A program made the translations under genes and the position numbers. Below are positions 1-64,000 of a stretch of DNA of 64,000 nucleotides, piece after piece. Numbering within the stretch: the stretch's first letter is position 1; every line of letters begins with the position of its first letter. The notes beneath the pieces are model-generated. The model saw nothing but the letters and a program-made list of their open reading frames with translations, was not told where the DNA came from and searched no databases. The stretch lies in NCBI GenBank assembly GCA_963749155.1, contig CAVVLO010000002.1, positions 672,001-736,000 on the forward strand, read 5' to 3'. The DNA is from an uncultured Armatimonadia bacterium. GTDB lineage: Bacteria; Armatimonadota; Zipacnadia; CAVVLO01.

Positions 1-1061
1 ACTTCCAGTTCGGCAACCAGTGGAGATTGTCCCAGAAGCTGGCCATCCGGCGCAACTGCCTTCACAACGCCTACCACAGCGCCCTTTTTCACTGGGGCGG
101 TCAGGAGGGCAGGTTCATAGCTGAGAGTATACTCGGGCGCTGAGGTTGAAAGCCCGATATACCGTATGGGCCGAATAGCTTTCACGGGCAGGCGCTGGAA
201 GGTTGCTCGCTCGAGCTTTACTGTGGCGATGCGCTGGCCTTCGCTGACCAGTTCCCACCTGCGCCAGGTGCGGAAGAAATGCTCGAAGGTAGCCTTGGCC
301 ACTTTGGCGCGATCAGGGCAGCCCAGCAGCACGGTAATTAGCCGCCAGCCGTCTTTGGTGGCGCTGGCCGCCAGGCACTCGCCTCCCGCGCTCACGTAGC
401 CTGTCTTAATCCCATCAGCCAGAGGATACTTGAAAAGCAATTCATTGCGGCTTTTCCAGGTTTTCGAGGCGCCGCGCAGATTCATAGTAAAGCTTTTCTG
501 CTTAACCAGCGCGCGAAATTGCTCATTGCGCAGTGCAATACGGGAAAGACTGGCCAGATCCATCGCGCAGGAGTAATGACCTTTTTGATGCAGGCCGACT
601 GGATTTAGGAAATGCGTGTGAGTAAGTCCAAGCACCGCGGCTTTGGCGTTCATCCGGTCGACGAAAGCGGGCTTGGAGCCAGCTATCGCGGTGGCAAGCC
701 CCATCGCTGCATCGTTAGCAGAGATGATGAGACTTGCTCGCAGCAGGTCGTCAGGTTTGACGATTTCGCCAGGCAGCAATCCCAGCGTGACTTGTTGCCT
801 GGTAGTACAATCAGCGGGAATCTGGAAAGGCCCCTCTGGCACCCCGGCTTCCAGCGCAACAAGAGCGGTCATAATTTTGGTCAGGCTTGCAGGAGGCAGC
901 TCCCGGTAAGCGCTATGGCGTGAAAGCACCTGGCCGGTCTCCCAGTCCATTACCACCCAGGCGCGGCAGGGGTAAGCCCCCAGCAGCTTGTCCCCCTGAG
1001 CAAGGCCTGCCAGGAGCACCAGGGCGATTATCAAAACCAGTGGTGTGAGTCTTCTTCTCAT
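1..1061 (-). CDS. D-alanyl-D-alanine carboxypeptidase (peptidase S11), 3' end outside window
   Basis: Read manually on the minus strand from ATG at 1061: signal peptide MRRRLTPLVLIIALVLLAGLAQG, then PPASLTKIMTAL (SxxK), SANDAA (SxN) and KTGY (KTG) motifs. Confidence 0.9.
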   Translation of the reverse strand, partial: MRRRLTPLVLIIALVLLAGLAQGDKLLGAYPCRAWVVMDWETGQVLSRHSAYRELPPASLTKIMTALVALEAGVPEGPFQIPADCTTRQQVTLGLLPGEIVKPDDLLRASLIISANDAAMGLATAIAGSKPAFVDRMNAKAAVLGLTHTHFLNPVGLHQKGHYSCAMDLASLSRIALRNEQFRALVKQKSFTMNLRGASKTWKSRNELLFKYPLADGIKTGYVSAGGECLAASATKDGWRLITVLLGCPDRAKVAKATFEHFFRTWRRWELVSEGQRIATVKLERATFQRLPVKAIRPIRYIGLSTSAPEYTLSYEPALLTAPVKKGAVVGVVKAVAPDGQLLGQSPLVAELE

Positions 1062-1082
1062 ACCTGCTCGGAAACGCGGTAA

Positions 1083-1147
1083 AGGAACCCGGGTTAGTTG
1101 TCGAATACTAGAGCGGAAACTAGTTCTCTTTCGGTAGAAGAAAACCT
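1083..1147. promoter_or_regulatory. Divergent pair of SigH-like promoter motifs
   Basis: Plus strand AGGA-N16-GAAT (1083-1106); minus strand AGGT-N17-GAAC (1147-1123); same motif recurs at many intergenic regions. Confidence 0.5.
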
Positions 1148-1175
1148 GTCTCGTTATACCCAGGGGGAGACCAGG

Positions 1176-2120
1176 ATGGCGCAGCTGGCCTTGCTGCTTG
1201 TACTGATATTACTTCTCGTGCCGACTCTTTCCTATGGACAGAGTCTGCAGGAGCGGCTCGGATTTGGCGCAGATGACGTTGTGCTGATTATCAACGCCGA
1301 TGATGCGGGGATGTGCCACAGCGCCAATCTGGCGGTCTTTGACGCCTTTGAAAACGGCGTGCTGACCTCGGCTACCGTCATGATGCCCTGCCCCTGGGTG
1401 AAGGAACTTGCCGAATGGTCGAAGACTCATCCCGAGGCCGATTTCGGTCTGCATCTCACGCACACCAATGAGTGGAATCGCTATAAATGGGGGCCGGTCG
1501 CAGGACGCGAGGCGGTGCCGGGGCTGTGCGATGAGGCGGGATACCTCCTGCAAGGCACCGAGGATATCTACGCCCGCGGCACACCCGAGGAAACCTGGAT
1601 CGAGGCGCGCGCCCAGATTATGCTTGCCGATTCATTGGGGCTGAAATACAGCCATCTCGACAGCCATATGGGCGTTATGCAGTATCTCGATCCCTATTGG
1701 GACAAGTATTTTGAGTTGGCGAAAGAATACAACCTGCCTCTAAGACTGGAGCCGGCGGCCTTGCTTGCCAGTTTTGGGTTGAAAGATCGCCATACGCTGC
1801 TGGACAAGGCGGGTATCCTCGGCGCCACGCTTGTAGTGGAGCCGAAAATCCAGGGCTCAACGCCTGAGGAGTGGTACGCGGCTTACGAGACAGGCCTGCG
1901 GGCGCTTGGGCCAGGCGTACATGAAGTGCTGCTGCATCCTGCGCTGCCAAGTGATGAGATCAAGAGCATCACCGGCAGTTGGGAGCACCGCTATTGGGAT
2001 TATCTCTGGCTCACCCGCCCCGAGACAAAGGCACTGCTGGACGAGTTGGGCATCAAGCTCATCGGCTACCGGCCGATTATGGAGTTGCAGCGGAGGGAGC
2101 GGGCGGCGGTCGAAGGCTGA
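1176..2120 (+). CDS. ChbG/YdjC-family carbohydrate deacetylase with N-terminal signal peptide
   Basis: LIINADDAG, GLHLTH, SHLDSHMG and EVLLHP motifs; GGGGAG RBS before ATG 1176. Confidence 0.85.
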   Translation: MAQLALLLVLILLLVPTLSYGQSLQERLGFGADDVVLIINADDAGMCHSANLAVFDAFENGVLTSATVMMPCPWVKELAEWSKTHPEADFGLHLTHTNEWNRYKWGPVAGREAVPGLCDEAGYLLQGTEDIYARGTPEETWIEARAQIMLADSLGLKYSHLDSHMGVMQYLDPYWDKYFELAKEYNLPLRLEPAALLASFGLKDRHTLLDKAGILGATLVVEPKIQGSTPEEWYAAYETGLRALGPGVHEVLLHPALPSDEIKSITGSWEHRYWDYLWLTRPETKALLDELGIKLIGYRPIMELQRRERAAVEG

Positions 2121-2130
2121 AAGGCGCAGG
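2102..2130 (+). repeat. Direct repeat copy 1 (29 bp, includes ChbG stop); copy 2 at 3284-3312
   Basis: ggcggcg-gtc-gaaggctgaaaggcgcagg versus ggcggcg-cgg-gaaggctgaaaggcgcagg; last 19 bp identical. Confidence 0.75.
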
Positions 2131-2131
2131 T

Positions 2132-3302
2132 ATGAGACTGAAGGCAGCAGTGGGACTAGCTTGCGCGGTCTGTCTGCTTGGGCTGGCAGGCTGCGCGCAC
2201 TCGCCCCAACTGCAACGGGCGACGCTTCCCCCGGATGTCACCAAACTGATCGCTGCGACGTGGAAGTCTCCTCGTGCGGACATGGTGCTGTGCGTTGGGA
2301 TCTTCTCCGGCGCTGCCTACGGAAGGCCGATCCGGAAGCCCTTGTGACCGTAAGGGGTATGGTCGTTGGACTCGATGGCCAAGTGAAGGCGATGACGCCA
2401 GGCCCCGTTAGACCTCCGGCCTGAGTGGGGCCCTGATGGCGCGTCGGTGGTCACCCAGAGCGCAACGGACGGCCTGCAGCGCCTTGATGTGGCGACGGGG
2501 AAGGTTAGCCAAGTGCCGATCCAGTTCGAGGGGCTGAAGCCCGACGAGGTCTGGTACGAGGCGCTGGCTTATTCGCCCGATGGCAGGTGGCTGGCTGCTT
2601 CTCTGCTGCCGATTGGCAGTGGCCACTCGCTGTGGCTCGCTTCGCTGGACGAGGGCAAGGGGATTGCGCGCCAGCTGGCGCTGTCGAGAAGACTTCTGGG
2701 TGCAGAGGCATAGCTTGGGCGCCGTCGAGCAAGCGGTTCGCCGCGATGGCGGTTGCGGGGCAGGGGTTGGACGAGTGGTTCCCCACGCTGAGTGACATAC
2801 GACGTCGAGACGGGCAAGCTGGCTCCGCCGCGTCTGAAGATGCGGGCCGGGAGCTCACGACCGTACAGGCTACGGGGGAGACACCGACCGGTCTCTGGCC
2901 TGGACGGGCGACTCGCGCGAGGTCTGCTACGTGGACTCGATTGGGTCTACGGGCTGGCGCTTCCTGGCGGAGGCTCCGGGGACAGGTGAGCCGCGCCTGC
3001 TCTTCAAGTGTGTGCCAGCCAAGGGCAGGACGGCAGGCGCGTATGCTTGGGCGCCCGGGGCCAAGGCAGCAGTCGCTGTAGACATGCCCGATGACTTCAA
3101 TCCGTCAGCCAGATGGGCCGGTGGACTCCTGGCTCGTATGGAGTCAGTAGCACCCGCCAGTTGCGCAAGCAGCTCGGTACGGCCGGGTGGAGCCAACTCG
3201 CATGGTCGCCGGATGGCAAGTGGCTGGCGCTAGTGCGCAACGGCAACGAAGCTGGACTTCCTACGTGTGCCGGCAGGCTTCGAGGCGGCGCGGGAAGGCT
3301 GA
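2132..3302 (+). CDS. TolB/WD40-like beta-propeller lipoprotein, split by several frameshifts
   Basis: Lipobox LAGC after a hydrophobic leader; ALAYSPDGRWLA, AWAPSSKRFA, AWAPGAKAA and LAWSPDGKWLA repeats spread over successive ORF fragments. Confidence 0.65.
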
Positions 3303-3312
3303 AAGGCGCAGG
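3284..3312 (+). repeat. Direct repeat copy 2 of 2102-2130
   Basis: Same 19-bp core; supplies the TGA ending the propeller gene (...EAAREG*, compare ChbG ...RAAVEG*). Confidence 0.75.
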
Positions 3313-3368
3313 GGCAGGTTGCCCCTGCACCCCCAGACTAAAAGTCGCGAGGGGGTGGCGAGAGAAGA

Positions 3369-3689
3369 ATGAACTTCGCACCAAAGCCATCAACACGGCA
3401 ACGTTCGTGCGAGCAATGTGGTCATCATTACCTGGCTACGCTGCCGGAGTGCCCCGAGTGTGGCGCGAAGAACCCAGAAGACCCCAACACTCCACTGCCC
3501 CTGTGGTTGCAGTTCGCTTTTGGGCTGGGCGCGATTGCGGTGTTCATTATACCGACGGTCTATGGCGAGCTGTGGCCAGAAGGAGCTGGCCCACCGCCCT
3601 CGCGGTTGCTTGGAGTACTGCTCCTGGCTCTGCTGTTGTGGCTCTGGTATCGCACCACGACCCCTGGCCGCAGGCGCAAGCGCCACTAG
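3369..3689 (+). CDS. Small zinc-ribbon membrane protein (hypothetical)
   Basis: CEQC...CPEC followed by two hydrophobic helices and a basic C-terminus. Confidence 0.65.
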   Translation: MNFAPKPSTRQRSCEQCGHHYLATLPECPECGAKNPEDPNTPLPLWLQFAFGLGAIAVFIIPTVYGELWPEGAGPPPSRLLGVLLLALLLWLWYRTTTPGRRRKRH

Positions 3690-3730
3690 CGGTGATACAA
3701 AGGGCACAAACCCCTGTGACTGTCGTCTGT

Positions 3731-3759
3731 GGTTTCGGGAACGAGTTCCCGAAACACGC
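3731..3759. repeat. REP-like palindrome copy 1
   Basis: GGTTTCGGGA-acgagt-TCCCGAAACACGC; same arms at 5141-5171. Confidence 0.75.
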
Positions 3760-3784
3760 GATATTTGGAGACCCCCAGACTGGG

Positions 3785-5047
3785 TTAGGTGCGGACCAGG
3801 TCTCTCAAGCGCTCCCCAAGGCGGGCGAGGTATGCAGCCGGCGGCTCGGCGAGGGGGATATCCGGGCGTTGCCTCGGCTCGACCTTCTCCAGTGTCGCTA
3901 GCGCCTCGGAGGCGTCCGCGAAGCCTGTGCCCTCGAAGGCCGGCAGGCGATACTGCGGCGGCAAGCTGGCCTCCCAGGTGCTGTGGTTCTCGATGAAACT
4001 CAGCACCCGCGCCAGGTCGCCGGCCGAGCCAGCCTCGGCAAGCTGCGCGGCAAACTCGGTAATAACGCCCTCGGGGTTTGCGCTCTCATCGTGGCAGCAG
4101 CGGGCGAAAGCGTAGAGGTTGGTCTGCTCCAGATAGGCGTCCTTGCTGTCGGTGTTGCTGATCAGGCCGTCCAGTCCGATGCTGCGCGCCTGGCTGGCGA
4201 TCCGATGCAGATAACGCGTCTCAGCCTGAGCGGGATGCACCTTCCCCGCATAGCCTGTGTAGCCATCGTCCACTTCATCTATCAGGAAATGCGCCCAGCC
4301 CCACAGCCGCGTCACACCGCGCTCGCGCAAGCGTTCGATGTCCTCTGCAAGCGGATAAGGCTCGGGCACCTCGCCGATCTCATCGAAGGCTTTGAACACC
4401 AGCGAGCGGTAATAGTTATGCAGGGGGAACTGCAGCCCGCAGTCCGGCCCGCCAAGGCCCGCTTCTTCGACCAGCAGGCGATGGAAGAGAGTCTCCTTCT
4501 TCCAGAAGGGCGCCTTGAAGGCGCTATTTGCGTGGTCTTCCCAGGCGGTTACAGCCCACAGATTGGCGTTGAATTCGGCGTGCGGGGCCGTATGACGTAC
4601 CAATTGGCGCACAGCGTCGGTCATCCGCTTCCACAGCAGCACGCCCTCGACCCCGAGCGGGTTGGGCGCGCCACCGGGATCGCCTGCGAAGAAGGTGAAG
4701 GAGTCCGCCTCCGAGAGCAACTGCACACCCCGGTGGATGGCCTCGAGCCTGGCTCCCATCGCGGCCTCATCCAGTGGATCGAAGACCGATGGCGAGGGGT
4801 AGTCGGGCCAGGAGGAGATGTTCGAGAGCTGGATTATGTCGACTTTGAAACCTGCCTGATGCGCTTCTTCGATGCCGCGCGCGAGGTGGGCATAGGCTTC
4901 CTCGCGAGCCTCGGGGGGCAGGCTGAAGGCGTGGTCAATGAACTGCAGCAGGTTGTAGCCGCAGGCTTTCCAGAAAGGATAGAAAGCGGGCGCGGGCCGA
5001 AAAGCGTACAGGCCGACAGTGGACAGGCCCTCTGGCGCGGAAGTCAT
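3785..5047 (-). CDS. Hypothetical protein (420 aa), possibly a TIM-barrel glycoside-hydrolase-like fold
   Basis: Long ORF with normal globular composition; no motif I can assign. Confidence 0.75.
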   Translation of the reverse strand: MTSAPEGLSTVGLYAFRPAPAFYPFWKACGYNLLQFIDHAFSLPPEAREEAYAHLARGIEEAHQAGFKVDIIQLSNISSWPDYPSPSVFDPLDEAAMGARLEAIHRGVQLLSEADSFTFFAGDPGGAPNPLGVEGVLLWKRMTDAVRQLVRHTAPHAEFNANLWAVTAWEDHANSAFKAPFWKKETLFHRLLVEEAGLGGPDCGLQFPLHNYYRSLVFKAFDEIGEVPEPYPLAEDIERLRERGVTRLWGWAHFLIDEVDDGYTGYAGKVHPAQAETRYLHRIASQARSIGLDGLISNTDSKDAYLEQTNLYAFARCCHDESANPEGVITEFAAQLAEAGSAGDLARVLSFIENHSTWEASLPPQYRLPAFEGTGFADASEALATLEKVEPRQRPDIPLAEPPAAYLARLGERLRDLVRT

Positions 5048-5140
5048 TTGGCATCACCTGCGGTTGGATTGGACGATGATTCGCTCTGCAAGGGCGCAAA
5101 CCTGCGAGGCCACTAGGCAGAGGCAAAGAAGATAGCTCGG

Positions 5141-5171
5141 GGTTTCGGGAGCAAAGACTCCCGAAACACGC
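5141..5171. repeat. REP-like palindrome copy 2
   Basis: GGTTTCGGGA-gcaaagac-TCCCGAAACACGC. Confidence 0.75.
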
Positions 5172-5252
5172 CACCGGTTTCTTTGCCGAAACTCTCCCCA
5201 AACGGGTTGATGCCGTGTAGAATGCGCGCAACTTGCTCGTTGGAGAATCACG

Positions 5253-5594
5253 GTGACACTGGTAATCATGCTTGGAGTCTTTTGGCTATTGCAGGTCGCG
5301 GCCGCAGCGGCTTTCAAATATGGCTCGCTGACCGAAGGCCAATGGATGAATTTCTTCATCATCGGCAACCTGGTGGGCCTCTCGAGCACCTGGCTCCTGA
5401 TGCACTTCTATGCGAAGATGCCCCCCAATGTGGCGCTGGCGCTCTCGGCAGGGGGAGCCTTCCTTTGCTCTCAGCTTGGCCTGGCGCTGCTCTTCCACGC
5501 GCGCCCCTCAGCTCTGCAATGGGTGGGAGTGACAGTCATCCTCCTCGGGATGCTCCTCGTCGCCGGCCTCGGGCCAAGCGCAGCGACGAAGTAA
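5253..5594 (+). CDS. Small four-helix membrane protein, SMR/EamA (DMT)-like
   Basis: 113 aa, four hydrophobic segments, C-terminal QWVGVTVILLGMLLV. Confidence 0.75.
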   Translation: MTLVIMLGVFWLLQVAAAAAFKYGSLTEGQWMNFFIIGNLVGLSSTWLLMHFYAKMPPNVALALSAGGAFLCSQLGLALLFHARPSALQWVGVTVILLGMLLVAGLGPSAATK

Positions 5595-5650
5595 GGCCAA
5601 ATCCAGGGGTGGAGCCAGGTCCTTGATAGAATCGAGCAAGGAGGCTAGTG

Positions 5651-7009
5651 ATGGGTTTTCGTGAGGACTTCGTCTGGGGTGCTACCTCTACCGCCTACCA
5701 ACTTGAAGGGGCGGCCAAGCGTGATGGACGTGGCCTTTCAATCTGGGATGAATTTTGTCGGCGCGAGGCCGCAATCTACCAGGGCGAGACAGGAGAGGTC
5801 TCCTGCGACCATTATGGGCACTTTCGTGAAGATATCGCGCTTTTCAAGCAAGTTGGACTGCAGGCCTTAAGATTCTCGATTGCCTGGCCGCGAATCCTCC
5901 CGAGGGGTGATGGTGAGCCGAACGCCAAGGGCCTGGCGTTCTATGATCAGTATGTAGACACACTGCTCGCAGCGGGCATTGAACCTTATATAACTCTCTT
6001 CCATTGGGACTATCCGGAGGAGCTTTACTGTCGTGGCGGATGGCTCAATCCTGATAGTCCCAAGTGGTTTGCCGAATACACAAGCCTTGTAGTCGACCGG
6101 CTTTCGGATCGTGTTAGCTACTGGATGACCCTGAATGAACCTATAGGCTTTGTGATGAACGGTCATCAGAATGGCAGCCAGGCGCCTGGGGCAAGGCTCT
6201 CCTGGCCACAACTCCTGAAGCTCAGTCACAATATACTGCTGGCCCACGGGCTTAGTGTACAAGCGATCAGAGCTGCCTCACGCAGCAAGAGTCAGGTAGG
6301 GATGGCTCTCTGTGGCTATAACACAATCCCGGCAACCGAGAGTCCTGAAGACATCTCGGCTGCACGCACAGCGATGTTCCGCCTTCCTGGAAGAGACCTG
6401 ATGCCTTACTCCTGGTGGGCAGATCCGGCTTTTCTGGGTCACTATCCTGAAGATGGGCTGAGGCAATTCGCCGCGGAGATGCCTGACATCGCGCCAGGTG
6501 ATATGGAGACTATCTGTCAGCCACTCGATTTCTTCGGATTCAACCTGTATTTCGGCAGCTATTTCCGGGCGGGTCAGGATGGAACGCCGGAACCTGTGCC
6601 TTATCCACAGGGGATAGGCCTTTCTTCAGTAGACTGGCCCGTGACTCCACTAGCGCTGCGGTGGGCTTCACGTTTTCTATACGAACGCTACAAGTTGCCA
6701 CTCCTGGTGTTAGAGAATGGCTTTTCAAATTTGGACTGGATTGCTGTTGACGGCAAAGTACATGATCCGCAGCGAATCGATTACACCACCCGTTATCTGA
6801 GGGAACTGCGTAAAGCTAGCGACGAAGGGGTGGATATCCGAGGCTATTTCCATTGGGGGATCCTCGACGGTTTTGAATGGTCGCTCGGATATAAAGTACG
6901 TTTCGGGTTAATCTATGTTGACTATGCCACTCAGCAACGCATACTGAAGGACTCGGCTCACTGGTATCACCAGGTCATCGCCACAAACGGCGCAGGCTTG
7001 GGAGAATAA
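5651..7009 (+). CDS. Beta-glucosidase, glycoside hydrolase family 1
   Basis: FVWGATSTAYQLEG, RFSIAWPRI, TLFHWD, TLNEP (acid/base), VLENG (nucleophile), DGFEW motifs. Confidence 0.95.
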   Translation: MGFREDFVWGATSTAYQLEGAAKRDGRGLSIWDEFCRREAAIYQGETGEVSCDHYGHFREDIALFKQVGLQALRFSIAWPRILPRGDGEPNAKGLAFYDQYVDTLLAAGIEPYITLFHWDYPEELYCRGGWLNPDSPKWFAEYTSLVVDRLSDRVSYWMTLNEPIGFVMNGHQNGSQAPGARLSWPQLLKLSHNILLAHGLSVQAIRAASRSKSQVGMALCGYNTIPATESPEDISAARTAMFRLPGRDLMPYSWWADPAFLGHYPEDGLRQFAAEMPDIAPGDMETICQPLDFFGFNLYFGSYFRAGQDGTPEPVPYPQGIGLSSVDWPVTPLALRWASRFLYERYKLPLLVLENGFSNLDWIAVDGKVHDPQRIDYTTRYLRELRKASDEGVDIRGYFHWGILDGFEWSLGYKVRFGLIYVDYATQQRILKDSAHWYHQVIATNGAGLGE

Positions 7010-7032
7010 GGGTTTCCACCTGGCAGGGGTGA

Positions 7033-7176
7033 GGAGCCTTACTTTGCTCTCAGCTAGGCCTGGCGTTGCTCTTCCACGTGCGCCCCTCAGCTCTGCAAGG
7101 GGTGGGAGTGACAGTAATCCTCCTTGGGATGCTCCTCGTCGCCGGCCTCGGGCCAAGCGCCGCGGCGAAGTAAGGC
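7033..7176 (+). pseudogene. Duplicated 3' end of the SMR/EamA gene (copy of 5454-5597)
   Basis: 144-bp gap-free alignment with 9 mismatches, including the TAA stop. Confidence 0.9.
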
Positions 7177-7180
7177 GGAG

Positions 7181-8362
7181 CTATCTGGGCGGCGGGTCGG
7201 GCAGGCGGAGAAGAGCCGCCTCTCCCCTCGAGTACAGCCACTTGCCATCGGGGGAAAGGAGCCAGTCACCGTAGTAACGGCGCGAGGGCAAGTCCATTCG
7301 GTATTGGCCGTGCTGACCTGCGACCAAGAGGACTGGCCAGGTACCCTCCCAGTCACTCACCGAGAAGATGGCTGTCTTCCCCCCAGCGGAGAAGACGCCT
7401 CCGTAGAACCAGCAATCCACGAGGTACTTCCTGGCGCTGTAGAGATAGCATCTCTTGTGTGTCGTCACATCGAGGCAGTAGCACTTGATGGGCGTGTAGT
7501 GCACGTCCGCGTAGAAGAGTGACCTTGAGTTGTCGCTCCAGCGCAGCGGTATCGCCAGTTGGTGAGGGTTGAGCGAGAATAGAGAGGTCGCTTGTCGGCG
7601 CTTGAACATCCAAGCCGAAGACCTCGTTGCATTTGTCCAGCCGGTTGTCCCTGTCATAGTGCGAGATCCCCGTTACTGCCAATGTGCTGCCATCGGGCGA
7701 CCAGGCGATTTCACCCAGCCCATAATGGGCGGGCAGTTGCCAGCGCCAAGGGACGGCACCGGGTTTGGTGACGTCGAAGAGGGTCACCTTATCCGGCCTG
7801 CTCTGATCGTCGGAACAGCAGTTGCCCTCGGTCAGGGCCACCCAGCTACCGTCCGGCGACCATTCGGTGAGGTGCGGGGAGAGGCAGATTCAAAGGCCGT
7901 GATCAACTCGTCGGTGTTGGTCCTGGTGTCGAAGACGCGGAGTTGACGCCTGTAGCCCTCCAGTATTCGGACGAAGCCAATGCGCTTGCCGTCGGGGCTC
8001 CAGCAAGGAACTTCGTCGCGCCGATCGCCCTTAGTCAGCACTTGAGATGCGCCCCCGAGTTCGACCAGCACCAAGTCTACCTCACGGCACTCAGCGAACT
8101 CGCTCGGTCGAGTCGATGGCCGCGCGACTGAGCAGGCCAGCGCGGCGCTGTCGGGTCGCCAAGCGGCCTGGTCGATCAACCCATCAGGCACCCGCAAGGC
8201 ACGGAGTTCGGCTGGCGTGACGAGGGGGCCAAGGGCAAGCTTGTGACTGCAGTGGAGCAACGCAAGCAGTATCACAAGGATGCAAATCAACGCGAGGACG
8301 AAGGCACCCCTCTTAGAGAGCTGCTTGCTGACAGGCGAGTATACCTTGCCCGATGCTGTCAT
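7181..8362 (-). CDS. Membrane-anchored TolB/PD40-like beta-propeller protein, two apparent frameshifts
   Basis: N-terminal TM helix; AAWRPDS, PCWSPDGKRIGF, IAWSPDGSTLA and LLSPDGKWL repeats across ORFs 7832-8497, 7353-7841 and 7181-7657. Confidence 0.7.
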
Positions 8363-8395
8363 TGGTCCATTGTAGCACTTGGGACGCGACTGCCT

Positions 8396-8470
8396 CTCTC
8401 TTCCTCCTTGCACTGGGTTCTGGTAAGCTGCTTCCACTAATGAGCGAGCCTGACTCCGAGCGTCTCGACG
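8396..8470 (+). pseudogene. Decayed duplicate of the miaB upstream region and 5' end
   Basis: 8396-8453 matches 9526-9583 (58 bp, 3 mismatches), then continues with miaB sequence from about 9630, i.e. a 48-bp internal deletion between two ATGAGCGAGC repeats. Confidence 0.85.
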
Positions 8471-8638
8471 AAGCAGAAGGGAGTAGCTTCGGTTCAATCA
8501 CCAGCTTTGTGCTGCTCAGCGCGTGAATTCAACACTGGTTTATGGTACGATTATACGATGCAGGGTAATAGAATGGAGGCAAGACTGACCCGGAGGACAA
8601 GTAATGAGTATCAAAGATGAGCCTACTATAGAATCAGG

Positions 8639-8929
8639 ATGGACGAGCTCTCTCTTGCGTTGCTGCTACCCGATGACAAAACTGTCGCGACTTATGCGAA
8701 CCAGTTGTGGGTAGCCTCAGGCGCCAATGAGGTTAACCTGTTATTTGGTCAGATGCCCCCTGTGCGTGACAGTGAAGAACACCAGCGACTTATGGAGACG
8801 AAGACGTTGTCAGTTCCAGTTGTGGCAAATGTAGTGATAGCGCGCAGCTTTCTGCCTACGCTCATACGCACACTTCAAGAACACCAAGAGCTCTTACAGC
8901 AGCAAGACGAAAGGGCTGACGATCAATGA
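8639..8929 (+). CDS. DUF3467-like protein
   Basis: YANQ...EVNLLFGQ...VVANVVI pattern; true start may be 8604 if there is an indel. Confidence 0.6.
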   Translation: MDELSLALLLPDDKTVATYANQLWVASGANEVNLLFGQMPPVRDSEEHQRLMETKTLSVPVVANVVIARSFLPTLIRTLQEHQELLQQQDERADDQ

Positions 8930-9207
8930 CTACCTTGTATATGTCCTCAGAGCGTATCAGTATAAGAGGGCTCTTCTCGAAACCACAGTTACAGAAACAA
9001 TCAATACAGGTACCTGCACACCGGAAACTCATATGTTTTGGTGGTAAAACCTATACTGCTTTGCTTGAGAGAGAGTCTGACCCAGTGCAACCAGGCGTAG
9101 TCAATGGCTCTATCCTGGAGTTGCCTGGCTGTAATTCGTGGGGCAAAAGCGAACCGGAAGCGCTAGCCGCTCTTCACGAAGCTCTGGAACTCTATCTCGA
9201 GGACTAG
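8926..9207 (+). CDS. hicB: HicB-family antitoxin (short form)
   Basis: ELPGCNSWGKSEPEALAALHEALELYLE partial RNase H-fold motif; adjacent to hicA. Confidence 0.8.
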   Translation: MTTLYMSSERISIRGLFSKPQLQKQSIQVPAHRKLICFGGKTYTALLERESDPVQPGVVNGSILELPGCNSWGKSEPEALAALHEALELYLED

Positions 9208-9230
9208 CGCCTTGTGCGCCCACAAGGCTG

Positions 9231-9446
9231 ATGACGGGAAAAAGGCTTCCAAAGTTGAATCCACGCGAAGTAGAGGCCGTGCTATTAAAGCACGGCTTTG
9301 CTTTCGTCTCACAAAAGGGCAGCCATCGTAAGTATCGAAAAAGCGAACTTGTCTTGATTGTGCCCTTTCACAGTGGAGACATCCCCAGCGGCACCCTCAA
9401 TAGCATCATCAAGGCCTCGCAACTGCCTCGGGAGGCTTTCGAATAA
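9231..9446 (+). CDS. hicA: HicA-family mRNA interferase toxin
   Basis: LLKHGF..SQKGSHRKY...VPFH..DIPSGTLNSII, with the catalytic GSH histidine. Confidence 0.9.
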   Translation: MTGKRLPKLNPREVEAVLLKHGFAFVSQKGSHRKYRKSELVLIVPFHSGDIPSGTLNSIIKASQLPREAFE

Positions 9447-9569
9447 TCTCAAGGCAGCTACCAAATAAGTAAGGCTCCTAAAAGGCAGGCCGGGCTTAGT
9501 ACCTCGAAACAAGCCACAAGTTAGCCTCTCTTCCTCCTTACACTGGGTTCTGGTAAGCTGCTTCTACTT

Positions 9570-10894
9570 ATGAGCGAGCCTGAACGCACCTTCTACCTCG
9601 AGACTTTCGGCTGCCAGATGAGCGAGCATGACTCCGAGCGCATCGCCGGGGTGCTCGCTGCCGCAGGCTGGGTCCGCGTAGAGACTCCAGGCGAGGCGGA
9701 ACTGCTGCTGATCAACACCTGCGCGGTGCGCGAGAAGCCAGAACATAAGGTCTATTCGCGCCTCGGAGAACTGCGCAAGGGCGCAAAACCAGGCGTCAAA
9801 CCCGTCCTCGGACTGTGCGGGTGTGTTGCCCAAATACGTGGAGAACACCTGCTGAGAGACCTTCCCCACCTGGATTTCGTCATCGGCACGGGAGCCATCA
9901 GCGCGCTGCCCGAGTTAGTCCAACAGGCCTTCGAGGGACGGCGTAGCGCGCGGCTCGAGTTCGACCATCATCACGAAGAACTCTGGCGCGCTGCCGAGAC
10001 GCTCCGGACCGCCTTCGGCATACGTCTCCATAATGCACGGCTGCAACAACTGGTGCGCCTATTGCGTGGTGCCCGCGGCGCGCGGGCCAGAGGTCAGCAG
10101 GCCCCTGCCGGAACTGGTCGAGGAGGTTCGCACCCTCGCGGAGCAGGGCTACACCGAGGTCACGCTGCTCGGGCAGAACGTAAACAGCTATGCGCAGGAC
10201 CTGGCGGCGGGCTATGACTTCCCCGACTTGCTGGCAGCGCTGGACGAGATCGAGGGGCTGCGGCGCATACGGTTCACCACCAGCCATCCAAAGGATGTGC
10301 CTGACCGGCTGATAGAGGCGATGGGGAGCCTGGGCAAGGTGTGCGAGCACTTCCACCTGGCGGTACAGGCGGGCGATGATGAAGTGCTGCAGCGGATGAG
10401 GCGGCGCTATACGGCGGCGCAGTTCATCGAGCTAACGGACAAGCTACGCGCGGGTGTGCCTGGCATCAGCATCACGACGGATGCGATAGTTGGCTTCCCC
10501 GGCGAGACGCCCGAGCAGTTCGAGCGCACGCTGGAGTTGTTCAAGCGAGTGCGTTTCGATCAGGCCTTTATGTTCGAGTATTCTGACAGGCCTGGGACGG
10601 CCGCCGCCGAACTGGAACCCAAGATTCCGAAACCTGAGAAAAATCGCAGGCTGCGCGAGCTGGCAGCGCTGCAGAACGCCACCAGCCGCGAGATCAACGC
10701 CGCGCTGGTCGGGCAGAGCTTCGAGGTGCTGGTGACAGGCGCAAGCCCAAAGGACGCCAGCCAAGCTGATGGGACGCACCCGGCAAAACAAGACGATGAT
10801 CTTCGAAGGCCCAGCGGAATTGGTCGGCGGCTTTGCCCACGTAACCGCCAGGAAAGCCTTCCTCTGGGGCTTCACAGGAGAACTGGATGGCTGA
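9570..10894 (+). CDS. miaB: tRNA-2-methylthio-N6-dimethylallyladenosine synthase MiaB (apparent frameshifts near 10010 and 10765)
   Basis: TFGCQMS, NTCAVRE, GCNNWCAYC radical SAM motif, GQNVNSY, IVGFPGET, TRAM domain (GRTRQNK) in another frame. Confidence 0.92.
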
Positions 10895-13527
10895 GCTGAA
10901 GCTCACCCCAATGCTGCAGCAATACAAGGCGCTGAAAGAGCGTTATCCCGAGGCGCTGCTGCTTTTCAGGCTGGGGGACTTCTACGAGCTGTTCGGGGAC
11001 GATGCCCTCATCGCAAGCAAGCTGCTGGAGCTGACCCTGACCGCGCGCGAGATAGGCAAAGGGCAGAAGCTGCCGATGTGCGGCGTGCCCCACCATGCGG
11101 TGCAACGGTATATCGCAAAACTCTTGCAGGCGGGTTACAAAGCGGCTATCTGCGACCAGGTCGAAGATCCCCGGTTTACCAAGAAGCTGGTCAAGCGCGA
11201 TGTGACGCGCGTCCTCACGCCAGGCACAGTGGTGGAAGATGACATCCTGCAATCCGGAAACAGCAACTACCTCGCCTCTCTGGCTTCGGACGGGGAGCTT
11301 GCGGCCTGTGCCTTCCTCGAAGTGTCCACTGGAGAGTTCTCGGTAACGCGGTTTGCAGGGCAAGGCGCACTGGCGAAGGCCGTGGCAGAGCTGGAACGCC
11401 GCAGTGTGGCAGAACTGCTGGTCGAAGAAGACCCGGCAATCGGCCTGGCGATCAAGCAACTCGTTGACGAGACCCATCTGGTGGTCTCCAAGCTGGATGG
11501 CGCCTGGGTGCTGGAGACGCCGCGCGAGGTGCTGCTCAGGCAACTGAAGACGGCTTCACTCGAGGGCTTCGGGTTGGAGGGAGAGGCGCTCTGCCAGCAG
11601 GCGGCAGCAGCCTTGCTGCTGTACCTCAGGCGCAATCAACTTTCCGGGACTGGAACACGTCACTGGGCTGTCGTTCTACTCGGTCGGCGAGTTTATGACA
11701 CTGGACGCCGACACTCGGCGCAACCTCGAACTCGTTGAACCGCTGTTCGACCGGGGTAAATCACTTTTTGATGTGCTGAACCAGACTTCGACGCGGATGG
11801 GCGCGCGACTGCTCAAGCGCTGGCTGCTTGAGCCTCTGCTGTCACTTGAGGCTTGCGAGCAGCGCCTGGGCGCGGTGGAATCGCTGGTGAACGATCCTGC
11901 CTCCAGAGAGCAACTGCGCGAGCAGCTTGCCGGACTTTACGATTTGGAAAGACTGACCGGGCGCGTGACGGCAAGGACGGCCAGCCCGCGCGATCTGGTG
12001 GCCTTGAAGCTTTCGCTGCAGCGACTGCCTGCACTGGAGGCTCTGCTCGAGCCACTGACCTCCGTAAGCGACCTGCTGGCCTTGTTGAAGTCGGCGTTGG
12101 GCGAGTTCGGCCCGCTAGTGGAGGCACTTGAGAAGGCTCTGGTAGAGGAGCCACCCCTCCTGATAACCGAAGGAGGGCTAATCAAACCGGCCTATTCGAC
12201 CGAACTCGACGAACTGCGCGTAAAGAGTCGAAACGCAAAGCAGTGGATAGCCGAATTGCAGGTCCGAGAACGCGAGCGGACGGGGATTACCACTCTCAAA
12301 GTCGGCTTCAACTCGGTATTTGGCTATTACATCGAGATAACGAACGCCAACCGAGACCGCGTACCGGAGGATTATCACCGCAAGCAGACTCTGGCCAATG
12401 CCGAGCGCTATATCACACCCGAGCTGAAAGAATATGAAGAGCTAGTCTTGCACGCCACCGAGCGCATCAACGCGCTGGAGCAGCAGCTCTTCACCGACCT
12501 GAGGGAGCTTGCGGCAAGTGAAGGCGGGGCGCTTATCGAGACCGCGCGGGCACTGGCTGGGCTGGACGTGCTGGCCTGCTTCGCCCAAAACGCGGCGGAG
12601 CGCCATTACATAAGACCAGCGCTCGATGAGGGCGATGAGATTTTTGTGAAGGCAGGGCGTCATCCTGTCGTCGAGCTTACGCTGGAGGCCCCCTTTGTCC
12701 CCAACGATGTGCGGCTGGACAATGAAGAACAGCAACTGCTGATCCTCACCGGGCCGAATATGGCAGGCAAGTCCACCTACCTCAGGCAGGTGGCGCTGCT
12801 GGTGCTGATGGCGCAGGTGGGCAGCTTCGTACCGGCCCAGGAAGCGCGCATCGGCCTGGTGGATCGCATCTTCACACGCATCGGGGCGCGCGATGACCTG
12901 GCCAGCGGGCGCAGCACCTTTATGGTCGAGATGACCGAGACAGCCAATCTGCTAAACAACGCGACCTCGAAGAGCCTCGTCGTGCTGGATGAGGTCGGGC
13001 GTGGCACCAGCACCTTCGATGGCGTGGCGCTGGCGTGGGCCGTGTGCGAGTTCCTCCATGGGAAAAACGGCGAGGGCGTGAAGACGCTGTTCGCGACCCA
13101 TTACCATCACCTTAACGAGCTTGAGAACCTGCTGCCCAGGGCGCGTAACTACCGGGTCGAGGTGGATGAGCGCGGCGACTCGATTGTCTTCCTGCGCAAC
13201 ATCGTGGCAGGGGCAACGGACAGGTCTTACGGCCTGCAGGTGGCGCGGTTGGCAGGGCTTCCCCAGGAGGTTATTGAGCGCGCCAAACATGTGCTCTGGA
13301 CGCTTGAGCAAGAACACGCGGCGCCCGAACCGAGTCTTGCGGCGGCGAAGGAGATCCAGTTACCAGCCCAGTTGGTGCTCTTCGATGTAGCGCCGGATGT
13401 GATTGGAGAGGAAGTGCTGAAACTCGACCTCGATGCGATGACGCCAATCGAGGCCCTAAACACACTCAACCAGCTCAAGCAGAAGGCCAGGCGCAAACAG
13501 GCGGAGGAGAAGAAGGGTGGAGCGTGA
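10887..13527 (+). CDS. mutS: DNA mismatch repair protein MutS (apparent frameshift near 11650)
   Basis: TPMLQQY, GDFYELF, TGPNMAGKST, STFMVEM, DEVGRGTST, FATHY, SYGLQVA. Confidence 0.95.
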
Positions 13528-15337
13528 GCCGCGTATCAGGGTGATGGACCCCTCCCTCGCCAACCAGATAGCCGCTGGCGAGGTGGTCGAACGGCCCGCT
13601 TCTGTGGTGAAGGAGCTTATTGAGAATGCTCTCGATGCAGGCGCGACGCGCATCGAGCTGGAAGCGACCGCCGGCGGGCGGAGCCTGCTCAGGATTACAG
13701 ACAACGGCAGCGGGATGAACCAGCAGGAAGCTATCCTGGCCTTTGAACGGTTCGCCACAAGCAAGCTGACAAGCGCCGATGACCTTGAGCAGATTGGCAC
13801 GCTGGGCTTCCGGGGAGAGGCGCTGCCAAGTATTGCTTCGGTCGCCAAAATATTGCTGCTGACGAGGGAGCCTGACAGCCCAGAGGGCACGCGCGTCGAA
13901 ATCAACTACGGCGAGGTGCTGGACTATTCTACCGCCGGCTGCCCGGTCGGCACCAGCCTCACGATACGCGACCTGTTTCGCAACGTCCCAGCGCGGCTGA
14001 AGTATCTGCGCGCCCCCGGTACCGAAGCCAGGCATATCACCGAGCGAGTGCAGCTCTACGTACTGGCCTTTCCCGAGGTCGAGTGGCGGCTTGTGCAAGA
14101 TGAAAAAATGAAGCTGCTGCATAACACCGGGCGGATGGACGGCGCGCTGCTCGCGGTGCTGGGCAGAGAGGCACAGCAGAACCTGATTCCCGTAGAACAG
14201 GACTTCGGCAGCTTCAAAGTAAGTGGTTATCTCAGCCAGCCGAGTTTCGGCAAGGCCTCTCGGGCGTATCAGTTTTTCTTCGTCAACCGCCGCCCAGTAG
14301 AGAGCAAGATGCTCTCATACGCGGTGTTCGATGCCTATCAGGGATTAATCACGCCCGGGCAGCATCCTGTTGTGGTGTTGAACCTTACGATGCCGACGCA
14401 TCTGGTTGATCCCAATGTGCATCCCCAGAAATTGGAGGTGCGCTTCGCCCACAGCCTGCAGGTGCTGGAGCAGACGCGCGAGGCCCTGCGCGGGGCGCTG
14501 GATGCGGCGCGCGGTCAGTCGGGGCTCAGGCCTACCAGCCTGCCAGGCCGCAGCGAGCCTGCCCAGCCCTTCGAGCCAGGCCGACCGGTGGAGCAAAGCT
14601 TTGGTGGGGGCAGCGCGCCTTTTTCGAATGCCAGCCAGCCGACCGCCCAGCAACTTGGGCTCCAGTATGAGCCTCCCTCAACCCAGGGGGTGCGCGAATC
14701 TCACCTGGCCCGCGAGCTGCAGTCGCGCAGGGATTCCACGCGAGAGGCCAGCCTCGAAGATGCGGACCTGGTACCGCTTGGGGCCTTCCACAACACCTAT
14801 CTGCTGGTTGCGCGCGGGCAGGACTTGATGCTGATTGACCAGCATGCGGCCCACGAACGCATCCTCTATGACCGCTTCCAACAAGATGTGGCGAAAGCGG
14901 AGGAGAACAAGCAGGAGCTATTGACCCCGCTGACGCTGGAGCTCACCAGTCCTCAATATGACGCGCTTTCCGAGCATCTGGAACTGCTTGCCAAACTCGG
15001 TTTTGGACTGGAGCCCTTCGGCGAGACAACCCTGCTGGTGACAGCGCTTCCCAATTATGTGGCCTCGGGCGAGGCGGCACGGGTAATAACGGAGTTCGCC
15101 GATGAGATACTGGAATCGGGCGATGCGCCTGATGTGGAGGCGAAAGTCCACAGCGCGCTGGCGACGATGGCCTGCAAGGCGGCAGTGAAGGCGGGAGAGC
15201 CGCTCTCCTACCAGGAGCTTGTGGCGCTGCTGCGCGACCTGCTGAGGACCACTTCGCCTTATACCTGTCCCCACGGCAGACCAACGACGGTGGCGCTGTC
15301 CCTCGACCAGTTGGAGAAGCTCTTCAAACGGAAATGA
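13517..15337 (+). CDS. mutL: DNA mismatch repair endonuclease MutL
   Basis: IAAGEVVERP, KELIENALDAG, GFRGEAL, DQHAAHER, ACKAAVK, CPHGRP. Confidence 0.97.
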   Translation: MEREPRIRVMDPSLANQIAAGEVVERPASVVKELIENALDAGATRIELEATAGGRSLLRITDNGSGMNQQEAILAFERFATSKLTSADDLEQIGTLGFRGEALPSIASVAKILLLTREPDSPEGTRVEINYGEVLDYSTAGCPVGTSLTIRDLFRNVPARLKYLRAPGTEARHITERVQLYVLAFPEVEWRLVQDEKMKLLHNTGRMDGALLAVLGREAQQNLIPVEQDFGSFKVSGYLSQPSFGKASRAYQFFFVNRRPVESKMLSYAVFDAYQGLITPGQHPVVVLNLTMPTHLVDPNVHPQKLEVRFAHSLQVLEQTREALRGALDAARGQSGLRPTSLPGRSEPAQPFEPGRPVEQSFGGGSAPFSNASQPTAQQLGLQYEPPSTQGVRESHLARELQSRRDSTREASLEDADLVPLGAFHNTYLLVARGQDLMLIDQHAAHERILYDRFQQDVAKAEENKQELLTPLTLELTSPQYDALSEHLELLAKLGFGLEPFGETTLLVTALPNYVASGEAARVITEFADEILESGDAPDVEAKVHSALATMACKAAVKAGEPLSYQELVALLRDLLRTTSPYTCPHGRPTTVALSLDQLEKLFKRK

Positions 15338-16312
15338 GCCTCGATACCAGCCAGTTGAAAGTCCTAGTAATCGTTGGGCCAACCGCCTCGGGCAAGTCGG
15401 CGCTGGCGATGGAGCTTGCGCGCCGGCACTCGGGAGAGATAATCTCAGCTGATTCGATGCAGGTCTACCGCGGAATGGACCTTGGCACCGCCAAGCCCAC
15501 ACCCGAAGAGCGTGCCCAAATCCCCCATCATATGCTGGACCTGGTTGAACCTGGCGCCGAATACAGCATTGCGCAGTTTCAACAGCAGGGACGCGAAGTG
15601 GTGGCGGACATCGCCGCCAGGAGCAAGCTGCCCCTCGTGGTCGGCGGTTCTGGCCTGTATGTGAGAGCCCTGATTGACGACCTGGAGTTACCCGAAGCGA
15701 ACAGCTCATCGAAGCTGCGCGAGGAGCTGGAAGCAAGAATTGCAGCCAAGGGACTGCCCGCACTGTGGGATGAGCTTCACCAGGTGGACCCCGAGACCGC
15801 TCTCAGAATCGACAGGAACAATCCCAGGCGCGTGATAAGGGCGATGGAAATCTGGCTGGAGACCGGGATCAAGCCCAGTCAGCAGGCTTCCGGCGCGTTT
15901 GACCGCCCCCCTCGCAGTATATATAATGCCGCTTTGACAGGCCTTCTTGTGCGCCGCGAAGCCCTCTATGCCGCCATTGAAGCCCGGGCCCTAACTGATG
16001 CTCGCGCAGGGGCTCGTCGAGGAGACGCGCGAGCTGATCGAACGAGGCGTCAGTCACGACTCTCAAGCCTTGCAAGCGTTAGGTTACAAGCAACTTGTGC
16101 CCTATCTGAAAGGTGAATATAGCCTGGAGGAAGCCCTCAGGCTTATCAAGCGAGATACGCGCCGGTTCGCAAAACGGCAATATACCTGGTTCAAAGCCGA
16201 TCCGCGTATCAGTTGGCTGGAGACCGAGCAGTATCCAGACTTTTGCAAGTTGGCCGAGGCAGCCTGGCAGCAGGCCGAGAAGGCTTGGCAACAATCGGAA
16301 TCCGTCACTTAG
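15334..16312 (+). CDS. miaA: tRNA dimethylallyltransferase MiaA (apparent frameshift near 15990)
   Basis: GPTASGKS, SADSMQVY, DLGTAKP, VGGSGLY; C-terminal ALGYKQ and TRRFAKRQYTWF in ORF 15998-16312. Confidence 0.95.
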
Positions 16313-16344
16313 ACGGGTGCTTCTCAAGTGGGAGGAAGCTTCTA

Positions 16345-17190
16345 ATGATAGATTTCGTAAAGATGCATGGCTCAGGCAATGATTTTGTAATGGTTGACCA
16401 GTTCTCTGGCGCCAATCAGTTTACACTTTCCTACCCCGAAGCTGCCCGTAAACTGTGTGACCGCAATTTCGGCATCGGCGCTGATGGACTTATCCTGGTG
16501 CTTCCCTCTGCCAAAGCTGACTTCCAGATGCGTATCTTCAATCCCGATGGGTCAGAGGCAGAGATGTGCGGTAATGGCATCCGGTGCTTCGCCAAGCTGG
16601 TCTTCGACAAGGGCTACACCAAAGATGCCGCCTTCACGGTGGAGACGCTTGCCGGTATCCGCAATCCGCTCATAGTGGAATCTGGGAATCCCGCCACGCT
16701 GGTTGAGGTAAAGATGGGCGAGCCGCGGCTGGATCGCAGCCAGATCCCAATGCTGGGCCCCGAGGGACGCGTTGTGGACGAGGTGCTGGACATTGATGTA
16801 GCCAGGCTGCGTGTCACCTGCGTCAATATGGGCAATCCTCACTGTGTCACTTTCGTGGACGACGTGACCGCCTTCGATGTCGAAACCATCGGGCCTTTTG
16901 TAGAAGAGAACAGGGCCTTCCCCGAGCACACCAACGCCGAATTCGTCGAGGTTATAAGCAAAGACGAACTCAAGATGCGCGTCTGGGAACGCGGCGCCGG
17001 AGAGACCCTCGCCTGCGGCACAGGCGCGTCGGCTTCGGTCGTAGCCGCGGTGCTCAACGGACTTACCGACCGCAAGGTCACCGTGCACCTGCTGGGCGGC
17101 AATCTGCTGATAGACTGGCGCGAATCTGACAATGTAGTCAAAATGACCGGCCCAGCCGAGCAGGTGTTTACAGGCCAGATAGAACTCTAA
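16345..17190 (+). CDS. dapF: Diaminopimelate epimerase
   Basis: KMHGSGNDF, EMCGNGIRC, MGNPHCV, ERGAGETLACGTG. Confidence 0.97.
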   Translation: MIDFVKMHGSGNDFVMVDQFSGANQFTLSYPEAARKLCDRNFGIGADGLILVLPSAKADFQMRIFNPDGSEAEMCGNGIRCFAKLVFDKGYTKDAAFTVETLAGIRNPLIVESGNPATLVEVKMGEPRLDRSQIPMLGPEGRVVDEVLDIDVARLRVTCVNMGNPHCVTFVDDVTAFDVETIGPFVEENRAFPEHTNAEFVEVISKDELKMRVWERGAGETLACGTGASASVVAAVLNGLTDRKVTVHLLGGNLLIDWRESDNVVKMTGPAEQVFTGQIEL

Positions 17191-17278
17191 ACAATATCAA
17201 TCCAAAGCGTGTTCAAACAGCGACTGATTCCCGACTGGCCTGGGAGTCAGTCGCCGGTTTATCAAAGGGGGCTTTCCA

Positions 17279-18454
17279 ATGTTTCAGAGAGCAAGCAGGA
17301 TGAATCTGCCACCCTATCCTTTCGCAGAGCTTGCCCGGCTGAAAAAAGAAGCCTTGGCAAACGGCGCGGATCTGGTAGATTTGGGCATTGGCGATCCGGA
17401 TCTTGCGACGCCGGATTTCATACTGGACGCGCTGGCCAAGTATTCGCGCGATCCCTTCACCCATCACTATGATGAGCCTGGCAACGGGTTGCCCGAGTTC
17501 CGCCAGGCGGTCGCAGAGTGGTACGAACAGCGGTTCGGTGTGAAGGTGGACGCCGATGCCAATGTGCTGGCGCTTATCGGCTCCAAAGAAGGCATCGCGC
17601 ATCTGCCCTGGGTATACATTGGAACCGGCGATGTCACGCTGGTGCCTGACCCAGGTTATCCCGTCTACCGCAGCAGCACTACCTTCGCGGGCGGAGAGTT
17701 CTACCCGATGGGGCTGAGGCGCGAGGCTGACTTCCTGCCCGATTATTCGGAGATTCCTGCCGACATCGTGGATAAGGCCAAGCTGATGTGGCTGAACTAC
17801 CCCAACAATCCAACAGGCGCCCTCGCGGATGCTGACTTCTACCAGGAAACCGCAGACTTTGCTTCCGAAAACAATATCATCGTCGGCTGCGATATGGCCT
17901 ACAGCGAACTGGCCTACGATGGCGAAAAGCCGGTCAGCTTCCTGCAGGCCCAGGGCGGGCTGGAGTACGGGATAGAGTTCCATAGCTTCAGCAAGACTTT
18001 CTCGATGACCGGCTGGCGTATAGGCTTCGCGGTAGGCAATGAGGAGTTAATCGCTGGACTGACCAAGCTCAAGAGCAACATCGACAGCGGGTTGTTCCGA
18101 GCCATCCAGCTTGCCTGCCTTGACGGGCTGAAGGACGACCATGGGTATATCCAGCAGATGATAGCGCGCTACCAGAAGCGGCGCGATATCCTGTGTGGTG
18201 GACTTAAGGAAGCCGGCTTCGACGTATTCGTTCCGAAGGGGGCCTTCTACGTCTGGATGGCTATCCCCGAGGGTTATACCTCGGCTGATTTCGCAGGGCG
18301 CATGCTGCGCGAGTGCGGTATCCTCTGCACGCCAGGCTCGGCGTATGGCAAGTTTGGCGAGGGATATATCCGGATGGCCCTGACACTTGAGGCCGAGGAT
18401 CCCGAAGGCCGACTCAGAGAAGCGGTCGCACGGGTCAAGCGCGTATTTGGCTAG
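17279..18454 (+). CDS. dapL: LL-diaminopimelate aminotransferase (class I/II aminotransferase)
   Basis: GIGDPD, GSKEG, PGYPVY, NYPNNPTG, SFSKTFSMTGWRIG; directly after dapF. Confidence 0.8.
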   Translation: MFQRASRMNLPPYPFAELARLKKEALANGADLVDLGIGDPDLATPDFILDALAKYSRDPFTHHYDEPGNGLPEFRQAVAEWYEQRFGVKVDADANVLALIGSKEGIAHLPWVYIGTGDVTLVPDPGYPVYRSSTTFAGGEFYPMGLRREADFLPDYSEIPADIVDKAKLMWLNYPNNPTGALADADFYQETADFASENNIIVGCDMAYSELAYDGEKPVSFLQAQGGLEYGIEFHSFSKTFSMTGWRIGFAVGNEELIAGLTKLKSNIDSGLFRAIQLACLDGLKDDHGYIQQMIARYQKRRDILCGGLKEAGFDVFVPKGAFYVWMAIPEGYTSADFAGRMLRECGILCTPGSAYGKFGEGYIRMALTLEAEDPEGRLREAVARVKRVFG

Positions 18455-18476
18455 TTATCGGGAAACAAACTGTTTG

Positions 18477-18510
18477 AAGGGACTCGCTCTTTGGGGCGAG
18501 TCCCTTTTTC
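18477..18510. terminator. Intrinsic terminator between convergent genes
   Basis: AAGGGACTCGC / GCGAGTCCCTT stem followed by a T run. Confidence 0.8.
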
Positions 18511-18512
18511 TG

Positions 18513-19424
18513 TCAGGCAGAAGGTGCGGCCGCCAGCAGCGCGGCAACCCCTGCTTCAAGCAGCTCTTTTTGCTGAAGTTGCCGGAGCCAGCGCTGCGGG
18601 ATGCCCTCGAGCCCATATTTGGCCCCGAGCAGGCAGCCAGCAACAGCGCCTACCGTGTCGGCATCATAGGCATATGTAACCGTTGTCGCGACACCTTCCT
18701 CGAAATCATCAAAATTGAGCAGTGACCAAAGGGCCATCAGAGTCGTGTCAATTACATAGCCTCCGCCCTTGAGGTCGTCCAGCCCAAGCTGTGGCAAGGT
18801 AGAAACGGCCTCGACAACACTCTCATCAAGCCCTTCGGCCAAAGCTGCAATCGTTTTGAAGCTGACTTCCTCGCCCTTGAACAGCTTTATGAGTACGCCA
18901 TCCACCAGGGCGCAGCAATCCTGGCAGCGCGGGTCCCAGTGGGTGAGCGCCGAGACCTGCCGAGACCAGGGGCGCCAGTCGTCCAGCTTGTGGCAGTAAA
19001 CGGCTACAGGGCCACTCCTCATCACGCTGCCATTGCCGGCGGCCGCTTTGCCCGAGTCTTCCCAGACTTTGCGCGAGGCGTCCATCATAGGCATCCCACG
19101 CCAGGCAAGAGCACATACCTCGCGTGTCTGCAGGCCAATGTCAGGCGGACTGCTGTCAAACCAGGCAAGGAACTCGGCCGCAACAGCGTCCAGCTTGAGA
19201 CTGCCAGTCTTGCGAACAGCCTCCATTATGCAGACGGCCATCTGGGTATCGTCCGTCCAGGAGCCGGCAGGCCCCTGGTAGGAAGGCATCAACTCGCGCA
19301 CCAGGCCATATTGGGCGATTCGGGCGGCAGGCAGGTCGAATTCCACCGGCGCGCCGAGGGCGTCGGCAATCGCCGCGCCAAAGATTGCACCCAGGGCGCG
19401 TTCATCAAGTGAGGCTTCCTTCAT
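18513..19424 (-). CDS. ADP-ribosylglycohydrolase family protein (DraG/ARH-like)
   Basis: ADALGAPVEF, WTDDT, AGNGSVMR, DADTVGAVAG motifs. Confidence 0.92.
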   Translation of the reverse strand: MKEASLDERALGAIFGAAIADALGAPVEFDLPAARIAQYGLVRELMPSYQGPAGSWTDDTQMAVCIMEAVRKTGSLKLDAVAAEFLAWFDSSPPDIGLQTREVCALAWRGMPMMDASRKVWEDSGKAAAGNGSVMRSGPVAVYCHKLDDWRPWSRQVSALTHWDPRCQDCCALVDGVLIKLFKGEEVSFKTIAALAEGLDESVVEAVSTLPQLGLDDLKGGGYVIDTTLMALWSLLNFDDFEEGVATTVTYAYDADTVGAVAGCLLGAKYGLEGIPQRWLRQLQQKELLEAGVAALLAAAPSA

Positions 19425-19443
19425 AGTCTCATCACCTTGGTAA

Positions 19444-19495
19444 AGGTATTCGTCAGAGGATGGCGAATTCTTTCTGTAAGACTTATATGGAACCT
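19444..19495. promoter_or_regulatory. Divergent pair of SigH-like promoter motifs
   Basis: Plus strand AGGT-N17-GAAT (19444-19468); minus strand AGGT-N17-GAAA (19495-19471). Confidence 0.5.
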
Positions 19496-19554
19496 TGTCA
19501 CCTGATTTTCGTCAACAAGTTATGTGGGCAATATTATGGACGGAGGTGTGGCCG

Positions 19555-20112
19555 ATGCGACGCATACGGGTTGGTATCGCGATTACACTGGCTTTGGTCG
19601 GAGCAGGTCTACTGCTTGCCGGGTGCGGAGGAGCACTTGGTGGGCTGATAGACATCTACCGAAATGGAGAACTCGATTATTCGGACGAGAGTTTCCCAGA
19701 CGGGTCGCTTTTCGATTGTGTAAATATCAAGGCCTCCACAGATGGCACAATATTCGTGCTGATGGGCAGTGACTACGAATTTGGCGATGTTGATGATCCC
19801 TATGTCTATGTGTTGTATGGCAAGGGTGACACCTGGTATGAAATCAGCGGACTTACCTTGATTGACGAGGATGACGACAGCGGGCCAGACAGCGACGCCT
19901 TTCTCGATTACTACGGCTTCGAAGATGACAACTATACGATAGTGCTGACCACCGCCGGCCCGGGCGATGCTGGTGATTATTATTATCGTATATCGGAAGA
20001 AGATGCAGTGCTCGCTCCAACGATGCGGCAGGAAAGCAGTCTGCCGGAAGGCGCAAAAGGGATGACTTTTGGCGACTACCTGGCCAAGTACCACCCAGAG
20101 AAACTGAAATAA
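19555..20112 (+). CDS. Acidic lipoprotein with PPC-like (pre-peptidase C-terminal) beta domain
   Basis: Lipobox LAGC; DPYVYVL...IDEDDDSG..SDA...YTIVLT pattern; GGAGG RBS. Confidence 0.7.
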   Translation: MRRIRVGIAITLALVGAGLLLAGCGGALGGLIDIYRNGELDYSDESFPDGSLFDCVNIKASTDGTIFVLMGSDYEFGDVDDPYVYVLYGKGDTWYEISGLTLIDEDDDSGPDSDAFLDYYGFEDDNYTIVLTTAGPGDAGDYYYRISEEDAVLAPTMRQESSLPEGAKGMTFGDYLAKYHPEKLK

Positions 20113-20162
20113 CTCAGGCGCAAAACCTGGCGATGCGGTCCGGCCTTCCCGGTCGGGCCGCA

Positions 20163-20191
20163 TTGACGTTTGGCGATGCGCGGTATACTAT
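20163..20191 (+). promoter_or_regulatory. Sigma70 promoter of rpoZ-dnaJ-prmA
   Basis: TTGACG-N17-TACTAT. Confidence 0.6.
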
Positions 20192-20231
20192 TTGCGGGCA
20201 ATAACGCTGACTGGGATTTGAGGGAGAACTG

Positions 20232-20441
20232 ATGGACTTCAACTTTACCGAACTCGAACAGCGCGCCGGTGGTCGCTTCGAGCTCGTGCTGGCGCTGGCT
20301 GACAGAGCGCGCAAAATCAAACTGGGCGCTCCGCCGATGGTCGATGAGGCCGTCGTAGGCTCGCGCAATCCGCTTACCATTGCCATGGCTGAGCTAGCCC
20401 TTGGCAAGATCACCATCCGTCGTAGTGGCGACACCCTTTAA
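20232..20441 (+). CDS. rpoZ: RNA polymerase subunit omega
   Basis: RFELVLALADRARKI...NPLTIAMAELALGKI. Confidence 0.88.
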   Translation: MDFNFTELEQRAGGRFELVLALADRARKIKLGAPPMVDEAVVGSRNPLTIAMAELALGKITIRRSGDTL

Positions 20442-20456
20442 CCACCCCTGCCGCAT

Positions 20457-21593
20457 ATGAGAACGACTCGGGACTACTATGAGATACTGGGAGTGGCCCG
20501 GGACGCGACCACCGAGGACTTGAAGCGCGCCTTCCGGAAGAAGGCGATGGAATGCCACCCCGACCGCAATCAGGATGATCCTGAGGCAGAAGGGCGCTTC
20601 AAGGAACTCAACCTCGCCTACCAGGTGCTTTCCGATACCGACAAGCGCGCTCGCTATGACCAATTTGGCGAAGCGGGCGTGTCCGGCAATGGCACAGGGG
20701 GAGGTTTTGATCCAAACGGTGGCGGCTTCGACTTCGGCTTCGGCGATCTGGGCGATGTGTTTGAGGCCTTCTTCGGCGGTCAGCAGCGCACCAGCGGTCC
20801 CCAGCCTGGCGCCTCGCTTCAGTATGAAGTCGAGCTGTCTCTCGAAGAAAGCCGCTTCGGGTGCGAGCGCACCCTGGCCTTCTCGCGCCTTGGGCGCTGC
20901 GCGGTCTGCGAGGGCACAGGTTCGGAAAGCAAATCCGGCCCTGCCGTCTGCACGATGTGCGCGGGCACTGGACGCGTGCGGCAGACTCAAAACACCTTCT
21001 TCGGCCAGTTCAACACCGCGCGGCCTTGTCCCCGATGTCGCGGCACCGGTCGCACAGTGACCGATCCCTGCCCCTCCTGTGAGGGCAGCGGGCTCAAGAG
21101 CGAGGACATCAAGCTCAAGCTCGATATTCCCGAAGGCTCGCTCGAAGGGCAGAAGCTGCGCCTGCGCGGCGAGGGCGATGCGGGGGAACAGGGGATGCCA
21201 GCCGGCGATTTGTTCGTCCTGTTGCGCTTCAAACCCCATGAGCTGTTCGAGCGACATAATCTGGACCTGCATATGGAGCTACCCCTCTCGGCTCTCGATG
21301 CAATGCTTGGCACCGAGCTGCAGGTGCCGACACTTGAAGGCGAAGAGAAGCTGGACATCCGCGCCGGGACCCAGCCGGCCGATGTGTTTCGCATCAAGCA
21401 GAAGGGCCTGTATGACGGCTCGCGCAATCGCAAGGGTGACCTTTACATTCATGCGAAAGTGGTCATCCCTCGCAAGCTGAGTAAAGAAGACCGCCAGCAG
21501 CTCGAAGCCTTGCGCGACAAGCTCGAAGGGGACCATGAGCCTGAGAAGGCCTCCTTCCTCGAGCGGATCAAGCAGATGATGGGAGGGCGCTGA
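20457..21593 (+). CDS. dnaJ: Chaperone DnaJ (class A)
   Basis: J domain with HPD, G/F-rich region, four CxxCxGxG repeats. Confidence 0.97.
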   Translation: MRTTRDYYEILGVARDATTEDLKRAFRKKAMECHPDRNQDDPEAEGRFKELNLAYQVLSDTDKRARYDQFGEAGVSGNGTGGGFDPNGGGFDFGFGDLGDVFEAFFGGQQRTSGPQPGASLQYEVELSLEESRFGCERTLAFSRLGRCAVCEGTGSESKSGPAVCTMCAGTGRVRQTQNTFFGQFNTARPCPRCRGTGRTVTDPCPSCEGSGLKSEDIKLKLDIPEGSLEGQKLRLRGEGDAGEQGMPAGDLFVLLRFKPHELFERHNLDLHMELPLSALDAMLGTELQVPTLEGEEKLDIRAGTQPADVFRIKQKGLYDGSRNRKGDLYIHAKVVIPRKLSKEDRQQLEALRDKLEGDHEPEKASFLERIKQMMGGR

Positions 21594-21594
21594 G

Positions 21595-22476
21595 GTGGAT
21601 ACACGCTCCTGGGCGAAGCTTTCACTTATTGGGCCAGCCGCCGCGCTTGAACCGCTGGAAGGGTTGCTCGCCAAATATGATATGAACGCAACCCAGGTTA
21701 TCTTTGAGGACGACCGGGTGCGCCTGGATTGTTATCTATACACCGATGAACTGAACTCCGATTTGGCAATTGCTATCGGAGGAGACCTGAACTACTTCCC
21801 CACACTTTTCCCCGAACTGCCTGCGGAATATGAACTGAAGCAGGAAGAGCTGGGCCCCCAGCCTGACTGGGCGCTGGCCTGGCGCGATTTCTACGAGCCT
21901 ATCGAAATTGGCAGGCTTCAGGTAGTGCCAAGCTGGCTGGCGGACGAGACACCGGAAATCGAAGGCGGCACCAGGTTGATACTCGATCCGGGACGCGCTT
22001 TCGGCACTGGTCGGCATGAGAGCACCAAACTGCTGCTCGGACTGCTCCAGGAGCAAGACCTGGCAGGCAAGCGCGTGCTGGACTTGGGCACTGGGTCGGC
22101 TATTCTGGCGCTGGCCGCGGCCAGGCTGGGCGCAGGAAAAATTGTCGGCACCGAGATTGATCCCGAAGCCGTTGAAGTGGCTGAAGAGAATGTAAAGCAG
22201 TCCGGCCTTGGCGAACAGATAACTCTACTGACTGGAAGCCTCTTCGAAGGCGTCGAAGGGCGCTTCGACCTCATCCTCTGCAATATCCTCGCCCCGGTAG
22301 TAATTGAAGCCGCAGGGCAAGCGGCGCGCTACCTGGCGCCAGGAGGATTGTTCTTCGGCTCGGGTTTTTACGAGGCGGACTCAGCCCCTGTCATCGAAGC
22401 GCTGCAGGCCTCCGGCTTCGAGGTGAAGGTTGTCACCCTGGGCGAGTGGGCGGCTATCTCGGCAAAACTCGATTGA
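21595..22476 (+). CDS. prmA: Ribosomal protein L11 methyltransferase
   Basis: DPGRAFGTGRHEST, VLDLGTGSAIL, CNILA; follows dnaJ. Confidence 0.93.
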   Translation: MDTRSWAKLSLIGPAAALEPLEGLLAKYDMNATQVIFEDDRVRLDCYLYTDELNSDLAIAIGGDLNYFPTLFPELPAEYELKQEELGPQPDWALAWRDFYEPIEIGRLQVVPSWLADETPEIEGGTRLILDPGRAFGTGRHESTKLLLGLLQEQDLAGKRVLDLGTGSAILALAAARLGAGKIVGTEIDPEAVEVAEENVKQSGLGEQITLLTGSLFEGVEGRFDLILCNILAPVVIEAAGQAARYLAPGGLFFGSGFYEADSAPVIEALQASGFEVKVVTLGEWAAISAKLD

Positions 22477-22503
22477 TCCCTTCCCAAAAGACCTCCTCTC
22501 CTG

Positions 22504-22530
22504 GCAGGAGGACTCCGACTTCGGGCGAAA
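22504..22530 (+). promoter_or_regulatory. SigH-like promoter motif upstream of the BMC operon
   Basis: GCAGGA-N17-GAAA, 57 bp before ATG 22588. Confidence 0.55.
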
Positions 22531-22587
22531 GACTGTCTTCCTGAAGCATTAAGGGTGCAAAGACTGGTTTGGAAGAAGGAGCCTCCA

Positions 22588-23382
22588 ATGAAACTGGCTT
22601 GTCAGGAAGGATTGGTACCTGGTACCAGCCTCAAGGAAAAGTGCGAAAATCTGGCAGCCTGGGGCTACAAGGGCATCGAGTTTGGCGGGGGAGGCCTGGC
22701 CGAGCGAGTGGGCGAAGTCAATGCCGCCTGCGATGCGGCAGGCATCAGAGCTTGTTCTATCTGCTCTGGTTATCCAGGGGTGCTGCTTTCGGACCGGGCC
22801 GATGAGCGTAAACTGGCAGTCGATGGCATAAAGGCTTTGTTTAAGGTAGCCGCCGATATCGGCGCGGTGGGAGTCATCGTCGTGCCGCTCTTCGGAGGGC
22901 CAAAACTGCCTGACCTCTCTCCCTTGATGGGCGTACTCGAAGCCGAAACTCAGCTTCTAATCAAGCTATGCGAGCAGCTAGCCCCGACAGCCGAGGATGC
23001 CGGTGTCTGCCTGCTGCTGGAGCCTCTCAACCGGTATGAGACCCATTTCATCAACAGGCTCGAGCAGGCCGTGGCTATCTGCGAAGCCGTGCCAAGCCCT
23101 GGTATACAACTTATGGCAGACTTCTTCCATATGAGCGTCGAAGAACGCGACATCCCCGCGGCTATCGAAGGCGCAGGGGCTTTTGTAAAGCATGTGCATC
23201 TGGCCGAAAGCACCAGGCTCTTCCCCAATCCGGAATACGGCCACACTGATTTCAAGGCGGGATTTGCGGCTTTAAAGGAAGCCGGCTTCGAAAACTATAT
23301 GGCAATCGAATGCATACCCACTGGCAAGGACCGCGCGACCGAACTCAAGGCCACTGCGGCTTATCTGAATTCCTGCATATAA
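22588..23382 (+). CDS. Sugar (phosphate) isomerase/epimerase, AP-endonuclease-2 TIM barrel, YcjR-like
   Basis: LEPLNRYE, ADFFHM, HVHLAE, AIEC metal-binding motifs. Confidence 0.9.
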   Translation: MKLACQEGLVPGTSLKEKCENLAAWGYKGIEFGGGGLAERVGEVNAACDAAGIRACSICSGYPGVLLSDRADERKLAVDGIKALFKVAADIGAVGVIVVPLFGGPKLPDLSPLMGVLEAETQLLIKLCEQLAPTAEDAGVCLLLEPLNRYETHFINRLEQAVAICEAVPSPGIQLMADFFHMSVEERDIPAAIEGAGAFVKHVHLAESTRLFPNPEYGHTDFKAGFAALKEAGFENYMAIECIPTGKDRATELKATAAYLNSCI

Positions 23383-23400
23383 GCAAGGGAGGCAGGCGTT

Positions 23401-24372
23401 ATGACAGTGCGTGTTGGTTTTGTGGGATGCGGAGGGATGAACTCCGCACATATGCGGTCGCTGGCTCGGCTGGAGTCGGCCCAGCTTGTGGCCTTCTCCG
23501 ACCCGGACCTGGCCAGGGCGCAGTCCAAAGCTGAGGAGTTCGACGGCAGAGCTTACGAAAGCCATGAGGCGATGCTGGAAGCTGAAGCCCTGGACGCTAT
23601 CTATGTTGCGGTGCCGCCCTTCGCTCACACGACTGCCGAGTTGATGGCGGCCGAAAAAGGCTGCGCGGTCTTCGTCGAGAAGCCTATCGCAACTACCCTG
23701 GAGAAGGCGCTCGAGATAAACGAAGGGCTCAAAAAGGCCAGCGTCGTCACCCAGGTCGGCTACCACTGGCGCTGGTTCGACACTACCGAGCAGGCGGCTG
23801 CTCTGCTTCCCAAAGACCAGGTGCATATGGCGCTCGGTTACTGGAATGGCGGCTTCCCCGGGGTTGCCTGGTGGAGGGTACTTGCCGAGTCGGGCGGGCA
23901 GTTCGTCGAGCAGACGACTCACATCTTTGACCTGGCGCGCTATCTGGTCGGCGAAGTAAAACAGGTAGGCGCCTTCGCGACCTTGCGCGCAATGAAAGAC
24001 ACGCCCAATATGGACGTGCCCGATGTCGGTGTGGCAACGCTGGAGTTCGAATCGGGCGCCATCGGCACGGTAATGAACACTTGCGCACTTATGCAAGGCC
24101 ATAAAGTGGGCCTGGCGCTGGTTGGACACGATTTGGTGGTCGAGCACAACGCCGGCCAGTTGCTGGTCATCAAACCCGATGGCAGGGAAGAAGTCACGCC
24201 GACAGTAAATCCCGTCGAGCGCGAAGATGAAGTCTTCATCCAGGCTGTAAAGACTGGAGATACGAGCGCCATCCGCTCGAGCTATGAGGACGGCGTGAAG
24301 AGCCTGGCTGTCTCACTGGCCGTGAATGAAGCCTGGCAGAAGGGCAAAGTCGTCGAGGTACCCCGTATCTAG
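23401..24372 (+). CDS. Gfo/Idh/MocA family oxidoreductase
   Basis: VGCGG, VPPFAH, VEKP, SGGQFVEQTTHIFD. Confidence 0.92.
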   Translation: MTVRVGFVGCGGMNSAHMRSLARLESAQLVAFSDPDLARAQSKAEEFDGRAYESHEAMLEAEALDAIYVAVPPFAHTTAELMAAEKGCAVFVEKPIATTLEKALEINEGLKKASVVTQVGYHWRWFDTTEQAAALLPKDQVHMALGYWNGGFPGVAWWRVLAESGGQFVEQTTHIFDLARYLVGEVKQVGAFATLRAMKDTPNMDVPDVGVATLEFESGAIGTVMNTCALMQGHKVGLALVGHDLVVEHNAGQLLVIKPDGREEVTPTVNPVEREDEVFIQAVKTGDTSAIRSSYEDGVKSLAVSLAVNEAWQKGKVVEVPRI

Positions 24373-24420
24373 TTACCGAGCGACAATATCGCTTGTATAA
24401 ACCCACTGGAGGAATTGCGA

Positions 24421-25398
24421 ATGGCACTAAGAGTAGGGATGATTGGTTGCGGCGGGATCGCCGAGGCGCACTTGAACACCTTGAAAGGACTGGAAGATGC
24501 AAACCTGGTGGCCTTCCAGGATATCGACGGCGCGAAGGCTGCGCGCTTTGCCGAGCTTGCTGGCCAGGGCAACGTCTACAGCGACTACCGTGAGATGTAC
24601 GACAAGGAAGCCCTCGACGCCGTCTGGGTCTGCGTGCCTCCCTTTGCCCACGAAGATCAGGAGCTTATCGCCTGCGAGAAGGGCATCCCCTTCTTCTGCG
24701 AAAAGCCCGTTGCGCTTACAATGGGCAAGGCGCGCGAGGTAGAAGCGGCCGTCGAGAAGGCAGGGCTTATCACCGGCGCAGGTTATCTGGTGCGTTATAT
24801 GGACACCGCGGCCAAGGTGAAAGAGCTTATCGAAGGCAAGCAAATCGATATGTTCGAGGGCCATTTCTCCGGAGGCTTCCCCGGCGTGTACTGGTGGCGG
24901 CGGATGGAATTATCCGGCGGTCAGTTTGTCGAGCAGACCACTCACATAGTCGATATCTTGCGGTATTTCCTGGGTGATGTAGAGCGCGTTTCGGCCTTTA
25001 TGGCCCAGCGCGATATGGAAGATATTGAGAATATCAATATCCCCACCGTAGGCACCGTGGGGCTTGAGCTCAAATCCGGCGCAGTTGGCGCAGTTCATAA
25101 CACCTGCATCGTATCGCAGGGCTATAAAGTAGGCGCTACCCTCCTTGCGCGCGACCTGGTGGTCGAGTATACTTACACGCGAGTGACTTGGCGCACCCCG
25201 GATGCAAGCGGAGAGTTCACCTGTGACTTCGACGGGATGGTGCGAGAGGACGCTGCTTTCCTCAAAGCCATCCAGACTGGTGACGCTTCGCTAGTCAAGT
25301 CTACATACTCGGACGCCGTTAAGACACTGGCGGTAACCCTGGCAGCCAATGCTTCCGCCGAGAGCAAGCAGGTAGTATCGGTGGACAGCTTCGGCTGA
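24421..25398 (+). CDS. Gfo/Idh/MocA family oxidoreductase (paralogue of upstream gene)
   Basis: IGCGGIA, VPPFAH, CEKP, SGGQFVEQTTHIVD. Confidence 0.92.
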   Translation: MALRVGMIGCGGIAEAHLNTLKGLEDANLVAFQDIDGAKAARFAELAGQGNVYSDYREMYDKEALDAVWVCVPPFAHEDQELIACEKGIPFFCEKPVALTMGKAREVEAAVEKAGLITGAGYLVRYMDTAAKVKELIEGKQIDMFEGHFSGGFPGVYWWRRMELSGGQFVEQTTHIVDILRYFLGDVERVSAFMAQRDMEDIENINIPTVGTVGLELKSGAVGAVHNTCIVSQGYKVGATLLARDLVVEYTYTRVTWRTPDASGEFTCDFDGMVREDAAFLKAIQTGDASLVKSTYSDAVKTLAVTLAANASAESKQVVSVDSFG

Positions 25399-25418
25399 CC
25401 TGTCTGGAAGGAACACAA

Positions 25419-26243
25419 ATGAGTCGCGCATGTTCGCTTGTTGACGAGAAACAGCTGCGGGCGCAGATATGTGAACTCGGTCATCGGCTCTGGCAGCGTG
25501 AATATGTGGCCAGTAATGACGGCAATATCTCCGTCATTATGAGCCCGGACACGGTGCTTTGCACCCCCACTGGCGTCAGCAAGGGGTTTATGACGCCCGA
25601 TATGCTCATCAAGATAGACCGTCAGGGCAAAAAGCTTGATGGCTATCTCAATCCCTCCTCCGAGATAAAGATGCACCTGAGGGTTTTTGATGAGCGACCT
25701 GACATATGCGCCGTCATCCACGCACATCCACCGACCGCAACAGGTTTCGCCGTGGCCGGGGTACCACTTACCAATATGGTGCTGCCCGAGATCATCATCA
25801 CGCTGAAGGCCATCCCGCTTGCCAAATATGGGACCCCTTCGACGCCGGAGATCCCGGATGCGCTGATGCCCTTCCTGCAGGAATATGATGCTTTCCTGCT
25901 GGAGAACCACGGGGCGCTCACTCTCGGCAGAGACCTGCTTGATGCCTATCACAAGATGGAGCAGGTAGAAGGCTTTGCGCGCATCTCGCTGACTGCGCGT
26001 TTGCTCGGTTCAGAGCGCGCGCTGCCCGACCAGGATGTGAACAGGTTGCTTGAGATGCGCCGGGACTGGGGTCTGGAAGAGCGGTCCGTGTGCGCAGCCT
26101 GCGGTGCATGTGATGCAGAAGCAAGCGTAGGCGATCTGAAGAAAGACCAGAAGCCCTCGGCTTCTCTTACCGACCCGGAGCTTCACAGTATTGTCCGGGC
26201 AGTTACTGAAGAGATTCTCAGCGAGTTGAACAAGTCTAAATAA
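25419..26243 (+). CDS. Class II aldolase (FucA/RhaD-like) with C-terminal encapsulation peptide
   Basis: DGNIS, TPTG, PSSEIKMH, HAHP, ENHG; C-terminal CAACGAC then helix ELHSIVRAVTEEILSEL. Confidence 0.93.
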   Translation: MSRACSLVDEKQLRAQICELGHRLWQREYVASNDGNISVIMSPDTVLCTPTGVSKGFMTPDMLIKIDRQGKKLDGYLNPSSEIKMHLRVFDERPDICAVIHAHPPTATGFAVAGVPLTNMVLPEIIITLKAIPLAKYGTPSTPEIPDALMPFLQEYDAFLLENHGALTLGRDLLDAYHKMEQVEGFARISLTARLLGSERALPDQDVNRLLEMRRDWGLEERSVCAACGACDAEASVGDLKKDQKPSASLTDPELHSIVRAVTEEILSELNKSK

Positions 26244-26264
26244 GCAAGACTAAGGTGAGTCAGG

Positions 26265-26645
26265 ATGGCAGGAATGCAAGAAGCTCTGGGGTTGCTTGAG
26301 ACTTTCGGTCTGGTGGCCGGCTTAGAGGGACTTGACGCGATGTTGAAGGCGGCCAAGGTGCGCTTGATCGCCTGCGAGTTCCCTGGCAGCGGTCGCGTAA
26401 CCATGATGGTAGTCGGTGATGTAGGAGCAGTTCAAGCGGCCCTTGACGCCGGCGCGGCCTCGGCAAAAAAGGTCAACGAAGTCGTTAGCTCGCATGTCAT
26501 ACCGCGCCCTGACGAGTTCACCGGCGACCTGGTAGCAATGTCCCGGCTGTACATACCCGACGAAGAGCCCTCGGGCGAAGACGCCGATGTTTCGCCTTCA
26601 CCCAAAGCTCCAGGTCGGCGCGGTGGCGGCGGCAGAAGCAAATAA
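26265..26645 (+). CDS. BMC hexamer shell protein (BMC-H) with C-terminal extension
   Basis: [13 protein letters not shown]...DAMLKAAKV...GDVGAVQAA...HVIPRP. Confidence 0.95.
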
Positions 26646-26705
26646 TCAAAGTCGATTTCCCAGTTCGCGTCCAGCGGGCGGGAGTAATTCAAGGAGGTAC
26701 CGTCA

Positions 26706-26981
26706 ATGAACGGTGAAGCATTGGGTCTCATCGAAACTCGCGGTCTGGTTGGCGCCATTGAGGCTGCTGACGCTATGGTGAAGGCAGCTAACGTTACCCT
26801 CATCGGCAAGCAGCAGATTGGCGGCGGACTTGTCTCCGTGATGGTAAGAGGCGACGTAGGCGCCGTGAAAGCTGCTGTCGACGCGGGCGCTACCGCGGCC
26901 AAGAAAGTCGGCGAGCTGCTCTCCGTGCACGTTATTCCACGGCCACACGAGGAACTCAAGAAGATCCTGCCCGAGGGGTAA
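26706..26981 (+). CDS. BMC hexamer shell protein (PduA/EutM-like)
   Basis: [27 protein letters not shown]...IGGG...GDVGAVKAA...HVIPRPH; AAGGAGG RBS. Confidence 0.97.
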
Positions 26982-27013
26982 GTCTCTCTCAGGCTTGCGT
27001 CAGACTAGTTGAC

Positions 27014-27044
27014 AGGCCAGGCGGCTCGCCGAGCTGACTGGCCT
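27014..27044 (+). other. Intergenic hairpin after the major shell gene (possible mRNA stabiliser or partial terminator)
   Basis: AGGCCAG / CTGGCCT outer stem with inner GGCTCG-CGAGCT pairing; no U tract. Confidence 0.45.
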
Positions 27045-27081
27045 TCACTGGTCACCTCCTCGTAAGGGGCGTGGACCTGCG

Positions 27082-27747
27082 GTGCAAGAGCAAGAGCTAG
27101 TTCAGCTAATTGCCGAGCGCGTCCTCCAGCGGCTGAAGGAAAGAGACATCGAGGTTCATCAGGTGTCCCGTGACCGGATCCCGGTGGGCGTTTCTGTGCG
27201 GCACCTGCATATCACCAAAGAGGACTTCGCAGCCCTGTTTGGCGAAGGCGCAGAGCTCAAAGTGCGCAACTGGCTGTATCAGGAAGGCGAGTTCGCCTCT
27301 GATCAGACGGTCACCCTAGTGACCGCCCGGCGGTCGCTGCCAGGTGTGCGCATCCTGGGGCCCTTCCGCCCGAAAACTCAGGTCGAGGTCTGCAGGACCG
27401 ATGCCGTTATGCTCGGAGTAAATCCTCCTGTCAGAGTCTCGGTCAACGAGGCAGGCGGCGGTTCGCGAATCACTTTGGTGGGGCCTGAAGGCTCCATCGA
27501 TGTGGATGATGGTCTTGTGGTCGCGCGCAGGCATGTCCACTGCAATCCGACGGAAGCCGCCGCGCTGGGCATCAAAGAAGGCGACAGGCTGGATCTGGAA
27601 ATACTCTCCGACAGGCCTGTTGTACTGCGAGATGTTGTGGTCCGCACTGGCGAAAAACTCAAACTCCAGTTTCATGTGGATACTGACGAGGCGAATGCCG
27701 CCGATGTCAGATGCGATATGTTCGCCCGTATCGCCGAGGTGAGGTAA
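27082..27747 (+). CDS. pduL: Phosphate propanoyl/acyltransferase PduL with N-terminal encapsulation peptide
   Basis: GVSVRHLH, RILGPFR..TQVE, ARRHVHC, FHVDTDEANA. Confidence 0.95.
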   Translation: MQEQELVQLIAERVLQRLKERDIEVHQVSRDRIPVGVSVRHLHITKEDFAALFGEGAELKVRNWLYQEGEFASDQTVTLVTARRSLPGVRILGPFRPKTQVEVCRTDAVMLGVNPPVRVSVNEAGGGSRITLVGPEGSIDVDDGLVVARRHVHCNPTEAAALGIKEGDRLDLEILSDRPVVLRDVVVRTGEKLKLQFHVDTDEANAADVRCDMFARIAEVR

Positions 27748-27750
27748 CAA

Positions 27751-28047
27751 ATGAAACTCGGCAAGATTGTGGGTACTGTCGTGGCGACCCAGAAAAATGA
27801 GGCGCTCATTGGCGCCAAGTTGCTGGTCGTGCAAGACTTGAAACTCGATATTGCCCCTGCAAGTGGGTCGGTCGTCTGCGTGGACAGCGTTGGAGCAGGG
27901 ATCGGAGATGTTGTGCTTTATGTCTCCGGCAGCTCTGCCCGGCTTACCGAGGTCAGCAAGGACAGGCCGGTGGATGCCACTGTGATCGCAATCGTTGATA
28001 CAGTCGAGGTCGAGGGCCAGGTGGTCTTCTCCAAAGGGGCTTCCTGA
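27751..28047 (+). CDS. BMC vertex pentamer (EutN/CcmL family)
   Basis: MKLGKIVGTVVATQK...DSVGAGIGD...GSSAR...DATVIAIVD. Confidence 0.95.
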   Translation: MKLGKIVGTVVATQKNEALIGAKLLVVQDLKLDIAPASGSVVCVDSVGAGIGDVVLYVSGSSARLTEVSKDRPVDATVIAIVDTVEVEGQVVFSKGAS

Positions 28048-28328
28048 TGAAGCTGGCCAGAGTCGTGGGCAAGGTCGTTGCGACCATCAAAGACCCCGCG
28101 CTCGAGGGCCTTCCCCTGCTTATTATCCAGCCCCTGGACGAACACCTGACTGATCAGGGCGACTTCTTTGTTGCGATTGACCCTATCGGTACCCGCCAGG
28201 GCGATATTGTCTACTGGGAAAGCAGTCGCGAAGCGCCAGCCGCCGTACCGAGCGAGCCACCGGTTTCCGCCGCCATTGTTGGCCTGGTGGACGCCATCAA
28301 CCTTACCGTGCCAACCGAGGTTAAATGA
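28047..28328 (+). CDS. BMC vertex pentamer (EutN/CcmL family)
   Basis: MKLARVVGKVVATIKD...VAIDPIG...AAIVGLVD. Confidence 0.93.
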   Translation: MKLARVVGKVVATIKDPALEGLPLLIIQPLDEHLTDQGDFFVAIDPIGTRQGDIVYWESSREAPAAVPSEPPVSAAIVGLVDAINLTVPTEVK

Positions 28329-28600
28329 GACTGGCCAAGGTCATTGGCAATGTCGTCTCGACACACAAATTGCCCGTCTTCGAGGGGCGCAAGCTGATGC
28401 TTGTGAAACCTTGCAGGCCTGACTACTCGCTGACCGAAGAGGCCGTCGTAGCTATTGATATGGCAGGCGCGGGGCCAGGCGAGATCGTCGTACTGGCAGA
28501 AGAAGGCCGCGCTGTGGCCGACTTGTTAAACAACGGAAAGCGCGCCCCAGCCAGGTCGGTTATTATTGGGATCGTCGATAAAGTCCAGGATTCAGAATAA
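28325..28600 (+). CDS. BMC vertex pentamer (EutN/CcmL family)
   Basis: MRLAKVIGNVVSTHK...VAIDMAGAGPGE...SVIIGIVD. Confidence 0.93.
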   Translation: MRLAKVIGNVVSTHKLPVFEGRKLMLVKPCRPDYSLTEEAVVAIDMAGAGPGEIVVLAEEGRAVADLLNNGKRAPARSVIIGIVDKVQDSE

Positions 28601-29367
28601 TGCCACTCGATGAAGCTGTCGTTCAACAGATTGTAGAGGCCGTAATTGCCCAGCTCCAGGCCGCAGCCGGGACGCCCAAACGGCGCAAGCGCTCTACTGG
28701 CCCGACCGCCCTGCTGGTGGTCGACACCACTGGGCCTGCGCTCGAGGCTGCGCTGCCTGCCGTCAACACTCTGTTAAACGATACTTTGGCCTCCGCCGTG
28801 CTGGTGCCTTCGGGACGGCTTTCCGAGGCCCAGATAACTGACCTGAAGACCAAACTTGGACTCGATGAAGTCTGGGGGCCTGAGGCAGGTTGCCTGCGTT
28901 CGAAAGTGGCAGAGGTTTCAATCGTTGTTGGGGTCTCGCTTTCGGCCGCGCTCCTTGCCAGAACCGCACTGCTGCTTGTGGATGACCCGGCAGCGGAAGC
29001 TTTGCTGGAAGGCGTCTTCGCCGGCAAGCCAGTAATCGCAGCACTGGATGGCTGTGATCCGGAGGCCGCGCCCGTGCAGCTTCCCGCAAGACTGTTCAGG
29101 CGCTTCCAGGAGTACATCGCGGATTTGGATAGCTACGGGCTGAAGCTTTGCGCCGCCGCCGACCTGTCGAAGCAGGTGGTGGCAGCCTTGACCGGTGTGG
29201 CAACGCCGGGAGCGGCTTCAACTCCCGACCTGCTGACCGCCGAGGACGTGCGGCGTATCGCCGATGGCGGGGCCAAGCAGCTCGACATAAGCTCGCGTAC
29301 TATCGTCACTCCTCTCGCGCAGGATCTGGCCGATGAGCGAGGACTAAAGATAAAGGTTTCTGACTAG
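28600..29367 (+). CDS. BMC-associated flavoprotein-like (PduM/EutQ-N related) protein with encapsulation peptide
   Basis: N-terminal EAVVQQIVEAVIAQL; GKPVIAA..GCDP; C-terminal LLTAEDV...IVTPLAQD motif common in BMC loci. Confidence 0.7.
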   Translation: MPLDEAVVQQIVEAVIAQLQAAAGTPKRRKRSTGPTALLVVDTTGPALEAALPAVNTLLNDTLASAVLVPSGRLSEAQITDLKTKLGLDEVWGPEAGCLRSKVAEVSIVVGVSLSAALLARTALLLVDDPAAEALLEGVFAGKPVIAALDGCDPEAAPVQLPARLFRRFQEYIADLDSYGLKLCAAADLSKQVVAALTGVATPGAASTPDLLTAEDVRRIADGGAKQLDISSRTIVTPLAQDLADERGLKIKVSD

Positions 29368-29394
29368 CCAGTTACCCGCAAGGGGGATTATCCA

Positions 29395-30903
29395 ATGGAA
29401 CTTGATCGTAGCGCACTTGAAAGTATCGTAGCCCAGGTAGTGGAGAATCTGCAGAAAGGCGGCGCGCCCGCCGCGGCGGCGCCTAAAGCTGCGGCTCCCA
29501 AAGCCGAGGCTCCGAAGGCTGACGCGCCAAAGGCTGATGCGCCTGCACAAGCAGCTTCCAAACCCGCCAGCAAAGTGCCCAATGACCTTAAGACGGGCGA
29601 TGGGGTCTTCACGGGAATCGACGAAGCCATCGCGGCAGCCAAGGCAGCCCTTGCCGAGTATGCAAAACTTGGCTTGTCCGACCGTAAGGTTATCGTTGCC
29701 GCTCTTCGTAAAGCCGCTCTTGACAGCGCTCACGAGATGGCCGACCTTGCCTGGCGCGAGTCTGCAATGGGCCGTTATGAGGACAAGGTGCTGAAGAACC
29801 AGATGGCCGCGAAAGGCTCTCCCGGCGTCGAATCGCTGAAGCCTTATGAGACCTTCGTCGGCGATCTGGGCACTCATATGGTCTACAACGGGCCCTGGGG
29901 CGTAATTGGCGCCATCACGCCAGTGACCAACCCGACTTCGACCATAATCAATAACGCCATCATCATGCTGGCCGCAGGCAATACTGTGGTCTTCGGACCG
30001 CATCCCCAGGCTATGGTCTGCTCGATAAAGCAACTCCAGATACTAAGCCGGGCGGTGCGCGAGGCAGGCGGGCCTGACAACCTGATGACCTGCGTAGTCG
30101 AGCCGACGATCCGCACGGCCGCCGAGATCTTCAAGTCCGACGACATCGCGATGATCTGCGCGACTGGCGGTCCGGGAGTCGTGCGCGCCGCTATGGAAAA
30201 TGGCAAGCGCGTCGTTGGCGCGGGCGCGGGCAATCCGCCCGTCATCGTGGACGAGACGGCCGACATCAAGCGCGCCGCCTGGTCCATTGTGGAAGGCGCC
30301 AAGTTCGACAACGACCTGCCGTGCGTGGGCGAGAAAGAGATCTTCGTCGTCGATTCGGTCGCCGATGCGCTCATCCGCGAACTGAAGAACCAGGGCGCTT
30401 TCCATGTGCCCGAATCCAGGGTGGACGCGCTCACCCCAATTTGTATCAAGGACGGTAAAGCTAACCGCCCGATGGTCGGCCAGAATGCCGAGATCATCCT
30501 CAAAGCCGCTGGCGTTGACGTCTCGGGCGACCCGCCAATTGGCATCTTCGAGACCGACTTCGAGAACGATGTGGTGCAGGAAGAACAGCTTATGCCCATC
30601 GTGCCAATCGTACGTTGCCGCAACTTCGAGCAGGCACTGGAATACTCTCGCCTGGCCGAACACGGATATACGCACACCGCGCTGATGCACTCGACCAATA
30701 TCGCGCGCATCACGGAGTTCACCCGCGTGATGCAATGTACGATCACCATAATCAACGGCCCCTCGTATGCTTATACAGGCACCGAGGGCGAAGGTTATGT
30801 AACCTTGACGGTTGGCACCAAGACAGGCGATGGCGTCAGTAATCCGTTGACTTTCACGCGGCGCAGACACACGTCCTTCTCGCGCACGCTCAATCTCATC
30901 TAG
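29395..30903 (+). CDS. CoA-acylating aldehyde dehydrogenase (PduP/EutE family)
   Basis: N-terminal encapsulation helix, xAPKA linker, GAITPVTNP, ATGGPGVV, AGAGNPP, catalytic DNDLPCVGEK, EQLMP. Confidence 0.95.
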   Translation: MELDRSALESIVAQVVENLQKGGAPAAAAPKAAAPKAEAPKADAPKADAPAQAASKPASKVPNDLKTGDGVFTGIDEAIAAAKAALAEYAKLGLSDRKVIVAALRKAALDSAHEMADLAWRESAMGRYEDKVLKNQMAAKGSPGVESLKPYETFVGDLGTHMVYNGPWGVIGAITPVTNPTSTIINNAIIMLAAGNTVVFGPHPQAMVCSIKQLQILSRAVREAGGPDNLMTCVVEPTIRTAAEIFKSDDIAMICATGGPGVVRAAMENGKRVVGAGAGNPPVIVDETADIKRAAWSIVEGAKFDNDLPCVGEKEIFVVDSVADALIRELKNQGAFHVPESRVDALTPICIKDGKANRPMVGQNAEIILKAAGVDVSGDPPIGIFETDFENDVVQEEQLMPIVPIVRCRNFEQALEYSRLAEHGYTHTALMHSTNIARITEFTRVMQCTITIINGPSYAYTGTEGEGYVTLTVGTKTGDGVSNPLTFTRRRHTSFSRTLNLI

Positions 30904-30915
30904 AAGTGAGTCAAA

Positions 30916-32232
30916 ATGGCAGGTAGCCAGTTTCTGGATAAAGTCCGCGAGGCTGGGGTGGTCGGCGCCGGTGGCGCTGGCTTCCCAACCCATGTAAAAC
31001 TCGATGCCAAGGTGGATTGGCTGATAGCCAACGCTGCCGAGTGCGAACCGCTGCTGCACGCCGATGCGGCCGTACTCGAACACGAAGGCGACAAGGTCAT
31101 CCGCGGGATGATCGCCGCCGCCGAGCAGGTGGGCGCGACCCGCATCACCATCGCAATCAAGCGCAAGCACACCGAGCTCATCGAGGCGCTTCAGGCCCAG
31201 GTCAAAGGCACGCCGGTTGAGCTCTGCGAACTCAACGATACCTATCCTGCTGGCGATGAGCATGTGATGGTCTACGAAGTCACTGGCCGCATCGTCCCCG
31301 AGGGGGGCATCCCCCTTCAGGCAGGCTGCGTGGTCAGCAACGTCGAGACCTACCTCAATGTCGCTGGCGCGCTCGATGATGAGCCGGTTACCATGAAATA
31401 TGTCACTGTAAATGGCGCAGTGGCAGAACCGCAGACCTTCATCGCGCCGATTGGCATAAGTCTGGAAGCACTTATCCGCCAGGCTGGCGGGCCCACGATT
31501 AACGACTATGTCGTCGTCACTGGCGGCTGTATGATGGGCCGCATCGGCTCTGTAGATGAATCACTCACCAAGACAGTCAACGCGGTACTCGTCTTCCCGC
31601 CGGACCATGAGGTCGTCTCGAAGACGAAGCTCACGATGACAGCCGCCGAGACTCAGGGCAGCGCCGCCTGTTGCCAGTGCTGGGATTGCACCAAGGTGTG
31701 TCCGCGCTATCTGCTGGGCCACAACCTGCAACCGCACCTTACGATGCGCGCGATGGCTTATGGCAAGCCGGAAAACTCCGATGCTATCACTATGGCGTGG
31801 CTTTGCTGCGAATGTGGCACCTGTGAGATGTATTGTCCTATCCGCCTGTCGCCCCGGCGCGTGTATCAGGGCATCAAAGCAATGCTCAAAGAGGCCGGCG
31901 TGAAGAATCCCCACACCAACGCGGACCTGCAGGCGCGCGAGACCAGGCCTTACCGCCTGGTGCCCTCAAACAGACTGCGCGCCAGGCTCAATGTAGAGCG
32001 CTACAATGTGGACGCCCCGCTGGTCGAGACGCCGCTCAGTGCCGCCGAGGTGGAGATCCCCCTCAGGATGCAGGTCGGCGCGCCTTCGCAGCCGGTCGTC
32101 GCGGTTGGCGATGTGGTGAAGGCAGGCCAGCTTATCGCCTGCATCCCCGAAGGCGCCCTGGGCGCCAATATCCACGCCAGCATCAGCGGCAAGGTCACCG
32201 CGGTGGACGGCTATATTGCCATCGAGGCTTAA
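30916..32232 (+). CDS. pduS: PduS/RnfC-like NADH-dependent FMN/Fe-S oxidoreductase
   Basis: GVVGAGGAGFPT, NAAECEP, YPAGDE, CCQCWDCTKVCP, CCECGTCEMYCP, C-terminal GANIHASISG. Confidence 0.9.
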   Translation: MAGSQFLDKVREAGVVGAGGAGFPTHVKLDAKVDWLIANAAECEPLLHADAAVLEHEGDKVIRGMIAAAEQVGATRITIAIKRKHTELIEALQAQVKGTPVELCELNDTYPAGDEHVMVYEVTGRIVPEGGIPLQAGCVVSNVETYLNVAGALDDEPVTMKYVTVNGAVAEPQTFIAPIGISLEALIRQAGGPTINDYVVVTGGCMMGRIGSVDESLTKTVNAVLVFPPDHEVVSKTKLTMTAAETQGSAACCQCWDCTKVCPRYLLGHNLQPHLTMRAMAYGKPENSDAITMAWLCCECGTCEMYCPIRLSPRRVYQGIKAMLKEAGVKNPHTNADLQARETRPYRLVPSNRLRARLNVERYNVDAPLVETPLSAAEVEIPLRMQVGAPSQPVVAVGDVVKAGQLIACIPEGALGANIHASISGKVTAVDGYIAIEA

Positions 32233-32246
32233 GTGAGGACTGCTAT

Positions 32247-32795
32247 ATGAACCGCGCTATCGGTATGATCGAATATTTCAGCATCGCTGCGGGCATCAAA
32301 GCTACTGACGAGATGCTCGATGCGGCCGCTGTGGAGTTGCTTTTCTCGATGCCCGTCTGTCCGGGCAAGTATTTCGTGATGTGCGCGGGCGAGGTCTCGG
32401 CTGTCCAGACCGCCGTAAACGTCGCTCGCAATGTATCGCCCGAATTGACCACCGACTGGGTGCTGCTGCCCAATGTGGACGAGTCCATCTTCTCCGCTCT
32501 GACCGGTACAGTGCCTGTCGACGATATCAAAGCCCTGGGCGTTATCGAGACCTTCACTGGCCCCGCTGCGGTTATGGCCGCCGATATCGTCGTGAAAGCT
32601 GCCGATATCAAGCTTATCGAGATCCGCCTGTGCAAGGGGCTGGGCGGCAAGGCCTACACGCTCTATACAGGCGATGTGTCGGCCTGTGAATCCGCGACTC
32701 GTGTTGCGGTGAACCAGCTCCAGAGCCAGTCGCTTATCGTCTCTTACGCGGTCATCCCCTCGCCCAACGAGGAACTTATCCGCGCCTTGCTCTGA
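32247..32795 (+). CDS. pduT: Tandem-domain BMC shell protein (PduT-like BMC-T)
   Basis: AIGMIEYFSIAAG, VCPGKY (pore Cys), ALGVIETF, GLGGKA, GDVSA. Confidence 0.9.
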   Translation: MNRAIGMIEYFSIAAGIKATDEMLDAAAVELLFSMPVCPGKYFVMCAGEVSAVQTAVNVARNVSPELTTDWVLLPNVDESIFSALTGTVPVDDIKALGVIETFTGPAAVMAADIVVKAADIKLIEIRLCKGLGGKAYTLYTGDVSACESATRVAVNQLQSQSLIVSYAVIPSPNEELIRALL

Positions 32796-32823
32796 CCCCC
32801 TTCCCCAGCGGCAGGAGGCCCTG

Positions 32824-34029
32824 ATGAAGTTACTCGTGCTCAATAGTGGTGGCTCGTCGGTCAAGTACAAGCTGTATGATATGAGCGATGAGAGCGTCCT
32901 CCTGGCGGGGGGCGTGGAGCGCCTTAACGAGCCGTCCGGCCTGGTCAAGCATAGGTGGGGCGCGGGGCAGGTTCACGAAGAAGAGATGCCCTCTCCAAGC
33001 CATCAGAAGGCCATCCTCCGTGCCCTTGAGCTGGTCGTGGATCCTGGCCTTGGCGGACTGGCGTCCCTCTCCGAAGTCGAAGCCGTTGGCCATCGCGTTG
33101 TGCACGCAGGCGAGCACTACACTGGCTCGGTGCTCATCACCCCTGACGTCGTCCGCGCGCTTGAGGAGTGCTCCGACCTCGCGCCGCTGCATAACCCGCC
33201 CAACCTGGCGGGTATCCGCGCTGCCCAGGCCGCGATGCCCCAGGTGCCGCATGTTGCCGTCTTCGACAACGCCCTGCACCACACGGTGAAGGATTACGCT
33301 TATACCTATGCCTTGCCCTATGAATACTTCGAAAAATATCGCATCCGCAGGTATGGTTTCCACGGGGTGGCTTTCCGCAGCGCGACCGCCCAGGCCGCCG
33401 AGTTGCTTGAGAAACCCCTCTCAGAGCTGCGTCTGGTCACGCTGATGCTGGGCAGCGGCTGCACGGCCAATGCGATGAAGCACGGCGCCTCTTGCGAGGT
33501 CAGCACGGGCTTCACCCCGCTGGAAGGGCTCATCCAGTCGACGCGTACGGGTGATATGGACCCTGCTGTGCTGCTCTATATAATGGAAAAAGAAGGCAAG
33601 ACCCCCGCCGAGATGAACGCCCTGCTCAACAAGCAGAGCGGCTGGTATGGCATCTCGGGCGTCAGTCAGGATATGCGCGAGGTGACGCGCAAAGCTACCG
33701 AAGGTGATTACCGCGCCAACCTGGCTATCCAGGCTTTCTGCCATCGAGCCAAGAAATACGTGGGCGCTTACGCGGCGGCGATGGGCGGGATTGACGCTCT
33801 GGTCTTCGCCGGGGGCGTGGGCGAGAACGAATGCGGGCTACGCGCCGAGATCTGCGGTGGCCTGGAGTTCCTCGGATTGTACCTCGATTCGCGCAAGAAC
33901 CGCGATCACAAGGGCAAGCCAGGGGTAGTTTCCACCGACGCCTCGCCCGCGAGCATCGTGGTTGTGGCCTGCAACGAAGAATTGGTAATCGCGCGCGACA
34001 CCGCTGAGGTCGCCGCCAGGGAGGGTTAA
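32824..34029 (+). CDS. Acetate/propionate kinase family protein (divergent)
   Basis: LNSGGSS.K, GHRVVH, APLHNP, RYGFHG, FTPLEG, TRTGD, GGVGEN, NEELVIA. Confidence 0.93.
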   Translation: MKLLVLNSGGSSVKYKLYDMSDESVLLAGGVERLNEPSGLVKHRWGAGQVHEEEMPSPSHQKAILRALELVVDPGLGGLASLSEVEAVGHRVVHAGEHYTGSVLITPDVVRALEECSDLAPLHNPPNLAGIRAAQAAMPQVPHVAVFDNALHHTVKDYAYTYALPYEYFEKYRIRRYGFHGVAFRSATAQAAELLEKPLSELRLVTLMLGSGCTANAMKHGASCEVSTGFTPLEGLIQSTRTGDMDPAVLLYIMEKEGKTPAEMNALLNKQSGWYGISGVSQDMREVTRKATEGDYRANLAIQAFCHRAKKYVGAYAAAMGGIDALVFAGGVGENECGLRAEICGGLEFLGLYLDSRKNRDHKGKPGVVSTDASPASIVVVACNEELVIARDTAEVAAREG

Positions 34030-34034
34030 GCAAT

Positions 34035-34412
34035 ATGCGCAAGCCTGAAGGGGCCAGAGTCTGGCTGATCGGAGACGCCTATCTGCCCGCCGAGATCAAC
34101 CCCGAGCTGCCAGGGCACGAGTCCACCTGCGTGCTCAACACCTCGGAGAAGCCCGCCAACGTCGTGCTGACGTTCTACTTCGAGGATCGCGATCCCATCC
34201 GCGACGTGAAGGTGCCGGTCGGCCCAGAGCGCACGCTGCACATCAGGCTGGACAAGCCTGAGATGCTCGGTGGGATGACCTTGCCGCGCCTGGTGCCTTT
34301 CGCCATCAGGGTGGAGAGCGATATCCCGATCGTGGTGCAACATTCGCGCCTGGACGTCACACAGCCCAATCTGTCGGTCTCGACCAGCATCGCCTATCCG
34401 CTGGAAGACTAA
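34035..34412 (+). CDS. ASRT (Anabaena sensory rhodopsin transducer) family protein
   Basis: G.RVWLI.DAYLP, HESTCVLN, FYFEDRDP, RTLHIR, ESDIPIVVQHSRLD. Confidence 0.88.
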   Translation: MRKPEGARVWLIGDAYLPAEINPELPGHESTCVLNTSEKPANVVLTFYFEDRDPIRDVKVPVGPERTLHIRLDKPEMLGGMTLPRLVPFAIRVESDIPIVVQHSRLDVTQPNLSVSTSIAYPLED

Positions 34413-34433
34413 CCCGACTCCGTAGCTCCTCTG

Positions 34434-34469
34434 AAGCCCCGGCGCCGCAAGGTGGCGGGGCTTTGTTTT
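34434..34469 (+). terminator. Intrinsic terminator closing the BMC operon
   Basis: AAGCCCC-G(G)CGCC-GCAA-GGTGGC-GGGGCTT followed by TGTTTT. Confidence 0.75.
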
Positions 34470-34479
34470 GGGCGGTTGG

Positions 34480-36931
34480 CAGACTAACCTCACCAGGTGG
34501 GACCCGATGACTTCTGGTAGTACTCGACCGGTTTCTGGGGCCTGGGCCGCCACCAGGTGGGACTGCAGGCAGCCAAGGCGTTCCAGCAGCACGGGTATAG
34601 CACCAGCGCTAGCAGTGGTCGCCCTGGCGTGCCGTGCTGATGCCTCGGAGCGACATTGCAATGCGATCTTGCTGTCGCCCTGCGGATCCCACATTACCCT
34701 GTGCGCGAAGGCTCCAGCAGGGCGATTGGCGGGCAGTACAACTCCTTGCCTCACCATCGACGCGAGCCCTCGCGCGCTACCTCAGCCGTAGGCGGCGCGG
34801 CGCTTCGTTCGGCGTTGCATTAGGTTTCCATCCTTCAGCCATGCGTTCGAGGCCCTCGGCGAGGGCAGGGCCTCTGCCTCCAGGAGCTCAGTCACGCTCC
34901 TGTCAGCGCGAGTCCGCACCAGACGGCCTGGAGCGTCGAGGCAGGAAGGTCCCACTGCCAAACCTGGCCAGTCAGTAGCGGCTGGCATAGAGAGCATCGG
35001 CCAGGTCTTGTGGCGGCGGGGTGCGCGTGGAATGCCAGGGCTCGAGCCAGGGCACATCGCCGTAGCTGGCAAGCAAGACTTCGGCCTGCTGACGCACGCG
35101 CTGCCAGTCAGAGCGCAGCAAGGCGTATCGCACCTCGTTGCCAAGCTCTCCCGCGGCCTGCCGGGCCTCTGGCGCCACCGGGTAATCTGGCGCGCGCAAT
35201 ACTTCGGCCGGTCCCTGCTGGGGGCGGCAGCAAGTGCTTCGGGCAGCATCGTATCAACTGGGGAGACCTGGGGCAGCGTGACCGGTTCAACGGTCACACC
35301 TTGGTAGCCAGTCGGCGCCTTTCGTGAGGGTCTGGCAGTGGTGGCAACACTGGGCTGCTTGTCTTCCTCCAGCCCCGGTACGTACTTGCGATATTCGACC
35401 GGAAAGAGTTCCAGGCGCTGCTCGTCGGGGAACCAGGCCCAGTCCAGCCCAAAGAGGGGCATAAAATCCTGCGCGGCGACGAGAAGGCGTCACGCGGTGA
35501 GGAGGCATAAATCTGCGCGCACGAGAGCGCGCCTTCGCGCAGCACTGGCGCGCTCAGCGTCACCGGCTTGCCCGCGACCTCGGCCTGGATGCTGCCGACG
35601 GTCAGCAGCACTTTCGTGTTAGGCGTCCGGGTGGACTCGGTCTTGTCGCTCCCCTGCTCCGGAGGCGCCAGTCGCATCACCTTTAGCTCTACAGGGCCCT
35701 GCTCCCATCCGGAAATGAGACGCGCCGAAGCCCCCAGTATGAGGGTCGCCTCGACCGGTGCGTAGATAAAACCATCTCTCGCGATGGCCGCGCAGACAGG
35801 CTGGTTACCCAGACAGAGTAGAGGCTGCGCGAGTCCGGCTGCCGCTAAGGCTCTTCGGGCATCGAAGTAGTTAAGGGTAGCTGTTGCGGCAGGCTGCCTG
35901 TACCACTCCTGAAGTGAGTCCTCAGAACAATGAAACACAGGCGACATACTTCGAGCAAACTGCGCATCCCGCTCTCCTTCCAGCAACTGGACATACGGGA
36001 CGCACTCGGCGGGCTGACCGTTGACCAGCCCACGGATAGCCTGGGCTTCAAGGGCGGCTTCCTCAAGGGTCGGGGTGGACAGGTAGTCCACTTGGGTTCC
36101 TTTTTCGGGATAACCGAGTTTCTCGTTTGCAGCCCGGCGCCCCTCAGGTGTGCGCAGGTCGAAGCCGTCGAGTTCTGAGGCGCGAGGCTTATACCAACTC
36201 AACACCTTGAAGTCCGAGCCCAGGCGCTCTGCTGCCCAGCCCAGACGTTCTTCGGCCAGCTTCAGCAGTTCCACATCGCCTGCCACCAGTTGCAGCTTCG
36301 CCCACTGCAGGCAGTGGGCTTCCTCGGCGAAGTGGTCCACCATCGCGGGGGAGGGATTGCCTCCGGCTCCGGCAAGCCCCGGCTTGCCCAGCTTGCGCAA
36401 GGCCAGGTCGGTCAGCAGCCAGGGCGTTGACGCTGGCCATGCGAAGTACGAGGCCCACGGCCCCCACTCGGGGCCCAGTAGCGGAGCAGTCGCCTCAAGC
36501 AGCCCGCGCCAGTCCTCGGTCAGGAAGCAGAGCCGGGCAAGCAGAGAACGCGCGCTGACTGGGTAGATGTAGGGCTTCTGCTTGCCTTCATCTTGCTGAC
36601 CGCCTTGGAGTAGCAACTTGCGGAGCGCCTCAACACTGGTATAGGCGGCATCCACCTCTTCTTGCGGCACTTCTGTATTGCCGTAGTAGGCAACCAGCGC
36701 CATCACGTCGCCGTACATCGCCTGCAAATCCTCGATTTGGGCCTGCAGAAGGACCCAGTCGGCGGGTGTTTTTGCTTCGGGCAGTTGCTTGTGGAGGTCA
36801 GCAAGGGCTTCAGCCTGGGCGCGTAGCTCGGGGTCACTGGGCAGCAGGTAGCCATAGGGAACCGGTTCAGCACAGGCGGTAGCGAGCAGAAAGGCAACCA
36901 ATAGCGCGAGGCAGAGTGTTGCGCGGGTCAT
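34480..36931 (-). CDS. Secreted hypothetical protein with a copper-amine-oxidase N-terminal-like domain; several frameshifts, 3' end uncertain (may be more than one gene)
   Basis: Signal peptide MTRATLCLALLVAFLLATACA; FIYAPVE...VLLTVGSIQAEVAGKPVTLSAPV; continuation in ORFs 34782-35462 and 34972-35199. Confidence 0.5.
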
Positions 36932-37077
36932 AGCGATTCCTCCCAAAGCAAGATGGTGAGGCGCTGCTGACACTTGGACTTGAAGCGAAACCGATTTGTT
37001 CCATTATAACCGATAAGGCTAGCTGGGCAGGGAGGATTTACTAATTCGATTTGGCGAAACACAAAATCAGGCCTCCA

Positions 37078-37104
37078 GCAGGAAGCTTACCCTCTCATGT
37101 GTAA
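37078..37104 (+). promoter_or_regulatory. SigH-like promoter motif
   Basis: GCAGGA-N17-GTAA. Confidence 0.4.
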
Positions 37105-37138
37105 TTTACTTCCGGCTACGGCCCAGGGGAGGGCAACT

Positions 37139-40027
37139 ATGAAGCCTGTCCAGATACTGCTAATTACGGTTTTGCTGCTTGGAGCGCTCGCGCTGCAGGT
37201 GGCAGCCCAAGGCGAAGGTGGCACGATGAGTTTCTCGACTGACTATGCAAGCTGGATTATCAGCCCGGACGGCAAGGCCCTCAGCCTCCTTGATAAAGCC
37301 TCAGGGCAGGATTATGCCGGCCAGCCAGCCCATCCGATTGCCGTGGTGCGAGTCGCCGGCACAGACTGGTTTGCCACATCAGCTTCCTTTGACCAGGGCA
37401 AGCTTACCGTTGGCTTCGGCGAGTCGGGCATCAAAATGGTGCTTGGACTACGTGAGCGCGCTCATTATGTGATGGCCGAGGTGATCTCGGTCGAAGGCGA
37501 GGGCATCGAGCAACTCACTTTCGTAGGTATCCCCACCCGGCTGACGGGCGATGTCGCGGAGCCCTTCTCCGTGTGCGCACTGGCGCTTAATCTGCAGACC
37601 AATGTGACTCCCTTGCCTGGCCAGATGACCTGGCTGCAGGCTCTGTGTTATCCGCGCTTTGGCCTTGTCGGCGCGAAGGTGGCCCTTATCGCCTGCCCAA
37701 CCGCCGAACTGCGTAACGTGATGAAAGAGGCCGTCACTGACGCGCCCGACCTGCCTCATAGCCCAATCGGCGGCCCCTGGGCCCTCGATGCGCCCGGCAA
37801 CCGGGAATCCTATTTCTTCAACTTCGGCGACCTGACCGAAGAGACCGTGGACGAGTGGATAGGACTTGCGCATAACCTCGGCATCACCCAGATAGACTTC
37901 CACGGTGGCGGGTCCTTCAGGTTCGGCGATTGCAAGCCCAACCCGACGATGTACCCCAACGGACGCGCCAGTATGAAGGCGGTCATCGACAAGTTGCACG
38001 CAGCAGGCATCAAGGCCGGCTTGCACACCTATGCGCATTTCATCTCGCCCGATTGTCCCTGGATAACTCCTGTCCCAAGCAAAGACCTCGCCAAGATTTC
38101 GACCTACACTCTGACTACAGGCCTTGGGGAGACGGACCTCGAGCTGGCGGTGGATGAATCCACCGAGCAAATCTCAACTGTCGTCGGTTTCTTCATCCGC
38201 AACAGCCTCATCCTGCAGGTGGATGATGAGCTGATGCGTTTTGAGAGCGCGACCAAAGAGGCGCCTTTCACTTTCAAACTGACCGAACGTGGCGCCTTTG
38301 GGACGAAGGTTGCGGCCCATGAAGCGGGCGCCAGAGTCCATCATCTCATGCAATGCTTCTTCCTCTTCGCGCCCGATGGCGATTCGCCCTTGCTCGAGGA
38401 AGTCGCAGCGACAACGGCCGATTTTTACAACGAATGTGGCTTCGATATGATTTACCTCGACGCGCTCGATGGCGAAGACGTGCTCGGTGGGTGGGAGAAC
38501 GCCTGGCATTACGGCTCCAAGTTTACTTTCGAGATAGTAAAACGCCTTAATAAAGCGCCGATTATGGAGATGAGCACCTTCCATCATCATCTCTGGTATG
38601 TCCGCGCGCGGATGGGCGCCTGGGATCACCCCACGCGCGCCTACAAGACCTTCGTGGATTTACACTGCGAGTCCAACAAGGGCTGCGACAAGATGTTCCT
38701 GCCTGCTCACCTCGGCTGGTGGCGGACTATTATGACCCCCGATTTCCAGCAGGAAAGGACTTATCCGGATGATGCAGAGTATCTGCTGGCCAAGTGCGCC
38801 GCGCATCAGTGCGGGCTTTCGCCGCAGGAGTTCACTCCCGCCACTTACGCCGCCTCAGCTTATCTGCAGCGTATAGGGAACCTCTACAAGAACTGGGAGG
38901 AGCTGCGGCTAGCTGGTTTCTTTACACCCGAACTGTGCGCGAAGCTCGCTGTGCCTGATTCGGATTTCTCGCTGACCACCAACGCCGCAGGGCAACCTGC
39001 GGTGCGCGAGATGGAATATGTAAAACACAAGGTCGAGGGTAACGCTCACCCGACTTCTACCTGGACTGTCTCCAACCAGTTCGAGGGTCAGCCTGTGAAA
39101 CTGCGCATTGAGGCCTTGCTCTCGGCCGGCGCGTATGATTCGCCCGAAGCGGTCACCCTGACAGATTTTAGTGATCCTGCCTGGTTCGCCGAAAGGGGCT
39201 CCTCAGCGGGAGTCCAGTATAATCTGACCACCTCGACCGAACAGGTAAAAACCGGCGCAGCCAGTGGACTTTTCGCCGCGGACTCGCCCCCCGTCAGCGA
39301 AGTGACGGATGCCAAGAGTCATCAAGTTTCTCCTCTCTCGAGCACGGTCAGCGCGCAGTCGAGGGCACGCCTCTGCATTGTTACCTGGGCGCCGAATTTG
39401 CCCCCTTGAAAGATCTGTCGGGCAAGACGGCACTTGGGGTCTGGGTGTATGGCGATGGTCAGGGCGAGGTGCTAAACCTGCAACTGCTCAGTCCCCACTA
39501 TATGATGAGTGGTTATTGCGACCGCTATATCATCGTAGACTTCACCGGCTGGCGCTATTTCGAGCTGATAGAATCCGAAGGCGATCGGGCCGAGACGCTG
39601 GCCTGGCCCTATAGTGGCAATGTCTATGCGATGTACAGAGAGACCATAACGCCTGCCGCTATAGAGCGCATGCGGCTTTGGTACAACCTGCTGCCTCCGG
39701 CGAGACAGGGCCGAGTGTTATCTCAGCCCTATCAAGGCACTGCCTCTGGCAAAAGAGAAGGTCGCCCATCCCACGGTGACCATCAACGGGCAGCGACTTA
39801 CCTTCCCCATCGAGTTGCCTACAGGTTGCTGGCTGGAATACAACGGCCTGGACGACTGCAAGGCCTACGATGAGGTTGGCAATCTCCTTGCCGAAGTGAA
39901 GCCCTTTGGCGAAGCGCCTGAACTCAAAGCGGGAGAAAACACCTTCGAGTTCGAATGCGCGCCCCTCGAAAGTGGCCTGAATCCGAGGGCGCTTGTGACC
40001 GTAAACTGCGAAGGACCAATACTCTAG
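37139..40027 (+). CDS. Large secreted hypothetical protein, probable glycoside-hydrolase-like (frameshifts near 39340 and 39700)
   Basis: Signal peptide; VIDKLHAAGIKAGLHTY and GFDMIYLDALD barrel-like strands; carbohydrate-binding-like DLSGKTALGVWVYGDG...VDFTGWRYFEL. Confidence 0.65.
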
Positions 40028-40040
40028 ATACAAGCTGCGG

Positions 40041-40069
40041 TTGACGTATACCACCCACGGCGGTAAGAT
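40041..40069 (+). promoter_or_regulatory. Sigma70 promoter of tRNA-Pro
   Basis: TTGACG-N17-TAAGAT. Confidence 0.7.
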
Positions 40070-40100
40070 TGCCGCCGGCGATAACCTGATATCGCCAGGT

Positions 40101-40178
40101 CGGGGCGTAGCGCAGCTTGGTTAGCGCGCGTGCCTTGGGAGCACGAGGTCGCCAGTTCAAATCTGGCCGCCCCGACCA
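40101..40178 (+). tRNA. tRNA-Pro(TGG)
   Basis: Acceptor CGGGGCG/CGCCCCG, anticodon arm CGTGC-CTTGGGA-GCACG, GTTCAAAT, encoded CCA. Confidence 0.97.
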
Positions 40179-40204
40179 GCCTTCTTCCTTCGCTGGAGGC
40201 CCTG

Positions 40205-42307
40205 ATGCGCTATATTCTCCTTGTGATGATCCTGATTGGGCTCTTCCTAGCTCAGACTCTTGTCGCCTCAGCCGATGAGAAAACAGACTATCCTCGCCTG
40301 GCCAACCTGTGGGGGATGAACTTCTGGAGCCTGCCAGAGATGACTCCAGCTGACTACGACGCCTGGGCCAGATATGACCTGCTGATAACTGCTGGGGGTT
40401 CTGTTGACCAGTGGAAGCAACTGCGCGCCGAGTTGGACAAACGCCATCCGGGAATCAAGCTGCTGCAGACTGCTCCGCTAAATAACATCGAATATGATCC
40501 CCCCTGGCTGAACACCGAGCTTTACCTTAGACGTCCTGATGGCACCCGGTATCGCTGGTGGGCCGACCAGATCAGTATCCCCAATATCCTGCTGGACGAG
40601 TGCTTCGAAGCCATCATCGCCGAGATCGAGAAAGACGCCGCCCCCTATGTCGACTCGGGACTCTGCAACGGGCTGTTCTTCGACAGCGTGGTACCGGCGC
40701 TCTCCTTCTGGGGTGATACCGATGCCAACCTCGATGGTGTAGCCGACGGCGCCACACTTGATGAAGCCTGGCAGGCGCGCCAGAACGAGGTCTTCGCGCG
40801 TGTGAGAGAGCGCTTCCCAGGTATAGTACTGATGGCTAACGATGTCGATTTGAACCACGGTGAGCAGCTAAAGGGACGCCTCTTCGAAGGCGGCACACTT
40901 TTCGACCGCGCGGCAGAAGGTCGGCTTTCGGTAGGCGAAGTCGTGCGCGCTTTGGGCAAGTTTGAAGGCGCAATGCGCCAGCCGACAACCAACTTTACCT
41001 TGATGAGTCATCCTCTCGGCTGGCAAGGCTGGCGAGTTGGCCTGGCAGCCAAAAGTCATAGGCCAGGCGATGTGCCCCTGGTGCTGCGCGACTTCCGCAG
41101 GATGCGTCTTGGACTGGCTCTCAGCTTGATGGGTGACACCTTTTACGCTTATGATTTCGGCACCACTTATTACGGCCTTCGCACCTGGTATGCCGAATTC
41201 GATGCGCCCCTCGGCAAGCCGCTGGCACCCGCTGAAAAACTCTACCCCTTCGGCAAAACGCCGGAAAAAGTCGTCTTCGAGTGGCAGGCGGGCCAGCCGG
41301 CGACCGGATTCCGGATGGATGAATTCGTGCAAGCGAGACGCCCTGAAGGGCTGGAAGTAACCATAACCGACTCACCTCCCGACCAGTGGCATAATCCGCT
41401 CTCGACCGATCCTGTAAAAGTCTCACTTGCGCCTGGGAAGACTTACCACGTCCAGGTAGAAGCGCTAGTGCCTCCTCAGCCCAGACCCGCGTGGGCTGTG
41501 ACGGTCAGGACACCCACCGGCGGCTGGCAACATCATGACAAGGGTTATCATCCACTGGATTACCGCACCGCCGAGGCCCTGACCTCGGGCACGAGCCGCG
41601 AGTGGAAGGTGGATACCCTTGTCACGCTGGACGACTTCAGCGACTATTCGGTCCAATGGCATCTCCTCGCCAACGGTACGCTGACCGTCACGAGCCTGCG
41701 CATAAGCGAGGCTCCCGAGGAGTGCTGGCAGCGGCGTTTCGAGGGCGGGCGTGTGCTGGTGAACGCCACAGCGCAACCGGTAACTCTAGCGCTGCCCAGA
41801 CCTCTACGCAAAGTCAAAGATGACGCTGCGCCGCGTTATACACTGCAACTCGACAACAACGAGGCAGGCTTCTCCTGCACCGGAGAATGGGGCTGGGCAG
41901 CACCCGAGGTCAGCTTCCTGGGCACAGACTTCCGCACAGCCGAGGGGCAGGGCAAGCTGGCAAAGTGGACCTTTACCGCCCCCAGCACTGACACTTATAC
42001 TCTTCTCAGTTAACCTGCCCGGTGGCGAGGACTTACACCGAAGCGCGCCCTTTACAGCCTCGAAGGGCTCGCAGACGCGCCGGTCGTCGCAGTCGACCAG
42101 GCCGCAGGCGATGGCGGCTGGAAGCAGCTCTTCCAGGTGCCTCTAACCAGGGGCCAGCGTTACAGTGTTATGCTGCGCAGTGGCCGAAAAGGGCTGACCT
42201 TCGCCGATAGCCTGCTTGTTGAAAGCGCTGCTCGGTACAATGATGGCGCGCTTGTGAACCAGGTCGAGCTGGCCCCGCTGGATGCCGTCGTGTTGGTGAA
42301 TCCATAA
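40205..42307 (+). CDS. Secreted putative glycoside hydrolase (GHL15-like) with C-terminal golvesin-like module; frameshifts after about 42005
   Basis: Signal peptide; WARYDLLI, GLFFDS, WYAEFDAPLGKPL, WQRRFEGGRVLVNAT, LDNNEAGFSCTGEW. Confidence 0.6.
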
Positions 42308-42308
42308 C

Positions 42309-43385
42309 CTAAGCGCGCCCTGTCCAGTAGTCTCGGACCTCTTCGCAGGCCGCCATCAGGGCCTCGAGGTTCTCCATCGGCACGTCAGGATACATATCAT
42401 AGGCGATGATGAGCCCGCCATGCGGGCTACCGAGTTTCAGGGCTATCTCCCTGATATGGTCGCGCACCTCGGCAGGTGTGCCATACGGCAATTGATATTG
42501 TCTGTCCACGCTGACGATGAGGCACATCCGCCCCTTCAGCAACCTGGCTGTCGTGTCCACTCCCATACAGTTGATCTGCATGTTGAAGGCTGTCAGCCCC
42601 GCCTCGAGGAACTCCTCCCACAGGTCCACCGTGTGGCCGTCCGAGTGCTGACCTGTCAGCGCGCCATACTGCTTGCACAGGGCGTACATCCGCGTATAAC
42701 CGGGCTTGAAATAGCGGCGGAAGGTCTGCGGGCTGATGAGGCAACGGTCCTGGCAGCCCCAGTCATCGCCAAACATCACCAGGTCCACGGGCGAGGAGAT
42801 GCGCAGCACCTGTTCGAGGTAGCGCATATTGTAGTCCAGCACCAACTGGACAATCTCGTCCATCTCCGGTGTCTCTTCGGCCATATCGGCGAGGGCGTTT
42901 ACCATCCCGCGCAGGAAGTGGACCCGCTCGAAGAAGCGCTCTCCACCCACCGTGACCATCCCGCCAGCCGCCCTTGCAGCGTTGCAGGCGGCGGCGACAG
43001 CGCCCCAGTTGTGCTCGCCTCGCTCGCTGTATTTCAGCGGGTCGGGCGCCCGGTAGTGGCGCAGATGGCGGATGTCAGCGAGCGGGTGCTCCTTGATAAG
43101 GCCTTCCATCCCATGGCGCAGGGCGTGCCAAAGGCAGCCCCAGTTGTCGAGATACTCCTCATCGGCGCGATAACCGGGTGCGACCAGGGCGTCGTAGTCA
43201 GTCCCGCGCTGCGGCACCCAGCCGACCTGCCCAGGATATTTCTCCAGCAGGGGAATAAGATCGTCGCCGTAACGCAGCCAGGTGGCCATCGAGAGGCTGC
43301 CCCAGATGGGGATCTCCCCTGTACCTGTATTGGTCATTGTAGCGCGAAGCTTCTGTCCGGCAGTGCGAGTGTCAGCCTGGGTCAT
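42309..43385 (-). CDS. Uroporphyrinogen decarboxylase / MtaA-CmuA methyltransferase family protein
   Basis: DNWGCLW, FERVHFLRGM, FGDDWGCQ, ISPQTFRRYFKP, HSDG, PDVPMENLEA. Confidence 0.85.
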   Translation of the reverse strand: MTQADTRTAGQKLRATMTNTGTGEIPIWGSLSMATWLRYGDDLIPLLEKYPGQVGWVPQRGTDYDALVAPGYRADEEYLDNWGCLWHALRHGMEGLIKEHPLADIRHLRHYRAPDPLKYSERGEHNWGAVAAACNAARAAGGMVTVGGERFFERVHFLRGMVNALADMAEETPEMDEIVQLVLDYNMRYLEQVLRISSPVDLVMFGDDWGCQDRCLISPQTFRRYFKPGYTRMYALCKQYGALTGQHSDGHTVDLWEEFLEAGLTAFNMQINCMGVDTTARLLKGRMCLIVSVDRQYQLPYGTPAEVRDHIREIALKLGSPHGGLIIAYDMYPDVPMENLEALMAACEEVRDYWTGRA

Positions 43386-45130
43386 TGGACTGGTTCCTCC
43401 GGTACGGGCTTGCCTGTGTTGAGCGAGAGCAATTGGCCTTCCCAGCCTTGCTGCCTCATTGTCGCATCGAAGACCATCACACCTAATTCTCGCGGGTCGG
43501 GATTGGCAGGGGTGACCACAGCCGGTATCCACGACTTCACGCGAAACTCCAATACAACTTCGTCGCCCTCTTGCGGTGGTATGGAGAAGGTAACCAATCC
43601 AGAGTATGGTTTCTCGAGTGCCGCGACTTTCTTGCCTGCGAGGAAGATGCCCCCTTCGGGGCTGACCGCAAATTCCGGCAGCATCAGGTTGAGGGTCAGC
43701 TCGTAGGCTTTACCTCTTTCCACCGGCAGAAGCAGCCTGGGCGACTTGCCCGACCACCGGGCATGCTCCTTCGCCATCGCCGGACCACGACCGTGCCAGC
43801 CAGTGAGATACGGGGTGTCTCCCCTGGCCCCAATAGCCAGGCTGTAACCCGTGAGCAGCGCCTCGGTAAGGACTGGGGCGGGGCTGAGGTTGTCTGTGAC
43901 CAGCGCAAGCGATCCGGCCTGGTTTTCCACGAGGAAGGAATCTGTGCCCAGGTTGCCACTGACAATTGCGTTGGTCATACCCTCCCCGATCCTGACGGCC
44001 AGGCGCCCTTCGCCAAAAGTGTTTCCCTGGATCTGTGCGATGCCCTGGCGCAGGTCTACTCCCGGGGCATCGGTCGCGCCATTGTCCCAGTTGGCGAAAT
44101 TGCTGCTTGAAATCGAAAGCTGGCCGTTGGGGCTGTCGAGTCGCACGCACTCGCTGATTGGGCCGAAGGTTACGCAGTTTACCAGCGTGACCTTGCCGGC
44201 AACCTTCGGGCCGATATCCACCGCTATAGAATCGGTCGAGCCCCATCGCCCGACGAAGATGCCATTGGTGATGGCAATCCCACTGCTGGCTTCGATTTTG
44301 AGAGCGGCCTGGGAGCAGTCGGCGCCGATATTGACATAAGTGCCATTGCCCCCGCCTGCGCCCGCGTCGCTGAATTTGAAGCCGGTGCCATAGCCAAAGC
44401 AGAAGCAGTTGGAACAATTCTGCCAGTCAGTGCGAGCGAACTCGAAACCCACCCCGTTCTGGTTGATCCAGGCGCAGTAGGGATCGTCGGGCTTGTAGTT
44501 CACACCGAAGGGCCAGAAATGCACGTTCTCGACCCGCCCCACATCATAGCAATGGTCTATAAACAAGCCGCGCCAGGCGGGATAACCTGTCACGTTGCGC
44601 ACCAGATGCCTGCCCGCGTAGACCAGCTTGATAGCCTCATAAGGATTGAGCAATAGACAATCGAGGATAGCCGTGTTGTCGGCCCCGCCGCGCACCTCGA
44701 CACAAGGAGGATAAGGCGTTGGCGGCGCTTCGTAGGGCGCCTCGGGGTATTTCACGATTACACCTTTCAAAGTTGCGGCCGATCCACCCAGGGTGATGAA
44801 GGCCGGCCCTTCCTGAGAGCCTTTGCCGGCGTAGGCGAGCAAGATGGAGCCCTTCGTCGGGCTGGTAGGCGCGGTTCGGGCGACTCCCTCCAGTGTGACG
44901 AAGGCTGGGATGCGCAGGTTGCCCTTTATTGCCCAGACGCCAGCGGGCACCTCGACAAGGCCCCCTTCTCCGGCAGCGGCCTGAAGCGCCTGCTGGAAGG
45001 CGGCAGTGCAGTCGGTTTCGCCATCTGGCACCGCTCCGAAGTCGCTGACTGACAGGTTTGCGCTCAAGCCTCGGCGCCAGGACTGTCAAAGTCACAAGCA
45101 AGACCAAAGGCCCTGTCTGTGCAGATTCAT
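43382..45130 (-). CDS. Right-handed beta-helix protein (Pectate_lyase_3 / GH28-related); signal peptide region frameshifted
   Basis: VSDFGAVPDGETDCTAAFQQAL, RVENVHFWP, FEFARTDW; probable ATG at 45130. Confidence 0.8.
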
Positions 45131-45166
45131 TCCAGGTACTCCCTATACTCGATGAGATTCGCCCAG

Positions 45167-45193
45167 TTTCGCGACAGTCAGGGCCAGTCCTGC
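45167..45193 (-). promoter_or_regulatory. SigH-like promoter motif
   Basis: Minus strand GCAGGA-N17-GAAA; a looser plus-strand GCAGGA-N19-GAAT lies at 45192-45220. Confidence 0.5.
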
Positions 45194-45280
45194 AGGAAGG
45201 CAGACCTGCCCTCAGCGAATCTGGATAGTTACCTTATTCTGCTGAGGGACGCCTGCGCGCCCCTGGCCTGGAGGCACAGA

Positions 45281-47462
45281 GTGCATAAAATGATAATTAT
45301 CGGTTTTATACTTGTGCTACTTGCGACTCTCGTCGCTTTACCCACACTTGGAGATACTCGGACCCCGCCCCGCATCGTGGAGTTTCTTGGCGACCAGCCG
45401 ATGACGCGCGTTGGCCGGCCTTTCGTGATGCTGGCCTGCCTCGCCAATCCGGCCGATGTACCAGTAAGCGTCGTGGCGCGCCTGGTCGTGCCTGAAGGAG
45501 TGCAGGTCGAGGACGGCGCAGAGCGCCCACTGACCTTGCAACCCAGCGAGGAGATCAACCCTTCGCTGGACACTGGTCGCTTCCAAGCCTCTTTATGAAG
45601 AGGTTGTCCTCGAGGTTGCCGAAGGGGCAGCAGTTTTGGCGGCAGGACGCGTGCCCGTGCGTTTTTTGCCGGCGCTCGAGGTTACCAGTCCCGCGTATAT
45701 CCCCGAGCCTCAGCCGGTCACTACCAAGCTGCTTGTTGGCGCTCACAACTGCCCCCTTTGGGAAGCGGGTCGGCCCGAGATGTGGAGCCAGCTTGTCGAA
45801 GCACACCGAACGCACCCCGGCACTGGGCTTCTATGCCCAGGAGAACCCCGAGGTCGCCGACTGGGAGACCAAATGGGCCGTCAGAGCACGGGGTGGACTT
45901 CTTCATCTACTGCTGGTACCGCACCAGTCAGGGCGGCCCCGTGACCCAGCAATTCGGCAGCGCCATCGAAGCCCTCAAGCAGTCGCGTTTCAAGGCCAAC
46001 CTGCACTTCACGATTATGTGGGAGAACCAGTCGCGCGGCACTGGCGGGCGTGGCCGATGAGGCCGACCTGATGAACAACCTGCTGCCCTTCTGGATGGAC
46101 AACTACTTCAAGGATCCAGGCTACCTCAAGGTAGACAACAAGCCGGTGCTGTTCATCTATCGCCCCGAGTTTCTGGTGGATGACCTGGGCGGTGTCGAAC
46201 AGGTGCGCGCGGCTTTCGACAAGATGCGCCAGGCCTGCCGCGACGCTGGCTTCGAAGGGCTTGTGGCTGCTCGGTGAGTATCGCGGTCTGGACACCGCAT
46301 CATTTCGAGCTGATGAAGAGCCTTGGTCTCGATTACAGCTTCGCCTATTGCTGGCCCATCGGCTACAGTCCCAGTCCCCAGCAGGCTATCGATGCCCAGA
46401 TGGACTTCATCCAGACGACGGAGAAAATCAACATCCTCCCGCAAGTGGTGACGGTCTCGCAGGCCTGGAGCGGCTGGCGCGACGAGTGGAGCATCTGGAA
46501 GCTGCCTCCGACCGAGTTCGAGACGCTTCTCCGGCAGGCCAAGTCGGTAGTCGAAGCCTCTCCCGATGAGGGCCTGGGCAGCAAGCTGTTGCTACTGGAC
46601 AACTGGAACGAATGGGGCGAGGGACACTACCTCCTGCCCTACACTGAATACGGGTTTCGGTTATCTGGACGCCGTGCGGAAGGTCTTCTCGGACGCGCCA
46701 GAGCCTCATAGTGACCTGATTCCCGAGGATGTCGGGATGGGTCCATATGACACCGCCTACCGCACCTGGCTCGCAGAGCAAAGGGAGCTGCGTCAGATAA
46801 CCCATCAGCAGGTCTTTGGCCCTGGCGCCAAAGAAGCTGATGGGCTGGTCGGCTGGTGGCGTTTCGATGAGGAGGTCACTGGCAAAGTTGCGCTGGATAA
46901 TGCAGGCAACGGTCTGGGAGCGATGCTACGCGAGGCGACGCGCGCGCCAGGGCTCGTTGGGTCAGCCCTGGTATGCACCGGTGGCGGGGCTTTTGTGCCA
47001 GGCCAGTCTGGGCTCAACACTACAGTTGGCTTCACGGTCGAGTGCTGGGTAAAGACCGACCTGGCAGACCAGACCGATAAATGGATTGTCAACCGTATGT
47101 ATAACTCGGGCGAATCGGGCTTCCGCCTGGGCCTGGCCCAGGGCAACCTTACCTTCGCCGTGCCGCAGACAGGCTGGAGCCATCATCTCTCAACCGGAGT
47201 TCAACTGCCAATCGGGCGCTGGGTCCACCTGGCGGGCACTTTCGATGGCCAGGTCATACGCGCTTATATGGATGGCAAAGAGATCGGCGCACTCGACAGG
47301 CCTGGCGCAATGAACGGCAGCACTGAGCCACTGCACCTGGGCACCTATCAGCTCGGTCATAAGGCCTTTTACACTGGCCTGCTGGATGAAGTGCGTATCT
47401 GGAACAGGGCCCTGTCCCCTGAGGAACTGGCAGCTCACGTGGCAGATCCCACTGCTTTGTAG
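45281..47462 (+). CDS. Secreted GH99-like (WbsX-type) glycoside hydrolase with C-terminal LamG/ConA-like domain; multiple frameshifts
   Basis: HGVDFFIYCWY, YFKDPGYLKVDNKPVLFIY, NWNEWGEGHYL, then GLVGWWRFDE...WVHLAGTFDG...LDEVRIWNRAL. Confidence 0.75.
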
Positions 47463-47546
47463 CGGGTCTTCCCTCCGGCCCGGCAGTATGCTAATATCGC
47501 GCGCGGCCGGTCTTTGGCGGGACCGACCTAATAGTGCAGCAGGGGC

Positions 47547-47575
47547 TGGCAAAGCCTTTTCCGGGCTGCTATAAT
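47547..47575 (+). promoter_or_regulatory. Sigma70 promoter (extended -10) of the tRNA cluster
   Basis: TGGCAA-N17-TATAAT with TGn. Confidence 0.65.
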
Positions 47576-47586
47576 CGGCCTGCTCG

Positions 47587-47662
47587 GCGGCGGTAGCTCA
47601 ACTGGTAGAGCGGAAGCCTTCCAAGCTTCAGGTCGCGGGTTCAATCCCCGTCCGCCGCTCCA
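47587..47662 (+). tRNA. tRNA-Gly(TCC)
   Basis: GCGGCGG/CCGCCGC acceptor, GAAGC-CTTCCAA-GCTTC, GTTCAAT, CCA. Confidence 0.97.
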
Positions 47663-47667
47663 ACTGC

Positions 47668-47744
47668 GCGCCCGTAGCTCAGGTGGATAGAGCAGCTGCC
47701 TTCTAAGCAGCGGGTCGCGTGTTCGAGTCGCGCCGGGCGTGCCA
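47668..47744 (+). tRNA. tRNA-Arg(TCT)
   Basis: GCGCCCG/CGGGCGT acceptor, GCTGC-CTTCTAA-GCAGC, GTTCGAGT, CCA. Confidence 0.97.
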
Positions 47745-47751
47745 AACAAAT

Positions 47752-47828
47752 GGTGAGCGTAGCTCAATTGGCAGAGCGCTGGATTGTGGTTCCAGTGGTT
47801 GTGGGTTCAAGTCCCATCGTTCACCCCA
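47752..47828 (+). tRNA. tRNA-His(GTG)
   Basis: G-1, CTGGA-TTGTGGT-TCCAG, GTTCAAGT, CCCA end. Confidence 0.97.
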
Positions 47829-47840
47829 TCAACAGCAGGC

Positions 47841-47874
47841 AGGGCTGGGTCTCAGGACCCGGCCCTTTTGCTTT
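47841..47874 (+). terminator. Intrinsic terminator after the tRNA cluster
   Basis: AGGGCTGGGTC / GACCCGGCCCT stem then TTTGCTTT. Confidence 0.8.
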
Positions 47875-47944
47875 GGAACAGCTTTTCCTGTTCATATTTC
47901 TGGGCCAAACTCGAGTTTGCTAACCCTCTGAAAGTCCCTTTCCT

Positions 47945-47971
47945 GCAGGAAACCAGGCCTTCTGGCGGTAT
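47945..47971 (+). promoter_or_regulatory. SigH-like promoter motif
   Basis: GCAGGA-N17-GTAT. Confidence 0.35.
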
Positions 47972-47979
47972 ATAGGAGA

Positions 47980-50154
47980 ATGAAAACCTGCTGCCTGATC
48001 ACCTTGCTGCTTATTTTGGGGGGCCTTTCGATGGCACAAGAGTTCAAAGGCGTCGAACAGGCGCGTATCGAAGTAGAAAACGGTACCCCCAAACTCTACA
48101 TAAACAACGAGATCGTGGCACCACTCATCTTTTTCTTTAATCAGGGCGTGACCGAGAACTGGCTCGAGCGCTTCCAGCGCCCTCAGGTCAAGCTCTGCGC
48201 AGCGGCGGGCGTGCACATCTACTCCTTCGATATGTGGCAGCCGAAATACTGGGTGCGCCCTTATGATTATTCCACGGTAGATGAGCAGTTCAGGACCATC
48301 GTAGAGGACGACCCCGAGGCGCTGTTCATACCGCGCTTTGTGCCAGGCCCCACCCCAAGCTGGCCCGAGTGGAGGAGCTTCCCCGAGGGAGAACTGACCG
48401 AATTCGCCGATGGAACCAAGATCGCAGACCATCTCGCTTGCCTCCAGGTGGTTCTGGGGGCCGGCTGATGAACGCCTCGAAGCGCTTATCCGCCATGTAG
48501 ACGAAAGCCCTTATGGTAAACGTATCCTCGCCTGGCACCTGGGCGGACCTAACTCGGAGAACTTCCAGCATGGCTTCCGCGAGAGCGGCCCTGACGTCTG
48601 CGAAGCCAACCAGATTCGTTTTCGCGACTGGCTGCAGAGACCACTACGGCACTACTGAAGCCTTGAGGGCCGCCTGGGGTGATGAGGAAGTCACCTTGCG
48701 CACCGCTCGCGTGCCAGTTGATGAAGAAGGGCGCTTCCATATGCACGGGATGCCCGAGATACAGCTTTTCTATGACCTGCCTCGCCAGCAAGCCTGGGCA
48801 GATTACAGCCAGTACCAGGCCGAGTTGTTCGCCAAGCGTATTGAAAGCTGGGCCAGGCTGGTCAAACGTGTCACCGATGGCCGCAAGCTGACGGTCTTCT
48901 TCTACGGTTATCTCTTCGAGCTGGTCGGCAGCTTCAGCGGGCACGAAGCCCTGAACCAGGTACTCGACTGCCCGGACGTGGATATCCTCGTCAGTCCCGT
49001 GCCTTATGGCAACCGCACCGCGGGCAACGCGGCAGGCTTTATGTCACCGGTCGATTCGCTGCCCCTGCATGGCAAGCTATGGCTGAATGAGGATGATATG
49101 CGCACGAGCATCCTCAACGAGAAAGACTTCCCGGGCTGGATCAATGATTCAATGTTCGGCGAACGCGCGAAGACTATCAGCGAGACCGTGAATCTGCTTG
49201 ACCGCAACACAGCAGCTCTCTACACCCACCGCGCGGGTACCTGGTGGATGGACCTGGTCGGGGCTGGGGCCTTCAACGATGCCGCCGTGTGGGAGCTGAT
49301 GGCCGAGCGCAGGCCGCTCTTCGAGCAACTGGGCGAACAGCCTAGACCCTTCAAACCCGAGGTCGCTGTGCTGATTGACGAGCGTTCTCGCACCTATATG
49401 CGCGCCGACTGGGATTACTTCTACCTGGGCCTGATGCGGCTCAGAGACCAGATAACCAAGTGCGGCGCATCGGTAGGGTATTACACGCTGGAGGATTTCC
49501 TCACCGGGCTTGTGCCCAAGTGTAAAGCCTATCTCTTCGCCAATGCTTTCTATCTGGATGACCAGCAGATTGCAAAACTCCACCAACGACTGGAGCAAGA
49601 GGGTGCCACCGCAATATGGGTTGCCGCTCCCTGGCTATCTTGGCCCGACTGGGCCGGACGTAAATCGAGTGGGGCAAGTCACTCGAATGGCTATCGTGCA
49701 GAAGGATGGCGTAGAGGGTAGCGTCGGGGTTGGCCTGCTGGAAGGGCTTGCCTGGGGGCAGACGCAAGTTTTCAAACCACGACTTGTGATCGAAGACTCA
49801 CGCCCCTGGATACTTGGCACCTATCGCGCAGATGGGGCTATCTCGGCGGCCAAACTGGACACAGGCAAGTGGCAGAGTGTCTTCTTCGCTGACCTGCTGC
49901 TTGACGCGACGGCGCTCGCGAAAGTCTTCCAACAAGCCGGCGTTCATCTCTGGACCGACCCGGGCTTCATCATCTACACCGATAACGAGTGGCTGGTGCT
50001 GCACACAGGGCAGGCAGGGCTTGTACCGGTCTATCTGCCGGCAGGTTACACCGCCGAGGTGACGAAGGGAATTCTGGCAAGCCAAAGCGGTCAGACTCTT
50101 CAGCTTGATTGCCAAGCCGGCGACACGGTCTGGCTGCGGCTGCATAAGGACTAG
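47980..50154 (+). CDS. Secreted GH42-like beta-galactosidase family protein; three apparent frameshifts
   Basis: Signal peptide; AAGVHIY, FRDWL...HYGTTEALRAAW, FYGYLFE, KLWLNEDD, AGVHLW across ORFs 47980-48468, 48410-48658, 48513-49721 and 49510-50154. Confidence 0.65.
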
Positions 50155-50165
50155 GAGGGATCAAA

Positions 50166-50657
50166 ATGATCAACTATCCATGGCGATGCGAGCCCTTGCC
50201 AGCCTTTGAGCTGGTTGGATTCACTGGGATCGTCACATCTGGCGGAGAGCAATACGATGCAGTGAGGCGCGATGGCAGGTGGGAGACACTCCGACGCTTG
50301 GGTGGCGCCGACCCCACCATTTATGGCGTGGCCTCGATGGACAAAGAGTGCACCGATGGCCGTTATCGGTATACACTGGCAGTGAAGGCATCGCCTGCTT
50401 CAGTCGATACTAAGGGAGAAGAAGGCCTGTTTAATCTGAGTATGCCTAAGGCCGAATGGGTGATCTTCACACTCGACAGTTTCGTGGGGCAGTACGGCAA
50501 GTTCTGGCAGGACGATCCTTACAAGCTGCTGCAGGCGCTGGGGCGAGAGTTCGATCCCGCCGTCGGCGTCCACATCGATGTCTACTCCCCCGGTTATGGC
50601 AGCGATGAAGACAAGATGGAGTTTATGATGCCAGTAAGGCCCTCCGTTGCAGAATAA
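50166..50657 (+). CDS. GyrI-like small-molecule (effector)-binding domain protein
   Basis: AFELVGF, IYGVA, RYTLAV, MPKAEWVIF, IDVYS...KMEFMMPV; GGAGG RBS. Confidence 0.75.
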   Translation: MINYPWRCEPLPAFELVGFTGIVTSGGEQYDAVRRDGRWETLRRLGGADPTIYGVASMDKECTDGRYRYTLAVKASPASVDTKGEEGLFNLSMPKAEWVIFTLDSFVGQYGKFWQDDPYKLLQALGREFDPAVGVHIDVYSPGYGSDEDKMEFMMPVRPSVAE

Positions 50658-50714
50658 CCCTGGACGCCTTCACAGGGAGGGCTAACCAAGGAGCGACCGC
50701 CCCAATATCCTGAT

Positions 50715-51080
50715 ATCGAAGACTCACGCCCCTGGATACTTGGCACCTATCGCGCAGATGGGGCTATCTCGGCGGCCAAACTGGACACAGGCAAGTGGCA
50801 GAGTGTCTTCTTCGCTGACCTGCTGCTTAACGCGACGGTGCTCGCGAAAGTCTTCCAACAAGCCGGCGTTCATCTCTGGACCGACCCGGGCTTCATCATC
50901 TACACCGATAACGAGTGGCTGGTGCTGCACACAGGGCAGGCAGGGCTTGTACCGGTCTATCTGCCGGCAGGTTACACCGCCGAGGTGACGAAGGGAACTC
51001 TGGCAAGCCAAACCGGTCAGACTCTTCAGCTTGATTGCCAAGCCGGCGACACGGTCTGGCTGCGGCTGCATAAGGAGTAA
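50715..51080 (+). pseudogene. Duplicated 3' end of the GH42-like gene (copy of 49789-50150)
   Basis: 362-bp gap-free alignment with 4 mismatches; ends GAGTAA instead of GACTAG. Confidence 0.92.
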
Positions 51081-51085
51081 TCACG

Positions 51086-52582
51086 ATGAGTAGGCGCCCC
51101 AATATCCTTATTATGATGTGTGACCAACTTACAGCAGGTGCCCTTGGCTGTTATGGCGGGCCGCTGCCTACACCCAACCTCGACAGGCTGGCAGCAGGCG
51201 GAGTACTGTTTACCGATGCAATCTGCACGACCCCTTATTGCTCTCCCAGCCGCGCTTCGTTGATAAACGGCTTGTATCCCCATACCCATGGCATCAACTA
51301 TAACTGCAACCGGATAGACTATCCGGCAATCCAGACCCCAGCGACCGAAGAGGGCATCAAGGCCAGCGATGTGACTACCGAACGACTGCTCTCCGAGGCA
51401 GGCTGGGACACCCACCACTACGGCAAGTGGCATCTCTCGGATGAGCCGCTGCCCTACTACACCGATATGTATGGCGAGCATCTGTTGTATGAGGAAGAGC
51501 TGTCCCACGTCTTCGAGGGGGTACGCAAGGAGCCTCGCGAGACCTGGATGGACTGGTACAACTGGGCTTTACCGGTGACGCGCAGCCAGGCGATTCTAGA
51601 AGCAGAACACAATCTCGCCGGTGCCTGGGATAGCCTCGTCTACAAGGACTTCCTGCTCAAGGCGGGCCGGCTGGAGCTGCCGCAGGAGCAAGTATTCGAC
51701 ATAAGGGTCGCCGAGAAGACCATCGAACGGTTGCACCACGCCGGCGATGTGCCTTTTATGCTGACTTGCTCTTTCAATATGCCGCATGATCCCAATGTGA
51801 CTCCATCGCCCTGGTATGACTCTGTAGATCCCGGCTCCTTGCCCCTGCCCGAGAACTGGGACTTGCGCGAGGAACGTTTCGAGCCCGAGCTGTCGCGGCA
51901 CATAGTGGCGGATTTGGGTGAGGCAGCTGCGCGCGAGTATCTGCGTATCTACTATGCCGCCGTGTTGCTGGTAGATGACCAGGTTGGGCGTATTCTGAAG
52001 GCGCTTGAAGACCTCGATCTGGCTGAGAATACGCTGGTTCTCTTCACCGCTGATCACGGCGACTTCGCAGGCGGGCATGGGATGTTCTGGAAGAGCAGCA
52101 GCGCCTTTTACGAAGAGCTGGTGCACATCCCGATGATAATGCGCCTGCCTGGCGTGCTGGAACCAAATAACTACCCAGGGCTTGCTTCACTAGTGGACGT
52201 AATGCCGACGCTGCTCGAGTTTGCAGGGCAACCAATTCCCGAAGGCCTCCAGGGTCAGAGTCTTGTGCCCTGGCTAACAGGCGCCGCTCGCTCACAGACG
52301 GCTCCCGACCTGGTTTTCTGCGAGCGTGTCCAGCCCACTAGCGGACTTACGCGCCAGGTGGGTCCAGACCAGGCCGGCTCCTTTATGGCGCGCAGCCTGG
52401 AGTGGAAATATATCCTCTACCCAGGCGGCGACGAGTATCTCTACAACCTGGAATATGACAGAGCGGAAACAACCAACCTTGCCGACAGCGAGCCAGCCAG
52501 AAAAACCGAGTTGCGGGCTGCCCTCGAGGAGTGGCTGACGCGCACCGGCTGGAGCGGAAAGCCCTTGCCAGCTGCTATTTAA
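51086..52582 (+). CDS. Formylglycine-dependent sulfatase
   Basis: RPNILIMMCDQ, CSPSRASL (CxPxR), GKWH, PHDP, TADHG, EYLYNL. Confidence 0.95.
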   Translation: MSRRPNILIMMCDQLTAGALGCYGGPLPTPNLDRLAAGGVLFTDAICTTPYCSPSRASLINGLYPHTHGINYNCNRIDYPAIQTPATEEGIKASDVTTERLLSEAGWDTHHYGKWHLSDEPLPYYTDMYGEHLLYEEELSHVFEGVRKEPRETWMDWYNWALPVTRSQAILEAEHNLAGAWDSLVYKDFLLKAGRLELPQEQVFDIRVAEKTIERLHHAGDVPFMLTCSFNMPHDPNVTPSPWYDSVDPGSLPLPENWDLREERFEPELSRHIVADLGEAAAREYLRIYYAAVLLVDDQVGRILKALEDLDLAENTLVLFTADHGDFAGGHGMFWKSSSAFYEELVHIPMIMRLPGVLEPNNYPGLASLVDVMPTLLEFAGQPIPEGLQGQSLVPWLTGAARSQTAPDLVFCERVQPTSGLTRQVGPDQAGSFMARSLEWKYILYPGGDEYLYNLEYDRAETTNLADSEPARKTELRAALEEWLTRTGWSGKPLPAAI

Positions 52583-53318
52583 CGGAGATCTCCAGGCCTT
52601 CCTTGTCCAGCATAACGTTGAAGCTTATCGAACAGTTGGACGGATCTCGCACGAAGTCGAGATAAGGCCCCAGCTTCTCGGTATAGGTTGCCGAATCGTG
52701 ACACATTATCAAGGCGCCTTTTGGCAGTTTTTCCCAGCAGGCAAGCAGCACATCGAAATTGAGAGCCTTGTCTCCACAGGTCGTCCCGCCGACATCTAGA
52801 TATAGCAGGTCTATTGCACCAGGATAGCCCTTTGCAAACTCGACTGCATCGGCAGCCACCAATTTTGCCGCTGTTGACTCGCCCAGCGAACGGACATTAC
52901 GTTCGGCAGTCTCTGCAGCCTCGGGCACTACTTCCACGCCGATCAGCTCTTCCGCCTCATAGCAAGCCCCTGGACCAACCGCAGCGCCGGCGTTGCAGAT
53001 ATAGGTGAAGCCACAGAATATACCCGCCGCAAGCAAGACTTTTGGCTGGCGAATCGAGTTGAGCGCGTAAAGCAAGCGCTGGATGCGCTGAGTTATCGAA
53101 GTCCAGGGCAACTCGAAGTTGTCGGCTACCTGCTGGCGCATCTCGAGCAGTCGCGCTTCATCATAGTCCGTATGCGAGATGACACCGGCCTCTCGTAGCG
53201 CTTCGAGACATTGATCTACTTGCTCGCGTTCGGATTCGAGAGCCTCGATTGGTTCATGAGGATCATAGTAATCCATCGTATAGGTTGCCACATCAGGCGC
53301 CCAGTATTCGCCTCTCAC
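52575..53318 (-). CDS. Class I SAM-dependent (O-)methyltransferase-like protein
   Basis: IGVEVVPE, ADAVEF, IDLLYLD, LPKGALIMCHDS. Confidence 0.7.
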   Translation of the reverse strand: MRGEYWAPDVATYTMDYYDPHEPIEALESEREQVDQCLEALREAGVISHTDYDEARLLEMRQQVADNFELPWTSITQRIQRLLYALNSIRQPKVLLAAGIFCGFTYICNAGAAVGPGACYEAEELIGVEVVPEAAETAERNVRSLGESTAAKLVAADAVEFAKGYPGAIDLLYLDVGGTTCGDKALNFDVLLACWEKLPKGALIMCHDSATYTEKLGPYLDFVRDPSNCSISFNVMLDKEGLEISVK

Positions 53319-53330
53319 TTGCCGTCCCCC

Positions 53331-54075
53331 CTATTTAACTGATACTTCGAGCCCCTCGCCATCGAACAGCACGTGGACGCTGGCTCTGGCAGTTGGACTC
53401 ATCGCGAACGAAAGCCAGATATTTATCAAGCATAGGCCCGCAGTTATATGAGTTGTGCGCCAGAATAACTGCCCCCTCAGGCAACTTGTCCCAGGCGGCT
53501 CTGGTAATGTCCAGATAGATGCCCTTGCCTCGAGCCTCATCCCCATCGGCATCGTGGTAGAGCAGGTTGATCTCGCCCTGCCAGTTGGCGCAGAAAGGCA
53601 CCGCGTCAGCGCAGACTACATGGGCCACGCCGGTTGGGTCAATTGCTCGAATATTGCGTTCAGCTCGCGCGGCCTCTTCGGGAACGATCTCGACCCCGAT
53701 GACAGCTTCTGCCTGATAGCAGGCGCCCGGCCCCACTGCTGCACCGGCATTGCACACGAAGGTGAAACCGCAAAAAGCTCCATCGGAGATTATAACCGGC
53801 GGTTGGAGGATGGCCGCGATGGCGTAAAGCAGCCTCTGCATACGGGGTGTGATAGCCGTCCAGGGGATCTCGAAAGCCTCTTTCACGGCTTCTGTATGCG
53901 CAAGAAACTTCTCCCTGTCGTATTCAGTATGAGGCAGGATACCCTCTGCCACGAGGTGAGCCAGGCACTGGTCTACGATCTCAATTTCTCTTTCTATTGG
54001 TTCCAGTTGCTCGAAAGGACGGGTCATATCCATCTTGTAGGTCTCAAAATCGGGAGTCTGAAATATGCTGGCCAA
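53331..54075 (-). CDS. Class I SAM-dependent (O-)methyltransferase-like protein (paralogue; frameshift near 53385)
   Basis: IGVEIVPE, ADAVPF, INLLYHDADG, LPEGAVILAHNS; EGLEVSVK* tail in another frame. Confidence 0.7.
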
Positions 54076-54111
54076 GTGTAAGGCTCCTCCTCAAGGTCAC
54101 AATTTCCCTAA

Positions 54112-54168
54112 GTTCGTCAGGGTTTTACAATCTCCCTCTTCAGAGGAGGCAACCTGCCTTCGGCGAAA
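54112..54168. promoter_or_regulatory. Divergent pair of SigH-like promoter motifs
   Basis: Minus strand GGGA-N17-GAAC (54136-54112); plus strand AGGA-N17-GAAA (54144-54168). Confidence 0.55.
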
Positions 54169-54201
54169 ATCTGCCAAACTGGATTCTGGAGGGAGCAAGC
54201 T

Positions 54202-55344
54202 GTGCAATATCGTAAATATGGCAATACAGGACTTCAACTGGCAGCGCTCGGTTTTGGAGCGATGCGCCTGCCTGCCGAGGAAGAGCGCGCTGTGCCCCTG
54301 ATGGAGCGCTATCTGGAGCTCGGTGGCAACGTGATAGACACCGCGCGCGCTTATGGCCACAGCGAAGAGATGGTTGGCAAGGTCCTGAGAGGACGCCGTG
54401 AGCAGGTTATCCTTTCGACCAAGAATCACTCACTGGAGATGGGCCGCCGGCATCCCCAGGACTGGCGCGAGTATTTCGAAGCCTCACTTACTACAATGGA
54501 CACCGACTACCTAGACCTCTACCACATCCACAATATCTGGTTTGAAGGCTTTGAAGAGGTGCTTTACGAACCTGGCGGGGCCTGGGACCAGTTGATGAAG
54601 GCCAAGGATGAAGGCCTGGTACGCCACATCTGTTTCAGTTGCCATGACACGCCTGAGGCGATGATGAAGTTCATCGACCTTGGCATCTTCGATGGCATCC
54701 TGCTGCAATACAACTTGCTGGACAGGCTGGAACGCTTCACTGGCGCGCATACGGGAGGCACGGGCAACGAGCAGGTGATTTCCTACGCCGCCGATAAAGG
54801 CCTGGGTGTGATGGTGATGGGTCCAATGGCCGGCGGTCGTCTGATGCAGGGGCCAGCCGAACAGCTCAGAGCTATCCTGCCTGAGAAGACCGCCAGTATC
54901 GCAGAACTTGCTCTCCGATTTGTGCTTGCCAATGACCACGTGACCTCGGCGCTGTCGGGGATGAACGCGATGGAGCAGGTCGAGGAGAATTGCCGAGTCG
55001 CAAACCAGCAAGGGCCGCTTTCTGAGGCCGAACGCGCTGCCGTGCTGGACGCTGTCGCGCAGATGGAGAAGCTTGCAGAGCTGTATTGCACTGGCTGCGG
55101 CTATTGCCTGCCCTGCCCTCAGGACATCGCCATCCCAGCGCTCTTCTCGGCGATGAATTATCACCGGGTATGGGGCCTTACTGACCTGGCGAAGGGCGTC
55201 TACAGGCGATATGGCCCTAATCATCCGAAGGGCAAGCAAAACGCTTCGGCCTGCACCGAATGCGGCCAGTGTGAAGAGCGCTGCCCGCAGAATATACCCA
55301 TCATTGAACAGCTCAAGGAAACCCATCGCGCGCTGGGCGAGTAG
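54202..55344 (+). CDS. Aldo/keto reductase with C-terminal 2x[4Fe-4S] domain
   Basis: LGFGAMRLP, DTARAY, LSTK, CTGCGYCLPCP, CTECGQCEERCP. Confidence 0.93.
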   Translation: MQYRKYGNTGLQLAALGFGAMRLPAEEERAVPLMERYLELGGNVIDTARAYGHSEEMVGKVLRGRREQVILSTKNHSLEMGRRHPQDWREYFEASLTTMDTDYLDLYHIHNIWFEGFEEVLYEPGGAWDQLMKAKDEGLVRHICFSCHDTPEAMMKFIDLGIFDGILLQYNLLDRLERFTGAHTGGTGNEQVISYAADKGLGVMVMGPMAGGRLMQGPAEQLRAILPEKTASIAELALRFVLANDHVTSALSGMNAMEQVEENCRVANQQGPLSEAERAAVLDAVAQMEKLAELYCTGCGYCLPCPQDIAIPALFSAMNYHRVWGLTDLAKGVYRRYGPNHPKGKQNASACTECGQCEERCPQNIPIIEQLKETHRALGE

Positions 55345-55364
55345 GCTGGCTTCGGGAGCAGAAG

Positions 55365-56498
55365 ATGAAACAGGTAAACCTGGGCCTTATTGGGTGTGGC
55401 GGGGCAGCCCGGATGCTCTATGCGCCCTATATACCCCATCTCAAGGGCGGCAAGATCGTTGCTGTAGCAGATCCTGACCAGGCCCGCGGGAGCGCGCTGG
55501 CGGACCAGTTTGGCGCTGCTTCCTATACCGACCTGGCCGACCTGCTCGCGCATCCCCAGCTAGATGCCGTGATGGTTATGACCCCAACCGGCACCCACGA
55601 GAAAGTCGTCACCGCGGCAGCCGCGGCGGGCAAGCACGTCTATTGTGAGAAGCCGATGGCGCCTACAATCGAAGAAGCCGATATGATGATCGAGGCCTGC
55701 AAAACCGCAGGGGTCTTCCTGATGGTCGCCTTTATGAAGCGCCACAACAAGAGCTTCCAGCGTGCGAAGGAAGTCATCGAATCCGGAGACCTCGGCGATG
55801 TCTTCGAGCTACGTTGCACCTGGGACAACGGGCGGGCGGCAGCCACCACGGGCGATTATCGCCATCGGGCTGAATCTGGCGGGGGCTTTCTGCAGGAAGA
55901 CGGTTCTCATCCCCTGGACGTGTGTCGCTGGTGGCTGGGTGAAGTTGAAGAAGTGACCGCCAACGCCCTATTGGTGGCCTCGGACAGGCTCGAAAATGAA
56001 GACGTCGCAGGCGTGATGTTGCGCCACAGGTCAGGCGCGCTGTCCAGCCTGCATATCACGATGCTCTCGCATCGGCGGGGCCTCGAGGCTTACGAGGTCT
56101 TCGGCACGCGCGGGACACTCGTGCTGGAGGCGCCTTACCACAGCAGCCGGTCGCTGGAGCCACTGCGGCTGCACCTCTATCGCAAGTCCACTGAACGCGT
56201 CGACCTGACGCTACCGGCCAGTTGGAATCCAGGTGAAGAATTCGAGTCCAGTTGGCAGTATGGGCGGGAGTTGGAGCACTTCTGTGAGTGTGTCGCTACT
56301 GGCACGGAGCCAGCCGTCACTGGAGAAGACGGCCGGGCCGTGGTGGAGATTCTAAATGCCGCCTATGCTTCGGTTGCCGAGGGCGCCAAAATAAAACTGC
56401 CCCTTGCCGCCTCGCCCGATTTGCCTGCGCTTATGCGCCGGCTGAAGGCCGAATCGCCCTGGGCGCTTGGCGATTCCACCTGGTGGAGCTGGTACTAA
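55365..56498 (+). CDS. Gfo/Idh/MocA family oxidoreductase
   Basis: IGCGG, GKHVYCEKP, GGGFLQEDGSHPLD. Confidence 0.92.
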   Translation: MKQVNLGLIGCGGAARMLYAPYIPHLKGGKIVAVADPDQARGSALADQFGAASYTDLADLLAHPQLDAVMVMTPTGTHEKVVTAAAAAGKHVYCEKPMAPTIEEADMMIEACKTAGVFLMVAFMKRHNKSFQRAKEVIESGDLGDVFELRCTWDNGRAAATTGDYRHRAESGGGFLQEDGSHPLDVCRWWLGEVEEVTANALLVASDRLENEDVAGVMLRHRSGALSSLHITMLSHRRGLEAYEVFGTRGTLVLEAPYHSSRSLEPLRLHLYRKSTERVDLTLPASWNPGEEFESSWQYGRELEHFCECVATGTEPAVTGEDGRAVVEILNAAYASVAEGAKIKLPLAASPDLPALMRRLKAESPWALGDSTWWSWY

Positions 56499-56515
56499 GC
56501 CGGGCAAGCACTTGC

Positions 56516-57793
56516 CTACTCGCTAATCACCAACGCCGGATTGTTGGGGCCGAAGACCGCGCGAGCGCCGATGCTGTTCTCGACCGAGAGCGGCCCAATC
56601 CCCATATTGCCCATTATCAGCGCCTGGGTCGCCTCGCCCGTAAGCCGGGCCAGCGCGCCTTCCTGGTTGAAGGTACAAGCGTTGATGTTCAGCCGTCCGC
56701 CACTTGCAAGGAAGCACGGCCGATTGTCGCTCTTGTGCAAGACGCCCCACTCGTGGATGTTGCAAGCGGTCATATTCAAGCTGCCGGCTTGCACTTCTAT
56801 CAGCGTGTCGGGCACCGCCCAGAAGTCGCAGTTGGTCAGTGTCAAATTACCAGTGTTGCCACTCCTCAGTAGCACCGCGCGACTGCCCTCGCCAGCCCCG
56901 AAGGGCGCGAACATCCCGTGCGTGATGCTGAGGCCAATAGCGAAGGAATCCTCGATGTCCAGCCCGTAGACGCAGCAGTCCGCGCCAATCCCGACGAACT
57001 GACCATTGGTGACCCCTGCCGGGTAGCCAAGCGCTTCCACCGCGTCCGTCTTGTAAAGGCGATAGCCCGTGTGATAACCATAGCTGAAGGTGTTGTAGAT
57101 ATACTGCCAGTCACTGCGGCCGATGTCGAAAGCTACCCCGTTGTTCTGCACGAAGGCCCTCATCGGCTTGCCCAGCGTGAAATACGGCCAGAAATGGACA
57201 TTCTCTATCCGGCTGATGTCATAAGTGTGGTCGGTGTGGATGCCTATCCGGAGCGGTTCTCCCGAGATGTTGCGTACCAGATTCATATGGGCGGCGTCCA
57301 TATCCAGCCCTTTATAGGGATTGCGCAGGAAGATGTTCTCAACGCGCGAGCTTGGGCCCACCTTGATGGCGTAGGGGTACTTGGCAGGCTCTGCCTGCTC
57401 AGCCTCCTGCTCTGGCCAGTTCATCGCAAGGCACTCGATGGCGTTGCCCCCGCCAACCAGTTGCAGGGCGGCGGGTAAAGTCTCATCGTCCTTGCCGTAG
57501 GTGATGTTCAACACAGTGCCAGCCAGGCCGCCAGGCCAGGAGTATTCTCCGCGCAGCGTGATATTTGGCTTGACTACGACGCTGCCAGCCAGCAGATAAC
57601 TGCCAGCCGGCGCAAGCACCACTCCGCCTCCGGCGGCTGATGCAGAGTCAATAGCAGCCTGGAAAGCCGCGGTATCATCGGTCTTTCCATCAGCCTTGGC
57701 CGCGAAATCCATCACATTGAAAAGCCCGCCTGCCAGTGCACTACCAGCGAGCAACAACACCATCAGAAAGCAAAAAAGAGCGATTGTTGGCAT
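56516..57793 (-). CDS. Secreted right-handed beta-helix protein (Pectate_lyase_3 / GH28-related)
   Basis: Signal peptide; FNVMDFAAKADGKTDDTAAFQAAID, RIENVHFWP, FDIGRSDW. Confidence 0.82.
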   Translation of the reverse strand: MPTIALFCFLMVLLLAGSALAGGLFNVMDFAAKADGKTDDTAAFQAAIDSASAAGGGVVLAPAGSYLLAGSVVVKPNITLRGEYSWPGGLAGTVLNITYGKDDETLPAALQLVGGGNAIECLAMNWPEQEAEQAEPAKYPYAIKVGPSSRVENIFLRNPYKGLDMDAAHMNLVRNISGEPLRIGIHTDHTYDISRIENVHFWPYFTLGKPMRAFVQNNGVAFDIGRSDWQYIYNTFSYGYHTGYRLYKTDAVEALGYPAGVTNGQFVGIGADCCVYGLDIEDSFAIGLSITHGMFAPFGAGEGSRAVLLRSGNTGNLTLTNCDFWAVPDTLIEVQAGSLNMTACNIHEWGVLHKSDNRPCFLASGGRLNINACTFNQEGALARLTGEATQALIMGNMGIGPLSVENSIGARAVFGPNNPALVISE

Positions 57794-57825
57794 ATTGTTT
57801 CCTCCTCGTTATGAGTGAAGTGACT

Positions 57826-57881
57826 TTTCGCCACAAAGAAGCTTTCTCCCGCTTGCAGGAAGCCTCCCTTTGTTGCTGAAA
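57826..57881. promoter_or_regulatory. Divergent pair of SigH-like promoter motifs
   Basis: Minus strand GGGA-N17-GAAA (57850-57826); plus strand GCAGGA-N17-GAAA (57855-57881). Confidence 0.55.
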
Positions 57882-57911
57882 CTGGCTTTCATTATCCTGG
57901 AGGTGGCCTGT

Positions 57912-58751
57912 ATGCGACTCGGAGCACCCGTATTCGAGCCTTTTACTAATCCCGAAGAATGGCTGGCCGTTCACAAGAAGGCCGGTTATGGCGCAGCTTA
58001 TTGCCCGGTAGGAGGCGACGCCGATGCCCAACTCATCGCTGATTACGCCGCAGCCTCGGTCGAAGGCAATCTCATAATCGCCGAAGTCGGCGCGTGGAGC
58101 AACCCGCTTTCACCTGACTCTGAGACCGCCAAAGCCGCTCGCGACCACTGCAAGCGCCAACTCGAGCTGGCAGAGGCCATCGGCGCCCGTTGCTGCGTGA
58201 ATATCGCTGGTTCTCGCGGCGCCAAATGGGATGGGCCATCTGCCCTCGATTATGAGGAAGAGACCTTCCATATGATTGTCCGGTCAGTGCAGGACATCAT
58301 CGACAGTGTCGGCCCCGCGCGCGCTTTCTACACGCTGGAGACAATGCCCTGGATGGCCCCTGACAGCACAGAGTGCTATTTCGACCTGATAAAAGCCATC
58401 GACCGGGAGCAGTTCGCAGTCCATTTCGATGCGGTAAATCTCGTCTCAAGTCCGCATATCTACTACCATAATGACGAACTGATCAGCGAGTTCGTCCGGC
58501 GCCTCGGGCCGGCCATCCGCAGTTGCCACCTGAAGGACATAATCCTTACGGGAGAGCTAACTGTCGTGCTGCGCGAGATAGCGCCAGGCAAAGGCGAACT
58601 GGACTACAAGACCTTGCTGACCATGCTTTCCGAGTTGGAGCCTGACACTCCTCTTATGGTAGAGCATCTCCAGACCGCCGAAGAATACGCCGAAGCCATC
58701 ACCTTCATCCGCGCGAAAGCCGATTCACTCGGGCTTGAGTTCCTCAGCTAA
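57912..58751 (+). CDS. Sugar phosphate isomerase/epimerase (AP-endonuclease-2 barrel)
   Basis: LETMPW, HFDAVN, CHLKD, PGKGELDY, MVEHL. Confidence 0.88.
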   Translation: MRLGAPVFEPFTNPEEWLAVHKKAGYGAAYCPVGGDADAQLIADYAAASVEGNLIIAEVGAWSNPLSPDSETAKAARDHCKRQLELAEAIGARCCVNIAGSRGAKWDGPSALDYEEETFHMIVRSVQDIIDSVGPARAFYTLETMPWMAPDSTECYFDLIKAIDREQFAVHFDAVNLVSSPHIYYHNDELISEFVRRLGPAIRSCHLKDIILTGELTVVLREIAPGKGELDYKTLLTMLSELEPDTPLMVEHLQTAEEYAEAITFIRAKADSLGLEFLS

Positions 58752-58761
58752 CCCAAAACGC

Positions 58762-58796
58762 AACCGGGGAGCCTCTGAAGGCTCCCCGGTTTTTTT
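58762..58796. terminator. Intrinsic terminator between convergent genes
   Basis: AACCGGGGAGCCT / AGGCTCCCCGGTT stem followed by a T run. Confidence 0.88.
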
Positions 58797-58814
58797 CCAG
58801 ATTTTTGTGGTTGC

Positions 58815-60074
58815 TTACTGGGCGCTGTTCAGGCCCACCTGTAAATCGCCAGTTGAAAGGTTTTCGAGCTGTAATCCGCCCGCGCACTGGTTCATCCCGA
58901 TGATCGCCGCCTGCATCCCTTCTCCCAGCCTGATATGCGGTTTGTTCTGCGCGAAGTAGCAACCTGTCACGGTCAGGCGCGCGTTGGAAGCGTCTACGCA
59001 AGGCGCATCTCCCCAGGCAGCGAAATGGCAGCCGTTGAGGATAACCGCGCTAGGGCCTGCGGCCGTGACCTGGCTGCCTGTGGCTGCAACGGGCCAGAAG
59101 CCGCAATTGGTAAACTTGATTGGCCCAGTGTTGGTATCGGTCACTTCAACCAGTCCCATTACCTGGCAGTTGACAAACTGATGGCCCGAATGGGGCTGGC
59201 TTGCTTCGATCCGGAAAGCGCAGGGGCTGATGTCGCCGCCTGATTGGGTCACCACAACGTTGCCCCCGCCATTGCCCAGGTCGGCAAACCGGAAACAGTA
59301 TTTGTTGAAGATAGTGAAGCAATTGGTCACGAACTCCCAGTCGGTGCGCCCGAAGACGAACCCCTCGGAGTTCTGTCCCACATAATCTGCCAGCAAGCCC
59401 CAGTTGTTTGCAGTTGCGTTGAAAACCGGATCTCCAGCGCGCGCCCAATAATGGGGATTGAAGTGGACATTGCTGATGCGGCCGATATCGGTGCACTGGT
59501 CAACCATAACACCCATCCGCAAGATGCAGCCATAAACGTGGTTGATAACATGCAACTCGCCGTGGTGGGTGCCGAAGTCAATGCCCCGGTAGCTGTTGAC
59601 CAGTGTGCAGTTCTCCACTGTGCCATGCATCGCGCGCCCCTGGACAGTCCAGGGATAGGGGACGATGGCGTCAACTTTCTGTTCGGGATACCAGAAGGTT
59701 AATCCGCGGACCGCGCTGCTCTCGGAAAGGTTGATGAAGGGAGTGGCGGTCTCATCGCCGCGCCCACCATAGGCCATAAGTACGGTGCCCTTGGGCAGCG
59801 CGCCATGATGGGGCATCTCCCAGACGCCCTCAAGCGCAACACCCGTCGGGAGGGTCAGACTGCCATCACACCGGTAATGGCCGTTTTCCAGCAACACAAC
59901 GCCGCCGCCAGCCTCCGCGCAGGCATCTAATGCCGTCTGGATTGCCATCGTGGCGTCGCTGCGTCCCGAGTTGTCAGCCGCGAAATCTGCAGCCAGGAAT
60001 CTCCCTGCCGCACCAGCAGAGGTTGCTCCCACCGAGATCACCACCAAAATTATGAGGATTGCCAACTTGCTCAT
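58815..60074 (-). CDS. Secreted right-handed beta-helix protein (Pectate_lyase_3 / GH28-related)
   Basis: Signal peptide; DFAADNSGRSDATMAIQTALD, RISNVHFNP, FVFGRTDW. Confidence 0.82.
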   Translation of the reverse strand: MSKLAILIILVVISVGATSAGAAGRFLAADFAADNSGRSDATMAIQTALDACAEAGGGVVLLENGHYRCDGSLTLPTGVALEGVWEMPHHGALPKGTVLMAYGGRGDETATPFINLSESSAVRGLTFWYPEQKVDAIVPYPWTVQGRAMHGTVENCTLVNSYRGIDFGTHHGELHVINHVYGCILRMGVMVDQCTDIGRISNVHFNPHYWARAGDPVFNATANNWGLLADYVGQNSEGFVFGRTDWEFVTNCFTIFNKYCFRFADLGNGGGNVVVTQSGGDISPCAFRIEASQPHSGHQFVNCQVMGLVEVTDTNTGPIKFTNCGFWPVAATGSQVTAAGPSAVILNGCHFAAWGDAPCVDASNARLTVTGCYFAQNKPHIRLGEGMQAAIIGMNQCAGGLQLENLSTGDLQVGLNSAQ

Positions 60075-60148
60075 ACACTCACCTGCCCACCGCCGAAGCG
60101 GAGTGGATGGGATTATGTTTCTTGAGGACGCCAGCCAGACTTGCCTGG

Positions 60149-61213
60149 TTAGCTGCTGGGTAGCTGGACGGGCTGCAGTAATGGCAGATAAAGACACTGC
60201 AATCCATTCGTGAACCAGTCAGGCACCAGTAAAGGCTGGACAGGTAGCTCCTCCAACTGGTCAGTTCGGGTGGGCAGCAGTAGCTCCTGCACAGGGGTAG
60301 TTAACTTTGCGGCAATCACGGTAAGGGAGCCAGCTTTCACCTGTTGGTGATGGATGGATTCCTGGCCCTGCAGGTTGAAGACGAACTCGACCAGGCGCAC
60401 TCCGCTGCCAATAGAGGAGAGCTCAAATTTGCACGGGGCGATGCCCTTGAGCACGGGCGCTGCGCCTGGGGCGGGCCGCACATAAACTTTGGCGCCTGTG
60501 GGCATTGTCTTCACTTCTACCCGGGTAGGTGGCTTGGGTATCGGCTGGTTACCGAGTAACTGGCTCACCGTGACAAGCTGGTAGCCTTGACTACGCAAGC
60601 CGCGCACAAGCGGACGCAAGGCGTTCACCGTGTTGGTCCGGTCGTGCATCAGCACAATGGCGCCACTGCGAGCCTTGCCCAATACATAGCTGACTATCTC
60701 GCTCGAGCTGCGGCCGGTCCAGTCGCGCGTGTCCATATTCCAGTGGATGATACGTAAACCAAGTTCTGCGCAAACACTTTGGGTAGTATCATTGAAGCTG
60801 CCATAAGGCGGCCGGAAGAGGGGCGATACTCTGCCGCCGGTGGCTTCGCGGATAATCTCTAGGCTTCTGGTCAATTGCCATTTCTGACTATTGGCATCCA
60901 GCTTGGTGAACTGGGGATGCGAGAGGGAATGAGTGCCTATTTCCATCCCAGCATCAGCCCAGGCCTTAACCTGCGCGGCATTTCGTCCAACCGCGTTGGC
61001 AAGGAAAAACCCGGTGCCTTTTACGCCTTCTTCTTTCAGAATCTGAAGCTCTTTTGCCCAGTTGGAAGGACTGGATTCCAGATCGAAGGTAAGCGCAATA
61101 GCTTTGCGGCTCGTTGGACCATTGAAAACGGCAGTAGAAGCAGCCCATGCGCTGCACACCGCCCAGAGCGCGGTAACAACGGTCAGCCAGATTGCCAGTT
61201 GGCGTGCCTTCAA
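60149..61213 (-). CDS. Polysaccharide deacetylase (CE4/NodB) with PEGA-like C-terminal domain
   Basis: IALTFD, THSLSHP, FRPPYG, DTRDW, IVLMHD; VKTMPTGAKVYV. Confidence 0.88.
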   Translation of the reverse strand: MKARQLAIWLTVVTALWAVCSAWAASTAVFNGPTSRKAIALTFDLESSPSNWAKELQILKEEGVKGTGFFLANAVGRNAAQVKAWADAGMEIGTHSLSHPQFTKLDANSQKWQLTRSLEIIREATGGRVSPLFRPPYGSFNDTTQSVCAELGLRIIHWNMDTRDWTGRSSSEIVSYVLGKARSGAIVLMHDRTNTVNALRPLVRGLRSQGYQLVTVSQLLGNQPIPKPPTRVEVKTMPTGAKVYVRPAPGAAPVLKGIAPCKFELSSIGSGVRLVEFVFNLQGQESIHHQQVKAGSLTVIAAKLTTPVQELLLPTRTDQLEELPVQPLLVPDWFTNGLQCLYLPLLQPVQLPSS

Positions 61214-61374
61214 GGCCTTCTCCTGCGCGCGAGGATTGCTCCGAGGACACAAGGGCCGGGTCCTTCAGAAAGAAGGCCCGGCCTTCTTCAAGCTACCACC
61301 GGATTGTGCCAGTGTCAAGCCGGTAATTGGCCCAGTGAAGGGAAATCTTCGCGGTTTCGCCGGCTAATAACCCG

Positions 61375-61383
61375 TGCTATAAT
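61375..61383 (+). promoter_or_regulatory. Extended -10 promoter element of eno
   Basis: TGCTATAAT. Confidence 0.6.
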
Positions 61384-61420
61384 CGCGCCTGTGAAAGGGC
61401 GTTACACTTTCCCGCGAAGG

Positions 61421-62784
<1,364 letters not shown>

Positions 62785-62848
62785 ACTACCATTAACACCC
62801 GGGGGGCGGGTCACCTTGAACCGCCCTCCCTCCAATATGGAGGCGTTT

Positions 62849-64000
62849 ATGCCACTGCAGAAGACCAAGATCCTCTGCACCCTCGGGCCAGCCAGCGAAA
62901 CCTTCGAGCAGATAGCAGCCCTGGCTAAGGCCGGTATGAGCCTGGCGAGAATCAACTTCTCCCATGGCACTTATGAGCAGCACGCTGCCAAACTGGAAGC
63001 CATCAAGAAGCTGAATGAAACCCGTCACAGTCCTATTGCTGTCATCACTGACCTTTCCGGCCCCAAGCTACGCATTGGGATGATTCCTGAAGGGCCTATT
63101 ATGCTGGAAGACGGGGCTACTCTGGTCCTTACCAAGGAACAGGTAGACGGCACGGTTGAATGCCTTTCGGTGAGTCTTCCCCAGCTTGTGGACGACCTCA
63201 AGGTCGGCGATGAGCTGCTGCTGCATGATGGGATTATCCTTCTCCAGGTAATCGCCAAACGGCCAGGAGAACTGGTCTGCCAGGTGGTCAATGGCGGGCC
63301 GCTTTCCAGTCGTCAAGGCATAAATGTCCCAAAGACGGAGCTTTCGATACCCAGCGTTACTCAGAAAGACAGGCAAGACCTGGAATTCGCCCTCAGTGCT
63401 GGGGTTGACTGGATTTCGCTGAGTTTCGTGCGCAGCGCCAGAGACATCGAGATATTGCGCTATCTGATTTCCTCAGCGGGTTATGACACCCCAATCGTCG
63501 CCAAAATCGAGAAAGCCGAAGCGGTTGAAGATATCGATGCGATAATCGAAGCGGCCGACGCGGTTATGGTGGCGCGCGGCGATTTGGGAGTCGAGATCCC
63601 CATCGAGCAAGTGCCGATGGTGCAGAAATCCATCATCCGTAAATGCGTCGAAGCTTGCAAGCCTGTAATCACGGCCACCCAGATGCTTGAGTCAATGGTC
63701 GAGAATCTAGGCCCCACCCGAGCCGAGGTCACCGATGTGGCCAATGCCATCCTCGATGGCAGCGATGCCGTAATGCTGGCCGAGGAGACCGCCGTTGGCC
63801 AGCATCCCGCACTTGCGACCTCTACGATGCGCAAACTTGCCGCGACCGCGGAAGAGAATCTGGCCTTCCTCGAGTTCTTCGAGCGGGCTTCACGCCAGCC
63901 CAATATGAATACTGCCGAAGCGGTCGCCCAGTCGGCCTGTCAACTTGCTTACGAACTGGACGCCAAAGCCATAGTGGCGCCAACCTCAAGCGGCCTGACC
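62849..64000 (+). CDS. pyk: Pyruvate kinase (3' end outside window)
   Basis: Read manually: KTKILCTLGPA, ARINFSHG, AKIEK, MVARGDLG, TATQMLESM, PTRAE. Confidence 0.95.
   Translation, partial: MPLQKTKILCTLGPASETFEQIAALAKAGMSLARINFSHGTYEQHAAKLEAIKKLNETRHSPIAVITDLSGPKLRIGMIPEGPIMLEDGATLVLTKEQVDGTVECLSVSLPQLVDDLKVGDELLLHDGIILLQVIAKRPGELVCQVVNGGPLSSRQGINVPKTELSIPSVTQKDRQDLEFALSAGVDWISLSFVRSARDIEILRYLISSAGYDTPIVAKIEKAEAVEDIDAIIEAADAVMVARGDLGVEIPIEQVPMVQKSIIRKCVEACKPVITATQMLESMVENLGPTRAEVTDVANAILDGSDAVMLAEETAVGQHPALATSTMRKLAATAEENLAFLEFFERASRQPNMNTAEAVAQSACQLAYELDAKAIVAPTSSGLT

Follow-up and report, generated by a model that had tools for sequence, protein, structure and literature searches.

Gene organization of the locus

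In the window, that is, the whole 64,000-nucleotide stretch of DNA analysed, we found a bacterial microcompartment (BMC) locus of 16 intact, co-directional genes spaced by -4 to 100 nt; the assembly contains no other BMC locus. The genes and associated features are as follows (Pfam assignments in brackets).

22588..23382, + strand: TIM-barrel keto-sugar epimerase/isomerase, YcjR/IolO/ketose-3-epimerase-like (PF01261)
23401..24372, + strand: Gfo/Idh/MocA oxidoreductase 1, Gfo1 (PF01408)
24415..25398, + strand: Gfo/Idh/MocA oxidoreductase 2, Gfo2 (PF01408)
25419..26243, + strand: class II (FucA-like) aldolase, the signature enzyme, with a CxxCxxC linker and a C-terminal encapsulation-peptide-like helix (PF00596)
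26265..26645, + strand: BMC-H with a low-complexity C-terminal extension of about 40 aa (PF00936)
26706..26981, + strand: standard BMC-H (PF00936)
26990..27075, + strand: intergenic RNA hairpin 3' of the BMC-H genes, function putative (z -2.4, 3/200 shuffles)
27082..27747, + strand: PduL phosphotransacylase, N-terminal encapsulation-peptide-like helix (PF06130)
27751..28047, + strand: BMC-P 1 (PF03319)
28047..28328, + strand: BMC-P 2 (PF03319)
28325..28600, + strand: BMC-P 3 (PF03319)
28600..29367, + strand: flavoprotein-like protein (eut_hyp/PvmL type), N-terminal encapsulation-peptide-like helix, C-terminal EutQ-like module
29395..30903, + strand: CoA-acylating aldehyde dehydrogenase, AldDH (PduP/EutE type), N-terminal encapsulation-peptide-like helix (PF00171)
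30916..32232, + strand: PduS-type flavin/Fe-S oxidoreductase (PF01512/RnfC-type)
32247..32795, + strand: PduT-type BMC-T, pore cysteine C38 in PVCPGKY (tandem PF00936)
32824..34029, + strand: acetate/propionate-family kinase (PF00871)
34035..34412, + strand: ASRT-family small protein (PF07100)
34432..34469, + strand: intrinsic terminator-like hairpin (34432-34465) and T run

The first-pass annotation had counted 15 co-directional genes; all those it listed are present on one strand, but they number 16. Its statement of what is absent holds: profile searches (Pfam, NCBIfam) revealed no dehydratase, glycyl radical enzyme or ammonia-lyase among the 16 genes, and neither an alcohol or lactate dehydrogenase nor a sugar kinase or regulator. 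The single terminator that it had proposed is supported by folding, the hairpin having an energy of -31.2 kcal/mol (z -3.8), which none of 200 shuffles equalled. The promoter motif that it had placed at 22504 was not recovered: a sigma-70 scan of positions 20000-37000 gave 2 sites against 4.5 expected by chance, none of them in the 111-nt gap between prmA and the epimerase gene, and this gap contains no + strand terminator and folds no better than shuffles. The operon may be reached by read-through from dnaJ-prmA. An RNA run with 6% of words yielded seven contig pieces of 35-279 nt, which cannot show transcription, and the two of these that bridge gfo2-aldolase and aldolase-H1 are likewise not proof of it.

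The ASRT gene had been included in the gene set as a sugar-binding component. An ASRT homologue is present in 5 of the 23 BMC relatives tested, never on a contig with BMC genes, and a role as a conserved BMC component was rejected because it is BMC-adjacent in 0 of the 23; presumably, it is a local appendage. Links of ASRT to sugar operons have been described, with microcompartments unmentioned in the accessible part of that source (PMC2739507).

Core enzymes and their encapsulation

The reading of the locus as an aldolase/AldDH/PduL/kinase metabolosome proved right, all four enzymes being present. The aldolase aligns with FucA at 32% identity with its catalytic Glu and three metal-binding His matched, and it is the best FucA match in its own genome, which has four further class II aldolase-family genes elsewhere. 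The nearest named aldolases, from Moorella and CEB3, are 53-56% identical and have the CxxCxxC linker in common. The AldDH scores 551 bits against PRK15398 (cut-off 403) with C310, E397 and H427 invariant in the alignment; it is 41-48% identical to the other AldDHs aligned and 67% to one homologue, and its N-terminus reads as a helix followed by a Pro/Ala linker. Two more paralogues of the acetate/propionate kinase lie elsewhere in the genome.

The label "flavoprotein" given in the first pass was weakened to "flavoprotein-like": PF02441 matches occur in 4 of 15 aligned homologues, but the protein has no Pfam match of its own and scores 42 bits against TIGR02536, below the cut-off. A single-sequence fold of it reached a low pLDDT of 47. 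Encapsulation-peptide-like helices occur on the aldolase, AldDH, PduL and the flavoprotein-like protein, and none was found on the epimerase, the Gfo enzymes, PduS, the kinase or ASRT.

Genome content and the candidate substrate

The host genome contains a rhamnose-isomerase-type gene, a rhamnulokinase-like gene (499 bits against a cut-off of 528), a FucU-like gene (68%), 11 GH29 matches (6 strong) and 8 GH78-domain matches. Neither RhaD nor a RhaD-SDR fusion, that is, no cytosolic rhamnulose-phosphate aldolase, was found in it, nor was canonical FucI. The route from rhamnose or fucose to lactaldehyde is favoured because the rhamnulokinase-like gene is present while no cytosolic rhamnulose-phosphate aldolase was found; judged from this gene content, the organelle likely burns an aldehyde released from one of these two sugars. 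The first-pass proposal of a different or rare sugar is thereby shifted, in that the genome points first to rhamnose or fucose, with another sugar still possible.

Among relatives, the rhamnulokinase-like gene occurs in 22 of 24 BMC-bearing genomes (G005 and G041 have the BMC and no such match) versus 33 of 55 genomes without BMC AldDH, and rhamnose isomerase in 18 of the 24; in three genomes, none of the genes in the vicinity of the rhamnulokinase-like gene is a named isomerase. The RhaD-SDR fusion is found in 1 of 25 BMC-bearing genomes versus 12 of 33 that have the kinase but no BMC AldDH and, within one family, in 1 of 6 versus 4 of 4. Its absence is not specific to BMC, since 21 of these 33 genomes are also without it.

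We propose, with a probability of roughly 50%, that the locus encodes a MIC4/MUF2-type metabolosome that cleaves a 6-deoxy-ketohexose 1-phosphate and is fed by the cytosolic epimerase and Gfo enzymes. The candidate substrates inside the shell are L-rhamnulose-1-phosphate and L-fuculose-1-phosphate, and the ketose 1-phosphate would be made by the rhamnulokinase-like enzyme encoded outside the operon. The aldolase would release DHAP to glycolysis and lactaldehyde, which AldDH would convert into lactyl-CoA and NADH; PduL would then form lactyl-phosphate with recycling of CoA, and the kinase would yield lactate and ATP. As the operon has no alcohol dehydrogenase, the outlet for NADH would be PduS, with electrons leaving through the Fe-S pore of PduT.

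If the epimerase were a ketose 3-epimerase, pentoses could be channelled to the aldolase (D-xylulose to D-ribulose to D-ribulose-1-phosphate), with the resulting glycolaldehyde converted into glycolate and ATP. The epimerase does keep a metal site of the ketose-3-epimerase type, a homologue in another family lies 5' of an FGGY kinase and 3' of a DUF2961 gene, and tagatose 3-epimerase, FucK and FucA do the same job in engineered E. coli, according to the accessible part of PMC6995148. This pentose route nevertheless leaves the tight epimerase-Gfo pairing unexplained, ordinary pentose use is served by ribulokinase, AraD and xylulokinase-like genes of the genome, and none of the 5 complete FGGY proteins scored in it exceeds the fuculokinase cut-off, so that we regard it as distinctly improbable. 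A DHAP shunt, in which 5-deoxy- or methylthio-ribulose-1-phosphate would give acetaldehyde or methylthioacetaldehyde, is scarcely credible: MtnA is present in the genome, but no MtnK match was found there, nor any mtn gene in the operon or among the annotated neighbours at the relatives' loci.

An epimerase and Gfo front end

The first three genes of the operon are distant from characterised enzymes, as is the aldolase (identities: FucA, 32%; YcjR, 29%; YcjS, 30%). The epimerase is the best YcjR match in its genome, with E145, D178, H181, H204, R210 and E241 invariant between the two; its best NCBIfam match is IolO (119 bits against a cut-off of 300) and its best characterised structure match is 3-keto-D-glucoside 4-epimerase. 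Gfo1 and Gfo2 are 47% identical and belong to one subfamily; IolG is the best NCBIfam match of both (126 bits against a cut-off of 355 for Gfo1), and the nearest solved structures all act on sugars, cyclitols or glycosides. Orthology of the Gfo enzymes to YcjS was rejected, because YcjS matches other genes of the genome better. A division into an epimerase-linked gfo1 and an aldolase-linked gfo2 subfamily was also unsupported, homologues from both contexts being about equally similar to both. Among plasmids, 70 records contained Gfo homologues (41-43% identity among the 25 listed) and one an epimerase homologue, neither giving a clue to the substrate; Gfo was paired with a sugar isomerase/epimerase in two of the three records examined. 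Scanning metagenomes with gfo1 yielded 28 loci, and the 12 closest, when mapped, had none of the other operon genes.

The order epimerase-Gfo-aldolase-H-H-PduL recurs in relative G127, and the arrangement epimerase-Gfo-aldolase-shell is found in a second class. A Gfo gene lies upstream of the aldolase in 9 of 24 BMC relatives (6 directly, 3 one gene apart), and the epimerase has no match in 15 of the 24. All six BMC relatives that lack both rhamnose isomerase families and canonical FucI carry the epimerase-Gfo pair, although these represent only two lineages, and four of the six have divergent FucI-like matches; the relatives in general are not independent of one another. The pair also occurs in 4 genomes without BMC AldDH and without a close aldolase. 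This conserved linkage bears out the earlier view that the front end is tied to the BMC, the epimerase and Gfo being functionally linked and not bystanders.

Alternatively, Gfo could be the missing aldehyde reductase, that is, the NADH sink, of a fucose/rhamnose metabolosome, with the epimerase an independent partner that came along. Indeed, Gfo-aldolase is the commoner link: besides the 9 BMC relatives, at least 13 of 62 genomes with an aldolase and no BMC AldDH have the two genes adjacent, and at least 12 genomes without BMC AldDH have Gfo-aldolase but not the epimerase. The corresponding slot is filled by a lactate/malate dehydrogenase in PVM and a zinc dehydrogenase in GRM5, according to the accessible part of PMC4207490, and by a hydroxyacid dehydrogenase in the ACI aldolase BMCs. 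Neither Gfo has an encapsulation-like extension, however; the sugar, cyclitol and glycoside enzymes nearest in structure argue against such a role, an aldo/keto reductase already sits with Gfo-aldolase in one family, and PduS/PduT offers an alternative electron exit. We thus consider a reductase role unlikely.

It is quite improbable, too, that the front end opens a distinct cyclitol, keto-aldonate or 3-keto-glycoside pathway (IolG/IolO- or YcjQRS-like), the organelle then serving neither fucose nor rhamnose but another sugar. The IolO, IolG and 3-keto-D-glucoside 4-epimerase matches would fit this, as would relative G386, where a Zn-dehydrogenase precedes epimerase and Gfo in the ycjQRS order, and G005, where the BMC and the pair occur and rhamnose isomerase, the rhamnulokinase-like gene and canonical FucI are all missing. 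Against it, the IolO and IolG matches fall far under the cut-offs, the G386 dehydrogenase is not YcjQ-like (29% over 126 aa), YcjS is matched better elsewhere in the host genome, and rhamnose isomerase accompanies most of the BMC relatives.

In the deoxy-sugar scheme that we prefer, Gfo would oxidise a hydroxyl of a sugar or alditol and the epimerase would invert the carbon adjoining the new ketone, steps that may replace or supplement the usual isomerases. Epimerase and Gfo would together constitute a cytosolic feeder supplying the ketose. Their families are absent from the Sutter 2021 tables (PMC8217296), where genes drawn only in locus diagrams would be missed, and our literature search retrieved, a single unrelated listing aside, neither a description of Gfo enzymes in BMC loci nor a paper that links bacterial microcompartments to Armatimonadota. 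The pair is the uncatalogued part of the locus, kept in relatives and predicted to feed the organelle by a non-standard route.

Significance

A further, tentative possibility is that Armatimonadota carry a distinct aldolase-metabolosome subtype with isomerase-independent Gfo/epimerase entry, perhaps for a sugar that is neither fucose nor rhamnose. MIC4, MUF2 and MUF3 are catalogued organelles without a known substrate (PMC8217296), and in our search of the microcompartment literature they came up in no source besides the catalogue, its preprint and one survey. If the distinct-subtype reading is true, the locus would provide the first complete gene set for these organelles and, as this set lies in a single contiguous operon, a first substrate assignment. 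In relatives the parts are dispersed over satellite loci; here they form one operon with the feeder enzymes, and the epimerase, Gfo, aldolase and AldDH proteins could therefore settle the substrate. The Gfo/epimerase entry, if true, would also open a new route into the catabolism of deoxy-sugars, in a phylum that degrades polysaccharides.

Comparison with known systems

MIC4 (PMC8217296) has in common with the locus an AldDH with an N-terminal peptide, PTAC, a PF00596 aldolase and acetate kinase in the main locus, the BMC-P triplet, and PduS beside a PduT-type BMC-T with a pore cysteine, whereas its description contains no epimerase, Gfo or ASRT and Armatimonadota lie outside its phyla. The AldDHs of MIC4, MUF2 and MUF3 are described as branching together (PMC8217296). 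In composition the core matches MIC4, a likeness seen at the level of gene content.

MUF2 has in common AldDH and PTAC in the main locus, an aldolase with a C-terminal peptide, the BMC-P triplet and at least two BMC-H, and the tags of its Armatimonadetes locus are consistent with the order H-(H)-(PduL)-P-P-P, plus a satellite BMC-T (PMC8217296). Its description lacks acetate kinase, PduS and the front end, all of which here belong to one operon, and its optional Cys-rich uncharacterised protein, encoded between BMC-H and BMC-T in 5 of 13 loci, has no corresponding ORF here. The BMC-P of MUF2 belong to the purple, grey and orange clades, and the description places its AldDH nearest to PVM (PMC8217296). 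MUF3 (Moorella, Mahella, Peptococcaceae CEB3) shares AldDH, PTAC, kinase, aldolase and PduS/PduT, but is confined to Clostridia and has one BMC-P and three BMC-H instead of three and two (PMC8217296). The whole order aldolase-H-H-PduL-P-P-P-flavoprotein-AldDH occurs in 7 relatives; AldDH recovered just 8 loci in a GTDB scan, and gene-by-gene annotation covers 4 of the 20 loci of one set.

According to the accessible parts of the sources, PVM shares the class II aldolase, AldDH, PTAC, kinase, two BMC-H, three BMC-P and the flavoprotein PvmL, to which the flavoprotein-like family here is equivalent (PMC8217296), and growth on fucose and rhamnose depends on the organelle (PMC4207490, PMC8217296). 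In the same parts, PVM has a lactate/malate dehydrogenase (PvmO) and a DeoR regulator (PMC4207490), both absent from this locus, lacks the PduS/PduT present here, and is restricted to Planctomycetes/Verrucomicrobia, unlike our host, which probably belongs to Armatimonadota, the taxon most frequent in the Atlas cluster nearest to the epimerase. One related family does have a DeoR gene upstream of the aldolase, at 5 loci. From the PVM-like type, whose AldDH, PTAC and BMC-P lie nearest to those of GRM5 (PMC4207490/PMC8217296), the locus departs in one defining feature, as far as the accessible part of PMC4207490 specifies it.

E. coli YcjQRS, with functions taken from RefSeq product names, likewise has a TIM-barrel keto-sugar epimerase ahead of a Gfo dehydrogenase, with the epimerase metal residues in common; it differs in its 29-30% identity, in a YcjS not orthologous to the Gfo enzymes and in having no BMC link.

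The first-pass view of the Fe-S module as an unusual addition to the core was thus wrong or at least overstated, as PduS/PduT already occur in MIC4 and the gene order is catalogued as Armatimonadetes MUF2. Collectively, PduS/PduT and the flavoprotein-like gene are ordinary in aldolase-type microcompartments; the core is of the known MIC4/MUF2 kind, and the new part is the epimerase/Gfo front end.

Operon extent and enzyme anatomy

The operon is real and intact, comprising 16 co-directional ORFs at 22588–34412 of the window, all of them intact and with intergenic gaps of –4 to 100 nt: epimerase (PF01261), two Gfo/Idh/MocA enzymes (Gfo; PF01408), aldolase, two BMC-H, PduL, three BMC-P, flavoprotein-like protein, AldDH, PduS, PduT, kinase, and ASRT (PF07100). 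The first-pass annotation had counted 15 genes; its own list also sums to 16. Its gene labels held by Pfam and NCBIfam, except "flavoprotein", which is reached only via homologues (PF02441 was matched by 4 of 15; the protein itself scored 42 bits against TIGR02536). The terminator that it had claimed was found as a strong terminator-like hairpin 3' of ASRT (z –3.8), and the promoter motif was not recovered, no sigma-70-type promoter being found in the 111-nt gap between the co-directional upstream genes dnaJ-prmA and the operon. In the 4.17-Mb assembly, this is the sole BMC locus and also carries the sole close AldDH. The host probably belongs to Armatimonadota.

Alignment with FucA revealed that the aldolase retains the catalytic glutamate and three metal histidines. 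Its C-terminal end consists of a CxxCxxC linker followed by an amphipathic helix, which is missing in the three aligned homologues whose loci have no shell genes; C-terminal peptides of such kind have already been reported on BMC aldolases (excerpts of PMC4594438). N-terminal helices similar in kind were read from the sequences of AldDH, PduL, and the flavoprotein-like protein, and none from those of the epimerase, either Gfo, PduS, kinase, or ASRT. AldDH scored above the cut-off of the acylating subfamily with catalytic residues invariant in the alignment, PduT has the pore cysteine, and the epimerase retains the metal and catalytic residues that it has in common with YcjR. PduS (window 30916–32232) is the genome's sole PF01512 match at E ≤ 1e-35, and therefore no NuoF-type subunit was found in the genome.

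Conservation among relatives

AldDH was matched in 29 of 401 genomes of the phylum. Excluding three AdhE-like matches and G203, we took as BMC-bearing relatives 24 genomes, namely 23 with a PduP-type match and G080, which has a shell locus; shell genes were verified in 22, the remaining two being G104 and G116. The order aldolase-H-H-PduL-P-P-P-flavoprotein-AldDH is complete in seven relatives and lacks PduL alone in two more, and PduS with BMC-T lies inside the locus in five and forms a satellite pair in seven. In G127, a genome of another class, epimerase (55%)-Gfo (54%)-aldolase-H-H-PduL, AldDH-kinase (57%), and PduS-PduT are spread over three short contigs.

Several loci showed further genes. 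PduS and BMC-T are separated by a radical SAM gene (PF04055) in the aldolase BMC loci of one family (L035:5790-6806, L036:13588-14598), with no glycyl radical enzyme seen near that gene. In another family, a BMC-type AldDH stands outside the shell locus, directly 3' of 3-dehydroquinate synthase (L034:8235-10785, L038:7427-10055, L041:8911-11653). In one genus, a 238-aa gene, with a weak CorA match in two of three copies, stands between PduL and the pentamers and splits the BMC locus (L049:7010-7723, L051:7445-8158, L052:12543-13256). DUF4349 recurs adjoining the aldolase, within a single BMC locus, and close to one epimerase (L018:8480-9487, L028:9045-10016, L046:5723-6712, L168:962-1939).

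Among the 401 genomes, the Gfo subfamily occurs in 165, the aldolase in 87, and the epimerase in 75. Gfo adjacency was counted on the best 150 of 225 Gfo matches, and the counts are therefore lower bounds. Gfo lies directly 5' of the aldolase in at least 6 of the 24 BMC relatives; in at least three more, a single gene stands between the two (that gene being DeoR in two). Among the 62 aldolase-positive genomes that have no BMC AldDH, at least 13 also have Gfo next to the aldolase. The epimerase and Gfo are adjacent in at least 7 of 9 epimerase-positive BMC relatives and at least 4 of 65 other epimerase-positive genomes (three families each); among the matches listed, the pair falls within a BMC locus in one relative only. 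These counts make Gfo the hub, with links to each of its two neighbours, and the epimerase optional. Of the 23 BMC relatives in which ASRT was sought, five have it, in no case on a contig with BMC genes.

Elsewhere, the same epimerase lies 3' of a DUF2961 gene and/or 5' of an FGGY kinase in one family (L138, L149, L151, L154). Another family has a shell-less cluster of, in order, Gfo, aldolase, (AGE-family epimerase), metallo-beta-lactamase-fold protein, and aldo/keto reductase (L023, L025, L027, L029, L030), with RhaA in 3/3 and a rhamnulokinase-like match in 0/11.

Proposed substrate and pathway

The operon's own genome contains genes of rhamnose-isomerase type (in two pieces), rhamnulokinase-like, and FucU-like, together with numerous fucosidase and rhamnosidase domains; searches for RhaD, the RhaD-SDR fusion, and canonical FucI found none. 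Across relatives, absence of the fusion tends to go with BMC presence (fusion in 1 of 25 BMC-bearing versus 12 of 33 kinase-positive genomes without BMC AldDH; inside one family, 1/6 versus 4/4). Rhamnose isomerase is present in 18 of the 24 BMC relatives, the search for its second family having covered 14, including all those without the first. The other six also lack canonical FucI, and all six have the epimerase-Gfo pair, a pattern consistent with an organelle for rhamnose/fucose whose sugar enters by an alternative route. Against this reading, G005 and G041 have no rhamnulokinase-like gene, four of the six carry divergent FucI-like genes, and the six represent two lineages.

Several sugar genes of the own genome (rhamnose-isomerase-type, FucI-like, YcjQ-like, and an FGGY kinase) are in two pieces, possibly through assembly frameshifts:

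G000:C3:85016-86150; C6:26633-28229; C2:778761-779790; C2:243484 region

A class II aldolase-family gene, a RuBisCO-like protein, and a PfkB kinase in a row (L073, G000:C1:436200-439400), none above a curated NCBIfam cut-off, form a candidate sugar pathway.

PduS and PduT are known for electron export, and here the pair would presumably carry electrons out. By analogy with the PVM model (summarised in excerpts of PMC6620236), lactaldehyde would be oxidised to lactyl-CoA and end as lactate; the operon's substrate and feeder chemistry we infer.

Comparison with catalogued microcompartments

We compared the operon with the main text, type descriptions, HMM table, and tree labels of Sutter 2021 (PMC8217296). 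The core had been taken as PVM-like; in these parts of the catalogue, PVM and PVM-like each have a tested feature that the operon fails, and the composition that matches is that of MIC4. A catalogued Armatimonadetes locus is typed MUF2, with tags that fit the operon's shell gene order, and organisms of type MUF3 own the nearest named aldolases. Three Actinomycetota loci (L060-L062; four BMC-P, PduS-PduT, aldolase, BMC-H, PduL, AldDH; DeoR shown in L060) have a MIC4-like arrangement without the front end. PF01261, PF01408, and PF07100 appear neither in the catalogue's HMM table nor in the text of its type descriptions; the predicted epimerase/Gfo feeder is conserved but uncatalogued, and ASRT is a local gene. 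The core itself is a catalogued organelle type, its genes being, by description, the set defining MIC4: AldDH, PTAC, PF00596 aldolase, acetate kinase, three BMC-P, PduS, and a PduT that has the pore cysteine (PMC8217296, type descriptions).
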